Below, piece after piece: positions 1 to 64,000 of a DNA stretch of 64,000 nucleotides (positions are counted from its first letter, which is position 1; every line of letters starts with the position of its first letter). The stretch lies in contig CM069143.1 of assembly GCA_035221665.1 (NCBI GenBank), positions 46,748,001 through 46,812,000 of the forward strand. Reading direction: 5' to 3'. The translations under genes and the position numbers were made by a program. Origin of the DNA: Okamejei kenojei. Its lineage: Eukaryota. The notes under the pieces are model-generated. The model saw only the letters and a program-made list of their open reading frames with translations, was not told where the DNA came from and ran no database searches.

Positions 1-918
1 GTCCATATCCAGTAATTCATGCGGAGACAGTTTCCTGGCTGGATACCTGTCCTCATCTAGCAATTCATGCTGGGACAGTTTCCGGGGTGGATATCTGTCC
101 GTATTTGGCAATTCATGCTGGGATAGTTTCCAGAATTGATATCTGTCTATATCCGGCAATTCATGGTAGGACAGTTTCCGAGGTGGATATCTATCCGCGT
201 CTTGCAACTCGTGCTGGGACAGCTTCCGGGGTGGATACCTGTCTATATCCGGCAATTCATGGTGGGATAGTTTCCGGGATGGGTAACTGTTTATATCTGG
301 CAATTCATGGTGGGATAGTTTCCGGGGTGGGTAACTGTCCATGTATGTCAACTCGTGCTGGGACAGTTGTCTGGGTGGATAGCTCTCCATATCTATCAAT
401 CCGTGCTGGGACAATTTCCTGGGTGGATATCTGCCCACATCTGATAATTCGTGCTGGGACAGTTTTCGTGGTAGAATCTTGTCTGTATCTGGCAATTCGT
501 GTTGGCCCAGACTCCGAGATCGGTACCTATTCATATTTGTCAATTCACGTTCAGGTGATTTCTGGGGCTGTAACATATCCAAATCTGGCAACTCATGCTG
601 GGGCACTTTTTGGAACTGGTACTTTTCCAAATCCTCCAATTCATGATGGGGTAGTTTCCTGGTCTGGGAATTTTCAAAATCTGGTAATTCACATTGCGAT
701 ATTTTCTGGCCCTTTTCAAAATTCTCCAATTCACATCGAGGTGGTTTCTTGAATTGGAACTTGTCTGAAACTGGCAGTTCATGCTGAGACAAGTTCCTAG
801 ATTGGTGCGATTCCAAATCTGATGTGCTATGTTGCAATTGTGTTGGGGACTGTTGTTTTCCCAAATCTTTTATTTCATGCTGAGACAGTTTCTGCAATCT
901 GTATTTCTCCAGGTTTGG
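1..918 (-). repeat. Coding 48-bp (16-aa) tandem repeat, at least 19 units, consensus PD(I/T)DRYPPRKLSQHEL
   Basis: Plus-strand unit gcaattcatgctgggacagtttccggggtggatatctgtccgtatttg recurs every 48 nt. Minus-strand translation gives 19 complete units (one of 14 aa) plus a partial unit at the edge. Confidence 0.95.
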
Positions 919-1276
919 TGGTGGAGGTCTCTGTGGTGGAGGATTTTTCTTTTTTTTGTTGGTAGATAAATCATCATGCCTACATGCTTCAAAATCATGT
1001 GAGACACGTTTCTCTCCTTCAAACTTTCTCAATACAGTAGGTGATTCGCAACCAATATCTTCGCCGGTACAATTGCAGACAACTTCACTTTGGGGAGCGT
1101 GTGCGGAGTATGCAGGATAAGGCAAAGACAATGCAGTAGATGGGCTGGGTGTCTCCAAAGAGCTTTCCTGTTTTGATTTCCTTGGCAATTTATTCCACTC
1201 ATCCTCGAGATTCCCTTTTGACTTGGATTCAGAAGGTGCTTCTTGCACACTGCTTACACACTGTATCTTTGTTTCT
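1..1276 (-). CDS. SHROOM4: SHROOM4 coding exon (about exon 6 equivalent), runs off the left window edge; contains a 16-aa tandem repeat
   Basis: Acceptor tttttcag|A at 1277/1276 on the minus strand. Frame is open for 425 codons from 1275 to 1 (ETKIQCVSSVQEAPSESK...KKKNPPPQRPPPPNLEKYRLQKLSQHE...). PPPQRPPPPNLEKYRL matches the recalled SHROOM4 motif PPPRPPPPNWEKYRL. Phase 2 fits the upstream 65-nt exon (AG+A = Arg). Probably absent from the ORF track because it has no stop within the window. Confidence 0.9.
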
Positions 1277-1894
1277 CTGAAAAATACCAAATATTAATGT
1301 GATGTGTTCAAATATTTTGTTAAGAGTTACATACAATGCATATTTTGTGTTGCTTTTCCATGCTATTATTTAATAAAACATGCATGCATGTTCAATAATT
1401 GGTAAAATCTACTAAGAGGGGTGTATAGGTGAGTGAGCGAACGCAGTAGGGCAGAAGGCAGAGGGACACTCTGGAGAGTATGAACCAAACATCAGTGATT
1501 GGCAATATTCTACATCCTTATTAAAAAGGTGCAGTAACAGGACACTTAAATAGTATAACTATGTCTCTATATTCATTGTTGTCCCTCATTTTATTCCCAT
1601 CTAATATTGTGCTGGTTCCTTCTTTATTATCCTTGAACTCTGTACATTTTATTTATTTTATCAATTACAGTAAGCTATATATTAACCCTGCTGCCAATTT
1701 GATTGGAAAAGTTTACAGTAAATTGGAAAGGCTATGTGCACAATCATATTAGCAACAGATAAGAGGAAGAGTGTAACTAAGGAGTAGCTATGGGATAGTA
1801 ATTGTGAAAGTGGTAGCACAGTAGCAAGTGGGAGTAGAGAAGGAAGCAAGTAGAATTCTACTAATGGGAACAGCTAAAAAAAAAAGGGTTTGCC

Positions 1895-2075
1895 ACTGGC
1901 TCAGCCATCAGCGCTGCTGTTAAACAGTTCTAGTGACTGGGTCAATCCTATATGCCGTCTGTGTGAATTTTGCAGAATCTTGCTGTGACTGCATGTGTCT
2001 TCTCCAATTTCCTCCTACATCTCCAAAGATGTGTTGGTTGGTAGGTTAATTGACTGCTGAAAATTGCCCCTGGTA
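1895..2075 (+). mobile_element. Degraded tRNA-derived V-SINE (HE1-like)
   Basis: Residual similarity to the copy at 18515 (gtctgtgtgaattttgca..., tttcctcctacatctccaaagatgtg, taggttaattgactgctgaaattgcccc). Confidence 0.55.
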
Positions 2076-2625
2076 TAAATATGGGACAGGTGATTCAGGG
2101 AACATCATGCGTTTGAAAATTGGTTACAGGAAATAATTGGGGTAATGTATCTGATGGGAAAGGTCAGAGTTGGCGTGATAGGTCAACAGGCGAATGCAAA
2201 TACAAAATAAGAAATCCTTTGAGGGATACCAAAAATGGGTCAGTGCATTTTTCAAAGCACAAAGTGCGCTGGATACTGCATTTACAAATAAAAACGTGGG
2301 CTTATGATACAGTTGTGATAAATGAAATATAAAATTCCCTGGATTAGTAGATAGTTTTGTATCTGTTTTATCAGTCGGCTAATTGCTTATTATCAGGAGT
2401 CTTTAGCCTCAGTGCTGGATCTTTGATGATGGACACTTGAAAACTGGGAGGGTACATGTCAAACAATTTGATTATTAAACTATGCCTGTCTTGAGGAAGG
2501 GGACATTCAGCAACATTCCTGTAAATCCAACATCACAAACACGGTGTGTATAACTTGTCAAATTAAGCCATGTGCTAAGTAAGGAAGAATGAAGACATTC
2601 TGTGGAATTAGTCACTAACTCCTAC

Positions 2626-2690
2626 CTTTCTGGTGAAGAAAACTTCCTGTTTATTATCTCAATCAGATCCAGTTTTTCCACCGGATATCC
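2626..2690 (-). CDS. SHROOM4: SHROOM4 short coding exon (65 nt, about exon 5 equivalent): GYPVEKLDLIEIINRKFSSPE(R)
   Basis: ttctttgcag|GGA...GAAAG|gtagg. Phase 0 in and phase 2 out, exactly bridging the 14418 donor and the 1276 acceptor. Peptide resembles the recalled mammalian EFPGDKWNPITGNRKTSQSGR. Confidence 0.88.
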
Positions 2691-3446
2691 CTGCAAAGAA
2701 GAGTGTCCGTCAGTACAAAGAAACATCCGCAGTCCTATTTACAGCACAGTTGGAAAACACATCAGCAATGTCTTGGATTTACTCTTGGTAGCTCAAGTGG
2801 AGCCAGTTTCCTTAATTAGCAACTAAAGTAAATACCTCACAATGACTGGGTTGGGTTTGTGGAACTTGGAAAAAAGAATCATTGCAGTGCAGAACTAAAT
2901 GGTGGACTGTATTAAAAATATACTCCAACCTGCCATTTAATGACTGCCCGGTTGAAAAGCATCTCAGTTCCAGCATTGTCACCCTCTACTTTTTGGACAA
3001 GTTCTTTATTGCAGATTTATTTATTTTACCCCGACTCAGATGCACATGGACAAATAAGTTCTCAAAATGTAGTTGAAAAAATATAATGTCTTTGATACTG
3101 TTTTTCTTCATAATATTTCCCTTCTTAATGCTGGTGGCTGAGATTGTAGTGACATTTCATAAACATTGATGCTCTTGGCCATTTAATGGATAATCCAGGT
3201 AGGGTGTACCTGAGGTGGAAGCGCTATCATTTATCATCGGAAAAGAAGCAACTTATTTTGACATCTGAAGACATGCCTACAGCAGAAAACCCTGTGACCA
3301 AAAAAAAAGATGGTAGATACAAAACTGCAGTATCAGCAGCTTCTTGACAGCCACAACATGCACTGGTTCTTCAGCACTGCTAAAGCCATTCACAGTCCCA
3401 ACATGTAATCTCTCAGCCCATTGAGAGACAAGTAGTTGAAGGGAAA

Positions 3447-3480
<34 letters not shown>

Positions 3481-3539
3481 TTCAGGTTCAGAGAGGCGTC
3501 AATACCTGGTGGAAGGTACACCTCCTCAACTGTGACACT

Positions 3540-4125
3540 GTGCTGGAGATACTCACAAGACTCCATCCCCCAGTAGCCCATTTGGTCCAGCCTTGCTGTT
3601 GTCTCACCACAAGTCAAGCCGACCATAAAACATTTAGAAATAACAAGCCCGTGGAGCAGACGGTATCACTGCTGAAATCTTAAAACTCAGCAGTGAAAAG
3701 CTTCATTGCAAATCTACAATCACATCGCCAATATCTAGAAAGAGGAAAATATATCCCAGAACCTTAGATCTTCAAGAAAGGAGACCAGCAAGTACAAAAG
3801 GGTCTACCTGCTGTCTGACACAAAGGACATTAGTCATTGCCAGGTAGATAAAAATGCTGGAGAAACTCAGCGGGTGAGGCAGCATCTATGGAGCGAAGGA
3901 ATAGGTGATGTTTCGGGTCGAGACCATTGCCAGGGTCTTCCTCAACCACCGCTTCCCAGTGGTCGAAGAGCTGTTCCTTAAATCACAGCCTGAATTCTGT
4001 CTATTGACAACACTGAGGAAAGTGCAGAGAGCAGCACCAGCCACCAAACATGTCCTTTTTTTGAAGTCACTAAAACCCTCAACTTCATGATTCATAAGGG
4101 ACTATGAAATATCCAAGTCAGATTT
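3540..4125 (+). mobile_element. Degraded RTE-clade LINE reverse-transcriptase fragment, interrupted by a Penelope-derived element
   Basis: Remnants of KAPGADGI.AEILK near 3645-3690 and IARVFLNHRFPVVEELFLKSQ (ORF 3905-4090), similar to RTE IARVLLNRL..AEE.LPESQ. Appears to resume at about 5225-5290. Confidence 0.6.
3843..3925 (-). mobile_element. Penelope-derived short element (single arm, hammerhead truncated)
   Basis: Reverse complement of ggtctcgacccgaaacatcacctattccttcgctccatagatgctgcctcacccgctgagtttctccagcattttt; near-identical to 17099-17182. Confidence 0.7.
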
Positions 4126-4239
4126 AACTATCCAAAAGTGTATATAGCATATGCTCATACATAGAGTACATGAGTATATAGCACGGAGACAGGCCCTCTC
4201 GGCCTTCCAGTCCGTGTAGCCCGGACACCACCAGTGCGA

Positions 4240-5006
4240 AACTCCAATCAAGTTCGCCGACCACCAACTGTTCTAGTGGGACGAACTCACTGATGTGTCC
4301 TGAGTATAGAAGTGAGATCGACTGATTGACCAAATGGTGCCAGCACAACAACCTGGCCTTTCTTAACACCAGCAAAAACAAGATCCCTGAGGCTGATTGT
4401 GGACTTTTGAAGAGGTAGGATAGGGACCCACAATCCCGTTTATATCCCGTTTATATCAAGGTGGAAAGGGTCAAGAACTTCAAATTCCTGGGCGTGCATA
4501 TTTCTGAAGATCTTGCATCACATTGATGCAATCATAAAGAAAGCACATCAGCGCCTCTACTTCCTGAGAATATTAAGGAGAGTCGGTATGTCAAGAGGAC
4601 TCTCTCAAACTTCTACAGGTGCACAGTAGAGAGCATACTGACTGGTTGCATTGTGGCTTGGTTCAGTAACTTGAACATCCAGGAGCGGAAAAGATTGCAG
4701 AAAGTTGTGACCATTGCCCAGTCCATCATTGGCTCTGACCTCCCCACCATCAAAGGGATCTATCGCAGTCGCCGCCTCAAAAAGGCTGCCAACAGCATCA
4801 AAGACCCACACCATCCTGGCCACACACTCATCTCTCCGTTGTCATCGGGAAGGAGGTACAGGAGGTTGAAATCTGGAACATCCAGGTTCAGGAACAGCTT
4901 CTTCCCCACAGCCATCAGGCTATTAAACTCGCCATCAGGCTATTAAACTCGCCATCAAACAAACTCTGAACAATAACAGCCTAGTGCACTTTATCTGTTT
5001 ATTTAT

Positions 5007-5091
<85 letters not shown>

Positions 5092-5220
5092 TCTATGGTA
5101 TATAGACACACTGAACTTTTATCTCCTGTTCCGTATTATGTTTACATATTCTGTTGTGCTGCAGCATGCAAAAGTTTCTTGTCCTATCTGGGACACATGA
5201 CAATAAAACTCTCTTGACGC
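4240..5220 (+). mobile_element. Rex1/Babar-type LINE, 3' part
   Basis: Frameshifted RT C-terminus, then VESILTGCIVAWF...KRLQKVV...IKDPHHPGH.L..PL.SGRRYR...TSRFRNSFFPTAIRLLN (ORF 4653-4946). 3' tail cacatgacaataaaactctcttgac. Confidence 0.85.
5008..5088. repeat. (TA)n/(TG)n microsatellite in the Rex 3' UTR
   Basis: Read directly from the sequence. Confidence 0.95.
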
Positions 5221-5307
5221 TTGAAAGAAATTCATCTCCATCTTATATTTTCTTCACAATAAAATGCAAGTCGAGATACTAATTAACAGGTCTACAATAG
5301 AAAGACA

Positions 5308-5520
5308 AAGAACTGTAGATACTGATTAATACGCAAAAAGACACAAAGTGCTGACGTAACTCAGCAGGTCAGGCAGCATCTCTGGAGAACATGGATAGGT
5401 AATGTTTCCATCCGACACACCTTCTTCAGACGCTGAAGAGTCTGAGGAAGGGTCTCATATCAATCCATCCGTTCTCCAGAGATGCTGCCTGACCTGCTGT
5501 TACTCCAGCACTGTGTCCCT
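5308..5520. mobile_element. Penelope-derived foldback element with degenerate hammerhead cores
   Basis: Left arm ...cagcaggtcaggcagcatctctggagaac...cttcttcagac and inverted right arm tctgaggaagggtctc...gttctccagagatgctgcctgacctgctg. Confidence 0.7.
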
Positions 5521-5539
5521 TTAGGTCTACAACAGAACC

Positions 5540-6150
5540 ATCCAAGTGAGATTGGACTCAAACAAGTCATCGCCCCTGCACTTTTCTCAAATTTTCTGCT
5601 GCAATATTGATCTGGGAGGACATTGCCAGTAAACGTTGAGTTTTGTACCTCTCCACCAACAAACTCCCCTGGGACTGGAGCTGATCTCCAGAACCAACAT
5701 GAAGCTGATGGCAAAAACATTCCAGAACCAAGGTCATCTGATTCTCAGCCATGTAGATACAGGATGCAGACAATGCCTGTGTGTGCACTTGGAGAACAAG
5801 CTCTAAAATATCACTGTTTGGTTCACCAAAGCTAATGAGGGGATGGGCTTTGCACTCTACATTCACAAGACTAGGATTCTCTACCAACCTGCATGACACT
5901 GACCTGTGACAGAAGGCTCATAGCTACACTCTGGAAAACAAGACTACTTCACACTTCTTGAGTGCCATCGCTCAGTGAAGGCAAACTTTGAAGGCGAGGT
6001 CCATTAAAGTGCCAGTGCCGTCTGTGGTCAACTGACGAAAAGGGTCCTTGAAGACCAAGGTACAAAACTCAACGTTTACTGGCAATGTCCTCCCAGATCA
6101 GCGATTGGAATAAAATGACTGCATTGATGCTGAAGATGTTGGCCATGATC
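5540..6150 (+). mobile_element. Degraded LINE 3' fragment (RTE-like)
   Basis: Decayed LINE C-terminal-like sequence. An internal segment (tgccagtaaacgttgagttttgtac, about 5625) has an inverted copy at about 6060-6085. Confidence 0.4.
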
Positions 6151-6949
6151 ATTGCCCTCCTCTGTGTTTCACATCCTCCGTTTTTTATGATGGCAACGGA
6201 GAGGCAAATTTCTTGTATGTGAATACTTGGCCAATAAACTTACTTACTTACTTACACCTCGCCCACCTATAGCAGGCATTTCAACGCAACAAAAAAAAAA
6301 CACCAAAAATCTACCAAGTTCACTAAAAAGATCAACAAACCAATGTCAATATCCTCTTCTGGACCATCATCCTCTGCAACAAGATCCAAATTATTTTTGA
6401 ATGAAAACACCAAGACGGAACATTACTCCATGCCCGACACTACACTCTATCAAGCTCTGATATGGGAGGATGCTACCAGTGAACTGAAAAAATAATTTAA
6501 GTCTCTTTGAAGACATTCAATATTCCACAATATCTCTCTGATTCCAGGCTGCTCAAAGTGGGACGGACAATTAAGGATGGTATTAGGCTCTTTGCGGTCA
6601 TGCATCAAACTACCTAGAAGCCAAGCGCAAATGACAGAAGGAACATACCACCTCATCTACCCTCAGCCACCCCTCAAACCTCTCCCACCACCTTCTCAGC
6701 CATTAGGTGGGAACTTGCAGAAGTCAACTGGATAGCATAGGCGGGAACTTACAGAAGTCAACTAGATGAAACTGTTTGCAATCAAAGGGACGTCTGGCAA
6801 CTGGGATGCTTTAAAAGTATGATGCTGAGGAGTTTAGGGGCAGCATTCTCCTGTTAGGGAGAAGGGCAAGACAGGCATGTTGAAGGAACGTTGCTTCATC
6901 AGAGATATTGAGACTTTGGACTGAGGAGCAGGCATACATCAGGTTTAGG

Positions 6950-7200
6950 CAGATGGGATTAAGCAAATACCTTGATGAGTATAAGGAGAAAAAGGCATGA
7001 GATAGATCTGGTAGCGAAGGTAAAGGAAAATCCAAAGAGATTCTACATCTATATGAACAGTAAAGGATGGTTTAGAAGAAAATGGGTCCTGCTAAAGATC
7101 AGTATAGCTGTCTATGCACAGGAGGAGGGGAGATATTAAATAAATATTTTCATGTTTTTATCATGGAGAAGTTTAGCGAAGCCAAGAAATTGAGACATAA
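6950..7200 (+). mobile_element. Degraded internal CR1 fragment
   Basis: aaggtaaaggaaaatccaaagagattctac... parallels the CR1 segment at 42060-42200. Confidence 0.55.
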
Positions 7201-7504
7201 GTTTTGATGTATGGATCATGAATTGCCAAGATCCTTGAAGGGCAATGAAAAAAAAATTTTTTTTTTGGGGTTAGAAATGCATCAAAATTTGACTCATTTC
7301 TCACTCAGTTCACATGCAGCATGTTGTTTGATTTCCCAGGGAGAAGCAAGTTATGTTGGACCCTATGGAATAATGTAGCGAAAGAGTGATGTAAATCTAC
7401 ACTTCAGCAAAATAAAACAATAAATGGCAGAGAAATGTAACATTTTACCCTTTAGTCTAGTATAGACGGCACAATGCCAATGAGTTATACCACACGACTA
7501 CTAA

Positions 7505-8020
7505 GGGGCTTCCCACTTGGGCAACCTAATTAGCGAGTTTAGAAGAGTTTAGTAGAGTTTGAAAAAATGTCATGTTGAAGACCTCCTTCGACTATGTAGA
7601 AGACCTCCTTCAACTATGTTGAAGACTAACTTCGACTCGCTACGACTAACTTCGGGAAAATTGGGCACTGAATAGTGGAAAGTGAAGACGACCTCCTTCG
7701 ATCTCCTTCGACCTCCCTTCGACTATGATGAAGACTATCTACGATTACCTTCGATTTCCCTCGATTACCTACGACTAACATGCCGACCTACTACGACAAA
7801 ACTTACGAGTAAAAAAAGTATCGATTTTTTTCCATGACGACCTTTTTTTTTACTCGCAGGCATTTTTCAACATGTTGAAAAATACGCCGCGACCTAGCTG
7901 AGGCCTTGAGTTCACGGGGACTACTCTCGAGCATGAAGGAGAGTTACAAAGACATCCTACGACCTCGTGTCGACCATGCTGAGAGTATGAGTCGTGGTCA
8001 AACTCGCCAGAACTCGCGGG
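7505..8020. mobile_element. Non-autonomous PIF/Harbinger-type DNA transposon, right TIR lost
   Basis: TAA followed by ggggcttcccact...acctaat resembles the TIR of the 57938 MITE. Shares cgaccatgctg.gagta.gagtc...caaactcg.cag with it. Many (T/C)T(A/T)CGAC motifs. Confidence 0.65.
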
Positions 8021-8669
8021 TTATATTAACCAGAAATCCTCATAGCAACTTTAATGCAATTATTTTCAACGTTCAACTGAATTACTGTCTGAAACCCTAT
8101 TTCTCTGTTTGTTAGAATCCATGCAATCCATTGCAAGAATTCAGCATGACAGTCATAGCTTCCTTTCCGTATTTTACTTTCTTTGGGCCTAACAGTTGCA
8201 TTCCATTGCTAGGAGTTACTTACTGGAAAAGGAAATGATTCAAATTCAGACAGAGAATTGAACAGAGTGTACATGGAATTATGTACAATCATAATTTGTA
8301 AAGGAAGTTACAATACCCTCATCCATTTTGATTCAGCGTCTATGAATTTTAAGGACATCTTAATAAACAGTTCATCTTCTGGTATGGGGTGGTATGCAAC
8401 CAAGGCAGGTCAAGAAACCCAGGAGAGAGGCAGCAAAATTTGGAGCATGGATAACTGAATTGTCTGGTCTGAGGTATTTCTCTCTGTAGCTTTGCTGTAT
8501 GAACCTATTTATTTGAGCCACTCTAGCTTTGAGGAGGTTGAAAACAGTAAAAGCTGGAAGCAGTCAGTAAATCAGGCAGCATCTGAGCTGCTGAAATAGA
8601 GCTATTGTTTATGGTTGAAGACAATTGACCAGATGCTGTCTGACAAAGGATGACTGATCTGAATGTTAA

Positions 8670-8975
8670 TCCAGAACCAGGGGCCACAGTTTAAGAATAG
8701 GGATGGGCCTTTTAGAACAGATATGAGGAAAAACCTTTTCACCCAGAGAGTTGTGAATCTGTGGAATTATCTGCCTCAGAAGGCAGTGGAGGCCAATTCT
8801 CTGGATGCTTTCAAGAGAAGGTTAGATAGAGCTCTTAAAGATAGCAGAGCCAGGGGATATGGCAAGAAGGCAAGAACAGGGTACTGATTGTGAATGATCA
8901 GCCATGATCACAGTGAATGGCAGTGCTGGCTTGAAGGGCCGAATGACCTACTCCTGCACCTATTGTTTATTGTGT
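8670..8975 (+). mobile_element. CR1 LINE 3' end
   Basis: FRTDMRKNLFTQRVVNLWN.LPQKAVEA...FK..LD, followed by the CR1 3' UTR gaagggccgaatgacctactcctgcacct. Confidence 0.85.
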
Positions 8976-9454
8976 GTTAGTTTTGTATCTCCCTCAAGAT
9001 ACTGTACGTTGCTGATTGATTCCAGCATTTGGGGATTATTGCATATGGTTACTAAAGCAATAAAATGAGAATGGCAAATCAACACTGAAAATAAAGTGGA
9101 TGCAATAAGAGGAGCAACATAAAGGGACCGTTAATGGAAGAAAGTCGCAATTAACAATTAATATTTTATGGACAAATGGCATAAATTAAAAAAATCAAGA
9201 TGTGATTTAGGGTGCTCATTCCACAGCAGCTCAGTGGGTGGCCTGCATGGTGATTTTACTTTCTTAGAAGATGGGGGACAATTAGCATGTCGCTGAATAT
9301 ACCATCGAACAGGTGTATAGTAGAGAGCGCACTGACTGGTTGCATCACGGCCTGCATCTAAACCCCTCCCTAGTTGCATTAGTAATATTACTCAATCTAT
9401 CTATCTATCGGGATAAGGAAACTAATTAGAATAATAGAGGTAAAAGTGGACACT

Positions 9455-12400
9455 CAACCCCCAAATATTAAATGATAAGGCTTGTTATGATTACTTGGTA
9501 AAACAGATTAAATTATTTTTTGAAACTAATGACAAACCTGGAATTTCACCATCACTGCTTTGGGATACATTTAAAGCATTTATGCATGGTGCGATAATAT
9601 CAGCACACGCATACTTTAATAAGGAAAATCGAAAGACTCAAAAGTTGGAAAATGAAATAAAACAATTAGATATTGAAAATGCAATATCCCCTTCAAAGGG
9701 GCTAAGTAATAAAATTGCATCATTAAAATATAAGCTAAATAAAATATATTCAAATCAGATTATTAAACTTTTTCAACAGACTAAACAAGTACACTTTGAA
9801 TTTGGGGATAAACCACAAAAATTACTGGCACGCCAGCTTAGAAAATTAGATGAGGAGAAAATGATACATAAAATTAGATTTGAACAAGGAGAAATATTGA
9901 CTTTACCAAAAGATATCAATGATACATTTTTACAATATTATCAAAATCTTTACTCATCTAAACTAGCAGGACAATCAAATGGAATGGAAACATTCCTACA
10001 AGAATGTCATATTAATAGTTTGGATCAGGAAGGTAGACACTTGTTAAATGCTGATATATCAGTAAAAGATATTGAAGAATCAATTGGATCATTAAATAAT
10101 GGAAAAGCCGCAGGCCCTGATGGCTTAAGTGTTGAATTTTATAAGAAGTTTTATGATCTGATCTCTCCACGTTTACATATAATGTATAAATATGCTTATG
10201 AACAAGGAAAGTTACCAGAATCATTAAATGAATCTACAATTACACTTATCCCTAAAGCTGATAAAGATTTGGAAGACCCTGGGTCATACAGAGCAATAGC
10301 TCTTTTAAACACTGATCAAAAAATACTAACTAAATTTTTATCTCAGAGGCTAAGTTTAGTGATTAATAACTTAATACATCATGACCAAACAGGTTTTATC
10401 CCAAAACGCTATTCATCTTATAATCTGAGACGTCTATTCAATATCATATACTCAAAAAGAGTGAATGATATTGAACTAGCTGTCATATCCTTAGATGCTG
10501 AAAAAGCATTTGACCAGGTTGAATGGCCATATTTATTTAAAATAATGCAGAAATTTCAACTGGGGGATAGATTTTCCAAATGGGTAAAAATCATATACTC
10601 GAATCCAACTGCAAGAATATTAACAAATCAAATGTTATCAGCAAAATTTAATCTCTTTAGGGGTTGTAGACAAGGATGCCCGTTATCACCATTACTATTT
10701 GCTCTGGTAATAGAACCATTAGCCAAAATGATTAGATCAGAACCAGAAATATATGGATACAATACCAAAACTACAACAAATAAAATATCTTTATACGCAG
10801 ATGACATCTTAATTTATATCACAAAACCGGAGATTAATATTCCCAATCTACTTAATGTTATAACTAAGTTTGGCACATTTTCTGGGTATAGAATTAACTG
10901 GAATAAAAGTGAAATTATGCCTATAACTGGGATAAAATTAAATATATTAGAACAATTCCCACTTAAAATAGTCACGGACAAATTTAAATATCTAGGAATT
11001 AACGTATCCAAATCCTATAACTGTCTATTTAAATATAATTACCCTCAATTGTTAAATAAACTAAAAAAAGATATTTTATATTGGAAAACACTACCTATTT
11101 CAATGATCGGTAGAATAAATGCTATAAAAATGATTTTTTTTTTGCCACAATTGTTATATTTATTTCAAGCCATCCCTTTATATCTCCCTAAAATGTTTAA
11201 AAAAAAAATAGATACTTTGGTTAATAGTTTTATTTGGGACTATAAAAGTCATCGAATAAGTTAAAAACATCTATGTAAATCTAAAATAAATGGTGGACTA
11301 GCACTACCAAATTTCTTATATTATTTCTGGGCAGTTCAGATTAAGAATATGAATTTTTGGTTGGTAAATTTAGATTATGAGCCAAGCTGGCTAAAGATGG
11401 AAAAGGAAGACTTTTTGCCTTTTGATGTAGGTTCGATTCTTTTTAGTACCAAGGGAAGTACAAAAATAAACCGTATGGTGCCAACCCTATAATTTATAGC
11501 AATAGACGTATTTGGAAACAAATAGTTAAGACCCTACATATGGATAATTTGTCACTTTGTTTGCCAATTATGAATAATCCTTTGTTTAAGCCCTCTGTAT
11601 TGGACAAGGGGTTTAGACACTGGAATGATTTAGGAATTAAAAGGATAGAAAACCTTTACAAGAAAGGAAAATTATTTAATTTCAAGAGTTACAGGATATC
11701 TATGGATTGCAATCAAATAACATATTTAGGTATTTACAAATTAGAAACTATATTAAATCAAATACACAAGACTATAAAAATAGAAAACCAGGATTATTAG
11801 ATGAATTGTTTAATAAACACCCAAATACAGAAAAATTAATAGCGTATATATACACACAATACTATCTTGGATAGGGAAATCCCAACTTCGGAAATATATC
11901 GACAAACATGGGAAAATGAAATAGGTTTATCTATAACGAAGGAAACTTGGGAAGAAAGCCTACAACGTATACATCGTTGCTCATTAAATGCTAGACATAT
12001 ATTGATACAATTTAAGGTATTACACAGATTATTCAAAACGAAATTAAATAGAATTTATCCTAACATTTCTGCTATTTGTCAGAACTTGGAAGCTAATTTA
12101 ACGCATAGTTTTATAACATGTATAAAACTTAATTATTATTGGACAGAAATCTTTAGAGTAGAGTCATTTCTGAAGTTCTTAAAATTAAACTGGAGCCCAG
12201 ATCCAAAATTAATAATATTGGGAGTTCCGGATTCAAATCTAATATTACCAATAAACCAAATAAATTTCTTGGATTACTGTTTGATAATAGGGAAAAAATT
12301 AATATTGAAATTTTGGAAGGGAACATTATCCCCCATAATTAAAATGTGGACAGTGGAAATGTTGGAGACGTTGCATTTGGAAAGAATCACATTTGTCCTA

Positions 12401-12846
12401 ATGGACAAATACGAACTCTTTGAACAGATATGGTCTCCATATACAGAATATTTGAAGGGGTAGCTGTTCTTGGCATCACAACTCAATGGGTACCTGGCAG
12501 GATTAGATGAAAATAATTAATTTTTTAAAAATTTGTATACATGTCTCTATTAATATCGTTATTTGAAATTGTGTTATTCACAATTAAGATGCATACTATA
12601 ATATATATTACTTTGTTTTATTTTTTTTTAATTTTTTTTTCTTTCTCTTTCTATATAATCAAAATTATTATTTAATCACTATTCTTTTATAAAACCTATT
12701 CTTTTCTTTTTTCTATTTTCTAAAAAATAGAAGTTTATAAGAATTATTCGTAACATCTGTATACTTATTGAAATAAGTTGGTTGTGTATTTGAAAAGTTG
12801 TTATACCGTTGTTATGATGGATTACTTCTAATAAAAATATTATCAA
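9455..12846 (+). mobile_element. 5'-truncated L1-clade LINE with 13-bp TSD
   Basis: ORF2 RT 9495-11264 (KAAGPDG, SYRAIALLN, DQTGFI, SLDAEKAFD, GCRQGCPLSPLLF, LYADD, KYLG). Frameshifted C-terminus to 12463. AATAAA at 12830. TSD AAAAGTGGACACT at 9442-9454 and 12847-12859. Confidence 0.95.
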
Positions 12847-12990
12847 AAAAGTGGACACTGGACGTCTTTTAAAAGAACTGAAATATGTAGTCACACATAT
12901 GTCACCCATGTAGTTGTTTCTTTGAAAGACTTCATCAATATGTACCAAACTCAGTAACATGTTTAAAAATGAAAGTCGATCAACAACATA

Positions 12991-13984
12991 CAGTGCATTC
13001 AGAAAGTATTCAGACCCCTTCACTTTCTCCACATTTAGTTACATTACAGCCTTATTCACAAAATGGATTAAATTCATTGTTTTATTATCAACACAATATC
13101 CCATAATAAAAAAAAGTGAAAACATGTGTTTAGACATTTTTGCAAAATAATTAAAAAGAAATAACTGAAATATCACATTTACATAAGTATTCAGACTCTT
13201 TATTCAGTACTTTGGCAGCGATTAGTCTGACGTCTTCTTGTGTAAGACGCTTCAAGCTTGGCACACGTGTATTTGGGTAATTTCTCCCATTCTTCTCTGC
13301 AGATCCTCTCGAGCTCTGTCAGGGTGGATGGGGAGCGTCGATACACGGCTATTTTCAATCAAGAATCTCTCTGTACTTTTGCTCTGTTCATCTTTCCCTC
13401 GATACTGACTAGTCTCCCAGTTCCTGCCACTGAAAAACATCCCCACAGCATGATGCTGCCACCACAATGCTTCACTGTAGGTATGGTATTGGCCAGGTGA
13501 TGAGTGGTGCCTGGTTTCCTCCAGACGTGACGCTTGGCATTCAGGCCAAAGAGTCCAAGATTGGTTTCATGAGACCACAGAATCTTGTTTCTCATGGTCT
13601 GAGAGTCCTTTAGGTGCCTTTTGGCAAATTCCAAGCGGGTTGTCATGTGCCTTTTATTGAGGATTGGCTTCCGTCTGGCCACTCTACCATAAAGGCCTGA
13701 TTGGTGGAGTGCTGCAGATATAGTAGTCCTTCTGGAAGGTTCTCCCATCTCCACAGAGGAACTCTGGAGCTCTTTCAGAGTGACCATCGGGTTCTTGGTC
13801 ACCTCCCTGACCAAGGCCCTTCTCCCCCGATTGTTTGGGCGGCCAGCTCTATGAAGAGTCCTGGTGGTTTTAAAGTTCTTCCATTTAAGATAAAAAAATG
13901 AATCTAATTCATTTTTTAAAAAAGGCTGTAACGTAACAAAATGTGGAAAAAGTGAAGGGGTCTGAATACTTTCTGAATGCACCG
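12991..13984 (-). mobile_element. Internally deleted Tc1/mariner (IR/DR type) transposon
   Basis: TIRs CAGTGCATTCAGAAAGTATTCAGACCCCTTCACTTT, flanked by TA at 12989-12990 and 13985-13986. Inner DR (aagtattcagac) at about 13185. Transposase remnant [11 protein letters not shown]...WSHET...[14 protein letters not shown]. The segment carrying the second D and the E is deleted. Confidence 0.95.
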
Positions 13985-14417
13985 TATGTGCGATATCTTG
14001 TGTGCATTAACCAGGCTGGCATGAGCATATTCCAGGTATTATCAATATTGATTACATCAGAATTCTGCCCTTTAATCTTAGCTGCCCAAGTTAAAAATAT
14101 AACACCTGTATCAACAGGAAGTCAAATAGGTTCCTAGATACACAAATACTGTACATCTTGGTCTTTTCACATGTCCACAGTTTTACAGCCAACAAGATCT
14201 GATTCAACACGAAATGAACCAGATTGAACAGCACAATGCTTCTCATACGAAAAGTAAAAACATCTGGATACATTTGCTTCTTCAACATGCTCTATAACAG
14301 TTTTATCATTGGTTTAATTTATCAAAACCAACAAAATCAGAGAGTTTACACACTGGGAAAATAAAATCCCGGCAGAAAAATTGGCACTTAAATTAATAAT
14401 TAATATAAATGGCCTAC

Positions 14418-16833
14418 CTTGGGTAAAGTGGGTGGCGCCTGTTTGAATCTTGTGGTAGATCGAGGTTCTTCGAGGTGACCATCATCTGAATGACAATCCT
14501 GATAACATATTGATGGACCTTTGGTGGGGGGTTGTATCTGTTGAATATGGTCTTTCAAAGTGCTTGATAAATTTGTTTTGAGTGGCTCTATATGTTCACA
14601 TGTCTGTTCACGTTGTTTCTCTCGAGTGTAGTGTTTTTGTTGTTCTGAGTCTTGAGATGAACAAGCTGGATGTTTCTCAGAGCATTGGCTGACACTGCCT
14701 GTAGAGACTTGGAAGGTGTCCTCATCGGACTGCATCAGATCATCACATGGAAGCATGTGCAACTTACTGTATAAATGCTGACCTTTCGACCTTCCTATGG
14801 AATTTGATTTATTCTTTAGAGCTATAAAATTGCAAGAATCAGATCCAGAGTAGCTTTTACTAGTTTCTTCAAAGAATTTTCTCCTCTCTGCAAAGGGTAT
14901 TAATGGGGAGGTATCTGGTTCCTGCAACGATGCCATTGTACACTGTTTCATCTCATCTGCCTCACTTGCCTTCATCACCTTACTTTGACACTCCAGCTTA
15001 TTTTCAGATGTCCAACCCCTGAGGTCACCTCCCCAAGATTCCTGTGCAGTCTTCTGTTCAAAGCTTTGGGATACTGAATCTATTTCCATTTTGCATTTGT
15101 CTGATGAAATATTGGAATTGCTGGTCAATGAACAGAAATGCACACTTCCAGTTTTATGATCTTCTGCCACGTTATCCAGGTTTTTATTGGAACTGGTTGT
15201 CTGTGGCTTCATACTGGTAGTTTCCTCTGCTATGTTGTTGGCCTCAGACTCATCTATTATACAAGTATAGAAAGTGGATGGCTTCTCGCTTGGCTCACTC
15301 ATTTCTTCGGAAGCTTCCTCCATCTGCAGTAGTGCACCACCACATTTCTTATGGAGCTGAGCTTTCTTCATTTGTATCTCATTCCGCAAATTTGTGGCAA
15401 AGCGGTCACTTTTGCGCCGCATTCTGGCTGCTCTGGAACTTGAGACCCGGGTATTTCGGACAGTTTCGTTCTTGATTTCTTCCAAATCTGCCTCTGTTTC
15501 TATAATATTACTACTTGAGGATGCACTTCCAATTTCACTCATTGGATCAGATGGTATTGGTGATACCTGCTGATGGGCTATCATTTCAACAGATACACCT
15601 CTGCAACTTGTTCGACTGTGTTGAGTCTTGCAAGAAGAAAGGTCTTGACTGTCTAAACAGTGACTGCAGGTAGAGCCACCAACGTCATGTTGATTTCCCT
15701 TCAGTTTGCATTCAGACTTCAAAGGATTCTCTTTTATCCGCTTTTCAAATGTCGAATCAATTTTGTTCAAAGCTTTATAAGGAAGCCCAACATTGGACTG
15801 ATATCCATCCTGAGGTAAAGGCATACTATTGGGCCATTCACCTCTTTCCTGATTGCACAGTATTCCCAAACCATTTTTATTACCGTCCGAAATCATCGGT
15901 GAATGCAATTGCACTGACAATAACTTCTCAGGCGCACTGTGTCTATGCAAATTTACAGTCAATCTTTCACACTGATCCGTTTGATTTAGGTTCTGGTATT
16001 GACTGGCAACAAATGATGGATCAATTAAGTTGCATAATTCCAACTGCCCCATTAAATACCGATTGGATTTTCCAGGATATGTTGTATTTTCATGAGAAAT
16101 AATTTCTTCACCTTGCCTATGAGAATGACAGTAGTGCCTTGGTTGTTCTCTCAACTGGCAGCAACATTCGACTGGACAATGACTTGACACGGATTTACTA
16201 CAGTGCTGGGAAGAGCCAGTTGAGCTATTAGGAACACAACAGTCTCCTGAAGAATCCCTATTCCTTGTTGATAACAAGGTTTCAGAAGTCCATCTACCAC
16301 GATGAAGCAGCAAGTTTGTTGTTCTAAATGCCTCAGAACTTGTCACACACACAGATGCAGAGCGAGCTTTAGTTGCCACAAAACTTTCCCTGCGAACAGG
16401 CGGTGGTGGAGGGGCTGAGCTGGTAGAACCTGGAGCATTGGCTTCACGTACATGGGATGGTGGTAGGTTGTCTCTTTCAGATGACCCCTTCCCACAGTGT
16501 GAACATAGCTGTTCTTCAGCTGGTGGCTCCCCACCCTCACTTCCACTTTGCAGGTACTGGGTGTCCCCATACCTTGTTGGTAGCCATGGTCCCAAACCAT
16601 GCAAGATACTGTCCATGGAAGCAGACTCATCTGTCTTAATTGATGACGAGACAGTGTAGTCAGAGGTGTTAGAACTTGCAGAAAATGAGCTGTAGGCAGA
16701 ATCTCTTTTGTTAGGATATGTGCTTTGGTCACAACTTTGGTTAGGTTGGTCAAGGCTGTCCATACTTCCGAATGAGCTCCTTTGATCCAAGTTGTGACGG
16801 AGAGCTAGTTGATCCCACTGCATAGGAAAGTCA
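14418..16833 (-). CDS. SHROOM4: SHROOM4 large coding exon (2416 nt, about exon 4 equivalent)
   Basis: Within ORF 14400-16898. Acceptor ttttcttctatcttccag|T and donor CCCAAG|gtaggc. SHROOM4 motifs SSFGSMDSLDQP, YPNKRDSAYSSFSASSN, PPPPPVRRESF, HRHSAPEKLL, RRKSDRFATNLRNEIQ and PFAERRKFFEE. Confidence 0.95.
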
Positions 16834-16939
16834 CTGGAAGATAGAAGAAAATGTACTTTTAAATGCCACAAAATTATATTTTGGTTTGTAACAAGCATTT
16901 TGTACCTACCTCATTTTGTATGCTTGCTCCAACATTTTC

Positions 16940-17497
16940 TGCTCCATGGCTGCAGATACAAAGTGGCTGAAGGTTCCCAGGAGGCCATGGCCCTTGACCG
17001 GTCAAACTCAAGGCCTGGACCGGTGGATCGTGGCTTCAGGGACACTCGCCGAGCTGGTCCCCTGCGTTTCAGGTCGAGACCCTTCTTCAGACCCTTTCGG
17101 GTCTCGACCCGAAACGTCACCTATTCCTTCGCTCCATAGATGCTGCCTCACCCACTGAGTTTCTCCAGCATTTTTGTCTACCTTCATGGTGGGCTGCAAG
17201 AAGAAACCCCGGGGAATAAAGGTGGACAGGCAAGGGGAGGGACATGGCATACTGGGAAGGAGATGGCTGGAGACCCCTAACAGCCTGGGACTTGCCTGGA
17301 ACAGGCACCACTCATAAGAACTGGACTTTGAAAATTGTGCCAAAACATGGCGTCTCTTGCATGCGGGCTTAGTGGACTATTTTTGCACACTTGCCAATCA
17401 AGGATTGGAGTTATGGCAATACCGGACTGTTTGTAATAATAAAGAATTTCACTGTGTTAGCACTTCGCACATGAGACAATAAAAGCATCCTTGAACC
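16940..17497 (+). mobile_element. GC-rich SINE-like insertion with a Rex/L2-type 3' tail, containing a nested Penelope-derived element
   Basis: CpG-rich body ending in aaagaatttcactgtg...cacatgagacaataaaagc, the same tail type as the Rex copies. Confidence 0.45.
17065..17184. mobile_element. Penelope-derived foldback element with hammerhead-like cores
   Basis: cgtttcaggtcgagacccttcttcagaccc followed by the inverted gggtctcgacccgaaacgtcacctattccttcgctcc... Confidence 0.75.
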
Positions 17498-17790
17498 TAA
17501 GGAACAGGCTAATTTTGACCCAGTGTTGTGCAAAGTGAAGGAATAAACATTCTTGTAGTTAATAGGAAGAAAGATAATAATGTGACTGTGTTCCCTATAG
17601 AAATCAATTAATTAAATGTTAATAAAAGAAAAATGTGGAGTTGAAATGCAAATAGGTTGGTGATTTGGTTACATTAGGAAGTATGATATTAAACAAGCAA
17701 TGGCTAATATGTAAAATTACTACATAATTTCAACAAATAGATGTTCGCTAGATCTCAAAAATGGGAAAGATTCAGAATGAACTTTAGCTC

Positions 17791-17872
17791 CACAAAACTT
17801 TCCTTCCAAACAGGTGGTGGGGGAGGGGATGTGTCGGTACAATCTGAAGCATTTCCTTTCAGCACATGGGAT
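17791..17872 (-). pseudogene. Degenerate intronic duplicate of an 82-bp piece of the SHROOM4 large exon
   Basis: Ungapped 64/82 identity (hand count) to 16377-16458. SHVLKGNASDCTDTSPPPPPVWKESFV vs SHVREANAPGSTSSAPPPPPVRRESFV. Confidence 0.8.
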
Positions 17873-18514
17873 CTAATTTTGTTCAGATGACCAGTTCCCA
17901 TAGCGAACAAGTTGTACATGGCGTTACAGATGAACATCAATAGTTCAAAAGTGTTTATTTCTCAGAAACACCGGACAGGAACTGGAACAATGAAATTCTT
18001 ACTTGCTGCAGCTTTACAGGCACATCAGGTTCAATAACAAAAATAAATATGCAATAAATAATCAGTTGATCCACATACCATATGAATTAGGAGGAGCACG
18101 CATATAGCCTCTGCTGTTCAATATGGTTGTGACTGAACCGATTGTAAGCAACTTTTCAGCCTTGCCCACTACCCACCTCTTAGCCACAGTGTATCACGAA
18201 TGTAGCTACTTCTGCCTTAAAAATCTCCCAGATCTCTGCTTTCACTGGCCATTGAGTTCCAAAGAGTTATTTCCCTCAGAGAAAACGGAATCAGCTGCGT
18301 TTTAAATGGACAACTCTTTATTACCATTCCTTCACTTAAAAAGGTGTGATTTAAGAATGTGTCCTATAACACCAGTAACTCTTTGGGACATTTATCATTG
18401 ATTTACAAAGATGTTTTTCGCCATATGAAAGCACAAGATTACAATGTACAAAATGTTGTACAAAAAATTGATTTAACCCTCCTTTTCAATGTACAAAATT
18501 TTGCTTAACAAGAA

Positions 18515-18820
18515 GCGGCATGGTGGCGCAGCGCTAGAGTTGCTGCCTTACAGCACCAGGGACCCGGGTTCGATTCTGACTACAGGTACGTGTCTGTACG
18601 GAATTGGTACGTTCTCCCTGTGATCTGCGTGGATTTTCTCCGGGATCTCCGGTTTCCCCCCACACTCCAATGACGTACAGGTTTGTAGGTTAATTGGCTT
18701 GGTATAATTGTAAATTGTCCCTAGTGTGTGTAAGATAGTGTTAATATGCGGGGATTGCCGGTTGGCGCGGACTCGGTGGGCTGAAGGACCTGTTTCCGCG
18801 CTGTATCTCTAAAGTCTAAA
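18515..18820 (+). mobile_element. tRNA-derived V-SINE (HE1-like), full length
   Basis: A box tggcgcagcgctag, B box ggttcgattc, V-domain ttctccctgtgatctgcgtggattttctccggg..ctccggtttcccccca, and CR1-like tail gaaggacctgtttccgcgctgtatctctaaa. Confidence 0.9.
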
Positions 18821-18909
18821 GAAGCGAAAACTAAGGAAGGAAGGTAGACAAAAGATACAGGGCGAATAAGAGAGGGAATCGAAGGGAGAATACAACACCA
18901 TAGTCACTG

Positions 18910-19700
18910 GATGATTGCCGACTTCAGGAAGGGAAAGCTGAGAGACAATACACCTATCTTCATTGGCAGGATGACGGTGAATAAAGTCAACGGCTTCAAA
19001 TTATCAGGCATACACATCTCTGATGAAGAGATCACAATGGGCCCAGCACAATGATGCAATGATAAAGATAGCTCACCAATGCCTCTACTTCCTCAGAGGT
19101 TTGTGGAGTTTTGGCATGTAGTTGTATATTCTATTGAACTTGTAGAAGTGTACGGTGGGGAACATACTGACTGTTTGCATCATGACCTGGTTTGGAAATT
19201 CAAAAGCTCAAGAATGGAGGAAGCTGCAGAAAATGGTGGACTTTGCCTGGTCCATCCAAAGTACTGACCTCTCCACCATTGAAGGAATCTACAGGAAGTG
19301 TAGCCTCAAGAAGTCAGCTAATATCATCAAAGACTCACACAGTCCTGGCCACACTTTTTCTCACTGTCACAATGTAGATGGTACAGGAGCCTGAGAACTA
19401 TCAGCTCCAGATGGTTGATGCAAGGATAGCTTCCTTCCATCAACTATCAGGTTCTTGAACTACCTTGCAAAGTCCTACCAAAGACTCTGAACCACTACAG
19501 AATTTGTACTAGTTTAGTTGCTTGATGATACACGCTTTGGGGTTTGCACTTTCATGGCGTGTTTACTTAGGATAACTGACATTTTATTGTATATTTATTT
19601 TTGTTACTGTTATGGCTAATGTGCCTGTAATGCTGCAGCAAGTAAGGATTTCATTGTTCCAGTCCATATCTGGTGCATATGCCAAATAAACACTCTCTCT
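18910..19700 (+). mobile_element. Rex1/Babar-type LINE 3' fragment
   Basis: NILTVCIMTWFGNS...RKLQKMV...IEGIYRK...NIIKDSHSPGH (ORF 19155-19394). Tail atatgccaaataaacactctct. Confidence 0.8.
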
Positions 19701-19768
19701 ATAAACATTTTAAAATAACCAGGAACAAATCCAATTAGAAAATAAATAAGTTTATTTATTTAGATCTC

Positions 19769-19823
19769 TGGGTCGAGATCCGAAACGTCACCCATTCCTT
19801 CTCTCCAGAGATGGTGCCTGTCC
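19769..19823 (+). mobile_element. Penelope-derived element fragment
   Basis: gggtcgagatccgaaacgtcacccattccttctctccagagatg. Confidence 0.6.
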
Positions 19824-21105
19824 TTCACAACTCTAATCTTACTTCAGCAACTGAACACCATGGACCACCTCTTGCACTTGTTTCCTCTAATTATTTGTAG
19901 CACTGCATTAATGTTTTTGCAGACTTTTTTATTTTTCCTCTCGTGTAGTAATTTATGTTTTTTAATTTTGTCAGTGTCTAAGTGCCAATGATGCTGCAGC
20001 AAGCAAGATTTTTTATTGCACCTGTTCCTCACCGTACTTGTGCATATGACAGTAGACTCGACTAGCTGGACTAAACGGTCTATTCTGTAAGTGGAATCCT
20101 GTTTACCTCTATATTTTTGGCCTTAGGATAATCAGAATACAATTATATCTCTTCCTCTGGAACGTAGATAGTTCTGATTATGTTTTATCATTGCTGAAAG
20201 TGATGTACGGAGGGACCAGCTGGTGATTTCTTCTGTCCTTGTGTATGTTTACAGTATGTTACTATACCAAAAACAGAGCAATATCTTGCCAGCGCAAAAG
20301 AAAATAGTACTGGAAGAGATTTATACCTCAATAAAACCATAAAATTGTTTAAGCAACTGTACAAAAATATTTACCCACCATGGGGGAATGAAATTAAACA
20401 ATTAAATTTATTGTGCTCATATTTATATTAAAGAACAGCACTGTCAATTCAAAATGCTTAATGTAGTTTACAAGCTAAAACCAGAAGCATTAACAGAGGT
20501 CCATCAACATCCATCCCAGCAAAATACTTTTCTAGACTGACATTGCAGATGCCAGGAGCCTAGTATAGTTACAACAAATACAATGATTCCTGTCAGGTCA
20601 GCAATAGTGACAAATAACAAATCACAAACATACAAACAATAGAACAGAATGCAATTTTCAGCACTTCCATACTCTAGCTGTTTTAATATTTACTCGGCTT
20701 TCTCTTCTCTATTATGTTTCATACTAGCATTTGACTTTACAAGTGCTGGCCACACCCAGTTCCACACCCAAGTCACGTTCTTCATCCAAGCAGATGTCAT
20801 CATAGTCAAATTTAATCTGACCTTAAAACAACATTCTCATGGGCACGCATAACATAGGTCTCCGAAGATCAATCACAAATAGAAGTTCAGAATGATTTTA
20901 CCCATACAAGCCCAGAGGCACTTAGGTTTTCTATAGTCCTTCAATAAACATGCTAGCATGGATTAGCTGAATTGATCCTGATCTGAGTTAAAGATTTTCC
21001 TATGTCTTGAGACAAAAATGAGCTTGACTGGTACCTTTCACACATCTTGTTCCTATCGTATTAGTAATGCTAACTGTCACATGCAATAACAGTCCAGAAA
21101 CTCAC

Positions 21106-21237
21106 CTGGAGTCATATCCCGAATGCCACGACAGACTTAAAGACCCTGATGAATAGGGCATCATAGTAGCCTCAGGTTGCGTCTCCGATAACTTGGCCAG
21201 GTGCCATGTGTAAGGTCTTATCCCTGGGCCACTTCTC
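21106..21237 (-). CDS. SHROOM4: SHROOM4 coding exon (132 nt, about exon 3 equivalent): RSGPGIRPYTWHLAKLSETQPEATMMPYSSGSLSLSWHSGYDS(S)
   Basis: ttctttcttttag|G...CCAG|gtgag. Phase 2 at both ends, matching the large exon (AG+T = Ser). Resembles the recalled post-PDZ motif RPHSWHVAKL...FSLSWHSG. Confidence 0.93.
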
Positions 21238-21329
21238 CTAAAAGAAAGAAAAGGCATAAATGTAAGTTGTAGCTACGAGATAATGGAACAGTCAATAGTA
21301 TTTGTAGACCTATCTGCTTATAAAACAAT

Positions 21330-21642
21330 GATGTTTCCACTAGTGGGAAAGTCTAGGACTGGAGGTCATAGCCTCAGAATTAAAGGATGTTCTTTTAGGA
21401 AGGAGATGAGGAGAAATTTCTTTAGTCAGAGGGCGGTGAATCTGTGGAATTCTATGCCACGGAAGACTGTGGAGGCCTTCAGTGGATATTTTTAAGGCAG
21501 ACAAAGGTTTTTGATTAGTACAGGTTTGAGAGGTGAGAGGGAGAAGGCAGAAGAATGGGGTTAGGAGGGAGGGATGGATCAGCCATGATTGAATGGCGGA
21601 GTAGACTTGATGGACCGAAGGGCCTAATTCTACTCCTATCAC
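21330..21642 (+). mobile_element. CR1 LINE 3' end
   Basis: MFPLVGKSRTGGHSLRIKG..FRKEMRRNFFSQRAVNLWNS followed by a CR1 3' UTR. Confidence 0.85.
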
Positions 21643-22389
21643 ATTACTCATTAAAGTAAATTACTGTGAACAATTCGAGGCATTCTAAAAACAAGAAAGA
21701 TGCTTTATTAATGGAAACACATTCTGTTTACCAAGTGTTGTATGTAACAGAAGCTAGATTACACTAAACAGGCAACAAGTATTTTGATAATATCTACACA
21801 TTTTAAAGTTACATTCAAAATGTATTAATGCTGTTTTTTTTAAACTAACTTTTTAGTCCACTGCAATTTTAACACCTTCCCAAAAACCCCATCGCAACTG
21901 AAAATTCTCTGAATGCTCTGGGCACTTCTTTGACACATCACCCAGATTAATTATTCATGTGCAATTTTATGACTGTTCTAGAATTTAAAGCAATGGACCT
22001 CAACTTTTCATCAATAGTCACTGGACTGAGTGTTGGAGAAAGGAACCCAAGTGGTTTTGCCTCTCCCTCTCCAATGTCTACTGAAGTTAATTGTCCCATA
22101 CAAAAGAGCCGAATAGGACTTTCACTGAGATCATGCAACTTTAAGATCCTCATAACTCTGTACCATATGCGACACCACATTTATTCAATGAATCGTGAAT
22201 AGGGCTCGTTTTCGCAATGTTTTATATATACACAGGCCTTCAGTTCAAAATCTCCTTGACAAACAAAGAAAATTTGTTACATATCTGTGTCAGCTAAAAG
22301 AGACTGTGAAAAATTAGATTGTCAAACTTATATTATTTGGAAGCACAGAATAATGAATGTCTGACCAGGATAGATTTTCTGGAGTGTGT

Positions 22390-22518
22390 AGGAAGGAATT
22401 GCAGATGCTGGTTTAAACTGAAGATGGACACAAAATGCTGGAGTAACTCAGCGGGACACGCAGCATCTCTGGGGAAAAGGAATGGGGGACGTTTCGGATC
22501 GAGACCCTTCATCAGGCC
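22390..22518 (-). mobile_element. Penelope-derived element with an intact minimal hammerhead core (22488-22515)
   Basis: Minus strand reads CTGATGA-A-GGGTC-TC-GATCC-GAAAC-GTC, followed by the family arm ...gctgagttactccagcattttgtgtcc...gcatctgcaattccttcc. Confidence 0.75.
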
Positions 22519-25399
22519 ACTACAGTTTTCTGGAGTGATGTTTCTAGTCTAACAAGAAATGCTAGATTGATTCTAAGGAATAGGATGCATCAAGCACACC
22601 AAGTCACGGTAGAGGAACACTTGGTAGATAATGGTCATAACATCACAAGATTTAGGTTAGCTCTAGAAAAAGAAAAGCACTATTTGGAGGAAGGACAGTT
22701 TCAAAAGGACAAGAGTGGATCTGACCCAGGCCAACTGGAACCAGTAATTGACCAGCAAAACAGTAGCAAAGAAATGGATTGCCTTGAAAGAAGGGTGTTC
22801 GTATACAATTGATACGTAGTCCTGCGAGGAGCAAAGGAACAACAAACAAATCCAGAGTTTGTTGGGTGATCAAAGAGATACAGAGGTAAATAAAGCAAAA
22901 CAAAAGCCTACTTATAACAAGTGTTAACTTTTAAATACCAGTGGCAACCAAACTAATTATAAAAGAATTGGAGTGGAAGTGAATGTTAACAGAGGCAAAG
23001 GATGCATATTAGAAAACATTAAAAGATTAGCTAAGACAAATGGGAACCCGAAGTGTTCTATTGGCTTACAAATAATAAAGTGTGCAATAATGACTAAATA
23101 TCAAACATGTATTTTCCATTTGATGTTTCCATTAAATGTACTTCCAAATTAGTAATGAAGGAGGACATAATTGAGACAGATAATTTACAATTTACAGCGT
23201 TAAGGCATTTGAAGAATTGGCTGAACATCCAAAGGCAAAGAAGTTTGTGTTCTTGAAGATAAATGTAAACAAGTAAAGGAGGTGATGCTTACAAGTTGTT
23301 ATTGAGCTCGGCAGCACACATGTCAAAAAGCTTCAAAGTTATTTATTGCAACAATCACAAGCCATTAAAAACAGGTTAAATGTTGTATGTACATTACTTT
23401 GAAAAATACATTTCACGATTTTAAAGAATCTACAATCAATTCTGATATTTATTGTAAAATACAGTTCTAATGTTTCCTCCATGCTTAAAGCTTGTAATCC
23501 AAGGAACCAAAGTTGAGACATCTGTACAAAGCAGCATAAAACATGGCGAGAATGGATGGGGAGAATGATGGAGAGAATTGCTGGGCCAGATATTGCAAAT
23601 AAACTGGATTGTTAATTTCTATTTATGCCTCAGGGCAGGTTTTACCCACGTTTCAGCAGCCACTCAGGAACCAGTTTTAAGCATTCCTCTACATAAAAGC
23701 TTTTCCTATATCTTCTATTGATTGCGATCATCATCTTTGCTCAGAAAACAGCATTAAATGTCAATAACCTGAACTTTGTTTTGGTTCCACTGTGTCCTTT
23801 GGTTTTACACTATTATGGTCTGGTTACCTGGTATGATAGATTATTCATTCATTGTATTACTAATTATTGTACTAATTAGTTTGTGTGTTATTACATTAAC
23901 AGGACTGTGAAGCTGTATCAAGTAAGAATTTCATTGCGCTGTGATCAATATATATATGACAATTAAACACACTTGACTCTCATCTCCAAGACCTTCACTT
24001 CCTTTGTAAAGTAGGAGAAATAGAATTGCAGCCTATCCAGTTTTTAAAAAATGTTCATCACTTCCATAGTGCTCCATTTCTCTTACTTATACTGAACTAA
24101 ATGCTTTCTCAAAAAAGCCTGTCACTTCCAAAGGTTATATGCAGCCACAGCAAAAATTAAGGAATATATATTTGATTCTCCTCTGCCAGATTTTGGAAGA
24201 ACTGTGCCCATGCACATCCAAAACATGTTTTCATTGCTTATTGGATGTAGTAATATCTGCAAGAGTCTTTGTATTCCAATGGCAGAACAATAGATCCTTA
24301 TTCATATGCAATGATCCCACAGTTAGCGAAGTAAAGACGATTGTTATATTATCAGTATTGTTAGTTATACTGGAGATATTATCATCTGCTCAGGTTAACC
24401 CTATTATTTCCCAATATAACATTTCTCAATCCTATCATCAGGCCTCATTTAAAATTGAAATTGTTTAACGGAACAGTAAAAAAAAAACATAATGTGCAAC
24501 AGTAATATGTTATTTTAAGACAAAACCTTGGAAGAATATCTCACTCTAAGCTGGGGAAAGAATTGTGTGAGTTTGGAAGTTCTATGTTAATGTAAAGCTT
24601 AAGAAAACAGTGCAGTTTTCTGGCCTCTTTCAAGCTTTACGCACAGGATATTTCAGCTGCCCAACTCAAACTATTTCCTGCAATTCTCCTATCCATAAAA
24701 AGAAGAAACACATTGTTTTTTTTGTGATCAATGTTGAAATAGCAGCATAACAAGAATTCTTAAACTCCCTCAGGGAGTGTGCACGAAAACATTTGCCCTG
24801 CAGTTTACATTTGGGACAGATTGCACTGATTTAATCAGTGTTATTTGTCGATCGTTTAACTGTTATGAAGAACAAAAAATGACATCGTATTTTCCCCGCT
24901 ATTCCCAAGAACATCCAATCTTACTTTTCCTTGGTAATTTTCTCATTGCCTGTAAGGTTTCAACTCCATTCTGACTTATGGCACCAACTTGTTGTTCATC
25001 GAGACAAAAAGAGCTTCTTCCATTTAGCCTTTCAGGACCCTTTCATAGGTAACTGGGACAGGAGGTGGGAATTAAGTTGGGAGAGAGGATGAATAGGCCA
25101 AGATTTTAACTACTCAAGCTACAATGTGGCACTATCCTTTTTATGGTGCATTGGGGTCACTAAATCAAGAGAATCAACTGGACTCAGTTTGGGGCTGTCA
25201 GCATTCACAGGCCCAAGGCCAAGTTAAAGCAGCTTCAGGAGTACAGGAATGATAAAAATAGATACAAAATCATTTGACGCAAAATTATTAATCATGTTTC
25301 CCACTATTTCTCCCACCACCCCAGTTATTCTGATGCTTTCCTCTCCTCAGTGTGTTCACCTCCAATCTCTGAATACCTTTTTTGCTTTTTATTCCCCCC

Positions 25400-25700
25400 C
25401 CCCCCCCCCTTGTTCCCTGCCCCAATCCCATTCCACCCATATCCCTCTATCTGGCTTTACATTTTATTCCTCTTCTCTTCTTAGCCAACATTCCTTTGCC
25501 TCCTTTTCAATTCTAGACTTTGTCACATTCCATCCATCCGTCAACCACCCCCTCACCTTTATCCTTGCCAGGTTTTGCCTCAGCCCCCCCTCTCTTCTCC
25601 ACCCAACTCCACCAGTCTGAAGGGGAGGCTGACCCACTGAGAACCCCTAGCAATTCCTTTTTTTGCTCAAGACCCCAGCATTTCTAGTTTCTTGTGTCTC
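25400..25700 (+). mobile_element. Degraded Penelope-like 3' region / pseudo-LTR
   Basis: Pyrimidine-rich stretch ending in ccagtctgaagg...gctgacccactgag...cagcatttctagtttcttgtgtctc, the same arm as the hammerhead elements. Confidence 0.5.
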
Positions 25701-27359
25701 CAATTAGTCACACTATTTGCGAACAGTTTATTGCCCAATTCTCTTTTACCGTAATGAAAAGTGAAAGAAAATGGCAAGTTAAAAAATCTCAGTCAGCAAT
25801 TTTCACAATAGATATTAAATCATGATAAGTTAGAAAATCAACCACAACTCCAGCAGATATCTCAAACATACCCAAAAATAAAAGTCACTAAATTGTGAAA
25901 ACAAGGAATTGGCCTGAGCAAAGAAAAATCACAAGATGGGGCCAGAGAAGATTCTGTCATTGGCTGCAGACAAATCTAAAAGATAGATTTTAAAATAGTA
26001 AAAACAACACAAGGGAATTGTAGACAGAGCCTGAAAAAAACCATTACATCAGTAATCTTGTTGAGCAGCAGAGTAGGTTCAATGGGCAGAATGGACTATT
26101 TCTACCCTTCCTCACATTTCTTACATACCGATGAAAAAAGAAATGTCAAGACCACCATTCAATGCCTAGTCTCAAAAGCCCTTGAGAAAGTAGTTATGGC
26201 CCATCATCTTCCACCTCTGCAGTCCTTGTGCTAAAGGTACAGAGCCATCACAAAGGGATTTGCAATATTTTCAACCAATGATTAAGGGAAAATTAAATTC
26301 CCAAGTCAGGGAGATGATTGATCTTGAGAACATAATGGTGGTTCTCCTAAACATCTGCTACCCTTATCCTGTTAGGCCATGGATTTGAAGACTCCCTTTG
26401 AAGCAGTTTTGATAAGTTGCTGTGCCTTTTTTTAAATGGCTGATACAAGTAGTGGCTAGAGTGGGCTGGTGGTAAAGGGAATGAATGGTTAAGGAAATGA
26501 AGGGGACACTGATCAAGTGAGCTATGATCTGATTATCATCAAGCTTTTTGTCTGTCGCTGGAGATGAATCCTCCAAGAAGAATGACTATTAGCTTGTTTC
26601 TTGCAAATTGTAAAGAGGCCCAGAGGGGTGAGGTGCCCGCTAACATTTCATTATTCTCAATATCAATGCCAGCAAAATAAACGGTCACGTGAGCCCAACT
26701 TGTGGCAATGCCAGATTTATTTTTTGAACAAGCAATTGGTGAAAGCATGAGGATATCTAGAGTGGCTGAAGTGTGTGCAATTACCTTGAGAAATTTTGAT
26801 CTTGACACTACTTGGTTTAGTTTCATGCGTTACATTCAGAATTTATGGCACAAAAAAACTATTTAACTCTGCAATGCCCAGGCTAACCAAAAATGTACTT
26901 TAAGTTAGTTCCACTTCTCTACCTCATGATCCACCCATCCGCACAGATCTATAATTATGAGCCTCGGGGTGCAAATGATCATCCAGATATTTTATAAATG
27001 CATTGTGGATTATGGGCTACCCTCCTCCCCCCCCCCACCCCCCCAAATCCCCCCCCCCCCCCCCCTTCGACCACTTCACACCCGCCCGCATTGACCATAG
27101 ACAAACTCCTGCTTAATAACGAGAGGTCTAGGCATTGCAATTAAAATCCTTATGGACCCAAAGAAAATAATTTCCAAACCTCTTCCCAAGCTGCTTCTGT
27201 AAAGACTCTATCCCGCTACTCCTAATCATCCTCCTCCATCTGCGCCTTAGAACATCAGGGTAAGGTTTTTCCATACCAGGTCATATCGGAGATGTCCTCA
27301 TTAATCTTAGGGAACGGGTTTTTTTTCTTTCCCCCCCCTCTTGTAGTTATAATTGAGGT

Positions 27360-27620
27360 TCTCACTAGGGTCTCCTGCTCGATATCCTGGGGCAGCATCC
27401 ACACGTTCTCTTGTCATCCCTCTTCCCCCGGCATTCATAACAAGACAGAGTCCCCCCCCTTGTCCTTCACCTTTGATTCCACCCCCGCATCCTAGTCCGA
27501 CGCAAACAGCATATAATCCTCCAACACATTTCAACCACCTAAGTCCAATGGGATCCCACTACATTCAGCCACATCTTCCCCATCTCCACCCCTTTCTTGC
27601 CTGCTCTTGTATTTAAAACC
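27360..27620 (+). mobile_element. Degraded Penelope-like ORF fragment
   Basis: Indel-ridden match to the recalled PLE linker KDRVPLVLTFHP....QHIILQHF.HL..DPTT.HIFP (aagacagagtccccccc.ttgtccttcacc...cagcatataatcctccaacacatttc...gatcccactac...cacatcttcccc). Confidence 0.55.
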
Positions 27621-28849
27621 CTTCTAAACCATTCTTGTCCCAATGGGGGGGGGGGGGGTGGGGGGGGGGGGGGGGGGGGGGGGGGGGTGGGGGTGGTGTT
27701 GCGGGGGGGGGGGTAAAGTGATGGATATTTGGGTACTTTATCCTTCTTTCTGTACATCTCAGTAGCTTCCCTCGCCTTGTTTGCCCTTTTCCAAATATAT
27801 AACCTAAAGCTTCTCTGACATGAATTTCATTTTCATTTTATTTGCAGCTAATCAGTCCAGTAATTGCAGTCCATTAATGTCTTCCCTACGCCTCCAATTT
27901 TCTTCTTCACTCCAAACCGGGCTAGTGACATTAATATCATCAGCAAACTCCTTCAACTGTGGTCCTGACATTGGAGTCAATCATATTCACACAGCACATA
28001 AACAGGCCCTTCAGTCCACCATATCCATGACGACCCTTTTGTCCATCCACACTAATCCCATAGCCTTCTTTGCCTATAAAATCATTGCCATAACACAAAA
28101 AACAATGGGCATGCTACTTACATCTAAGAGTTGCATTATACAGAGGTTTCAATTTACTTAAATTCCCATTAAGCATTATACTTTTCTTTCTGTTACTAAG
28201 CCAATTTTTAAATTGAAATTTGCTTTAAAAAACTTTCTTGATTAAACTGCCATGTGGGACATACCTTGCTAGAATATATAATCACAACAAATATTCCACG
28301 TCCTCATCAAACAGTAACATCCATCGACACTGCACAATACATAAAACACTTAATTTAGTTCAATCAGGTTCCTTTATCTTACATGAAGATAGCGCAGGCG
28401 TTAGATGATTAATACTTGATTTATTTTTGATTAACCCCTGAATTTCCTCAGCTTTATGCCCCATCCAAACCGCAATTTTTTTTATAATCAACAATTATGT
28501 GCTAGTTTAGAGATTGTTGCAGTTTAAAAAATTACAGATGTTGAAAAGATGACATTAAAATCTACTGTAAAGATTTCATTATTATTTTATAGGGCCCAGA
28601 CTGATACTTTTGTGGATTGAAATCTTTCACAACACGATGCCACAATAATCTCAAATAGCAGTACAATCAATCTACACCGACAACACAGAAATGATCATAT
28701 CCCATGTGTGGGGAAACAAGGTCTGTGTCTTTCTTGTGGCAGCTCCTGTGTACTTCAAACACTTTCTAACACAAGGCTAGAGACCACTGGTGGCAATGAT
28801 AATGAACGAATGTGTGACTTATTTGAATGATGTTCATTAGAGTGTAGCG

Positions 28850-29180
28850 AGTGCAGCATGGAAACGCCCCTTTGGTCCACGGGGTCTGTACAGACCATTA
28901 AACAACTATTTACCAAAATTCTCCATTAATTCCATTTTTTAAATTCTCCCCACATTTTCATCACCTTCTTCAGATCCTGCCACACATCTATAAATTTGGG
29001 GCAAGTTACAATAGCTGATTAACTTATCTACCTGCACAACTTTGGATGTGGAAGGTAAGTAGAACACCCAGTGGAAACCGCTGAGTCAAACAAAAACGTG
29101 CAAACTCCACACATACAGCACCTGAGATCACGACTAAATCGGGGACTCTGGCACTATGAGACAGTGGCTGGTCTAAACAT
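28850..29180 (-). mobile_element. Degraded V-SINE
   Basis: acgtgcaaactccacacatacagcacctgag...ggactctggcactatgagacag is the reverse complement of a V-SINE head. Tail remnant cagcatggaaacgcccctttggtccac. Confidence 0.55.
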
Positions 29181-32154
29181 TCCACCCTACAATCCTTGAT
29201 AAAGATGTGAAACTGCTGGAAAGCCAATACTGTTCTTAGGTGGTGAAATTCATTTTGAATATTTTCTAATACAGGCTTACAGTCTTCTGTAGGATACAGT
29301 TAGGAGTCAACTACATTATTATTGGACTGGCGTTGCAGATAGACCAGACAAGTATAGCAAGCTTTTTTCTCCAAAGAACACCGTTAATAAAAAGGTTTAA
29401 ACAAGGTTAATATATTTCATTATAATAATAGCATTGACCAACTATGATCAATTCTTATCAAAAGTATTTTTTGTATTTTTTGAGCAAGGAATTGTGGAGC
29501 AAAATAGAGCACAAAATACCGTTGTTGGATTGAAAGTTAAAACTAACACACACTTCATCTGTTAAAGAAATAGAACGTGCAAAAATCATAATCATTGGAA
29601 TGGATTACTCAATGTTGTGCTTTCAAGAGCACCTGACTATCCAGAATGTATAACTTTTTCTAATACATTGACTCTATTTTACCTATGATTCTTGACTAGT
29701 TCAGCACAGACAACGAGTTCAATGCTTTTCACAAACATAACTGTTCATGTTAACCGCTTATCCGAAAGAATGCTAAAATAATTAAAAGTTTTGGCATATC
29801 TGTACAATGAGAAATTATGCATAAAGTAATAGACCTCAGTGGTGTGCACATTTGTGAGTGATACCCTTAATTTATCACTTCAAATAACATCACCAGTGAT
29901 ACACTTGTTACCACAAGAACACTGCCTTAATGTAATCAGAAAAAGGCTCCCTCGGGCTACAACCCAAGGCTTGTAGTACAATGTGCACAATTATACATAT
30001 AGATGGTTAACAATGGCAGAAAAAGTGGTACAACCCAACCCTGCCAAACACACTGAAATACTTCAGGCATATAACTCATTAAACATGCGTTGTGTGGCTT
30101 TTCAAAGTGAGTAAAACATTTAGATTTAGATTTATCAATTTGAAAATATTAATCTTAAAACTTAATAGGAGCCACACAATCCAGATGGAAGTACAGTTGA
30201 TATTTTGTGTTGATACCTGGACTCGCAATTAGCACTAAAATTCTCTGGCGTTTTTGCTCTACTTACAGTGGCAATGCAGCAAATTTCCATTAAGATTCCA
30301 GCCTGTTCCTTGCTGTGTCACCCACTCACACGCCTCTTAAATCGTAGACACCATTATCTCTTGCACTTTTGCACTGAAACGTATTGAATTTCACACCCCG
30401 ACAATTATTGTATTATATTGATAGGATTTCAATGTAATACAAGAGGATGTGTGATCTGATGCCGAGAAATTCGGGTGATAGCTGTTCAATCACTCGTCAG
30501 ACAATAATAAAAACAGCAAAATAATGCAGCAACAACTGAACTGGATAACTGTGGTCTTTCAATTTGAACAACATAGGGCAGCAAACGGGAAACTTGCAGA
30601 ACAATCAACGTTTTTTTTGAAAGCTTGTTTCAGCCAATCATTGTGTATACAACAAAAGAGTTTCCCTCGCTGTTTTTAAATTGAGCCCATTTCACTCTTT
30701 CATCACACTTGCTTCCAAATCAGATAATGATCGTTTTAGAGCCCCCTTTTTTTTTTTTATTTTTAGTAAATTTCTGATTGTAATACAGGAACGGCCGGCT
30801 AGTAAAAAGCAAGGAAACAATGGGGGGGGGGGGGGGGGATCCGGCCAAAGATTTTTTCTTAAAGCGTGAAAAGGTTTTTATAAATTAGCATACCCCTTCC
30901 TGTCGGGCGCCCACAGTAAAGAATGTAAGGAAATGAAGAGGGCATGCTGTCAATCTCAAGTCGGAAAAGGAGACTTGAGGCTTGAGTTTCAATTAGGCTG
31001 TGGCCTTAACCATGGCCAGTGTCAGTCCTGGTCTGGATCTTAACGAAAGGAACATTTAAAATATAACTACAATATGATGCACATAAAATTCATGTTGGGA
31101 GGGAGGGGGGGGTGTCTGCTGCCTGAACTGTAGTGTGTGTGGACACACACTTGCTAAATACTAGCATCTAATGTCTGATTTACACACATGTTAACACAGA
31201 CACTAATAGTTAGTGCACAGCGCATTATGGATCCAACGTGTGTGTGGGTCCAGATGCAAGCATACGTAGTGAATGCTGTGGGGGGGGGCAATAAAATTAC
31301 TTTTCAAAAATACAGACAACTCAGCTCGCACTATACCTCAATACATCAACTTTAAATCCATAACCATCATTAAGTAACATCTAAATATGAGGGGACTCCT
31401 TGCAGGCTAGTAGGATGAGTGCGAGTGCGGTGCTTGAGAATCCATTACCACTGGTGTTGCAGCTTAGGGCAGGCAGGGGGTAGTGTGCCATATCAGGAGA
31501 AAGGGTTCTAGAGGAGCGCGACGTGAGAACTGTATTAGTCCGTAGATGACAATGCGGGCAGCGCGCATTCTATTATTTGAGTAGGAACGTAGGGAAGTCG
31601 TTCTGAAGCTAGACAGGGGCACTGGTTGGGCCGAGCTTTATACCTTATACAATTCATGAGTCTATTCATCATCTTACCTCAAAATGTTTATAGAAAAAAA
31701 AATAAAAGACAGGCAACCATCCAGATGGAAGCAGAACCCTTAATATAAGATAACTTTTAAACAGAAAAAAATAATAGAATGTGAAGTAAATAAGAACATT
31801 TTGGTATGTTTCATTACATGTCTTTAGATCAACTGTAAAATACAAAATGGTACTGAACGATGAACTCTCAAGTAGTTTAACCCTTTGTGGTCTATACTTC
31901 ATGTGTAAACCCAGCATCTGCAGTACTTTCGCTACACAAGTTAAGTCATAAATCTATTAGCTGCCCTTTATTCTTAAGTGCAAGAGCCGCTTGACGCAGA
32001 AAAGATTGTTTAAAATTAGCCTAAAGTATCATTCCTATGTCATGTCTGTGGCCTTTAGATGAGAATCAATATAAATATGTTCAATTTTTCTTCAAAAAGC
32101 ATTGATTCAATTTTTTTAATGTTTACACTAAGCAAGTACATGACATTAAATAAA

Positions 32155-32400
32155 CTTGGTGCAGTAGTAGTTCTCGCTGTGACGCGGGCAAGCTTCGCTC
32201 TTGGTGCTTTCCTAGGTATCCTCCCTACGTTCCGGCAAAGACGTGCGGTTTGTGGTATGGTTTACTGGCCCCTTAGTTGTGGGGGGGCAGGATGCAAAAG
32301 TGGGGCAGCATGGGAAATAGTGTAGCAGGTGATAAATTGGCTGGCTGGAGTCAGTCGGGGCTGAGAGGGCCATTTTCCACAGTTTGTATCCCTATTAAAT
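32155..32400 (+). mobile_element. Highly degraded V-SINE
   Basis: gttctcgctgtgacgcggg...cctccctacgttccggcaaagacgtgcgg...gggctgagagggccattttccac. Confidence 0.4.
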
Positions 32401-33949
32401 TAAATTAAGAGTAGTATTATAACTAATAAAATAATCTGGTGAGCACAGATAGCTTTAAAGGAGCTGTGGAAAATGAGATAGTGTCTCAAGAACGCAGGTC
32501 TCGCAATGAGTTTCAAATTTGGTTGGAGCACACATCAATTGTGGGAATAGCAACCATTCAAACAAACTAGACTTGATCAATAGATGAAATTAAAATCAGG
32601 GCCGTAGGATGTGGCCAAGCAAAGCAGAATGAAAAACATCTGAGCTTCACAGATAAATAAAGCGCAGAAGAACAATCTGTCTGTTGTGTTTTTTGTTTTT
32701 TTTTCTTTCGCTAACGCCTGCACAGAGGCTCGACCAGAAAAGACAGGAAATTCAGATTTCCTCTTTTCTCCCGAAGAGTAATTGAAAATCAATACTCAAG
32801 CCCAAAATTAAATGAGAAATTCATACAAACCACGTGAGAATAACATTCTTGAATCTCTGTTCAATACAGGGGCTTTCCTCGATTACAAGGATCTTAGGGT
32901 CATGTTAATAGACCCAGCTGTTCGCAAAACCAAAAAAATCTAGTGTCTAAGTACTAAATCAGAGTCCAAATTCAATGGTCTACAGACAGTTAAACATATC
33001 CAATTAAGGAATAGAATTTGTGGGGCATAATTCCTTAATAAATGATTATATTGAGCATTTGGCTACAACCCCTTATTTCAGCTGGGTAATGATTGCCAAG
33101 CCAAAGCTCTGGTGATACAAGATCCACCGAACAGCCAAGAGAATAAAACAGCACAGGCCCTGTTGAATAATACGCTTTCATCTTGCCCCTGGAATGGCTG
33201 TGCGCCAAAATCAAGTTGTCTAGTCCTGACGAGCGAATAAATACTTGCTGCCTTCTCAGCGGCCATATCGACTCTCAATTTTTGGTTATTCAATAAACAG
33301 AAGTCCTTTACTCAGGCTGTATTCCTGCATTCTAGGCATTACTATGAATTCAGATTGATGTGACCTGGTTGCAATGAGTATAAAGAAGGCAAGTCCGAAT
33401 GCAGAACAAGATACAAGGTGAGGCAGGGCTAATGAATTACCACCTTTACAATCAAAGCAGTATTTGAACTGAGTGTTGAATTTAAGGTAATTTAAAACTG
33501 ATGGGCAAAGGGAAAAACACTTTGTTCTCGGCTAGTTGGAAATATACGGCCCTCACCAAAGAAAACGGGCGGTTGTTTATCATCTAAGTTAAAAAAAATA
33601 GCTCGTGAGACATCAGTGCACAGACTCCTCAATGCTGTTCCTAGCCGCAGGCCTTTCTTGAGCAAGGCATCAATGGTCACTCCAGCATAACAGAAGAGGA
33701 ATGTTCTCCTAATAGATTGCACAATATTCAATTTCATTTTGTCTCCTTTTGGTGCTAATGGAAGCAATCCCTTAATGCTTTTTTGTTTTGCTCACATTTA
33801 GATCATTTAGGCTGATAAATGCAAATAACATTCACATCACAGATATTCCCTAGCAATGATCCCATCTTCTACATTCAGTGTTATTAGTTACTGATTAGAC
33901 AACATAGATAAAAATTAGGTGGTAGAGAAACGAAAGAAAAAAAAGAGGA

Positions 33950-34700
33950 ACATAAGAATAGGTCATTTGGCGCCTTCGAATCGCCTCGTGGCACCGCCAT
34001 TCAATAAGATGCATAGCTGATCATCCAAACTTCCAGGTATCCCGTACCTGTTTCTCACCATTACCGCACCTGATCAACCCTTAGCCACAAGGGCCTACAT
34101 CGTAACTACCTCTTAAATAGTAGCCACATGAACTGGGCGCGTCAACTACATTCTGTGGCAGAGAATTCTGAGATTCCACCGCTCTGTGTGAAAAATGTTT
34201 TTCTCATCTCGGTCCTGAAAAGACTTCCCCTTATCCTTAAACTAGACCCCGTCGTTCTGTACTTTCCCGCAAGCATCGGTTGAAAGACAATCTTCCTGGC
34301 ATCTACCGGTCCAACCCCATAAAGAATAGTTGTAAGTTTCTATGAGAATGCGGGGGGGGGCCGCTCAAAGGGGGGGGTGGGGGGGGGGGGGCGCGGGGTA
34401 GGAAGGGGGGGGGGGGGGGGTCGTCGGAATCGGTAACGAGTACGGAAACCCGTGTCTACCAGATTCTTTTTTCTTTCTAGTTATGAACAGTCCTGACATA
34501 CCAGGAATCTTCCGAGGTGAACCTTCTCAGTAGCTCCCTCTATGGAAATCCCCCTCTTTTCCTCCAGGATTACGGAGACCACAACTGTAGCGGCAATACT
34601 CCAGTCTGGCCTCACCTAAACTCCCTACGAACGGCATTAAGAACCTCCCGCTCTTACACCTCAAGATCCATTTGCTATATGAATCTATCATACCTTAACC
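33950..34700 (-). mobile_element. CR1 3' portion in error-rich sequence
   Basis: Collinear with 47297-47704, but with dense 1-2 nt indels and inserted poly-G runs. Confidence 0.75.
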
Positions 34701-37199
34701 AGTCACCATGACCCCATGAATTTCGCGGGTGGCATTGGTGGAATTCATGTTGGTGATAAGTTGTTGCCTTGGCCAACGTGCTAGAGCGGACCCAGGTTGG
34801 CAGGAAAGAAGGGAAATAATAAATGGGAAATAAAAATCCAGATGGGGGGGGGGGGGGGGGGGGGGGGGGGTATATCTGACACCGGGTGGTTGGCTTAGGT
34901 ATGGAGGCTGTGTAGTGGTGGTGAGGATATGTTGGTTCGTGTGATCGTGCCGTCGTGTACTCTACTTGTGGGTGGATACTCTGCTTATGGGCGGCTGATG
35001 TGTGGATTGTTATATATCACGATGCGCTATGCAGCGTTGCTGACGACTTTACTGCCGCTAGGTGTGAGATCAGGGAGATATTGGTGAGAGCGTATGAGTG
35101 CTTAGAGGACACTGACCAGAATCTTTACTGAAAGCGCAAGAGTTTCACTATCACAGAGTGAGCATATTGCGCAAGTGGGTGAGAACTTGATATAGAGATT
35201 ACACACATCAGTGCAGATGGTGGGGATGGATCTGCACAATCTTGTATAGCGTGAGATAACTTGAACAGCAGTATGGGTTTTACACGTTTGTTTATGGATA
35301 ATGTTATATGTAACAATAATTATCTCTACATTGTCATCTCTTGCGGTCTCTTCTCTCTTATAATTTAACTAAAAGGCGAGATTTTGGTCCATCACTGTAT
35401 CTCTTACACTAAAAAACAAAATAAATTTATGGGCTTTACTGATCTGCCACATGATAACATTGTGATAAGAGCTAGATGCAAAGGCTGGTAGCGTTTTTGC
35501 AATCCCCAAGACGACTCAGCCCTTAAATACCAAAGCTTTGCCATGTATTGCCTCAAAGGCAATAAAATAATCAGGATGTACATGTGTACGACAGGTAGCA
35601 CCTAGAGAAAGGAACAGTGCGGCTAGAATATTGTCCAGAAATATCGACAAATAGAAAGTGTCAGATAAAAAGTGCAAGGGCCTACACAATGTAATTGGGA
35701 AATCTTTGCATTTGATGAGGGAGAATACAGAATCACTAGGGTATACAGAGTGGTCTTGATTATGTTGGCTGGTCTTTCGAAAAAGTGAAGTTTTGTGTGT
35801 GATGGAGTCAATGGGGGTGTGATGGAAAAGCCGGTTTGAGTGATAGTCTGAGTTCAATTTCTTGGCGAGTGTCTTGGGGTCAGAGGCAGATTGGCCACTA
35901 CTAAAAAAGTCTGTGATGCCTTTCCGCTGGTATATCTGTAGAAAATGGTGAAGAAATCATTGGCAGCATATTGGATTTCCTATATTGTCTATGTTATGAA
36001 GGTCATTAGAACATAGAACAGCACAGAATAGGCCACAGCAGGGCCCACCAATGGCTGTGCCGAACATGATGCCTAGTTAAACTAATTTCTGAGGTGCACA
36101 TGATCCATATCCGTGGCTTCATTCGCAGCATTAAAAATGTTATTAAATTTTGTTAATTGCTACTATCCGAATGAAAGCCAGTCAGCTATGTCCTTTCTTT
36201 TCTGTCAATGTTCTTACACTCGCATGCAGTCAGAGAAGTGATAACACAGGTACTATCAAATGAGGAAGGATTATCTCAGGAAGAAGGCTCAACAGAGATT
36301 GGATCTGCGGCTCATGGAAATTAGAAGAATGGGATATCAATCGTAATGAAACACAAGATTCCTTAGGATTTGTTTTTTCGCAGCCCATGAGAACCATATT
36401 CTCCCCAATGGGAGAGTATGGCTATTGTCTCTTGTGTTGTCATAGGAATTAGCTAAATGGCCATTCAAAGAGAGAAAAAATAATTTTTAAAGGGCTGAGA
36501 TCTTTGAATACCTTTCGCATAAAGCTGTGGAAGTTGAATCTTATAATTTATTCAACAACGATTAATATTATTATCAGGGATGGAATGCAATTGGGCAGGG
36601 CATTGGCATGGAAATGGCTTCAGTAAAGTTGATCAGCCTTGATTTTATTTAAGGGTAGAACAGGCTTGTAATTGTGGAATTGACCTAGCTCCCTGTTCAA
36701 ATTTCTTATGAACTTCAATTTTTTTTTTCAGAGATTTTTTTAAAACTTATACAATGGCAATGCCATATGGCAAACTAATCTGATTATCGACGACAAGCCA
36801 CGGATAGTGGGGATTTTGTAAAGTAATACATTAAAATAAAACATTGAACATGAAGTGAATTTAGGCAATCCATTGCGTAACATAGTAGCCTTTTACCACA
36901 GAAAAAAAAAAATTGTAGGAAGTTAACGAGTGATGGTAAACGCAATAACGAATCTTGCAATTCTTAAAACGATGTTGTTTTCTACATACAAAATGGCAGG
37001 AGTCCAGTGCTGGAGGTTGCAGTCTCTTCAATCAAATCGGTGCCGACATAATTCAATTCAATTGAAAATCTTTGATTGTCATGTCGTGCATATGTACATA
37101 TACAGTAGACAACGATAATGCATTGGGTATCTTCCAAGGGCGAACGTACGAATAAACAAGTAATACAATATCATATGCAGTGGTGATCGCAGTGCATAT

Positions 37200-38410
37200 T
37201 TGCTGTGTGTTTGGATAGTCAGGGGAGGGGTGACGGGGTGAGAACAGGCAGTCATTGAGGGTGCAGCGTTGAGAAGTGTGACAGCCACAGGGAATGAAGC
37301 TGTCTGAGCCAGCTGTCTCGGCAGGCGGAGGGACTGTAGCGTCTCCCTGGATGGGAGAGGGTAAACAGTCTGTGGTTGGGGTGTGAGCTGCGCTGACGAT
37401 GCTGTGTGCTACCAGCGCAGGTGTCGGTTACTATGTGACTACGACCAATGGAAGGGGTAGTGAGGAGCGCTGTGATGCTTTTGAGGGCTGATCTTCAACA
37501 CCCTCTGGCAAGAAGGCTTTCTGGTCAGCAACACTTGGGGGGGAAAAAATCACAAAGAGTAGGGGGAATAAGTGTGTGGGGAATTTTTGGGTATTATAGG
37601 GTGGTGTTGTGTTGCCATACGCATACTGTGAGGCAGTTATAAGGATGCTCTCGATGGTGCAGCGTAGAAAGTTCACCAAATCTGAGACAGGTGACCTTCT
37701 TAATGTCTCTCAGGAAGAAGTAGACCACTGGTGAGCCTTCTTGATCAGGCGAAGATGTGTATGTGGGTCCAGGAGTAGGATAATCGTAGATGTTGACCCC
37801 CAAGAACCTGAAGGCTGGCGACACGTTCCACGTTCTATGTTGATATGATGGATGGGGGTTGTGGCATGCAGCCTCTCGATCTCCTGAAGTCAACAATGAG
37901 CTCATTGGTCTTCTTGGAGTTGAGGGCCAGGTTATTGTCGCACACCTATGCTGTTAGGAGCTGAACCATCCTCCCTGTAGGCCGACTCATCGGTTGTCGC
38001 TGATGAAGGCCATCACCTGTCGTGTAATCTGCATACTTGATGATAGTGTTGGTACCATGTACAGGTATGCAGTCGTAGGATGAAGAGGGAGTAGAGGAGG
38101 GGGCTCAGCACGCAGCCCTGGGGTACGCGCCAGTGTTCAGGGTGAGCGGAGAAGAGGAGTGGTTATCCAACCTAACAGACTGTGTCTGTTGTTAGAAAAT
38201 CCAGTAACCAATTGCAGAGGGAGGGGTTGATGCCCAGGTCATCGAGTTTGGCGATCAATTGAGGGGGATAATGGTGTTGAATGCTGAGCTGTAGTCGATG
38301 TACAGCATTCTCACATATTGTGTTTCTGTTTGTCTAGAGGTGGGAGAGTGGCAGCGGAGAAGAGTGTGAGTGCCGTTGAGATGGCATCCTCCGTACTCCT
38401 GTTCTTGCAA
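37200..38410 (-). mobile_element. Rex1/Babar-type LINE RT fragment in error-rich sequence
   Basis: Reverse strand shows DYSSAFNTI, G.PQGCVLSPLL, KYADDT-like, FRFLGV.I and NF.RCTIESIL remnants with many indels. Confidence 0.75.
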
Positions 38411-38829
38411 AGTTCTTGTTAAATCAGTGCTCTGGCACTATAGTGGCTAAATGCATTGAACATGGCGAGCGCTACGGCACATTCATTCTCACATCATCAT
38501 CTATAATTTCTCGTTCCGTTAAGCGCTAACGTAACTGAAGAAGGGCCCCCGACCCGACCCACCCTCATGACACCCATTCGATAACCACCCGCATCCCTCA
38601 ACTTCTCTCCTCCCAGATATGATGCTGCCTGTCCACTGAGTTACTCCAACTCCAAACTTGTGTCTCTCTCTGCCAGAACGTTCCTTTCTTCAAGCCCACC
38701 AACATGTTTCCACAAAGACTTCTCTCAGCCTCAGTAGTATTTGCAACTCCCTCTTTCTTCCCTGCAATCACACCTCATAACCCTCCTAGTTCTATTTTCT
38801 CTTTCTACTAAACTGATGACTTATTCTGT

Positions 38830-39035
38830 GGAATTCTTTGCCACAGAAGGGTGTGGAGGCCATCAATGGATATTTTCTATGGCAGAGATAGATAGATTCT
38901 TGATTAGTACGGGTGTCATTGGTTATGGGTAGAAGACAGGAGAATGGGGTTTGGAGGAAGAGATAGACCAGCCATGATAGAACAGCAGAGTAGACTTGAT
39001 GGGCCGAATGGCTTAATTCTGCTCCTATCATTCAT
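38830..39035 (+). mobile_element. CR1 3' end
   Basis: tctgtggaattctttgccacagaag...gatgggccgaatggcttaattctgctcctat. Confidence 0.75.
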
Positions 39036-40363
39036 GGCCTTATTTGACCATCATCTCTACCTTTGTAAGAGAAAAACACTTTCCTTCCATCTCTATAAAT
39101 TACTATACAATTTCCTGCCTCCCCTAGATAACGATTATATTTTTGCATGCCAAGTTCAGACTTTTTCCACAACTCTCTATCTATTGTCTTCCAATTATTA
39201 TTCCACCACAGTACTGAAGATCGTTCCAGGAATTTCTCTCTCTCCAACCTCGAGCTTTCTTTTAAAAAAAGAGCCAAGCATTCAATTAACCACTCCCAAG
39301 CAACTTTAGTTAGACATTCATTCCTTTATCTCTTTGATGTCCATATCATTACCCCTGCACTCCTTGCACCTCACCCCCACCATCCTCGCTCTCACTGGGA
39401 CATTTTCTAAAGAGGCCATATAAATGCACACTTATTAATATGTAGTTTTCTCCCATTACTGATGAATCAGATTAGATGGAAACCAGTCAGACGTTTACCA
39501 TGTTTAGTTCCCAGCCAAAAGATAAATAGCCCACATTATGCTGTTATCATATTCACATCATGCTTTTGGAATTAGATCTTTGGCACTTATTCTATGGCAT
39601 TGATCATGAATGCGACAACGTGTCCAGCACTCGAACAGTAAAATTGCTCAAGTTTGAAGTTAATGGCATTTTACTCATACAAATCCAGTTACCAAATTCA
39701 CCAGTTTGACTTGGGGTATACTCAATTATATTAATAGTTTAATGTACAGAGTGGGGCATGAAAGAGACATTGGACTTGTTAGCATAATTTTTTTTTACAT
39801 TCAGGAAACTAATCATTTATCACAGAGTTGCTTTGGGGAACCTTGCTTTTTGAAATTCAGACTAGTACAAAGACAAATCTTTAGTCAGTGGTTAATGCAG
39901 TTGGTCTTGTGACCTTGACAATTGACACTCATGATGACAAAGACAGACGCCAATGTAGTACAGTAAGACTTGGTGTTAAACAAAATAGAGCAGCCGAGTT
40001 TTAAACATGTGGAGTAGAAAAGACAATAAGCTGAAGGTTAATGGTGGGTTGGGGTAGGCAATAAGGAAACCAAAATGTGCCGTGGCTGGGTGAAATAAAG
40101 AAAAAGCTGAGGGAATGGCTAGGTTTAAGCCTATTATTGTCATATGTACTGAGGTACAGTGAAAAGCTTTGTTTTGCTTACTAACCAATCAAATAATACA
40201 TAAATACAATCAACCCAAACCCAAGTACAATTGGCAGTGAAGGAAAATATACAAAGTGCAGCATATAGTTTGCAGAGCCATCTGATGAAATTACCCTTTT
40301 TTCTCACACTACTTGTCATAATATATTTTTAATTAATTAAAATAATTGATCAAAATTACAATT

Positions 40364-43300
40364 ATAAAATCCTTGGGGGAATCATGATTTCCTCCCAAGC
40401 ATTTTATAATAAAAAGAATCGTAAGGATCAACAAGATTTGGAAAAGGAGATTAAACAATTAGATATACAGAATGCAGCGAAGCCAACTACAATACTACAT
40501 AATAAAATTGCAGCATTGAAATATAAATTAAATAAAATATATACAGATCAAGTTGTTAAACTTTATCAACATACTAAACAATTACAGTTTGAATTCGGTG
40601 ATAAACCTCAAAAATTATTGGCTCGCCAACTAAGGAAAATGGAAGCTGAAAATATAATCCATAGGATTAAATCACATAATGGCGAATTGTTAACACAACC
40701 TAAAGATATTAATGAAAGATTTATGCAATATTATAAAAACTTATACACTGCTAAAATAACAGAAAATAAAATAGGAATAGAAGCATTTAAAAAAAATGTA
40801 ACCTGAAAGGGTTGGATTTACAAAATAGAGAGTTACTGAATGCTGATATTTCGATAAATGAAATCCAAGAATCAATCAGATCATTAAAAAACGGTAAAAC
40901 ACCGGGACCTGATGGCATTGGCTCGGAATTTTATAAAATATTCTATGATCAGATTGTACCACGTCTGAAATCATTATATGAACATATATATACACAGCAA
41001 AAACTACCAGAAACATTAAATTAATCTACTATAAGTTTTACCTAAAATAAACAAAGACTTGGATGAACCAGGGTCATTTAGAGCAATAGTTCTTTTAAAT
41101 ACTGATCAAAAGATATTAACTAAAATATTAGCACAAAGGTTAAGCTCAGTTGTTAATAAATTAATTCATCCCGATCAAACAGGATTTATACCAAAACGAT
41201 ACTCTTCATATAATTTGAGACGGTTATTTAATATTATATACTCGAAAAGAGGTATTAATAAAGATCTAGTAGTTATTTCGTTAGATGCAGAGAAAGCCTT
41301 CAATCAAGTGGAATGGCCTTATTTGTTCTCGGTTATGGAAGCTTTCAAACTGGGAGAAAAGTTTATTACCTGGATCAAATTGCTATATACAAATCCGACA
41401 GCTAGAATAATAACAAATCGAATGTTATCACCTAAATTCAATCTATCTCGACAAGGTTGCCCTTTATCCCCTTTACTGTTTGCACTGGCAATAGAACCCC
41501 TAGCTCAGAGGATGAGATCACATCCGGAAATACATGGATATATATTTATCGACCAGAGAAGGGGTTGTGCTGGACCTCCTGTTAGGAAATGAGGCAGGTC
41601 AGGTGACGGAGGTATGCGTTGGTGAGCACTTCGGGACCAGCGATCACAATACCATTAGTTTCAATATAATTATGGAGAGAGTCAGAACTGGACCTAGGGT
41701 GGAGATTTTTGATTGGAGAAAGGCTAACTTTGAGGGAATGCGTAAGGACTTTAAAGGAGTGAATTGGGACACTTTGTTTCATGGGAAGGATGTAGAAGAG
41801 AAATGGAGGACATTTAAAAGGGGAAATTGTAAGAGTACAGAATCTTTATGTCCCTGTTAGGTTGAAAAGGAAATAGTAAAAATTGGAAAGAGCCATGGTT
41901 TTCAAGGGAAATTGGACACTTGTTTCGAAAAAAGAGAGATATCTAGAATAATTATAGGAGGCATGGAGTAAATGAGGTGCTAAGAGTATAAAGAATGTAA
42001 AAAGAATCTTAAGAAAGAAATTAGGTAAGGCTAAAAGAAGATATGAGGTTGCTTTGGCAAGAAAGGTGAAAGTAACCCAAAGGGTTTCTACAGCTATACT
42101 AATAGCAAAAGGATAACGAGGGATAAAATTGGACCATTAGAGAACCAGAATGGACAGCTATCTGCAGAGCCAAAAGAGATGGGGGGGAGATATTGAACAA
42201 TTTCTTTTCTTCGGTATTCACCTAGGAGAAGGATATTGAACTCGGTGAGTTAAGGGGAAAAAGTAGAGTAGCTATGGAAACTATGAGAGCCAAAGAGGAG
42301 GAAGTACTGACACTTTTGAAAAAATAAAAGTGGATAAGTCTCCAGGTCCTGACAGGATATTCCCAAGGACATTGAGGGAAGTTAGTGTAGAAATAGCAGG
42401 AGCTATGACAAATATTCAAATGTCCATTAGAAACGGGAATAGTGCCGGAGGATTGGCGTACTGCGCATGTTGTTCCATTGTTTAAAAAAGGGTTCAAAGA
42501 ATAAACCTAGCAAATTATAGACCTATTAGTTTGACGTCAGTGGTGGGCAAATTAATGGAAAGGATACTTAGAATAATATATATAAAGCTCATCTGGATAA
42601 ACAGGGTCTGATCAGGAACAGTCAACATGGATTTGTGCCTGGAAGGTCATGTTTGACAAACTTCTTGAATTTTTTTTGAAGCGGTAACTAGGGAAATTTG
42701 ATGAGGGTAAAGCAGTGGATGTTGTCTATATGGATTTCAGTAAGGCCTTTGACAAGTTCCCCATGGAAGGTTGGTTAAGAAGGTTCAATCTTTGGGTGTT
42801 AATGGCGGAGTAGCAAGATGGATTCAACAGTGGCTGAATGGGAGATGTCAGAGAGTAATGGTGGATGGCTGTTTGTCAGGTTGGAAGCCGGTGACCAGTG
42901 GGGTGCCTCAGGGATCTGTGTTGGGGTCCACTGTTGTTTGTCATGTACATCAATGATCTGGATGATGGGGTGGAAAATGGATAAGTAAGTATGCAGATGA
43001 TAGGTGGTGTTGTGATAATGAAGTAGATTTTCAAAGTCTACAGAGAGATTTGGGCATTTGGAAAAGTGGGCTGAAAGATGGCAGATGGAGTTTAATGCTG
43101 ATAAGTGTGAAGTCTACATCTTGGCAGGACAAATCAAAATAGGACGTACATGGTAAATGGTAGGGAATTGAGGAATGCTGTGGAACAGAGGGATCTAGGA
43201 ATAACTGTGCATAGTTTCCCTGAAGGTGGTAATCGCATGTAGATAAGGTGGTAAAGAAAGCCTTTGGTGTGCTGGCCTTTATAAATCAGAGCCATTGAAT

Positions 43301-45990
43301 ATAGGAGTAGGGAAGTAATGTTAAAATTGTACAAGGCATTGGTAAGACCAATTCTGGAGTATGGTGTACAATTTTGGTCGCCTAGTTATAGGAAGGATGT
43401 CAACAAAATAGAGAGAGTACAGAGGAGATTTACTAGAATCTTGCCAGGGTTCCAGCAACTATGTTACAGAGAGAAAGGTTGAACAAGTTAGGTCTTTATT
43501 CTTTGGAGCGCAGAAGATTAAGGGGGGACTTGATTGAGGTCTTTAAAATGATGAAAGGGATAGACAGAGTTGACGTGGATACGTTTTTCCCATTGAGGGT
43601 AGGGAAGATTCAAACAAGAGGGCATGACATGAGAATTAAGGGACAGAAGTTTCGGGGTAACGTGAGGGGGAACTTCTGTACTCAGAGGGTGGTGGCTGTG
43701 TGGAATTAGCTTCCAGCAGAAGTGGTGGAGGCAGGATCGATTTTAACATTTAAGAGTAAAGTTTATAGGTATATGTACGTGAAGGGAATGGAGGGGTATG
43801 GTCTGAGTGCAGGTAGATGGGACTAGGGGAAAACACGGACTGGAAGGGCCGAGAGGGTCTGTTTCCGTGCTGTAATTGTTATATGGTTATATGGATACGA
43901 TCCTAGAGACACTAAAAATAAAATTTCTTTATATGCGGATGATGTATTACTTTACATCACAAAACCAGAAACCAATATTTGAAATTTGTTAAAATTAATA
44001 ACTGAATTTGGATCCTACTCAGGATATAGTATCAATTGGAATAAAAGTGAACTTATGCCAATAACGGTAAATAACTTACACATATTACAACAATTCCCTT
44101 TTAAGATAACAAATGAAAAAATTAAATATCTTGGAATTTTCGTAACAAAAAGATTTGACATTATTTTTAAATCTAATTTCCCACCATTATTGAATAAATT
44201 AAATAAGAATATCTTATATTGGAAAACTTTACCTATTTCAATGTTAGGTAAAATTAATATAATAAAATTGTTTTTTCTTCCACAATTATTATTACCTTTT
44301 TCCAATTAAATTCCGATATATCTCCCTAAAAATGTATTTAAAAAGGTGACTCCCTAGTCACTAACTTCATTTGGGATATAAGAGCCATAGAATAAATAAA
44401 AAACATTTATGTAAATCAAAAATAAATGGAGGTCTAGCACTACCAAATTTTATGTTTTATTATTGGGCAGTCAACATTAAAAATATGAATTTTTGGTTAG
44501 AAGAAATAGATAACCAACCAACTTGGTTAAATTTATGGAAAAAAAAGAAGATTGTTCTCCTTTTGAAATTAGTTCTATAATATTTGCTAATATTAATCTA
44601 GCTAAGAGAAAACTTATAGTGAAAACTATGATAATAAGAAAGTGGAATACGTATTTGGGAAAACAAATAAAGAAAACATTTTAAAACTAAAATCTATACC
44701 ACTATCTCTTAGCATTGTAAAATAAATGTTACGTTTAAACCTTCAATGATGGATAAAAGCTTTTTTACAATGGAAAAATAATGGAAAATTTTATTAAGGT
44801 CGGAAGATCTCTATGAGGAAAACTCCTTCCTTTCATTTCAAGATCTACAACAAAATTATGGACTACACTCTAAGGATTATTTTAGATATTTACAAAATTA
44901 GAGATTATGTTAAAGCAAATACGCAGGAACTCAAAATAGAAAAGACAGAAATTGTAGATAAATGCTTAAATAAACATCCAAATACAGAAAAAATGATTTT
45001 TCATATATATATATATATATATAAAACATGTTATTGAAGGTGATGTTCGATCACAGAAAATACATAGACAATCTTAGGAAAATGATTTATGCCAAATTAT
45101 TAGACCAAGAAGTATGGGATAAAGTTTACAACATATACACCATTGTTCGCTAAATGCTAAACACTCATCTTAGTACAGTTTAAAATACTACATACTTACT
45201 TAGACTTAGACTTACTTATTCAAAAGAATCTAAATTACATAACATTTTTGCCAAAGTATCTCTTATATGTGATTAACATGTCCAACATTTAGAAGCCAAC
45301 TTGTCACACTCATTTACAAACTGTATAAAAAATACAAAATTCTGGATAGAAATATTTAGGATAATTTCGAATGTTGTTAATATAATTTTGACACCCGATT
45401 CAAAGTTAATAATACTAGGAATACTGGAAACAGACCAATTAATAACAATGAATCAAAGAATTTTTATTGATTATGGGTTAGGTTTTTTTGATAATTGGGG
45501 AAAAATTAATATTACAATTTTGGAAAGGCCCTACATCCCCTACAATCAAAATGTGGAATACAGAAATGTCGGAGACTCTTCATCTGGAGAGATTGAGGCT
45601 TGTCCTAATGGACGGGTTTGATCTCTTCAGAGGGATATGGTCTCCATATATTGAATATTTACAGTCATAATGGCTCGGTACGAGGGCTTGACTGAGGCTG
45701 AATATTAGAATGGATGAAGAAATATATATAATAAATCATGCCTATATCTCCAATGACGGATTAATGATTAACACTCCATTCGCTTTCATATTTTCTTCAT
45801 TATTTATCTCTATCTTTTCCTACTTTATAAAAAAAATTTAAAAAGCGTATAGAAGCATATAGTCTTAAATTTTAATATTAATAATATCAATATTATTAAT
45901 ATCATGAAAGTATATAATGATGTATTTTCATTTATGTAAAACATTGTAATTTTCATAAATATGTTTCTATAATAAAAAATATTTAACATA
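40364..45990 (+). mobile_element. 5'-truncated L1-clade LINE (second subfamily) with 12-bp TSD, split by a CR1 insertion
   Basis: ORF2 pieces 40384-41540 (FGDKPQKLLARQL, KTPGPDG, SLDAEKAF, RQGCPLSPLLF). Resumes at 43891 (GYD..TKNKISLYADD) and runs to 45670. AATAAA at about 45971. TSD AAAATTACAATT at 40352-40363 and 45991-46002. Confidence 0.92.
41541..43890 (+). mobile_element. 5'-truncated CR1 LINE nested in the L1
   Basis: EN C-terminus (LDLLLGNE...GTSDHN), KSPGPD, NYRPISLTS, QHGF, DFSKAFD, SGVPQGSVLG, YADD, and RRRLRGDLIEVFK...TRGH. Tail (gttatatg)n. ATGGATA is present at both junctions. Confidence 0.92.
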
Positions 45991-46752
45991 AAAATTACAA
46001 TTTTATTAATCGCAAATCAACCAAAGCTCAAGACTAGATATGAGTACCAGATGAAATTAATACTTTCAGATCCACAATCCAAAGTGTTTTGGGAATTATT
46101 TACAATCTTATTTCTTTACATTTGCGTAACCTTAGATGTGAAAAAAGACAATTGTCAATAGTGAAACAAATGACTCAATAGAAAGAGCAAAAATAATCAA
46201 ACATTTAAACTGTTCAAAAAAAAATCCACATGCAAAATAATGCTTCAAATAATCTTCATTTGTACTTGTTGAGGAATGGAATATGAAATAGAACTCCATT
46301 AAAAGCTATGAAAACACACCAAAAAGAGGAAAGGGAAGAACTTTCCTTTCCTCAAAGCCCTCAGGAACAATCTAGGGCTGCACACTGGAGTTCTAAAATT
46401 CTCCAAATCAAAAGAAAACAAAGAAATCAAACTTAAAACATATTCTTGCTGCTCTTTTAGATATCATTAGTTACATTGAAAGTACTCAAAACAACCCTAC
46501 AAAAGGAACTAGTTAGCTTACATTATTAGCACAATAACTGGCTACAGATAACAAAAGAAAGATATGTATTTCTATTATGGTTTTTCTTTACACTGGGACA
46601 TTACAAATCAAATTACAACTCATGAAGAGTCTACAGGGTTGTGATACAAGAAAGTGGCCAAATTGCATACCACAGGGTCCCACAAATAGAAATGTAATCA
46701 TCTTTCAATGATGTTGATTGAGGCATTAATATTGGCTGCAAGCAAGGATAAC

Positions 46753-46885
46753 GGTCTGAAGAAGGGTCTCGAACCAAAAAGTCACCCATTCCTTTTCTCC
46801 AGAGATGCTGTTTGACCCACTGAATTACTCCATCTTTTTATGTCTATCTTCGGTTTAAGCCAGCATTTGCAGTTCCTTCCTATAC
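46753..46885 (+). mobile_element. Penelope-derived element with a mutated hammerhead core
   Basis: ggt-CTGAAGA-agggtctcgaacc-aaaaa-GTC-acc (stem I ggt/acc) followed by the family arm. Confidence 0.7.
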
Positions 46886-47294
46886 ACCCCCCACATTTCA
46901 TTTTTGGAATAGACCCAAGAGATCTTTTAGGTCCACCTGGCCACAGTTAGGGCCAAAAATGGGGCATCTTATTCAAGAAACTTTGCCTCTCACAGTGGAA
47001 CCACAATAAATACTTAAAAATTACAACAAAAACAAAAATCAGCAGCCAAATAATTTACTTTCAAGTAAACTGGAAACAGCTACAAAATGGATCAAGGGTC
47101 ATGCGTTAATATTAGAAAATTAAATATCTTGACAATACTTCAATATATTGTGAGCCCAATGATTGCTGCAGACTCACAACGAATAGAAGAATGCAATGTC
47201 CAGTAATCCCTTCAAGAATAATTACACATTCAACTATTTATAGAAATACTGTGCCGAACCTCTGTTACTGAGACCAAGGATAAATTATGTAATG

Positions 47295-47704
47295 CATAGA
47301 AACATAGAAACATAGAAACATAGAAATTAGGTGCAGGAGTAGGCCATTCAGCCCTTCGAGCCTGCACCGCCATTCAATATGATCATGGCTGATCATCCAA
47401 CTCAGTATCCCGTACCTGCCTTCTCTCCATACCCTCTGATCCCCTTAGCCACAAGGGCCACATCCAACTCACTCTTAAATATAGCCAATGAACTGGCCTC
47501 AACTACCCTCTGTGGCAGAGAGTTCCAGAGACTCACCACTCTCTGTGTGAAAAAAGTCTTTCTCATCTCGGTCTTAAAGGATTTCCCCCTTATCCTTAAG
47601 CTGTGACCCCTTGTCCTGGACTTCCCCAACATCGGGAACAATCTTCCTGCATCTAGCCTGTCCAACCCCTTAAGAATTTTGTAAGTTTCTATAAGATCCC
47701 CTCT
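47295..47704 (-). mobile_element. CR1 3' end, young, with (CATAGAAA)n tail
   Basis: ORF 47402-47665 DRLDAGRLFPMLGKSRTRGH...; tail repeats at 47295-47326. Confidence 0.92.
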
Positions 47705-48624
47705 GATAACTTATCAGAACTGAGTAATAGACTGAAATTTTAAAGTGATAGTTTTGCCATTTACTGGTTTACCAAGGAAAGAAATTCCCGACCAACTTGA
47801 AGGGCAGGAAATCATACACACACTGCAAAATGGTTAAACTTGAAGATAAAGTTAACAAACAAGGGACAGTCTATTACAGGTGAAATGCAATAAAAACAAA
47901 TGCAGGGCACTGAATATGGATGATCGTGGAACTCCATGAAAAACCGTAGTGTACATTATATCAATGGTTAAAGACACAGATTGTAATCAGCAAGGAAACA
48001 CAATCCTCAACAAACATTGCAGGTTAAAATAGTACAAATTGGAGAATATCATACCAACAGTATGGTCACCTAGATACAAACTCTGGAGGACAGAATGGTG
48101 CTGAAGTTTGAATGACCTCAGAACTTCAACTTCAAAGAGCTCAGCCTTGAAAAATGCTTTAGGTTAAATCTTAACAATACAAGACTGGTGAATAACAAAT
48201 TTAAAAATCAATGTCAGATGAACTTCTAAATGCAGTTGAGGATGTGAATGCCTTGAAGTGATCTAAACACCAGCTGCGACTTGTGGGGAGATTTTTCTCA
48301 ATGTACAAATTAAAATAAATGGTTCTCTCCTATATTTATCTGCAAGACCTTCTGGTAATTTGTTTCTGAAACTGGATGCAATCATCTGCAGGCTAAATAA
48401 TTTTCATCCTGAGAACAAGTAGTGTTCTTTCAAAAGAAACAGCTGGAGTCTAATGATGTTAGACCATTGTTGCTTAGATGTCCTACTGTTAATCACAAAA
48501 TGATTTAAAAAATGTCTTCTTGTAAGCAATTGAAGGTGACCATTCAGTATTTTCCCCATTCACTCTTTATATTCAGTTATATTATTATTAAAGGGTTTAA
48601 CTACATAAAAAGTTATCATTCTTA

Positions 48625-48900
48625 GAATTTAGAGGGGGGGGGGGGAGGGGAGGGGGGAGGGAGAGAGAAAGGGAAAGGGAAAGGGAGGCGGATGAGGAGC
48701 CGCCGGAGAGCGGAGAACTGGCGACCCGGACATGGATATCGGGCGGAGACGGAGAGTGACAGAGAGACGGGCCCGCTCAGAGTTGAACGATAGCTGTCCC
48801 GGGTGCTTGCCAAGCCGAACAAAATGGCACGGCTTTTAGGTTGCCCGGCGGGACTTTAGGTCGCCATTGGCATCCGGGCAACCGTTAATTTCTAGCCCTG
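48625..48900. mobile_element. GC-rich segment ending in an hAT-like terminus
   Basis: Ends in ggcaaccgttaatttctagccctg (reverse CAGGGCTAG...). Shares the cagggct terminus and ttttaggttgcc with 63326-63390. Confidence 0.4.
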
Positions 48901-49334
48901 CCAGCGTTCGCAGAGAACCTCCGGGGTCATCGGGGACACACACACAAAGATCAGAGTTTTATAAGTTATATGATTTAATAAATCCCTCATGGTGGGCTTC
49001 ACGATGTACAGGATTCACGATGACATGGTCAGATGAATTCACAGCTGGCTTATTCATAGAAATCAGAGGATTGTGGTGGAAGGTAGATATTTTGGCAGGT
49101 GCATGACCAATATTTTTCATCCCTTTTTTATCCTCTTGTGAATGGACTGAGGTGCTGGTTTACTGCTTACAACCAGCCCTTGCATATCTCAACCAGGTGC
49201 CAGAGAGTGAAGGCAGGTTTAGAGTATCTCAGCCAAGCCTAATCAAAAGTTCAGGTGCGTTTACTTAAAAAGACTACAAATAGATTGGAAAAAGAATCAA
49301 AAGAATGGACTTTCAGGGACTTGACAGTCAACTG

Positions 49335-50096
49335 TCAAATTATCTAAATGGTGGCCGATTAGGAAAAGGGGAGATGCAGCAAGACCTGGGTGTCATGGTA
49401 TACCAGTTATTGAAAGTAGGCATGCATGTGCAGCAGGCAGTGAAGAAAGCGAATGGTATGTTAGCTTTCATAGCAAAAGGATTTGAGTATAGGAGAGGGA
49501 GGTTCTACTTCAGTTGTATAGGGTCTTGGTGAGACCACACCTGGAGTATTGCGTACAGTTCTAGTCTCCAAATCTGAGAAAGGACATTATTGCCATAGAG
49601 GGAGTGCAGAGAAGGTTCACCTGGGATGTCAGGACTGTCTTATGAAGAAAGACTGGATAGACTCGGTTTATACTCTCTAGAATATAGGCGATTGAGAGGG
49701 GATCTTATAGAAACTTACAAAATTCTTAAGGGGTTGGACAGGCTAGATGCAGGAAGATTGTTCCCGATGTTGGGGAAGTCCAGGACAAGGGGTCACAGCT
49801 TAAGGATAAAGGGGAAATCCTTTAAGACCGAGATGAGAAAGACTTTTTTCACACAGAGAGTGGTGAGTCTCTGGAACTCTCTGCCACAGAGGGTAGTTGA
49901 GGCCAGTTCATTGGCTATATGTAAGAATGAGTTAGATGTGGCCCTTGTGGCTAAGGGGATCAGGGGGTATGGAGAGAAGGCAGGTGCGGGATACTGAGTT
50001 GGATGATCAGCCATGATCATACTGAATGGCAGTGCAGGCTCGAAGGGCCGAATGGCCTACTCCTACACCTAATTTTTATGTTTCTATGTTTCTATG
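49335..50096 (+). mobile_element. CR1 3' portion, young, with (TTTCTATG)n tail
   Basis: ORFs 49305-49532 and 49626-49997 (LSYEERLDRLGLYSLE.RRLRGDLIE...). Confidence 0.92.
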
Positions 50097-50654
50097 TAAC
50101 TGCTGTGTACCAGCCCGACGCAGCATACCCAAAGAGCTCAAGCCAGATGTCTGCCAGCTTTACAAACCCAGTATCACAGTGATCACTACGTTCACTGACT
50201 GAGCTATTGGGAAAGCTGAGCTTTTCAGTTCTGATGTTTGCAAGCATTGGATAAAAGATGCAAAGAGACACGGATTATTTTAATTGACCAAAATATCAGC
50301 GAATACAAATTGGAAAGTTGTCCTGGCTACAGGCAAGATGTTTCCATGGAGAAACTGCAAAGTACCATATAAGCTCCTGTGTAAGAGACATTCACCGCTG
50401 TCAGCTTTCATCAAACAATTCAATTGGTTATCTGGCATGTCCACTTTGTTCAAACAGCCAAGTCTAAACTGGCAGCAAAGAATTGTATATACTGTAAACT
50501 ATTACATTGGAGTTTCTGTTCAAGTTCGAAATACTGTTGTCATGTTTTCCCTGTTCTAATTTGCAGGGGTAATCCCATCTATCCTGGGGTCATGTTGGAG
50601 TAGATGCTTTCCAATGGCAAGTCTTTGATGAGGTTGATTTCATGAGTAAACACA

Positions 50655-50762
50655 GGAACTGCAGACGTCGGTGAACAAAAAAAGCCACAAAGTGCTGGAG
50701 TAACATAGCAGGTCAGGCCGCATCTCTGGAGAACCTGGATAAGCAGTGTTTTGCGTTGGGAT
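50655..50762 (-). mobile_element. Penelope-derived element arm
   Basis: aggaactgcagac...cacaaagtgctggagtaacatagcaggtcaggccgcatctctggagaacctggat. Confidence 0.6.
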
Positions 50763-51082
50763 CAATTTCAAAATCAATGGTCTGAAACACCATTCTTATT
50801 GTTCTTATTTATTCACAGTGCAAATAAAGATTTTACTTCGGAGTCACGTGAGTGACTACGTGAAGAAGGCCCGCCTGGCGCTGGAACGGCATTACGTCGA
50901 CGCTGACGGCAGAAGCAGGAGTTGCAGAACGCAGCTCCTCGCAGCGGTCGGAACGGACCCGCAGGTAAGTGTAGGTAAAGTGGGGACGTTCTAAAAAAGA
51001 CGTTACGCTGGTAAGACCAGCAAAAAAGTGAAAGTAAAAGTAAAAATCAGAGTCACGCTGGCGTACTGATTTAGCCAGATAA

Positions 51083-53860
51083 ATGGAAAAGAAAATGGAG
51101 AAATCTCAAAGAAAGATTTCGCGGGTTAAAAGATCATCCCGGGGTGAAGCTAAAAATACGGGACAAGAGATTAGTGCGAATCCGGTTCCGATACCGGTGG
51201 CCGCTGATTCACCCGTTAGTGAGATTATAATTTCTCCAGAAATACTAGCCACGGAGGGAAATGTTCCTAAAAAATGTAAAAAGAAATCCGTGAGGCCCGT
51301 GGTTTCTGATAATGACTCTGACAATGAAAGTCCTCCGGATAATAAAGCTATGTGGCTAAAAATGGAACATATGGAGAAAGTACTCCAAAATATTATGAGA
51401 CAAGGGTCACAGTACCCAGAAGTTTCCCAAAAAGACCCTGAGGGGCTTGAATATACAGAATATGGCTATGTGCCAAATTGGGAATTTGAAACTCCGGACC
51501 CAGGATTTAGGGCGGAGGAAGTCTCATTGGATATAATTCCAAGTGGATCAGGGCTGCAAAAGACAGACCCTGCAAGTGGTGATGTGGATTATGAATGCAC
51601 ACCACAAATAAAAAAGAAAAGGCCAGATGTGCCTGGGATAGCAAAGGATTTTGCTATACCTGAAGGAAGTGGTGAGGCTATGGAAGAAAACCTAGCTGCC
51701 AACATTAATTATATGGTATCTCACCAACTTCAAGATTCTGTGATGATTGAAACAGCAGAATTATATAAAACACCGGATAATTGTGCCTCATTGGAGGTAC
51801 CTACGGTTAATCCATCTATATGGACATCTATGACCCCAAGCATGAGAGGACAAGAAATGAGATTTCAAAGAATCCTCAAATTAATTTCTGCTGCCATTAC
51901 TGCATATGGAAGACAAATGGAGGGGTTGGAGATGGATAAAATTCAAAAAGATACTTTGGGCTTATTATGCAATTCCTTCTATGAAATTAATTGTATGAGA
52001 AAAATTGCGATTCGGCCCATATTTCATCCAAGGTTTGCAAGTCTGTGTCGAGCAAGTGGTGTTCAAGCTCCTGGTTATCTATTTGGAGAAAACCTCCATA
52101 AACAAATAAAAGATATGGATGAAGAAGCTAAATCTATTAGCCACATGAGACCTTTCGTCTTTGGACAAAAAAGGTATTTTTCGCCAAGAAGGCGATTTGA
52201 TTTTGGAAACAGAGGCAGGAATATGACAAGGAAATATTATCATCCGACACAGCCTAATGTTTACCCGTATACAGGGAGAAGGAGACCAACACGTTCATAT
52301 GGAGAGGTACAAAAGATTTATTCTATGTTTAAAGAAACTGTGGACAAATCTCCAGTTGGAGGGAGATTACAAATGTTTTATGATGAATGGCTTACCATCA
52401 CATCTGATCGGTTTATTTTACAAACAGTTTCAGGAGCTACTATTACATTTAAAGAAGGTGTTAACTCTCCAGTACAAAATAAACCTGCTTATGCTTTCGT
52501 GTTTTCTGCAAAGGAAAAGGCAGAAATAAATGGGGAAATTGACAAATTGCTTAAAAAAGGTGTTATTGAAAAAACTGTTGAACACGAGCATCAATGTGTG
52601 TCAAATATATTTCCAAGAGATAAAAAAGATGGTGGTTGCAGAATTATTCTGGACCTTACAAATCTTAATAAATTTGTCGAATACAAACATTTTAAAATGG
52701 AAACGTTTAATACTGTAAGACATTTGATATCAGCAGGTTGTTATATGGCTACAATTGGTTTAAAGGACACTTATTATTCTGTATCAATACATCAGTTCTT
52801 TCAAAGGTATTTAAAATTTAATTGGCTGGGACAGCTGTGGCAATTCAGAGCTTTACCAAATGGGTTAAGTTCAGCTCCCAGGCTCTTTACAAAGCTGTTG
52901 AAACCAGTTTTAGCACAATTAAGAGCACAAAAACACATCGTTATGGCTTATCTCGATGACATTTTAATCATCAATGACAATCAGGAATCAGCTGGAAAAT
53001 CAGTTTCAGCAACTAAAGCTTTATTTGAAAAGTTAGGGTTCTTGATCCATCCAATTAAGTCCCAGTCAATTAACTATTTGGGGTTTGTAATTAACTCCGT
53101 TACTATGTTAGTAATTTTACCAACAGATAAGATTGATGATATTTTGGTGACTTGTAGGGGTCTCATTCACAAACTTTATCCCTCCATCCGAGAAGTAGCA
53201 AAGATTATTGGTAAGCTAGTAGCAGCATTTCCTGCAGTGGAATTTGGTCCATTACATTACCAAAACCTTCAAAGGGACAAAATAAGAGCTCTAAAAAAGA
53301 GAGCAGGCCACTTTGATAGGCCTATGCAATTAACAAAAGAAGCTTTATTGGAATTACAATGGTGGATTGAAAATGTCCCACAAGCTGCTAGAAACATTCT
53401 GATACAACAGCCTGAAGTGATTTTACAAACGGATGCTAGCGCTCTCGGATGGGGGGCAACAGATTCATTCTCCAGTTGTGGAGGTAGATGGACTGTCCAA
53501 GAGGAAATGTTTCTCCAAACATATGGTATTAACTATTTAGAATTGTTGGGTGCTTTTTATGGACTGAAGGCATATTGTTCTACAAAAAAGAATCTACATG
53601 TACTAATACAATTAGACAATAAAACAGCTGTTGCATATATTAATCACATGGGCGGAGTCAGATCGGTATCATGTGATTGTCTGGTCAATCAGATATGGCA
53701 ATGGTGTATTAACCACCAAATTTGGATCTCGGCAAACTACATTCCAGGTAAAGACAATGTGGTGGCAGATAATAGATCAAGGATATTTAAAGATAACACA
53801 GAATGGATGCTGAACCCAGTAATTTTCAGTAAAATTGTGACTCGATATGGGTTACTGTAA
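51083..53860 (+). CDS. DIRS Gag-like region in frame with RT-RNaseH (925 aa)
   Basis: Gag-like P.NC..L.VP.VN..IW and LFGENL. RT GGRL..F...W..IT.D, KKDGGCRIILDL..LN, HFKMET, F.ALPNGLSSAPR.FTK, YLDD. RNaseH QTDAS..GWG, INYLEL, DNKTAVAYIN.MGG, IPGKDNVVAD. Confidence 0.9.
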   Translation: MEKKMEKSQRKISRVKRSSRGEAKNTGQEISANPVPIPVAADSPVSEIIISPEILATEGNVPKKCKKKSVRPVVSDNDSDNESPPDNKAMWLKMEHMEKVLQNIMRQGSQYPEVSQKDPEGLEYTEYGYVPNWEFETPDPGFRAEEVSLDIIPSGSGLQKTDPASGDVDYECTPQIKKKRPDVPGIAKDFAIPEGSGEAMEENLAANINYMVSHQLQDSVMIETAELYKTPDNCASLEVPTVNPSIWTSMTPSMRGQEMRFQRILKLISAAITAYGRQMEGLEMDKIQKDTLGLLCNSFYEINCMRKIAIRPIFHPRFASLCRASGVQAPGYLFGENLHKQIKDMDEEAKSISHMRPFVFGQKRYFSPRRRFDFGNRGRNMTRKYYHPTQPNVYPYTGRRRPTRSYGEVQKIYSMFKETVDKSPVGGRLQMFYDEWLTITSDRFILQTVSGATITFKEGVNSPVQNKPAYAFVFSAKEKAEINGEIDKLLKKGVIEKTVEHEHQCVSNIFPRDKKDGGCRIILDLTNLNKFVEYKHFKMETFNTVRHLISAGCYMATIGLKDTYYSVSIHQFFQRYLKFNWLGQLWQFRALPNGLSSAPRLFTKLLKPVLAQLRAQKHIVMAYLDDILIINDNQESAGKSVSATKALFEKLGFLIHPIKSQSINYLGFVINSVTMLVILPTDKIDDILVTCRGLIHKLYPSIREVAKIIGKLVAAFPAVEFGPLHYQNLQRDKIRALKKRAGHFDRPMQLTKEALLELQWWIENVPQAARNILIQQPEVILQTDASALGWGATDSFSSCGGRWTVQEEMFLQTYGINYLELLGAFYGLKAYCSTKKNLHVLIQLDNKTAVAYINHMGGVRSVSCDCLVNQIWQWCINHQIWISANYIPGKDNVVADNRSRIFKDNTEWMLNPVIFSKIVTRYGLL

Positions 53861-53896
53861 AATTGTGACTCGATATGGGTAAAATTGTGACTCGAT

Positions 53897-54252
53897 ATGG
53901 ATCTGTTCGCATCAAGACTAAATCATCAGTTGCCTAAATATGTGTCTTGGGAACCAGACCCAGACGCAGTAGCAGTAGATGCTTTTTCATTACACTGGGG
54001 GAATATGTTCTTTTATGCTTTTCCACCATTTGCTCTGGTTCAGCAATGTCTGAAGAAAATAGGACAAGATTCTGCCACAGGATTGTTGGTAATCCCAAAT
54101 TGGCCGACACAACCTTGGTCCCATTGATGTTAAACATGATTAAAGAACCATATATGTCAATTCCTAACAGCAGTGATTTATTGATAAAACCAGTAACCAA
54201 AGAAATTCATCCATTACATGCTTATATGAATTTGTTAATCTGCAGGTTTTGA
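53897..54252 (+). pseudogene. DIRS N6-adenine methyltransferase-like domain, disrupted
   Basis: DLFASRLN...VDAF...W....YAFPPF...PNWPTQPW. Frameshift near 54120 into PLMLNM...HPL...LLICRF. Confidence 0.85.
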
Positions 54253-54290
54253 CCAGACCACTACAGGAGCTTGGATTGTCGGATAGAACT

Positions 54291-55218
54291 ATGGATGTTA
54301 TAGCCGCATCATGGCGAGATAGCACACAAAGACAATATATGACACATATAAAGAAATGGGAAGGATTTTGCAGACCGTGAAATATATCTTATCATACTGT
54401 GAACATTGCAAACGTATTGGAGTTCCTTGCCGAATTGCATTTTGAACAACACTTAAGTTACAGTGCCATTAATAGTGCACGTAGTGCCTTATCATCTTAT
54501 TTAGGACAAATATCTGACCAGAAATCAATTGGATCACATCCATTAATATCCAGATTTATGAAAGGAATCTTTAACAAAAACCCGCCAAAACCAAGATATA
54601 CAGAGATTTGGGATGTTAGCATTGTACTTACTTTACTTAGGCAATGGACTCCAATCGAAGGTTTGTCATTGGAAAGATTAACATTCAAATTAGTAATGTT
54701 AATGTCATTGGTTTCAGCTCAAAGGGTGCAAACATTACAAATGTTGCGTTTAGACTGTATGCATGTGACTACAGATAACATTGTGTTCTATGTTTACGAT
54801 CTGATCAAACAAAGCAGACCAGGAAGAACTGGAGCAAAGGTAACCTTTCAAACTTATCCTATTGATCCAACATTGTGTGTAGTTAGACATTTGAACCAAT
54901 ATATAAAAATTACCAAAACTCTTCGAGGTAATGAAAAAACATTAATGATTACGCATAAGAAACCACACACAAAAGCTTCAGTACAAACAATCTCAAGGTG
55001 GTTAAAACGTGTTACTTTTAGCAGGAGTAGACACTGATGTGTTCAAATCTCACTCCACCAGGGCAGCAGCTACATCCGCAGCGAAGGTGCGGGACGTACC
55101 GCTCGAGCATATTTTAGAAACCGCAGGGTGGAGTAAAGAAATAACTTTTTCAAAGTTCTACAATAAACCTGTTCACACAATGACAGGCTTTGGACACACG
55201 GTGTTGGGTTCACTATAG
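54291..55218 (+). pseudogene. DIRS tyrosine recombinase with a premature stop and a frameshift
   Basis: MDVIAASWRDSTQRQY...; in-frame TGA at 54378. Catalytic residues in SAQR, KQSRPG, HSTR, AGW and F.KFY. Frameshift at about 55010. Confidence 0.9.
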
Positions 55219-56044
55219 TCACCTGCTTTGTTTCACTATTGATTAACATGATCAATTATGTTATCACTTATATCTTTTATCACTTTGTAATGGTTCCCTC
55301 GGGTATAAAGAGGGTTATTATATGTTCTTTTATCATTAAAAAATTTATTATGGAAAGAACTAAAACTAGTCTGGTTTTCTCATGTATGTGTTGACCTAGC
55401 CGGACTGTCGTATAGAAGAATTCTACGACATGAAAAACACAGAAAGCTTCAAACTCTTCACGTAGTCACTCACGTGACTCCGAAGTAAAATAGTAAGATT
55501 AAACGAGAACTTACCTGTTCGAAGTTTGATATTTTATGAGGAGTAACGATGAGGGATTTCGTGCCCTCCACTCAACACCCTCATAAAATGAATGATCACC
55601 TGGTAGTTCTAAAATCTATAATGAGCCTTACTATCTTACTCCGGCTATTGTGTTCTGTGTTTTTCATGCCGCTGCTTTGAAATATGCCGTTCCAGCGCCA
55701 GGCGGGCCTTCTTCACGTAATCCCTCATCGTTACTCCTCATAAAATAAAGATCAAACTTCGAACAGGTAAGTTCTCGTTTAATCTTACTATCTTACTGCC
55801 CCATATCCCTGATGTCAAAACCGCTTACACTAAATACATTCTTTGCCATCTACATTCTGCAAAGGAAAATACAGCCTCATACTTGTGCAATTTGAGCTTC
55901 GCCCCTGTTGGTCACAGTCATGCTCATATACTAAGGGAGATGTCCTTGGCAACTTCTTCACAAGAGCACCTGGTTGTTGCTCTGGGGTCTCTATAGCCCC
56001 CATGCATACTTCTCCTCCAGGCACTAGTTTTTCACCAAAAATAG

Positions 56045-56106
56045 GCACAAAGTGCTGGACTACCTTAGTGAGCTAGGCAGCATATTTGGAGAACATGGAT
56101 AGGTGA
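56045..56106 (-). mobile_element. Penelope-derived element fragment
   Basis: gcacaaagtgctgga...aggcagcatatttggagaacatggataggtga. Confidence 0.5.
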
Positions 56107-56713
56107 GGTCACCTTCCCTATAATCCCCTCATCCGACATATGAAAAAAAAAAATCCTTTTAACAAAGAGGCACACAAATGTCTAAAGTATCCAGGATAAC
56201 CTATTTTGCAAGAAAATTAGATATTATTTAATGACAGGAATTAATTCATATTCTTTGATTTCCCATTGTTGTTAATAATCAAATAATTCTTCCTTTTCAT
56301 CAACGTGATTTAAATCAGAACCATTTTACAGGTGCTCTCCAAGCCCTTTGTTCTTGTGGTTCTGTTTGAATTGGCTCTAATCTATGAAGTTATTAATGGC
56401 ACCAGCTAACCCTTATTTTAAAAGGAGTGGTATTTCAATTTGCCACACCAAGAAGCAAGGATATGTCATTTAGCTCCTCATGCCTGCTTCAACATTCATT
56501 TAGATTATGGATGATCTTTCATCCGAGCACCACTTTGTTGCATTTCCCACAAATGCTTCCATTTCCTAATTCTTCAAATCGTTATCAGTTTTCAATATAA
56601 TCAGCAAGTAAGCATTTACATACGTCTTGGACAGACAATTCCAAAGAGTGGCTACATTCTAGATGAAGGAATTCGCACCCATTTCTTTGCCACGTACTTC
56701 CCCACACATTCAA

Positions 56714-57028
56714 GGGGCGGCGGTACAATGGCGCAGCGGTAGAGTTGCTGCCTTACCAGCTCTAGATGCCGGGGTTCGATCCTGACTACAGGTACTGTCT
56801 ATACAGAGTTTGTACATTCTCCCATGACCGTGTGGGTTTTCTCCAGGTGCTCCAGTTTCCTCCCACATCTCCTAAGATGTACAATTTTGTGGGTTAATTG
56901 GCTTCGGTACAAATTGTAAATTGTCCCTAATGTGTGTGTAGGATAGTGTTAGTGTATGGGGATTGCTGGTTAGTGCAGACTCAGTGGGCCAAAGGGCCTG
57001 TTCCACGCTGTGTCTCTGAACTAAACTC
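56714..57028 (+). mobile_element. V-SINE (HE1-like), full length
   Basis: A box tggcgcagcggtag, B box ggttcgatcc, V-domain, and tail aagggcctgttccacgctgtgtctctgaactaaac. Confidence 0.9.
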
Positions 57029-57937
57029 CTGCCAGAGCGAACATATCGTTTCATCAAACTCCTCAAATATTGAATTTTGTTTTTACTTTAATGACATTAG
57101 AGAACTTCTGTTTAAAATGCTTATTCTCTCTTCATACAATAAATCTGCCACTTCATGAAAATGTTGTAAACTTCATTGCACATCCTCTATCAAAAGTATA
57201 TTCCTTCTTAGGTAGAAAGGCCAGATGTCTGCACTAGACTTACAATTCAGTTTCCCAATGCTCTACATAATGAGCAAACCAGTGCTCCTCACGTACTCAA
57301 ATCCAATTGCAATAGAGAACTGCCTATGCAATCTTAAACTAGAAAAGAAAAATAATTATAACACAAATAAACTTTCCTTTCAAAATGAGAGCTATCGTGA
57401 CACTAATTTCTTGTTTGGTCCATGTTCAACAAGTGCAGGATACATGAATATCTGTGAAACTAGCTCTCAAAACGTATCACTTGCAGCTCCTATTCTAAGC
57501 TGAAAGCTGTTAAAAGGTTAAAGTGGAACTAACTCTAGAAGGCTATGTCTAGACAACAGACCATTTATTTCAGATCCACCCTTCATGGCAATGCATGAAG
57601 CCATTGGCCAAGTGACTAATGCTCGCCCTCTGCACAGCAAGCTGCTCTATTTTAACAATTGCGACAATTGTTTATTTTTTGGTAAAAAAAACTGTCAGGT
57701 TCATGCTCTTCACAGGTCTGTTAAATTAGCTCATTCAGTACAGAGGCTGTTCTCTGCCAAATCCAATCCCTCCTTACTGGATGTAGTCTGGGGGAATAAA
57801 CCACAGAGGACAGGAAGTGTGAGGTCAGCAGGAAGGCATTTTGTGACTGGTAATCATGGCTCACACCGTGAGAAAAAACATGATTCAGACAATCAGAAGA
57901 GATGGACCATAACCAGCTGAACCTACTGCAAGACTAA

Positions 57938-58152
57938 AGGGCCTGTCCCACTATCACGACCTAATTCACGACCCTTTTTACTCATGGACATTTCTCATCA
58001 TGCTAGAAAAACACCCCGACCTACTTGATGCCACGAGTACCTACGACTAGCATCACGACCTACCTACGACCTCGTGACGACCTACAACGACCATGCTGCA
58101 AGTACGAGTCAAGGGCAAACTCGGCAGAGGTCGTGAAAGTGGGACAGGCCCT
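57938..58152. mobile_element. PIF/Harbinger (Tourist-like) MITE, 215 bp
   Basis: 25-bp TIRs AGGGCCTGTCCCACT(A/T)TCACGACCT with one mismatch. TAA TSD at 57935-57937 and 58153-58155. Confidence 0.92.
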
Positions 58153-60579
58153 TAAAGAACTTCACTTAGAACATACGAATTAGGTGTGATCAGTACTTAA
58201 CTGCAAACTTATTATACGTTTATCATATGAAATTCAATGATCTGTTTTATCTCACCACCCTTCAATATTTCTACAACTACAAGGTTTGTGTGGTATCTCC
58301 AGTAAAGGGCCAAACTCTACCTGTACCAGTATGATGGCGATGAATCACCTTCTTGAAACAACTGTCCATTATTATAGTTGTAACGATTGTTAAACTTTCT
58401 ATGCCACTTCAGAAGGCAATAAACAACATCAGTAGAGATTTGGAAGTATGCATGCAGCCGACCTTAAAAGGTTGACAGGTTTACTTACTTAACAGGATGA
58501 GAGAATAGTCTCCATTTTAAATCTTAAACTACAGCGGCAGGAACACCCACTTCAACCTCAGAGGGCCTGTTGCAATATCTGATGTCATTAGATGATCAGA
58601 GCCTAATCAGCTCTTTCAATCCAAAGTTCACTTTGGAGAGCAATGGAGGATTCCCCATCAGCCAAAACCGGCAACTTCCAGCAACCAGAAGAATAAGATG
58701 ATGTAATTTTAGGTGGTAGGTATATATTATTTTCCTTACAGGACACAAGGTTCCACTAGATTTATACCCAGGTTCCAGACTATTCCAGATTCCATTAGAT
58801 TCCCATCCTGGAGCATTAACCATGAGCCAGACCCGCTGCCCTGTGTTCTCTGGGATAAAATCCTGCTGTATTCAATTTTCATAGCAATCGGCTATTGATG
58901 CCAATTCCCTGGCTGTTTGATCATGCTGTCCAGCTGTTAAAATTACCTAAGCTTGCCAGCTGCCACTCCCAGCCATGCACAATGCATGCTCTTACACACT
59001 TTTCCCCCAGGAATTAAAATAAGTTTCTATTTCAGAATTTTTCTTGTTGGAAAAATTAATTTAAAATCTTCATCTGCCGCATGGAAGTTAAATTTTCATA
59101 CTCTGGATTTAGTAGCCTAAATCACTGGTTTATCTGATTTGCCCCCACAATTCTTACCTACCTGCCTGGCTTCCCCAACCATATGCTTACTTAAGAAAAA
59201 AGTTATCGAATTCTAGGTGAAAAGCTGAAGAGTTAAGACTTAAACTGTATATCCCCCCTCCAAAACAATGCTTGATATGCTAAATATTTCCAGCATTTTG
59301 TGGTTTCACACTTGGATGTACCAAAATGAGGGGCATAATCACAGTGTTGCCTTGTGCCTTAATATTCTTCTAAAGGTTGTTTTACATCATTTATAACAGG
59401 AAATTGATACAGAAATATTGGTTAATCTGATTGTGCTTAAAATTGTGAAGCGAGAGACTACACTAAACCGTTCTATTTAAATTGGGAATCTAAGCAGCAA
59501 AAGCATAAAAGCAGAACCCAAGCTCCTTAAGAATGAATTCCAAAAAAAAAATCCAATTGCCGACTTAAATTCCACTCTTTCAACACATTCCAATTCACAA
59601 AGTCATGAGGAGGTGTGTGTGGTGGGGATTGAAGACAGTATTGGGGGCTGGGGAGGAAAAGGAACAAAACTAGTACCAAACATGTTACAGACTAAATTAA
59701 TAGCTTATTATAGCGTAACTCAGTGTTTAAATAGCATACATTTCTCCTCCTCCCCTCCTGTTGCCGACTCGCGTTACATACTGTCCCTTCGACGCTAGAT
59801 ACTCCCCGGTATTTCATTGAACGAGAGGATCGTCTCACAGCTCTACTGTCTGGGCACTGAGCAGTACAGTTTATTCTCCTAAAATCTAGTCCACTCACAT
59901 CACTGTGCTTTGTGATTCAACCAAGCTATTCTCCACCCCAAAATGTCATAATTTCTTTATGTTTAAAATCATATTTTTTAAATACAACTCCATATGCTCA
60001 TTTTGAACATTAAGGTACTAAATGCAGTTACCTAAAGGGTAAACAATGCTCATTGAAAGGTTAATGAAACTCACTGCAACTTCAAACAGATTAAACTCAC
60101 CCGAGACACCTTTGCCCAGGTTTAGTGCCTCTCGAGCACAAATCCAAGCTTCCAAATAAATCGCAAACTTAGAAAAACTTCTCCCTTGCAAAATGCTTCT
60201 TAATATGAAGCAGCCAAACTCAATTAGCGGATTGTTTAATGGGTGTAACTGTTCTGGACTTCCTGCTGGTGCAGTACTCCCGTACACAGTTATTGCAATT
60301 ACTACCACAGGAAAGTCTCACTGTAACAATTCTTCAACAATGACACTCTTATTATTTACAATTAAAGAGTCACCATTACCCAAAGGGGTGCCCATTGAAA
60401 ATTCATGCAAGAACAAATATTGATATTGCTCTGGTAACAAAATGCTTTAAGAAAGATGGAAGTCCAGCAACAAGCAAAAACATCTCGGGAAAATTCAATA
60501 AGGAGACACAGAAAAACGCTTTTGCAACATCCCTGGTCTTTGGGATGTTGCAAAAGCGAAGGATATAATCAAGCAAAAC

Positions 60580-60785
60580 ACTGCAGATATCAGACTCTCC
60601 AATAAAGACACAAATGCTGGAAATATTCAGCAGGTCAGGCAGCATACAAGCAGAAATAACTAAAGTCAATATCTTGGGTTGATAGCCTTCGAAGTTTTAA
60701 TGAAAGCCTTTTGAGCTGAAACATTAGGTCTTTGTCCCTCTGTAGGTGCTGCCTGACTGCCTAGTCTTTCAAGCATTAGTATTTT
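60580..60785. mobile_element. Old Penelope-derived foldback
   Basis: aaatgctggaaatattcagcaggtcaggcagcat with an inverted gtgctgcctgac...tttcaagcatt. Confidence 0.5.
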
Positions 60786-62259
60786 TCATGTAAATGCATA
60801 CTACCCGAATTGCTTTTACTGCATGGATAATAACTTTATATCTGAATACTGCTGAATGACATCCAGGAATCTCATCTATTTAAACAGTGCTAAAGAACAT
60901 CAGCATTTTTCCAATGAAATGAAAACATTTCCAAGAAACCATTGGGGGCAGGAAAGAAGTGAAGAATCGAGTGGCTAGGGAGGAGAGGTGGAGAAAGGAG
61001 GGGGTAAAAAAAGGTAACGGAAACACTTTGTCACAAGCTCGTTATTAATAAGCAATTACAAACTGCCAGGCCGACTTTGAACCAAAGCCACTATTTCATC
61101 TGATTTTTAATGTATATATTTTTAAAATTGTTTCAATTCTATTCCCAAGCATTACATAATAATAGGATTTACAGCATAAAACTGGCCATTTGGCCCAACC
61201 AGCCCATGTTAAGGCTTTGCTACACTTCATCTTCCTCCTGCCTTTCCTCACCTAAATTAAAGATTTCAAGTTCTGGCCTCTTGAAGCAGAGTTTAAAGCC
61301 AAGCATGCCTTGTGCTTACAATCTTCCAAAACCCAATTGCATTTTGTGGAACTTCAAAGTGAAGCTGGCAGTTTGTTTGAATCAAGTTGTATTAAAGAGG
61401 TAAAGATCCAATTTTGTTTCAATCTTAGTGGGATGACAGGCTAAGAGTGAAAACACATCTGCCATAAGATTATGGTCCATATTAAAAAACAACAAAAAAT
61501 GGAATCTTAGTTTGGAACACAGCTCTGATGTCAAATCTTCCAGATGTGTCCATAGAAGATAAATAAAGCACTCTTTCCAGATTTTGAACTCTAACAACAA
61601 CTTGCATTTACATAGCACCTTAAAATAGCAACATTTCAACACGGCTTCACAGATACACGAACAAGTAAAAAAAGTTCAAGTCACATATCACGATATTAAG
61701 AGGGGAGTCCCAAAAGTGTGGTCAAAGAGGATAGACTCAAGGTCAATCTTACAGAAGGAAAGAGAGGCATAGAGGTGGAAATATTGAGGTAGATTAAGAT
61801 GCCATTGTGGAATGATTACATTTGGGGATTAGCAAGAGAACAGAATTAAAGTTTCACTGATATTATTGAGGGTTTCACGGCTGGATGCTGCCAATGCTAA
61901 AATTGAAGTGCACTTAACTTGGAATTAGTGCATGACAGCAAATAATGGGCTGACAGGTGAATGAACTTGAAGTTAAATAAAAAACTTGAGCTGAGCTTTG
62001 TTTCAGATTAGTTTATTGTCATATACAGCAAAGTCCAGTGAAATTCCTTGCTTGCATGAAGCTCATGGAATAAACTGTACATGCGCAATAATAGATATGA
62101 CATTAATACAACAAATGGGAAACAACTGAATGGTGCAAAGATAGTTGGGCAATGTGCAGTAACAGACCATAGTGCAATGTTTGGTTGTTGTGTTAATGCA
62201 CTATGGTGTGTTACTGCACAATGCACAACAATCTTTGCTCCATTCTGCTGTTTCCCATT

Positions 62260-62540
62260 TGGGCTGCACGGTGGCGCAGCAGTAGAGTTGCAGCCTTACT
62301 GCACCAGAGACCTGGGTTCTGTATGCAGTTTGTGCATTCTCGTCGTGACCGCGTGGGTTTTCCCTGGGTGCTCTGGTTTTCTCCCAAACTCCAAATATGT
62401 ATAGGTTTGTAGGTTAATTGGCTTTGGTAAAAATGGTAAATTGTCCCTAATGTGTGGGATGGTTCTAGTGTACTGGGATCGCTGACAGACATGGACTTGG
62501 TGGGCCAAAGGGCTTGTTTCCGCACTGTCTCTCTCAACTA
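62260..62540 (+). mobile_element. V-SINE (HE1-like)
   Basis: ggtggcgcagcagtagag..., V-domain, and tail aagggcttgtttccgcactgtctctctc. Confidence 0.85.
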
Positions 62541-62545
62541 ACCCG

Positions 62546-62643
62546 AATCTGAGGAAGGGTCTCGACCCAAAACCTCACCCATTCCTTCTCTCCAGAGATG
62601 CTACCTGTCCCGCTGAGTTACTCCAGCTTTTTGTGCCTATCTT
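62546..62643 (+). mobile_element. Penelope-derived element with a mutated hammerhead core, abutting the SINE tail
   Basis: CTGAGGA-agggtctcgaccc-aaaacctcacccattccttctctccagagatgct... Confidence 0.7.
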
Positions 62644-62649
62644 AAGTTT

Positions 62650-63000
62650 AAAGAGGTTGGGCATGTCACCAAACTTCTACAGATGCACAGTGGAAAGTAT
62701 CCTGACAGCTTACATCACGGCCTGGTATGGCAAGTCCAATGTACAAGAATGCCAGAGACTCTGTGGGTGGTGCACCCGGCCTGGTTCATCATGGGCACAG
62801 CCCTCCCCACTATAGAAAGCATCTGCTGGAGGCGCAGTCTCAAGAAGGCAGCATCTGTCATTAAGAATCCCCCACCATCCGGGCAATGCCCTCTTCTTGC
62901 TGCAAGTGGTACAGAAGCCCGAGGTCCCACACCAACTGCTTCAGGAACTGCTATTCTCAGACAACAATCAGATCTTGAACCAACCTGCACAATCTTAACC
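62650..63000 (+). mobile_element. Rex1/Babar-type LINE 3' fragment
   Basis: NFYRCTVESILTAYITAWYG and LPTIESI..RRSLKKAASVIK.P. Confidence 0.8.
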
Positions 63001-63503
63001 CGACCTCAGCAATGGAACACCACAGATCACCTCTTGCACTACCACAGACCTGTTTTTTTAGTTATGAATTCTTGTAAAAGTCCAAACTAAGCACAGCACA
63101 GGGTAGATTAGAGCACGTCTTCCAGTTTGCACGTGGCCTCACGCTGGCAATAGAAGAGGGCCCAGGCCAGAAAGGAAATGGGAATGAGATCCTCCAGTTT
63201 GCATGTGGCCTCACCCTGGTAATGGAGGCCCAGGACTGCAAGGTTAGTATGTGAATGGGATTCTCCAGTCTATGTGAGGTCGCACTCTGGCAGTGGAGGA
63301 GGCCAGATTCAGAAAGGTCAGTATTCAGGGCTCTCACTTTTTTTCCCTGTTGCCAGCCGAGCAACCTTGACAGCTTTTTAGGTTGCCAAATGAAAGTTTA
63401 GGTGATCATTTAAGATGGTTTGCACGACATGTGCGATAATGTGCTCGGACAAAGTGCGTTGTTACCAGTCGGAATTATGCTCAATGAAGCATTCACATAT
63501 TAT

Positions 63504-63720
63504 GTTCAAGAAGGAACTGCAGATGCTGGAAAATCGAAGGTAGACAAAAGTGCCGGTGAAACTCAACGGGTGCAGCAGCATCGATGGAGCGAAGGCAATA
63601 GGCAACGTTTCAGGCCGAAACCCATCAGTCTGAAGAAGGGTTTCAGCCCGAAACGTTGCCTATTTCCTTCGCTCCATAGATGCTACCGCATCCGCTGAGT
63701 TTCTCCAGCACTTTTGTCTA
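63504..63720. mobile_element. Penelope-derived foldback element with a hammerhead core (63630-63657) and a 14-bp TSD
   Basis: Inverted arms 63540-63623 and 63638-63720. Core CTGAAGA-A-GGGTT-TC-AGCCC-GAAAC-GTT. TSD CATTCACATATTAT at 63490-63503 and 63721-63734. Confidence 0.85.
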
Positions 63721-64000
63721 CATTCACATATTATTTCTGCTTCAAATAACTCAACATATTCACCAATCAAGACATGATATGACAAGACACAATGACCTGA
63801 AGCAAAATTATATTACAATATCTCAACTCTTTTTACACATTGCAATTAATGCAATTTCAAACAAAAATTCCAAACAAAAATGTGCTTGGATTATTCAGCA
63901 TATGATCAACCTGCGTCAATAAATCCTGGACCCTGGTAACATATATGCTTAACCATGCACACTACAGATTGATGCAAGCATGTTTTCTGTGAAGGACCGA

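Follow-up and report, generated by a model that had tools for sequence, protein, structure and literature searches.

SHROOM4 of sharks and rays carries an array of 16-residue repeats, a candidate multi-site target of a basophilic kinase

Passages of PMC5343488 describe Shrm4 as a protein with a PDZ and an ASD2 domain but no ASD1 domain and name an EVH1 site in the mouse protein. According to excerpts of two further papers, all four human ASD2 domains bind ROCK1 (PMC10626209) and the centre of SHROOM4 is actin-targeting (PMC9157246). In the open-licence literature searched we found no regulation of SHROOM4 by phosphorylation; the available part of PMC10262053 does not mention phosphorylation, and the searched parts of the supplements of PMC4477863 contain matches to Shroom2 and to no other Shroom. 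Concerning basophilic kinases, an excerpt of PMC11064662 ranks RKxS as the second-best PKA motif after RRxS and reports its enrichment among PKA-dependent sites of yeast. ROCK prefers basic residues at -3 to -1 too, and a consensus motif alone does not fix kinase specificity (excerpts of PMC4477863).

We analysed a stretch of 64,000 nucleotides from the skate Okamejei kenojei (contig CM069143.1; called the window here), whose first-pass annotation had proposed a SHROOM4 gene with a 16-amino-acid repeat array acting as a possible multi-site phospho-array. Judged by relatives, domain layout and tree, the gene is SHROOM4, in agreement with this earlier call. The best relatives are skate proteins annotated as Shroom4-like, with 86% and 83% identity across the array exon. 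The closest of them (P0001) possesses a PDZ domain at its N-terminus and, at its C-terminus, an ASD2 domain (E 1.6e-105); ASD1 gave no match in P0001 or in the large exon of the window at E 0.1, a threshold at which SHROOM2 controls do match. PDZ exons were not found in the 64-kb window, and ASD2, which is listed for all 22 matches of the relative search, lies past the window edge. In a tree of ASD2 sequences 12 elasmobranch and 19 bony-vertebrate SHROOM4 rows were separated with 100/100 support from 11 ASD1-bearing rows, the named members of which are SHROOM2, with no named SHROOM1 or SHROOM3 included. Judged by this relative, the locus resembles vertebrate SHROOM4 (KIAA1202, Shrm4) in its PDZ and ASD2 domains, the lack of ASD1 and the polyproline motif. 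The Gln/Glu stretch described in front of ASD2 of the mouse protein is absent after the motif here, but it is not a defining feature of SHROOM4, since non-placental bony SHROOM4 rows lack it as well. SHROOM2 and other ASD1-bearing rows (P0150, P0154, P0166, P0178 and P0186) contain a related motif, PxRPPPP, with basic residues behind it, so the polyproline part is older than the split of the paralogues. The coordinates of the features are compiled in Table 1.

Table 1. SHROOM4 exons and parts of the repeat array located in the window
Feature	Position	Strand	Evidence or remark
SHROOM4 coding exon right after the PDZ domain, 132 nt, AG/GT	21106..21237	-	tblastn, Leucoraja residues 87-136, 88%
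Large central SHROOM4 exon, 2416 nt	14418..16833	-	93% identity, Leucoraja residues 128-942
65-nt coding exon ahead of the array exon	2626..2690	-	96%, Leucoraja residues 942-964; contigs X1, X3, X5
Array-bearing exon, open to the window edge	1..1276	-	joint 1276/2626; ORF 1..1293
Polyproline motif PPPQRPPPP, single copy	916..942	-	translation; putative EVH1/SH3-type site
Unit 1	871..918	-	orthologue of the vertebrate module's 5' half; Q replaces R at -3
Units 2-9, diverged, frozen	493..870	-	position-by-position common to batoids; without RKLS
Units 10-19, homogenised batoid core	13..492	-	contains all eight RKLS motifs
Unit 20, first 4 codons	1..12	-	cut by the window edge

Read on the minus strand from position 918 to 1, the window contains 306 codons and no stop codon, whereas the other two minus frames contain 10 and 21 stops. 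The open frame comprises 19 complete units, 18 of 16 amino acids and unit 5 of 14 amino acids. RKLS occurs eight times, always within units 10-19, with first bases at 468, 420, 324, 276, 228, 180, 84 and 36. Using Tandem Repeats Finder, a 48-bp period was detected at 1-505 (10.5 copies, 76% matches) and also at 581-691. When neutral evolution of the 18 full-length units was simulated on a star phylogeny, 7.0-8.4 stops accumulated on average and none of 2000 runs was free of stops; the same simulation for units 10-19 alone gave no significant avoidance of stops (P about 0.065). The best identity to another unit of the array is 11-14/16 for units 10-19, compared with 6-10/16 for the eight units of 16 amino acids among units 1-9. 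Of the polyproline motif, which is the same in the SHROOM4 rows, only the last proline enters unit 1. At positions 9-12 unit 1 reads QKL[ST] or QKPS in 20/20 species, and units 1-9 are 68-70% identical to those of Narcine and Hypanus. Recounting bore out several statements of the first-pass annotation: the minus frame open through 19 units next to two interrupted ones, the eight RKLS motifs and the first unit as the tail of the conserved polyproline motif. The unit that it quoted as homogenised appears in that exact form only once (unit 15), although the later units of the window are indeed more alike.

To follow the junction 2626->1276 named in the first-pass annotation, contigs from 4 of 17 listed runs were aligned to window positions 1-3000. 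The splice sites (GT at 2626, AG at 1276) keep the reading frame, and the phases of the upstream exons match. Contigs from two studies carry the joint: in X1 and X3 (one study) and in X5 (another study and another organism) position 2626 is joined to 1276, with intron ends CT..AC, and depth is zero across 1301-2000 within the intron. X12 covers the intron and does not show the joint. None of the listed runs is recorded as RNA, and for X3 the label is 'probably DNA', so that the spliced reading is based on the joint together with the empty intron, which is in keeping with spliced RNA. X1 and X3 each provide a single contig of 13.3 kb that covers 1-1276 without a gap, differs from it at 12 places and continues for about 9 kb beyond the edge of the window. 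The loose end of these contigs at position 2692 agrees in 30/30 letters with the 3' end of the large exon, as judged by eye. X5 contains one extra unit, visible as a step back of 48 at 94->47. The array is coding, is spliced to the upstream SHROOM4 exons and is not skipped in these contigs, which as such could miss rare skipped isoforms. The extension of about 9 kb past window position 1 in contig 1 of X1 goes far beyond the remaining coding need, which makes a long 3' UTR likely. A short high-copy repeat, met in hundreds of X12 contigs, is located at 2020-2080 in the intron ahead of the array exon.

These contigs leave hardly any room for the array being an artefact of assembly or annotation, or a repeat that transcripts skip. 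Such an explanation could point to a sawfish model that lacks the region, to a Mobula isoform spliced inside the array, to three donor-like 9-mers within the array and to a short Chiloscyllium model with 8 units beside another with 19. Against it stand the gap-free single contigs joined to upstream exons and the presence of the array in 21 species, by which it is largely refuted.

Further repetitive DNA was observed elsewhere in the window. On the plus strand at 51083-55037 an intact ORF of 925 amino acids with a reverse transcriptase domain is followed by a frame of 218 amino acids, which gave no Pfam match and looks tyrosine recombinase-like by eye; the element is probably a DIRS-type retrotransposon, situated in an intron or upstream of the gene. 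The intervals 9444-12463 (+), 40333-41592 (+) and 13359-14006 (-) contain broken copies of LINE-like reverse transcriptases and a piece of a Tc1-like transposase.

The comparison of unit numbers suggested by the first-pass annotation demonstrated that sharks and rays have 10-33 units where bony-vertebrate SHROOM4 has a single module. Among the shark and ray species with protein models, all of which are automatic, 21 of 22 have the array, bounded by the polyproline motif on one side and by a common end on the other, and in the models with the array the frame is continuous through to ASD2. The 20 full arrays range from 10 units (Rhincodon) to 33 (Hemitrygon) and contain 6-18 R[RK]x[ST] motifs each; other skates have 25-27 units. 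The exceptional species is the sawfish Pristis pectinata, whose model P0023 skips the region and has neither polyproline motif nor array. Among the remaining models, one isoform of Mobula hypostoma is truncated by a splice within the array, an Amblyraja isoform is missing a single unit, and the Chiloscyllium model mentioned above is short; the unit tallies were made without these Mobula and Chiloscyllium models and without duplicate isoforms. The first-pass annotation had named universality in vertebrate SHROOM4 as a point against its proposal, but the unit motif was detected in 0 of 171 other rows of the Shroom search (P0023-P0193). Within the 103 rows with the polyproline motif a strong repeat in the neighbourhood was found only in goby SHROOM4 (P0157, Eucyclogobius newberryi); it consists of 4-5 copies of about 21 amino acids, lies ~70 amino acids downstream of the motif and is unrelated. 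A chimaera SHROOM4 (Callorhinchus) was not present among the best 120 of 435 matches, nor among the named ones of 86 representatives; 30 entries were looked up, 20 of them from these representatives, and C. milii SHROOM2 turned up. Relatives of the array exon with a length of 233-744 amino acids were absent from 4021 candidates. To judge from these protein models, the array is elasmobranch-wide and old and not peculiar to O. kenojei.

The full-length arrays revealed a shape that the window could not display. Within a species the units of the middle are almost the same (up to 16/16), whereas those at either end have diverged and are held in common by different species. The polar expansion suggested by the first-pass annotation was therefore rejected: the apparent polarity arises because the window breaks off within the homogenised middle. 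A pair of distal units can be recognised in sharks and rays alike, which implies that an array of several units is older than their split. This split took place roughly 250-300 million years ago. In the core units positions 3-8 are specific to the shark or ray lineage and positions 9-16 are shared, as expected for concerted evolution with one half of the unit under constraint. The middle of the array would have been turned over by unequal exchange.

In bony vertebrates we identified the probable source of the repeat. Column counts over 72 distinct rows revealed one module in SHROOM4, consisting of polyproline followed by N/K-W-E-K-Y-x-x-R-R-A-S-H. A separate count started from 97 outgroup rows (P0024-P0120), of which 81 match the motif; the 16 without a match were dropped and 10 of placental type were set aside. 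A sequence R[RK]x[ST] occupies positions 9-12 in 64/71 non-placental rows of this set, in which rows are not equivalent to species. The outgroup includes a SHROOM4-like model from Acipenser sinensis (P0055) with a chloride-channel domain (PF00654), probably a prediction fused with a neighbouring gene. When the 356 internal array units were scored against the outgroup profile, 347 scored best in the RRAS register, and positions 9-14 alone peaked in the same register (mean 9.1 versus 5.6 for the next). The last unit retains R[RK]G[ST] in 10/13 sharks and in 0/7 batoids. It is likely from these alignments that the array arose by amplification of the single RRAS module of bony-vertebrate SHROOM4. 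Since the 5' half of the module survives in the first unit and RRG[ST] in the last shark unit, we infer an internal duplication of the module, which would have occurred before the shark-ray split. The first-pass annotation had taken xKLS as part of the conserved motif; the vertebrate motif is instead RRASH, and the polyproline part lies outside the repeat.

In placental rows positions 9-12 read FRAA or FQAA and a polyQ/E tract follows immediately, so that the RRAS site is lost. Both the RRAS site and the tract are absent from the platypus row (P0075) and the marsupial rows (P0142, P0220 and P0225). The previously claimed coincidence of the array with the mammalian polyQ/E position consequently holds for placental mammals and does not extend to platypus and marsupials, which have no tract; the tract as a therian feature was rejected on account of the marsupial rows. 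Marsupials read HRLSQH, which is near the elasmobranch KLSQH. The idea of an independent repeat-expansion hotspot was not supported, as its basis is just three unlike repeats: the array, the placental polyQ/E tract and the one goby repeat ~70 amino acids downstream.

A second motif, RxRSxS (often RQRSQSLP), follows the RRAS site in 63 rows of P0024-P0120; we take it to resemble a 14-3-3 mode I or AKT site. After the array it was present in 0/20 elasmobranchs. Unit 9 of the window (493-540), a frozen batoid unit, reads RYRSRSL and so matches RxRSxS, probably through convergence.

As proposed in the first-pass annotation, dN/dS was calculated among units. For units 10-19 as a whole it amounts to 0.30, with 0.74 for positions 1-8 and 0.06 for RKLS. 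Minimal-change counts gave 7 silent to 2 replacing changes at RKLS and 12 to 28 elsewhere (P=0.019), and the seven best-kept columns scored 67/70, where 2000 null runs reached at most 66; in all these tests related units and species count as independent observations. In the core units of the window the RKLSxHEL half is under purifying selection. RKx[ST] is kept in 19/20 and 20/20 species in the two frozen distal units common to sharks and rays, with Leu at +1 in 39/40. At the same time the site is far from invariant. The full [RK][RK]x[ST] motif is present in 182/356 full-length units of the relatives and in 8/19 units of the window, so that the earlier figure of over 300 amino acids of basophilic sites was overstated. 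Position -3 is R in 227, Q in 70 and W in 44 of the 356 units. The sawshark core is mostly homogenised to QKLS (11 QKLS-type, 5 RKLS-type and 3 WKLS-type units), and in shark cores D2 (0.98), L16 (0.97) and Q+1 (0.93) are kept better than R-3 (0.65), whose conservation there is weak. The last unit is without the site in 7/7 batoids, and unit 1 is without R-3 in 20/20 species. Between skates the array diverges faster than the large exon, with identities to Leucoraja of 0.89 and 0.95.

A second reading is a tolerated minisatellite, in which only 2-3 frozen distal sites matter and the middle is a near-neutral coding VNTR that stays open because of the frame and is at most a spacer. We regard this explanation as unlikely, but it is the strongest competitor of a phospho-array. 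Unit number spans 10 to 33, and other lineages tolerate unrelated repeats in this exon. R-3 decays in 114/356 units to Q or W, the expected products of CpG codons, and the frozen distal units keep R in 39/40 cases compared with about 163/229 core units (phylogeny uncorrected). CGG is the commonest -3 codon in the window core (5/10), and Q and W are its expected CpG products; a fast decay buffered by redundancy fits these data, and weak selection on the core copies fits them too. A near-neutral middle is difficult to reconcile with the core units of the window, which pile up silent changes at RKLS and HEL with the residues unchanged. Moreover, shark and ray cores turned over positions 3-8 and not 9-16, and all 20 full arrays retain at least 6 R[RK]x[ST] sites.

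Alternatively, selection could act on KLSxHELxD(L/I/V)xxY as a docking or actin-binding motif repeated into a multivalent binding array, whose basophilic look is inherited and not functional. H14 (0.80), E15 (0.87), L16 (0.86), D2 (0.90) and Y6 (0.75) are all better kept than R-3 (0.64), HEL is without a counterpart needed in PKA recognition, and an actin-targeting role has been described for the middle region of SHROOM4 (PMC9157246, in excerpts). We nevertheless judge such a binding array to be improbable: it has no relative in Pfam, PDB or Atlas and no confident fold, prolines at positions 7-8 of batoid units would break a shared helix, and the strict RKx[ST]L of the frozen units suits a kinase motif.

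The serine might also be the target of a non-basophilic kinase. CK2 recognises S-x-x-E and ATM/ATR recognise S-Q. S/T-x-x-E/D is found in 267/356 units and S/T-Q in 198, compared with 182 for R[RK]x[ST]. The ancestral module is however RRASH, in which SQ or SxxE is not the majority; Q+1 varies freely in the window (6/10) and is replaced by Leu in the best-kept units, and basic residues just upstream are an unusual context for CK2. Phosphorylation by these kinases therefore appears very unlikely.

We slightly favour the reading that the array is a multi-site target of a basophilic kinase, PKA in the first place and ROCK or another AGC kinase in the second, a proposal drawn from the sequences and strengthened by the RRAS site in register in the outgroup. 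Ser12 of the unit would be the residue phosphorylated. The number of R[RK]x[ST] motifs in the whole protein is 12-24 in six elasmobranchs and 6-7 in five bony vertebrates. The array is predicted to be a disordered linker ahead of the ROCK-binding ASD2 domain, with FoldIndex values of -0.16 to -0.24 and an AlphaFold mean pLDDT of 49, nearly all coil; in this low-confidence model (pTM 0.16) the sole helix of at least 4 residues lies in unit 1. Searches for a known repeat fold or family returned no Pfam family, no PDB sequence match at E 1 and a best Atlas value of 0.83. A folded tandem-repeat domain was rejected for want of a confident repeating fold and of a Pfam, PDB or Atlas relative, and LC8, clathrin-box, B56 and MAPK docking motifs did not fit (consensus compared by eye).

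The array of the window is charge-balanced, with 46 K+R and 51 D+E. In the most speculative part of the mechanism, 6-18 phosphates would turn this linker strongly acidic, and the coupling of the actin-targeting centre to ASD2-ROCK-myosin contractility would thereby be tuned by degrees. On a wider scale one might imagine an undescribed, ancient cAMP/PKA input at one RRAS site, single from bony fish to birds, replaced by polyQ/E in placentals and multiplied in elasmobranchs as a phospho-rheostat, with unit number setting the gain on ROCK-myosin contractility and ROCK, docked on ASD2, perhaps marking its own scaffold; we offer this scenario tentatively and consider it doubtful.

The sequences of the array are already public, unnamed and without comment, in RefSeq 'Shroom4-like' models of sharks and rays, and a published description was not found in the open-licence literature searched. 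The array singles out one serine, conserved from fish to birds, that is open to a direct test in zebrafish or Xenopus, and the polyQ/E tract of human SHROOM4 sits at the position of the lost RRAS site. If the proposal is true, one regulatory motif has been amplified and kept throughout a vertebrate subclass, in an array whose ends are frozen and whose middle turns over, and the 10-33 units form a natural copy-number series for studies of multi-site phosphorylation.

Compared with the closest known systems, elasmobranch SHROOM4 differs from that of bony vertebrates, which has one RRAS module and a downstream RxRSxS, in having 10-33 copies and no RxRSxS after the array. The Gln/Glu tract of mouse and human SHROOM4 is described in passages of PMC5343488; in the rows compared here it has the same start as the array, right after the module. 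The tract is made of homopolymer runs and confined to placental rows, whereas the skate array is built from a 16-amino-acid unit. The regulatory region of CFTR is disordered, contains multiple R-R/K-x-S sites read by PKA in a graded manner and has a proven function; the array would work in a comparable manner. The CFTR region has no tandem repeats and no homology to the array, for which a function is only inferred. Neurofilament KSP repeats and the CTD of RNA polymerase II are tandem phospho-acceptor repeats in a disordered tail with a copy number that varies between lineages. Both are proline-directed and proven to be phosphorylated, while the array of sharks and rays has a basophilic motif in a longer unit and no sequence relation to either of them.

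Follow-up and report, generated by a model that had tools for sequence, protein, structure and literature searches.

Minimal hammerhead ribozymes (min-HHRs) were reported in 2014 to be mostly single dispersed copies tied to truncated Penelope-like elements (PLEs), although pairs lying on opposite strands 100–700 bp apart were reported as well (PMC4209133). According to the same source, dispersed minimal hammerheads and inverted pLTR remnants occur in thousands of copies in other animals, and the minimal motifs show no activity as monomers and only weak activity as dimers. Insertions of endonuclease-bearing PLEs are typified by an inverted pLTR, a tail of 30–40 bp at one end, and a target-site duplication (TSD) (PMC3846280, PMC8557442, PMC11167929); Pen2/Pen2a of Adineta, for example, show an inverted pLTR, a 31-bp tail, and a TSD of 8–10 bp, with the pLTRs mostly arranged head-to-head (PMC3846280). 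In the case of anole Poseidon, the protein cuts each of the two strands and extends both, has a preference for ATT, and works with uncleaved RNA; its reverse transcription (RT) begins at two internal start sites separated by the tail, mainly 111–118 nt into an ORF that itself begins at helix II (PMC11167929). The steps of Penelope integration past first-strand synthesis are stated in that work to be unvalidated.

The locus described here lies at 63490–63734 of the window, by which we mean the whole 64,000-nucleotide stretch of skate DNA that was analysed, and it is probably one inert insertion made of two head-to-head pLTR pieces of a Penelope-like element, which likely arose by two-nick priming in one event. 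The 217-bp unit is bracketed by a 14-bp TSD that has no strand sense, with its left copy at 63490–63503 and its right copy at 63721–63734. The two copies are identical at 14 of 14 positions, 11 of which are A/T, and include ATT; this 14-mer is found nowhere else in the window, and in 3000 random position pairs 150–350 nt apart (±5 nt), which served as a control, the longest exact repeat was 8 nt. Homology to the repeat family ends at the TSD boundaries, in agreement with the earlier note, which had described a perfect duplication around a unit inserted as one piece. The C at 63721 is compatible with both the element and the TSD.

The two inverted arms noticed earlier are present at 63536–63626 and 63635–63725, where 91 nt are 87% complementary. 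They had been taken as arms of about 80 bp, and that description holds except that it missed their inequality, the left arm being without the first core box and ending in a 36-nt tail. With the C of CUGA as +1, the pLTR-like left arm (63540–63623, minus strand) covers about +9 to +92, beginning at helix II without the CUGANGA box, and continues at its 3′ end into the tail (63504–63539, minus strand; about +93 to +128), so that arm and tail together span about +9 to +128 in the minus-strand sense. The pLTR-like right arm (63630–63720, plus strand) extends from +1 to +91 and stops at the short, tail-less 3′ end of the family. The head-to-head junction (63624–63629, plus strand) is read as a 5′ extension of the right arm, which then covers about −6 to +91, and supplies the 5′ side of helix I, where 2 bp can form; the four bases 5′ of the core in this junction also precede the core in an old relative near 25617. 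The tail has no counterpart in the right arm but is common to the relatives at 22388, 46754, 5302, and 50653. The sequence unique to one arm is thus +93 to +128 on the left and −6 to +8 on the right. Subfamily marks are common to both arms, and an 11-mer spanning the predicted cut site is confined, in the window, to these two arms. The arms differ by 10 substitutions in 84 aligned nucleotides (about 12%), several of them at CpG sites, which fits neutral decay. The TSD copies are nevertheless identical, an outcome with a chance of about 0.14 if arms and duplication aged together; such a value can be tolerated, though it allows for the arms having had different templates.

The right arm contains a minimal type I hammerhead motif (63630–63659, plus strand) composed of CUGAAGA (63630–63636), an extra A (63637), helix II with a tetraloop, GAAA (63650–63653), and, after a C, GUU (63655–63657). 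Cleavage would be expected after 63657, which is followed by the 2-nt 3′ strand of helix I. The location of the core at 63630–63657 and its boxes stand as they had been given, while helix II has 4 bp (GGGU/GCCC, loop UUCA) instead of 5, because a fifth pair would close a 2-nt loop and the smallest hairpin loop has 3 nt. Helix I consists of 2 bp (U-G and G-C) followed by an A-C mismatch. Its third position is G in the relatives at 46756 and 17090, and decay of the CpG type at 63627 is a plausible cause of the short helix I in this copy, CpG decay being a general phenomenon. The assignment of the motif to the minimal type I kind found in Penelope elements was borne out. The motif matches the published minimal consensus, helix I excepted. 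In terms of the published min-HHR descriptor (PMC4209133), the copy has the CUGANGA box with the optional extra base (63630–63637), a helix II within 3–7 bp with a loop within 3–10 nt and G10.1-C11.1, and GAAANNUH with a palindromic 15.2-16.2 (63650–63657), while its 2-bp helix I falls short of the prescribed 3–7 bp. No site in the 64-kb window passes the full descriptor, and no Rfam hammerhead match reaches the gathering threshold over the whole window. At E ≤ 10, Rfam returned no hammerhead for 62000–64000; what it did return, hairpins of a generic miRNA type together with two weak matches to sRNAs, stayed below the respective cut-offs throughout.

The core is not a product of chance: among 60 Markov replicates of the window, none contained a core with helix II and 2 bp or more of helix I, and dropping the requirement for helix I brought the mean to 0.12 per replicate. 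Two complete cores survive in the window, 41 kb apart and on opposite strands. The one at 63630 is the only complete core on the plus strand of the 64 kb, and there is none on the minus strand of the 63490–63734 locus. Several core losses among the window copies hit the CpG next to GAAA. In all seven copies with a full first core box, variation in that box occurs at N7 only, and 92% of the helix II cells are paired across 10 window rows. Over the family pairing as a whole, again in 10 decayed rows, 82.5% of cells are paired, with two-sided changes at 0 of 7 pairs and one-sided changes only at 5, and covariation is not above that of shuffled alignments (290/500); for the family as a whole, the structure is thus weakly supported.

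The repeat to which the arms belong is abundant in the window. An nhmmer profile built from eight window copies recovered 18 segments, including the eight training copies, at 15 loci with E ≤ 1 (16 segments at E < 0.01), and none in the reversed window. Besides 63490–63734, there are thus 14 loci of varied architecture, and the density is roughly one locus per 4–5 kb. Exact TSDs of 10–14 bp flank 4 of the 11 loci tested, namely the foldback at 63490–63734, a foldback at 5298–5522, and solo copies at 3845–3924 and 22387–22525, the three relatives having TSDs of 10, 10, and 12 bp; one further locus has an 8-mer at chance level and six have no TSD. Of the six arm ends of the four TSD-flanked loci, half lie near +128 to +132. 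The other three form a second class at or near the short end: two of them are at +91, and the third is approximate owing to deletions. In both TSD-flanked foldbacks the tail is on exactly one arm. At the other side, 13 segments reach the hammerhead region, and 12 of them begin between about −10 and +11 with no common sequence upstream beyond a few bases, the 5′ ends varying by about 20 nt. Because the ends cluster, the copies are not mere random truncations, a possibility that the earlier note had raised against its own proposal. Ribozyme cleavage was rejected as the origin of these 5′ ends, as none of the 13 segments starts at the hammerhead cut site.

The second foldback (5288–5532 including the TSD) has head-to-head arms and a 10-bp TSD, belongs to an older subfamily, and shows a 7-nt snap-back at its central junction. 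The third (17065–17186) lacks a TSD; its left arm, which is very short, stops just ahead of the hammerhead cut site, and the junction of this foldback resembles a template switch from one helix II repeat to another. The junctions and ends of these two foldbacks are unlike those of 63490–63734, whose own junction occurs once in the 64-kb window; the window thus does not bear out the suggestion that the 217-bp foldback represents a family mobilised in trans. The 80-bp solo stub at 3845–3924 (3835–3934 including flanks) has a 10-bp TSD whose first four bases are those of the TSD at 63490 and which has 3 nt in common with the 3′ end of the element; the stub is 96% identical to the arm at 17100–17183. 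The 139-bp solo stub at 22387–22525 (22375–22537 including flanks) carries the tail and a 12-bp TSD and holds the only other complete core of the window (minus strand, 22515), which has no helix I and is separated from the TSD by 10 unexplained bases. The old relative near 25617 (25390–25690), which was found by eye and missed by nhmmer, is preceded by about 230 nt of pyrimidine-rich sequence ending with CAG just before the first core box. This tract resembles a splice acceptor and may be native upstream sequence; in Drosophila virilis, the end of an intron falls at helix I (PMC4209133). Separately, a tail-less stub (62548–62643) was observed directly behind the 3′ end of a repeat of about 280 bp that we take to be SINE-like (both within 62263–62652), further copies of which lie at 18515–18820 and 56729–57025.

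The distribution of sequence between the two arms is the main argument for two-nick priming: each arm contains sequence that is missing from the other, and neither can therefore be a simple snap-back copy of the other. The enzyme of the element would have made one nick in each target strand, with 14 bases between the two, and each nick would have primed reverse transcription. From the nick after 63503, a cDNA begun at the distal start site would have given the tailed arm; from the nick of the opposite strand at 63721, one begun at the proximal start site would have given the tail-less arm, with the help of a primer–template match of 1 nt (4 of 5). Both cDNAs would have halted at the hammerhead and been joined there, and repair of the stagger would have left the duplication. 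The RNA that served as template was probably uncleaved; in the simplest case, it would have been the 5′ end of an autonomous element's transcript. The hammerhead would thus be a passenger, predicted not to fold in the 217-bp unit, in a copy that is apparently decaying neutrally. The same dead Penelope insertion could instead have arisen by self-priming, in which a cDNA folds back at the palindrome at the edge of the hammerhead and the arms are later made unequal by mutation. The junction is indeed a short palindrome around 63629, a 7-nt snap-back lies at the centre of the 5298–5522 foldback, and self-priming has been proposed for palindromic inverted junctions (PMC3846280); the junction at 63629 can also be read as the centre of a palindrome with a 3-nt deletion, in keeping with that proposal. 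A snap-back copy, however, cannot gain sequence that is absent from its template, and both arms have unique sequence, so that rescuing this alternative requires the 3-nt deletion together with further point changes at the junction. We consider it unlikely.

If two-nick priming is extended from this locus to the family, skate genomes would be densely strewn with Penelope stubs of 90–130 nt that extend from the uncleaved hammerhead at the 5′ end to either of two RT starts at the 3′ end, and the foldbacks would be two-nick, two-template fossils of a dimeric enzyme with TSDs that equal the nick stagger. This generalisation is put forward only tentatively, as a possibility that we hold to be somewhat doubtful. 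In the open-licence literature, we found no published account of a two-nick stub model or of this skate/shark repeat family, nor any description of twin priming in Penelope elements. The tight clustering of the 5′ ends fits both the 5′ end of an autonomous mRNA and a separate short RNA as the template. The latter choice would turn the 90–130-nt stub into a SINE-like, non-autonomous RNA with its 5′ end at the hammerhead, which a Penelope enzyme would mobilise in trans, the foldback being two copies joined in a single event. Such an RNA would account for the 12 of 13 segments that start within about −10 to +11 without common upstream sequence, the exception being the copy near 25617, and for the 80- and 139-bp solo stubs with TSDs of their own. 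Moreover, the pLTR alone was reported to suffice for mobilisation in trans in Adineta (PMC3846280), and pLTR-related retrozyme monomers were described in Xenopus (bioRxiv 10.64898/2026.07.22.740005). The same clustering would, however, result if RT began about 90–130 nt from the 5′ end of an autonomous mRNA and continued to that end, or if it stalled at helix II; the 5′ ends are spread over about 20 nt, and no promoter was evident in a scan that, being a bacterial one, is uninformative here. A SINE-like stub thus seems to us quite unlikely, but clustered 5′ ends and the stub as a possible separate short RNA constitute the defensible part of the earlier idea.

The 217-nt unit folds into one hairpin of −129.2 kcal/mol (z = −17.4; equally stable shuffles, 0 of 200), and forcing the ribozyme fold within the whole unit costs 33.9 kcal/mol relative to this long hairpin. 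The pairing probability of helix II is about 7e-9 both in the whole unit and in the prefix ending 11 nt past the cut site, compared with about 0.5 in the right arm alone. In this model, the antisense arm would be transcribed before the core, which would be buried by pairing; the hammerhead of the insertion is therefore probably inactive, and a single buried cut site is predicted to release no unit. These calculations bear on the description of the foldback as retrozyme-like, according to which it would self-cleave, circularise, and reinsert as a unit. That description draws on the non-coding nature of the unit, its hammerhead core, and its long TSD, metazoan retrozymes having TSDs of more than 4 bp (PMC7229834). 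The unit nevertheless has one core and no tandem (head-to-tail) repetition, with 266 nt visible downstream; the core lacks a same-strand partner in the window, the other complete core being 41 kb away on the opposite strand; helix I has 2 bp, and the predicted burial of helix II, the absence of a second copy of the junction in 64 kb, and the lack of any segment beginning at the cut site all speak against it. We regard the retrozyme-like reading as very improbable and have not retained it.

A long stable hairpin would also be expected of a MITE or foldback DNA transposon or of a microRNA-type hairpin, in which case the hammerhead match would be incidental, and Rfam does give microRNA matches below threshold. 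The inverted repeats are not terminal, however, since the left one begins 32–36 nt inside the TSD (the 36-nt offset on the left side), and relatives exist as solo, non-inverted units with 10- and 12-bp TSDs; from these two facts we conclude that the insertion is not a MITE. The fit of the motif to the published minimal consensus, with a first box that varies only at N7, likewise argues against a coincidental match, and this alternative can hardly be credited. A microRNA precursor was rejected as a candidate because Rfam gave no match at gathering, the best one scoring 48.4 bits against a cut-off of 100.

The coding capacity of the window was surveyed by a Pfam scan of 148 of its 172 ORFs of at least 72 aa, the other 24 lying in or beside Shroom exons or overlapping the ORFs of L1-type, Tc1, and DIRS-type elements. 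None of the 148 ORFs matched a GIY-YIG family, the three RT matches in the window all fall within other elements, and a crude motif scan in all six frames gave nothing convincing, so that no autonomous Penelope ORF could be linked to the repeat. The unit itself was correctly described as non-coding: the two scanned ORFs overlapping it have no Pfam match, and peptide searches produced no usable match. When the 40-residue open frame of the left arm was considered as the start of an ORF, none of four candidates was found at E ≤ 10, and a match of the left-arm frame at E 3.8e-4 was rejected as an unrelated repetitive protein. A blastn search of plasmids gave no match. In a scan of GTDB for stray elasmobranch contigs, the first motif had 0 matches, and the single match of the second was dismissed as chance, as it lies within an apparent coding region of a bacterium, and inspection of the flanks by eye showed no similarity. 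The assignment to Penelope is thus likely on the grounds of motif and architecture, that is, the head-to-head inverted pLTR with a hammerhead, the one-sided tail of 30–40 bp (36 nt here, and likewise in the 5298–5522 foldback), and the 14-bp TSD at an AT-rich site.

As for the genomic setting, a 400-residue piece of a minus-strand ORF (14400–16910) is 97% identical to a Shroom4-like protein of Leucoraja erinacea, 85% identical to that of sawfish, and 63–70% identical to those of sharks, which marks the host as a skate. Shroom4-like exons were located on the minus strand at 1–1278, 2625–2693, 14418–16862, and 21108–21257, one of them with a 48-bp coding tandem repeat, and a portion of the large exon recurs in degenerate form at 17782–17883 as a duplicate. 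Since 21108–21257 encodes residues 87–136 and residues 1–86 are absent from the window, the insertion is probably situated inside a large Shroom4-like intron, the host pre-mRNA reading the minus strand. Three degenerate direct repeats without a hammerhead core are seen at 63118–63297, spaced by 71–72 bp and about 200 bp upstream of the insertion. A separate 150-bp foldback (62112–62261), 79% self-complementary, is unrelated to the Penelope-type repeat. Other mobile elements are two RT fragments presumably of L1/Tx1 type (9444–12463 and 40333–45660), a Tc1-type transposon with 100-bp inverted repeats (12986–14006), and what we take to be a DIRS-like element (51083–55037) with an RT ORF of 925 aa, another ORF downstream of it, and inverted repeats that lie near 50830 and at 55455–55797. 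A 403-bp inverted pair (47302–47704 and 49695–50097, opposite strands) has 97% identity across a distance of 2 kb, and its repeat recurs in the window.

In the arms of the insertion, six of seven transitions give G-U on the minus strand, which is the host sense strand (p = 0.125, two-sided). Selection keeping the hairpin in the host pre-mRNA was considered and set aside, as 10 other inverted pairs lean likewise to minus-strand G-U (34 vs 23) and a general mutation bias is simpler; other copies of the repeat show C>T over G>A at 6:2 on the minus strand. Judged from these counts, the lean likely reflects a strand-biased mutation pattern throughout the window. Transcription-linked mutation bias is a general phenomenon.

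As a single locus, the insertion carries little weight, because dispersed hammerheads and inverted pLTR remnants are already known. Its value is that of a clean specimen, in which two nicks, two start sites, and their join would all be contained within 245 bp with no ORF between them. Given the density of stubs that skates appear to have, judging by this window, a census of them could cheaply test two-nick priming against self-priming. If the stub reading is true, such a census would provide an in vivo readout of the unresolved second-strand step of Penelope integration and would also tell whether a SINE-like stub RNA exists.

The motif resembles published min-HHRs in its CUGANGA box, in the extra base before helix II, and in the G-C at 10.1-11.1, as well as in GAAA-C-G-U-U, where the C-G is palindromic and loop 3 is absent; C G U U or C G U C is found in many of the published rows (PMC4209133). 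It differs in that helix I at 63630 has 2 bp, a length seen among the published rows only in those of Drosophila, Culex, and Oikopleura, and in that the second (left) arm of the skate insertion has lost the first box; the text of Fig. S3 of that source contains no cartilaginous fish row that we could find. With PLE insertions, the skate insertion shares head-to-head pLTRs, a tail of 30–40 nt at one end, a TSD, and an AT-rich target, and also two classes of 3′ end, the distal one about 120–130 nt from the hammerhead (PMC3846280, PMC8557442, PMC11167929). The main RT start of Poseidon, 111–118 nt into its ORF, is close to the +128 end of the skate repeat (PMC11167929). In contrast, the 217-bp unit is without an ORF or internal sequence, and both arms are cut at the hammerhead, while its TSD of 14 bp exceeds the 8–10 bp of Adineta (PMC3846280).

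Non-LTR retrozymes are similar to the insertion in being short, non-coding, pLTR-related, and PLE-dependent and in having a type I hammerhead and a long TSD, but they form head-to-tail arrays with a ribozyme per unit and give circular RNA (PMC7229834; bioRxiv 10.64898/2026.07.22.740005). The skate insertion has one core, inverted arms, and a ribozyme predicted to be buried, and because retrozymes are head-to-tail arrays with a ribozyme in every unit, it is not a non-LTR retrozyme. Two-nick priming also resembles the twin priming of L1, in which both target nicks prime cDNA synthesis and an inversion results inside one TSD. The two cDNAs of L1 copy different parts of one RNA, whereas the arms of the skate insertion are both copies of one 84-nt stretch, begun at two start sites, so that two templates, or two passes over one, would have been needed.
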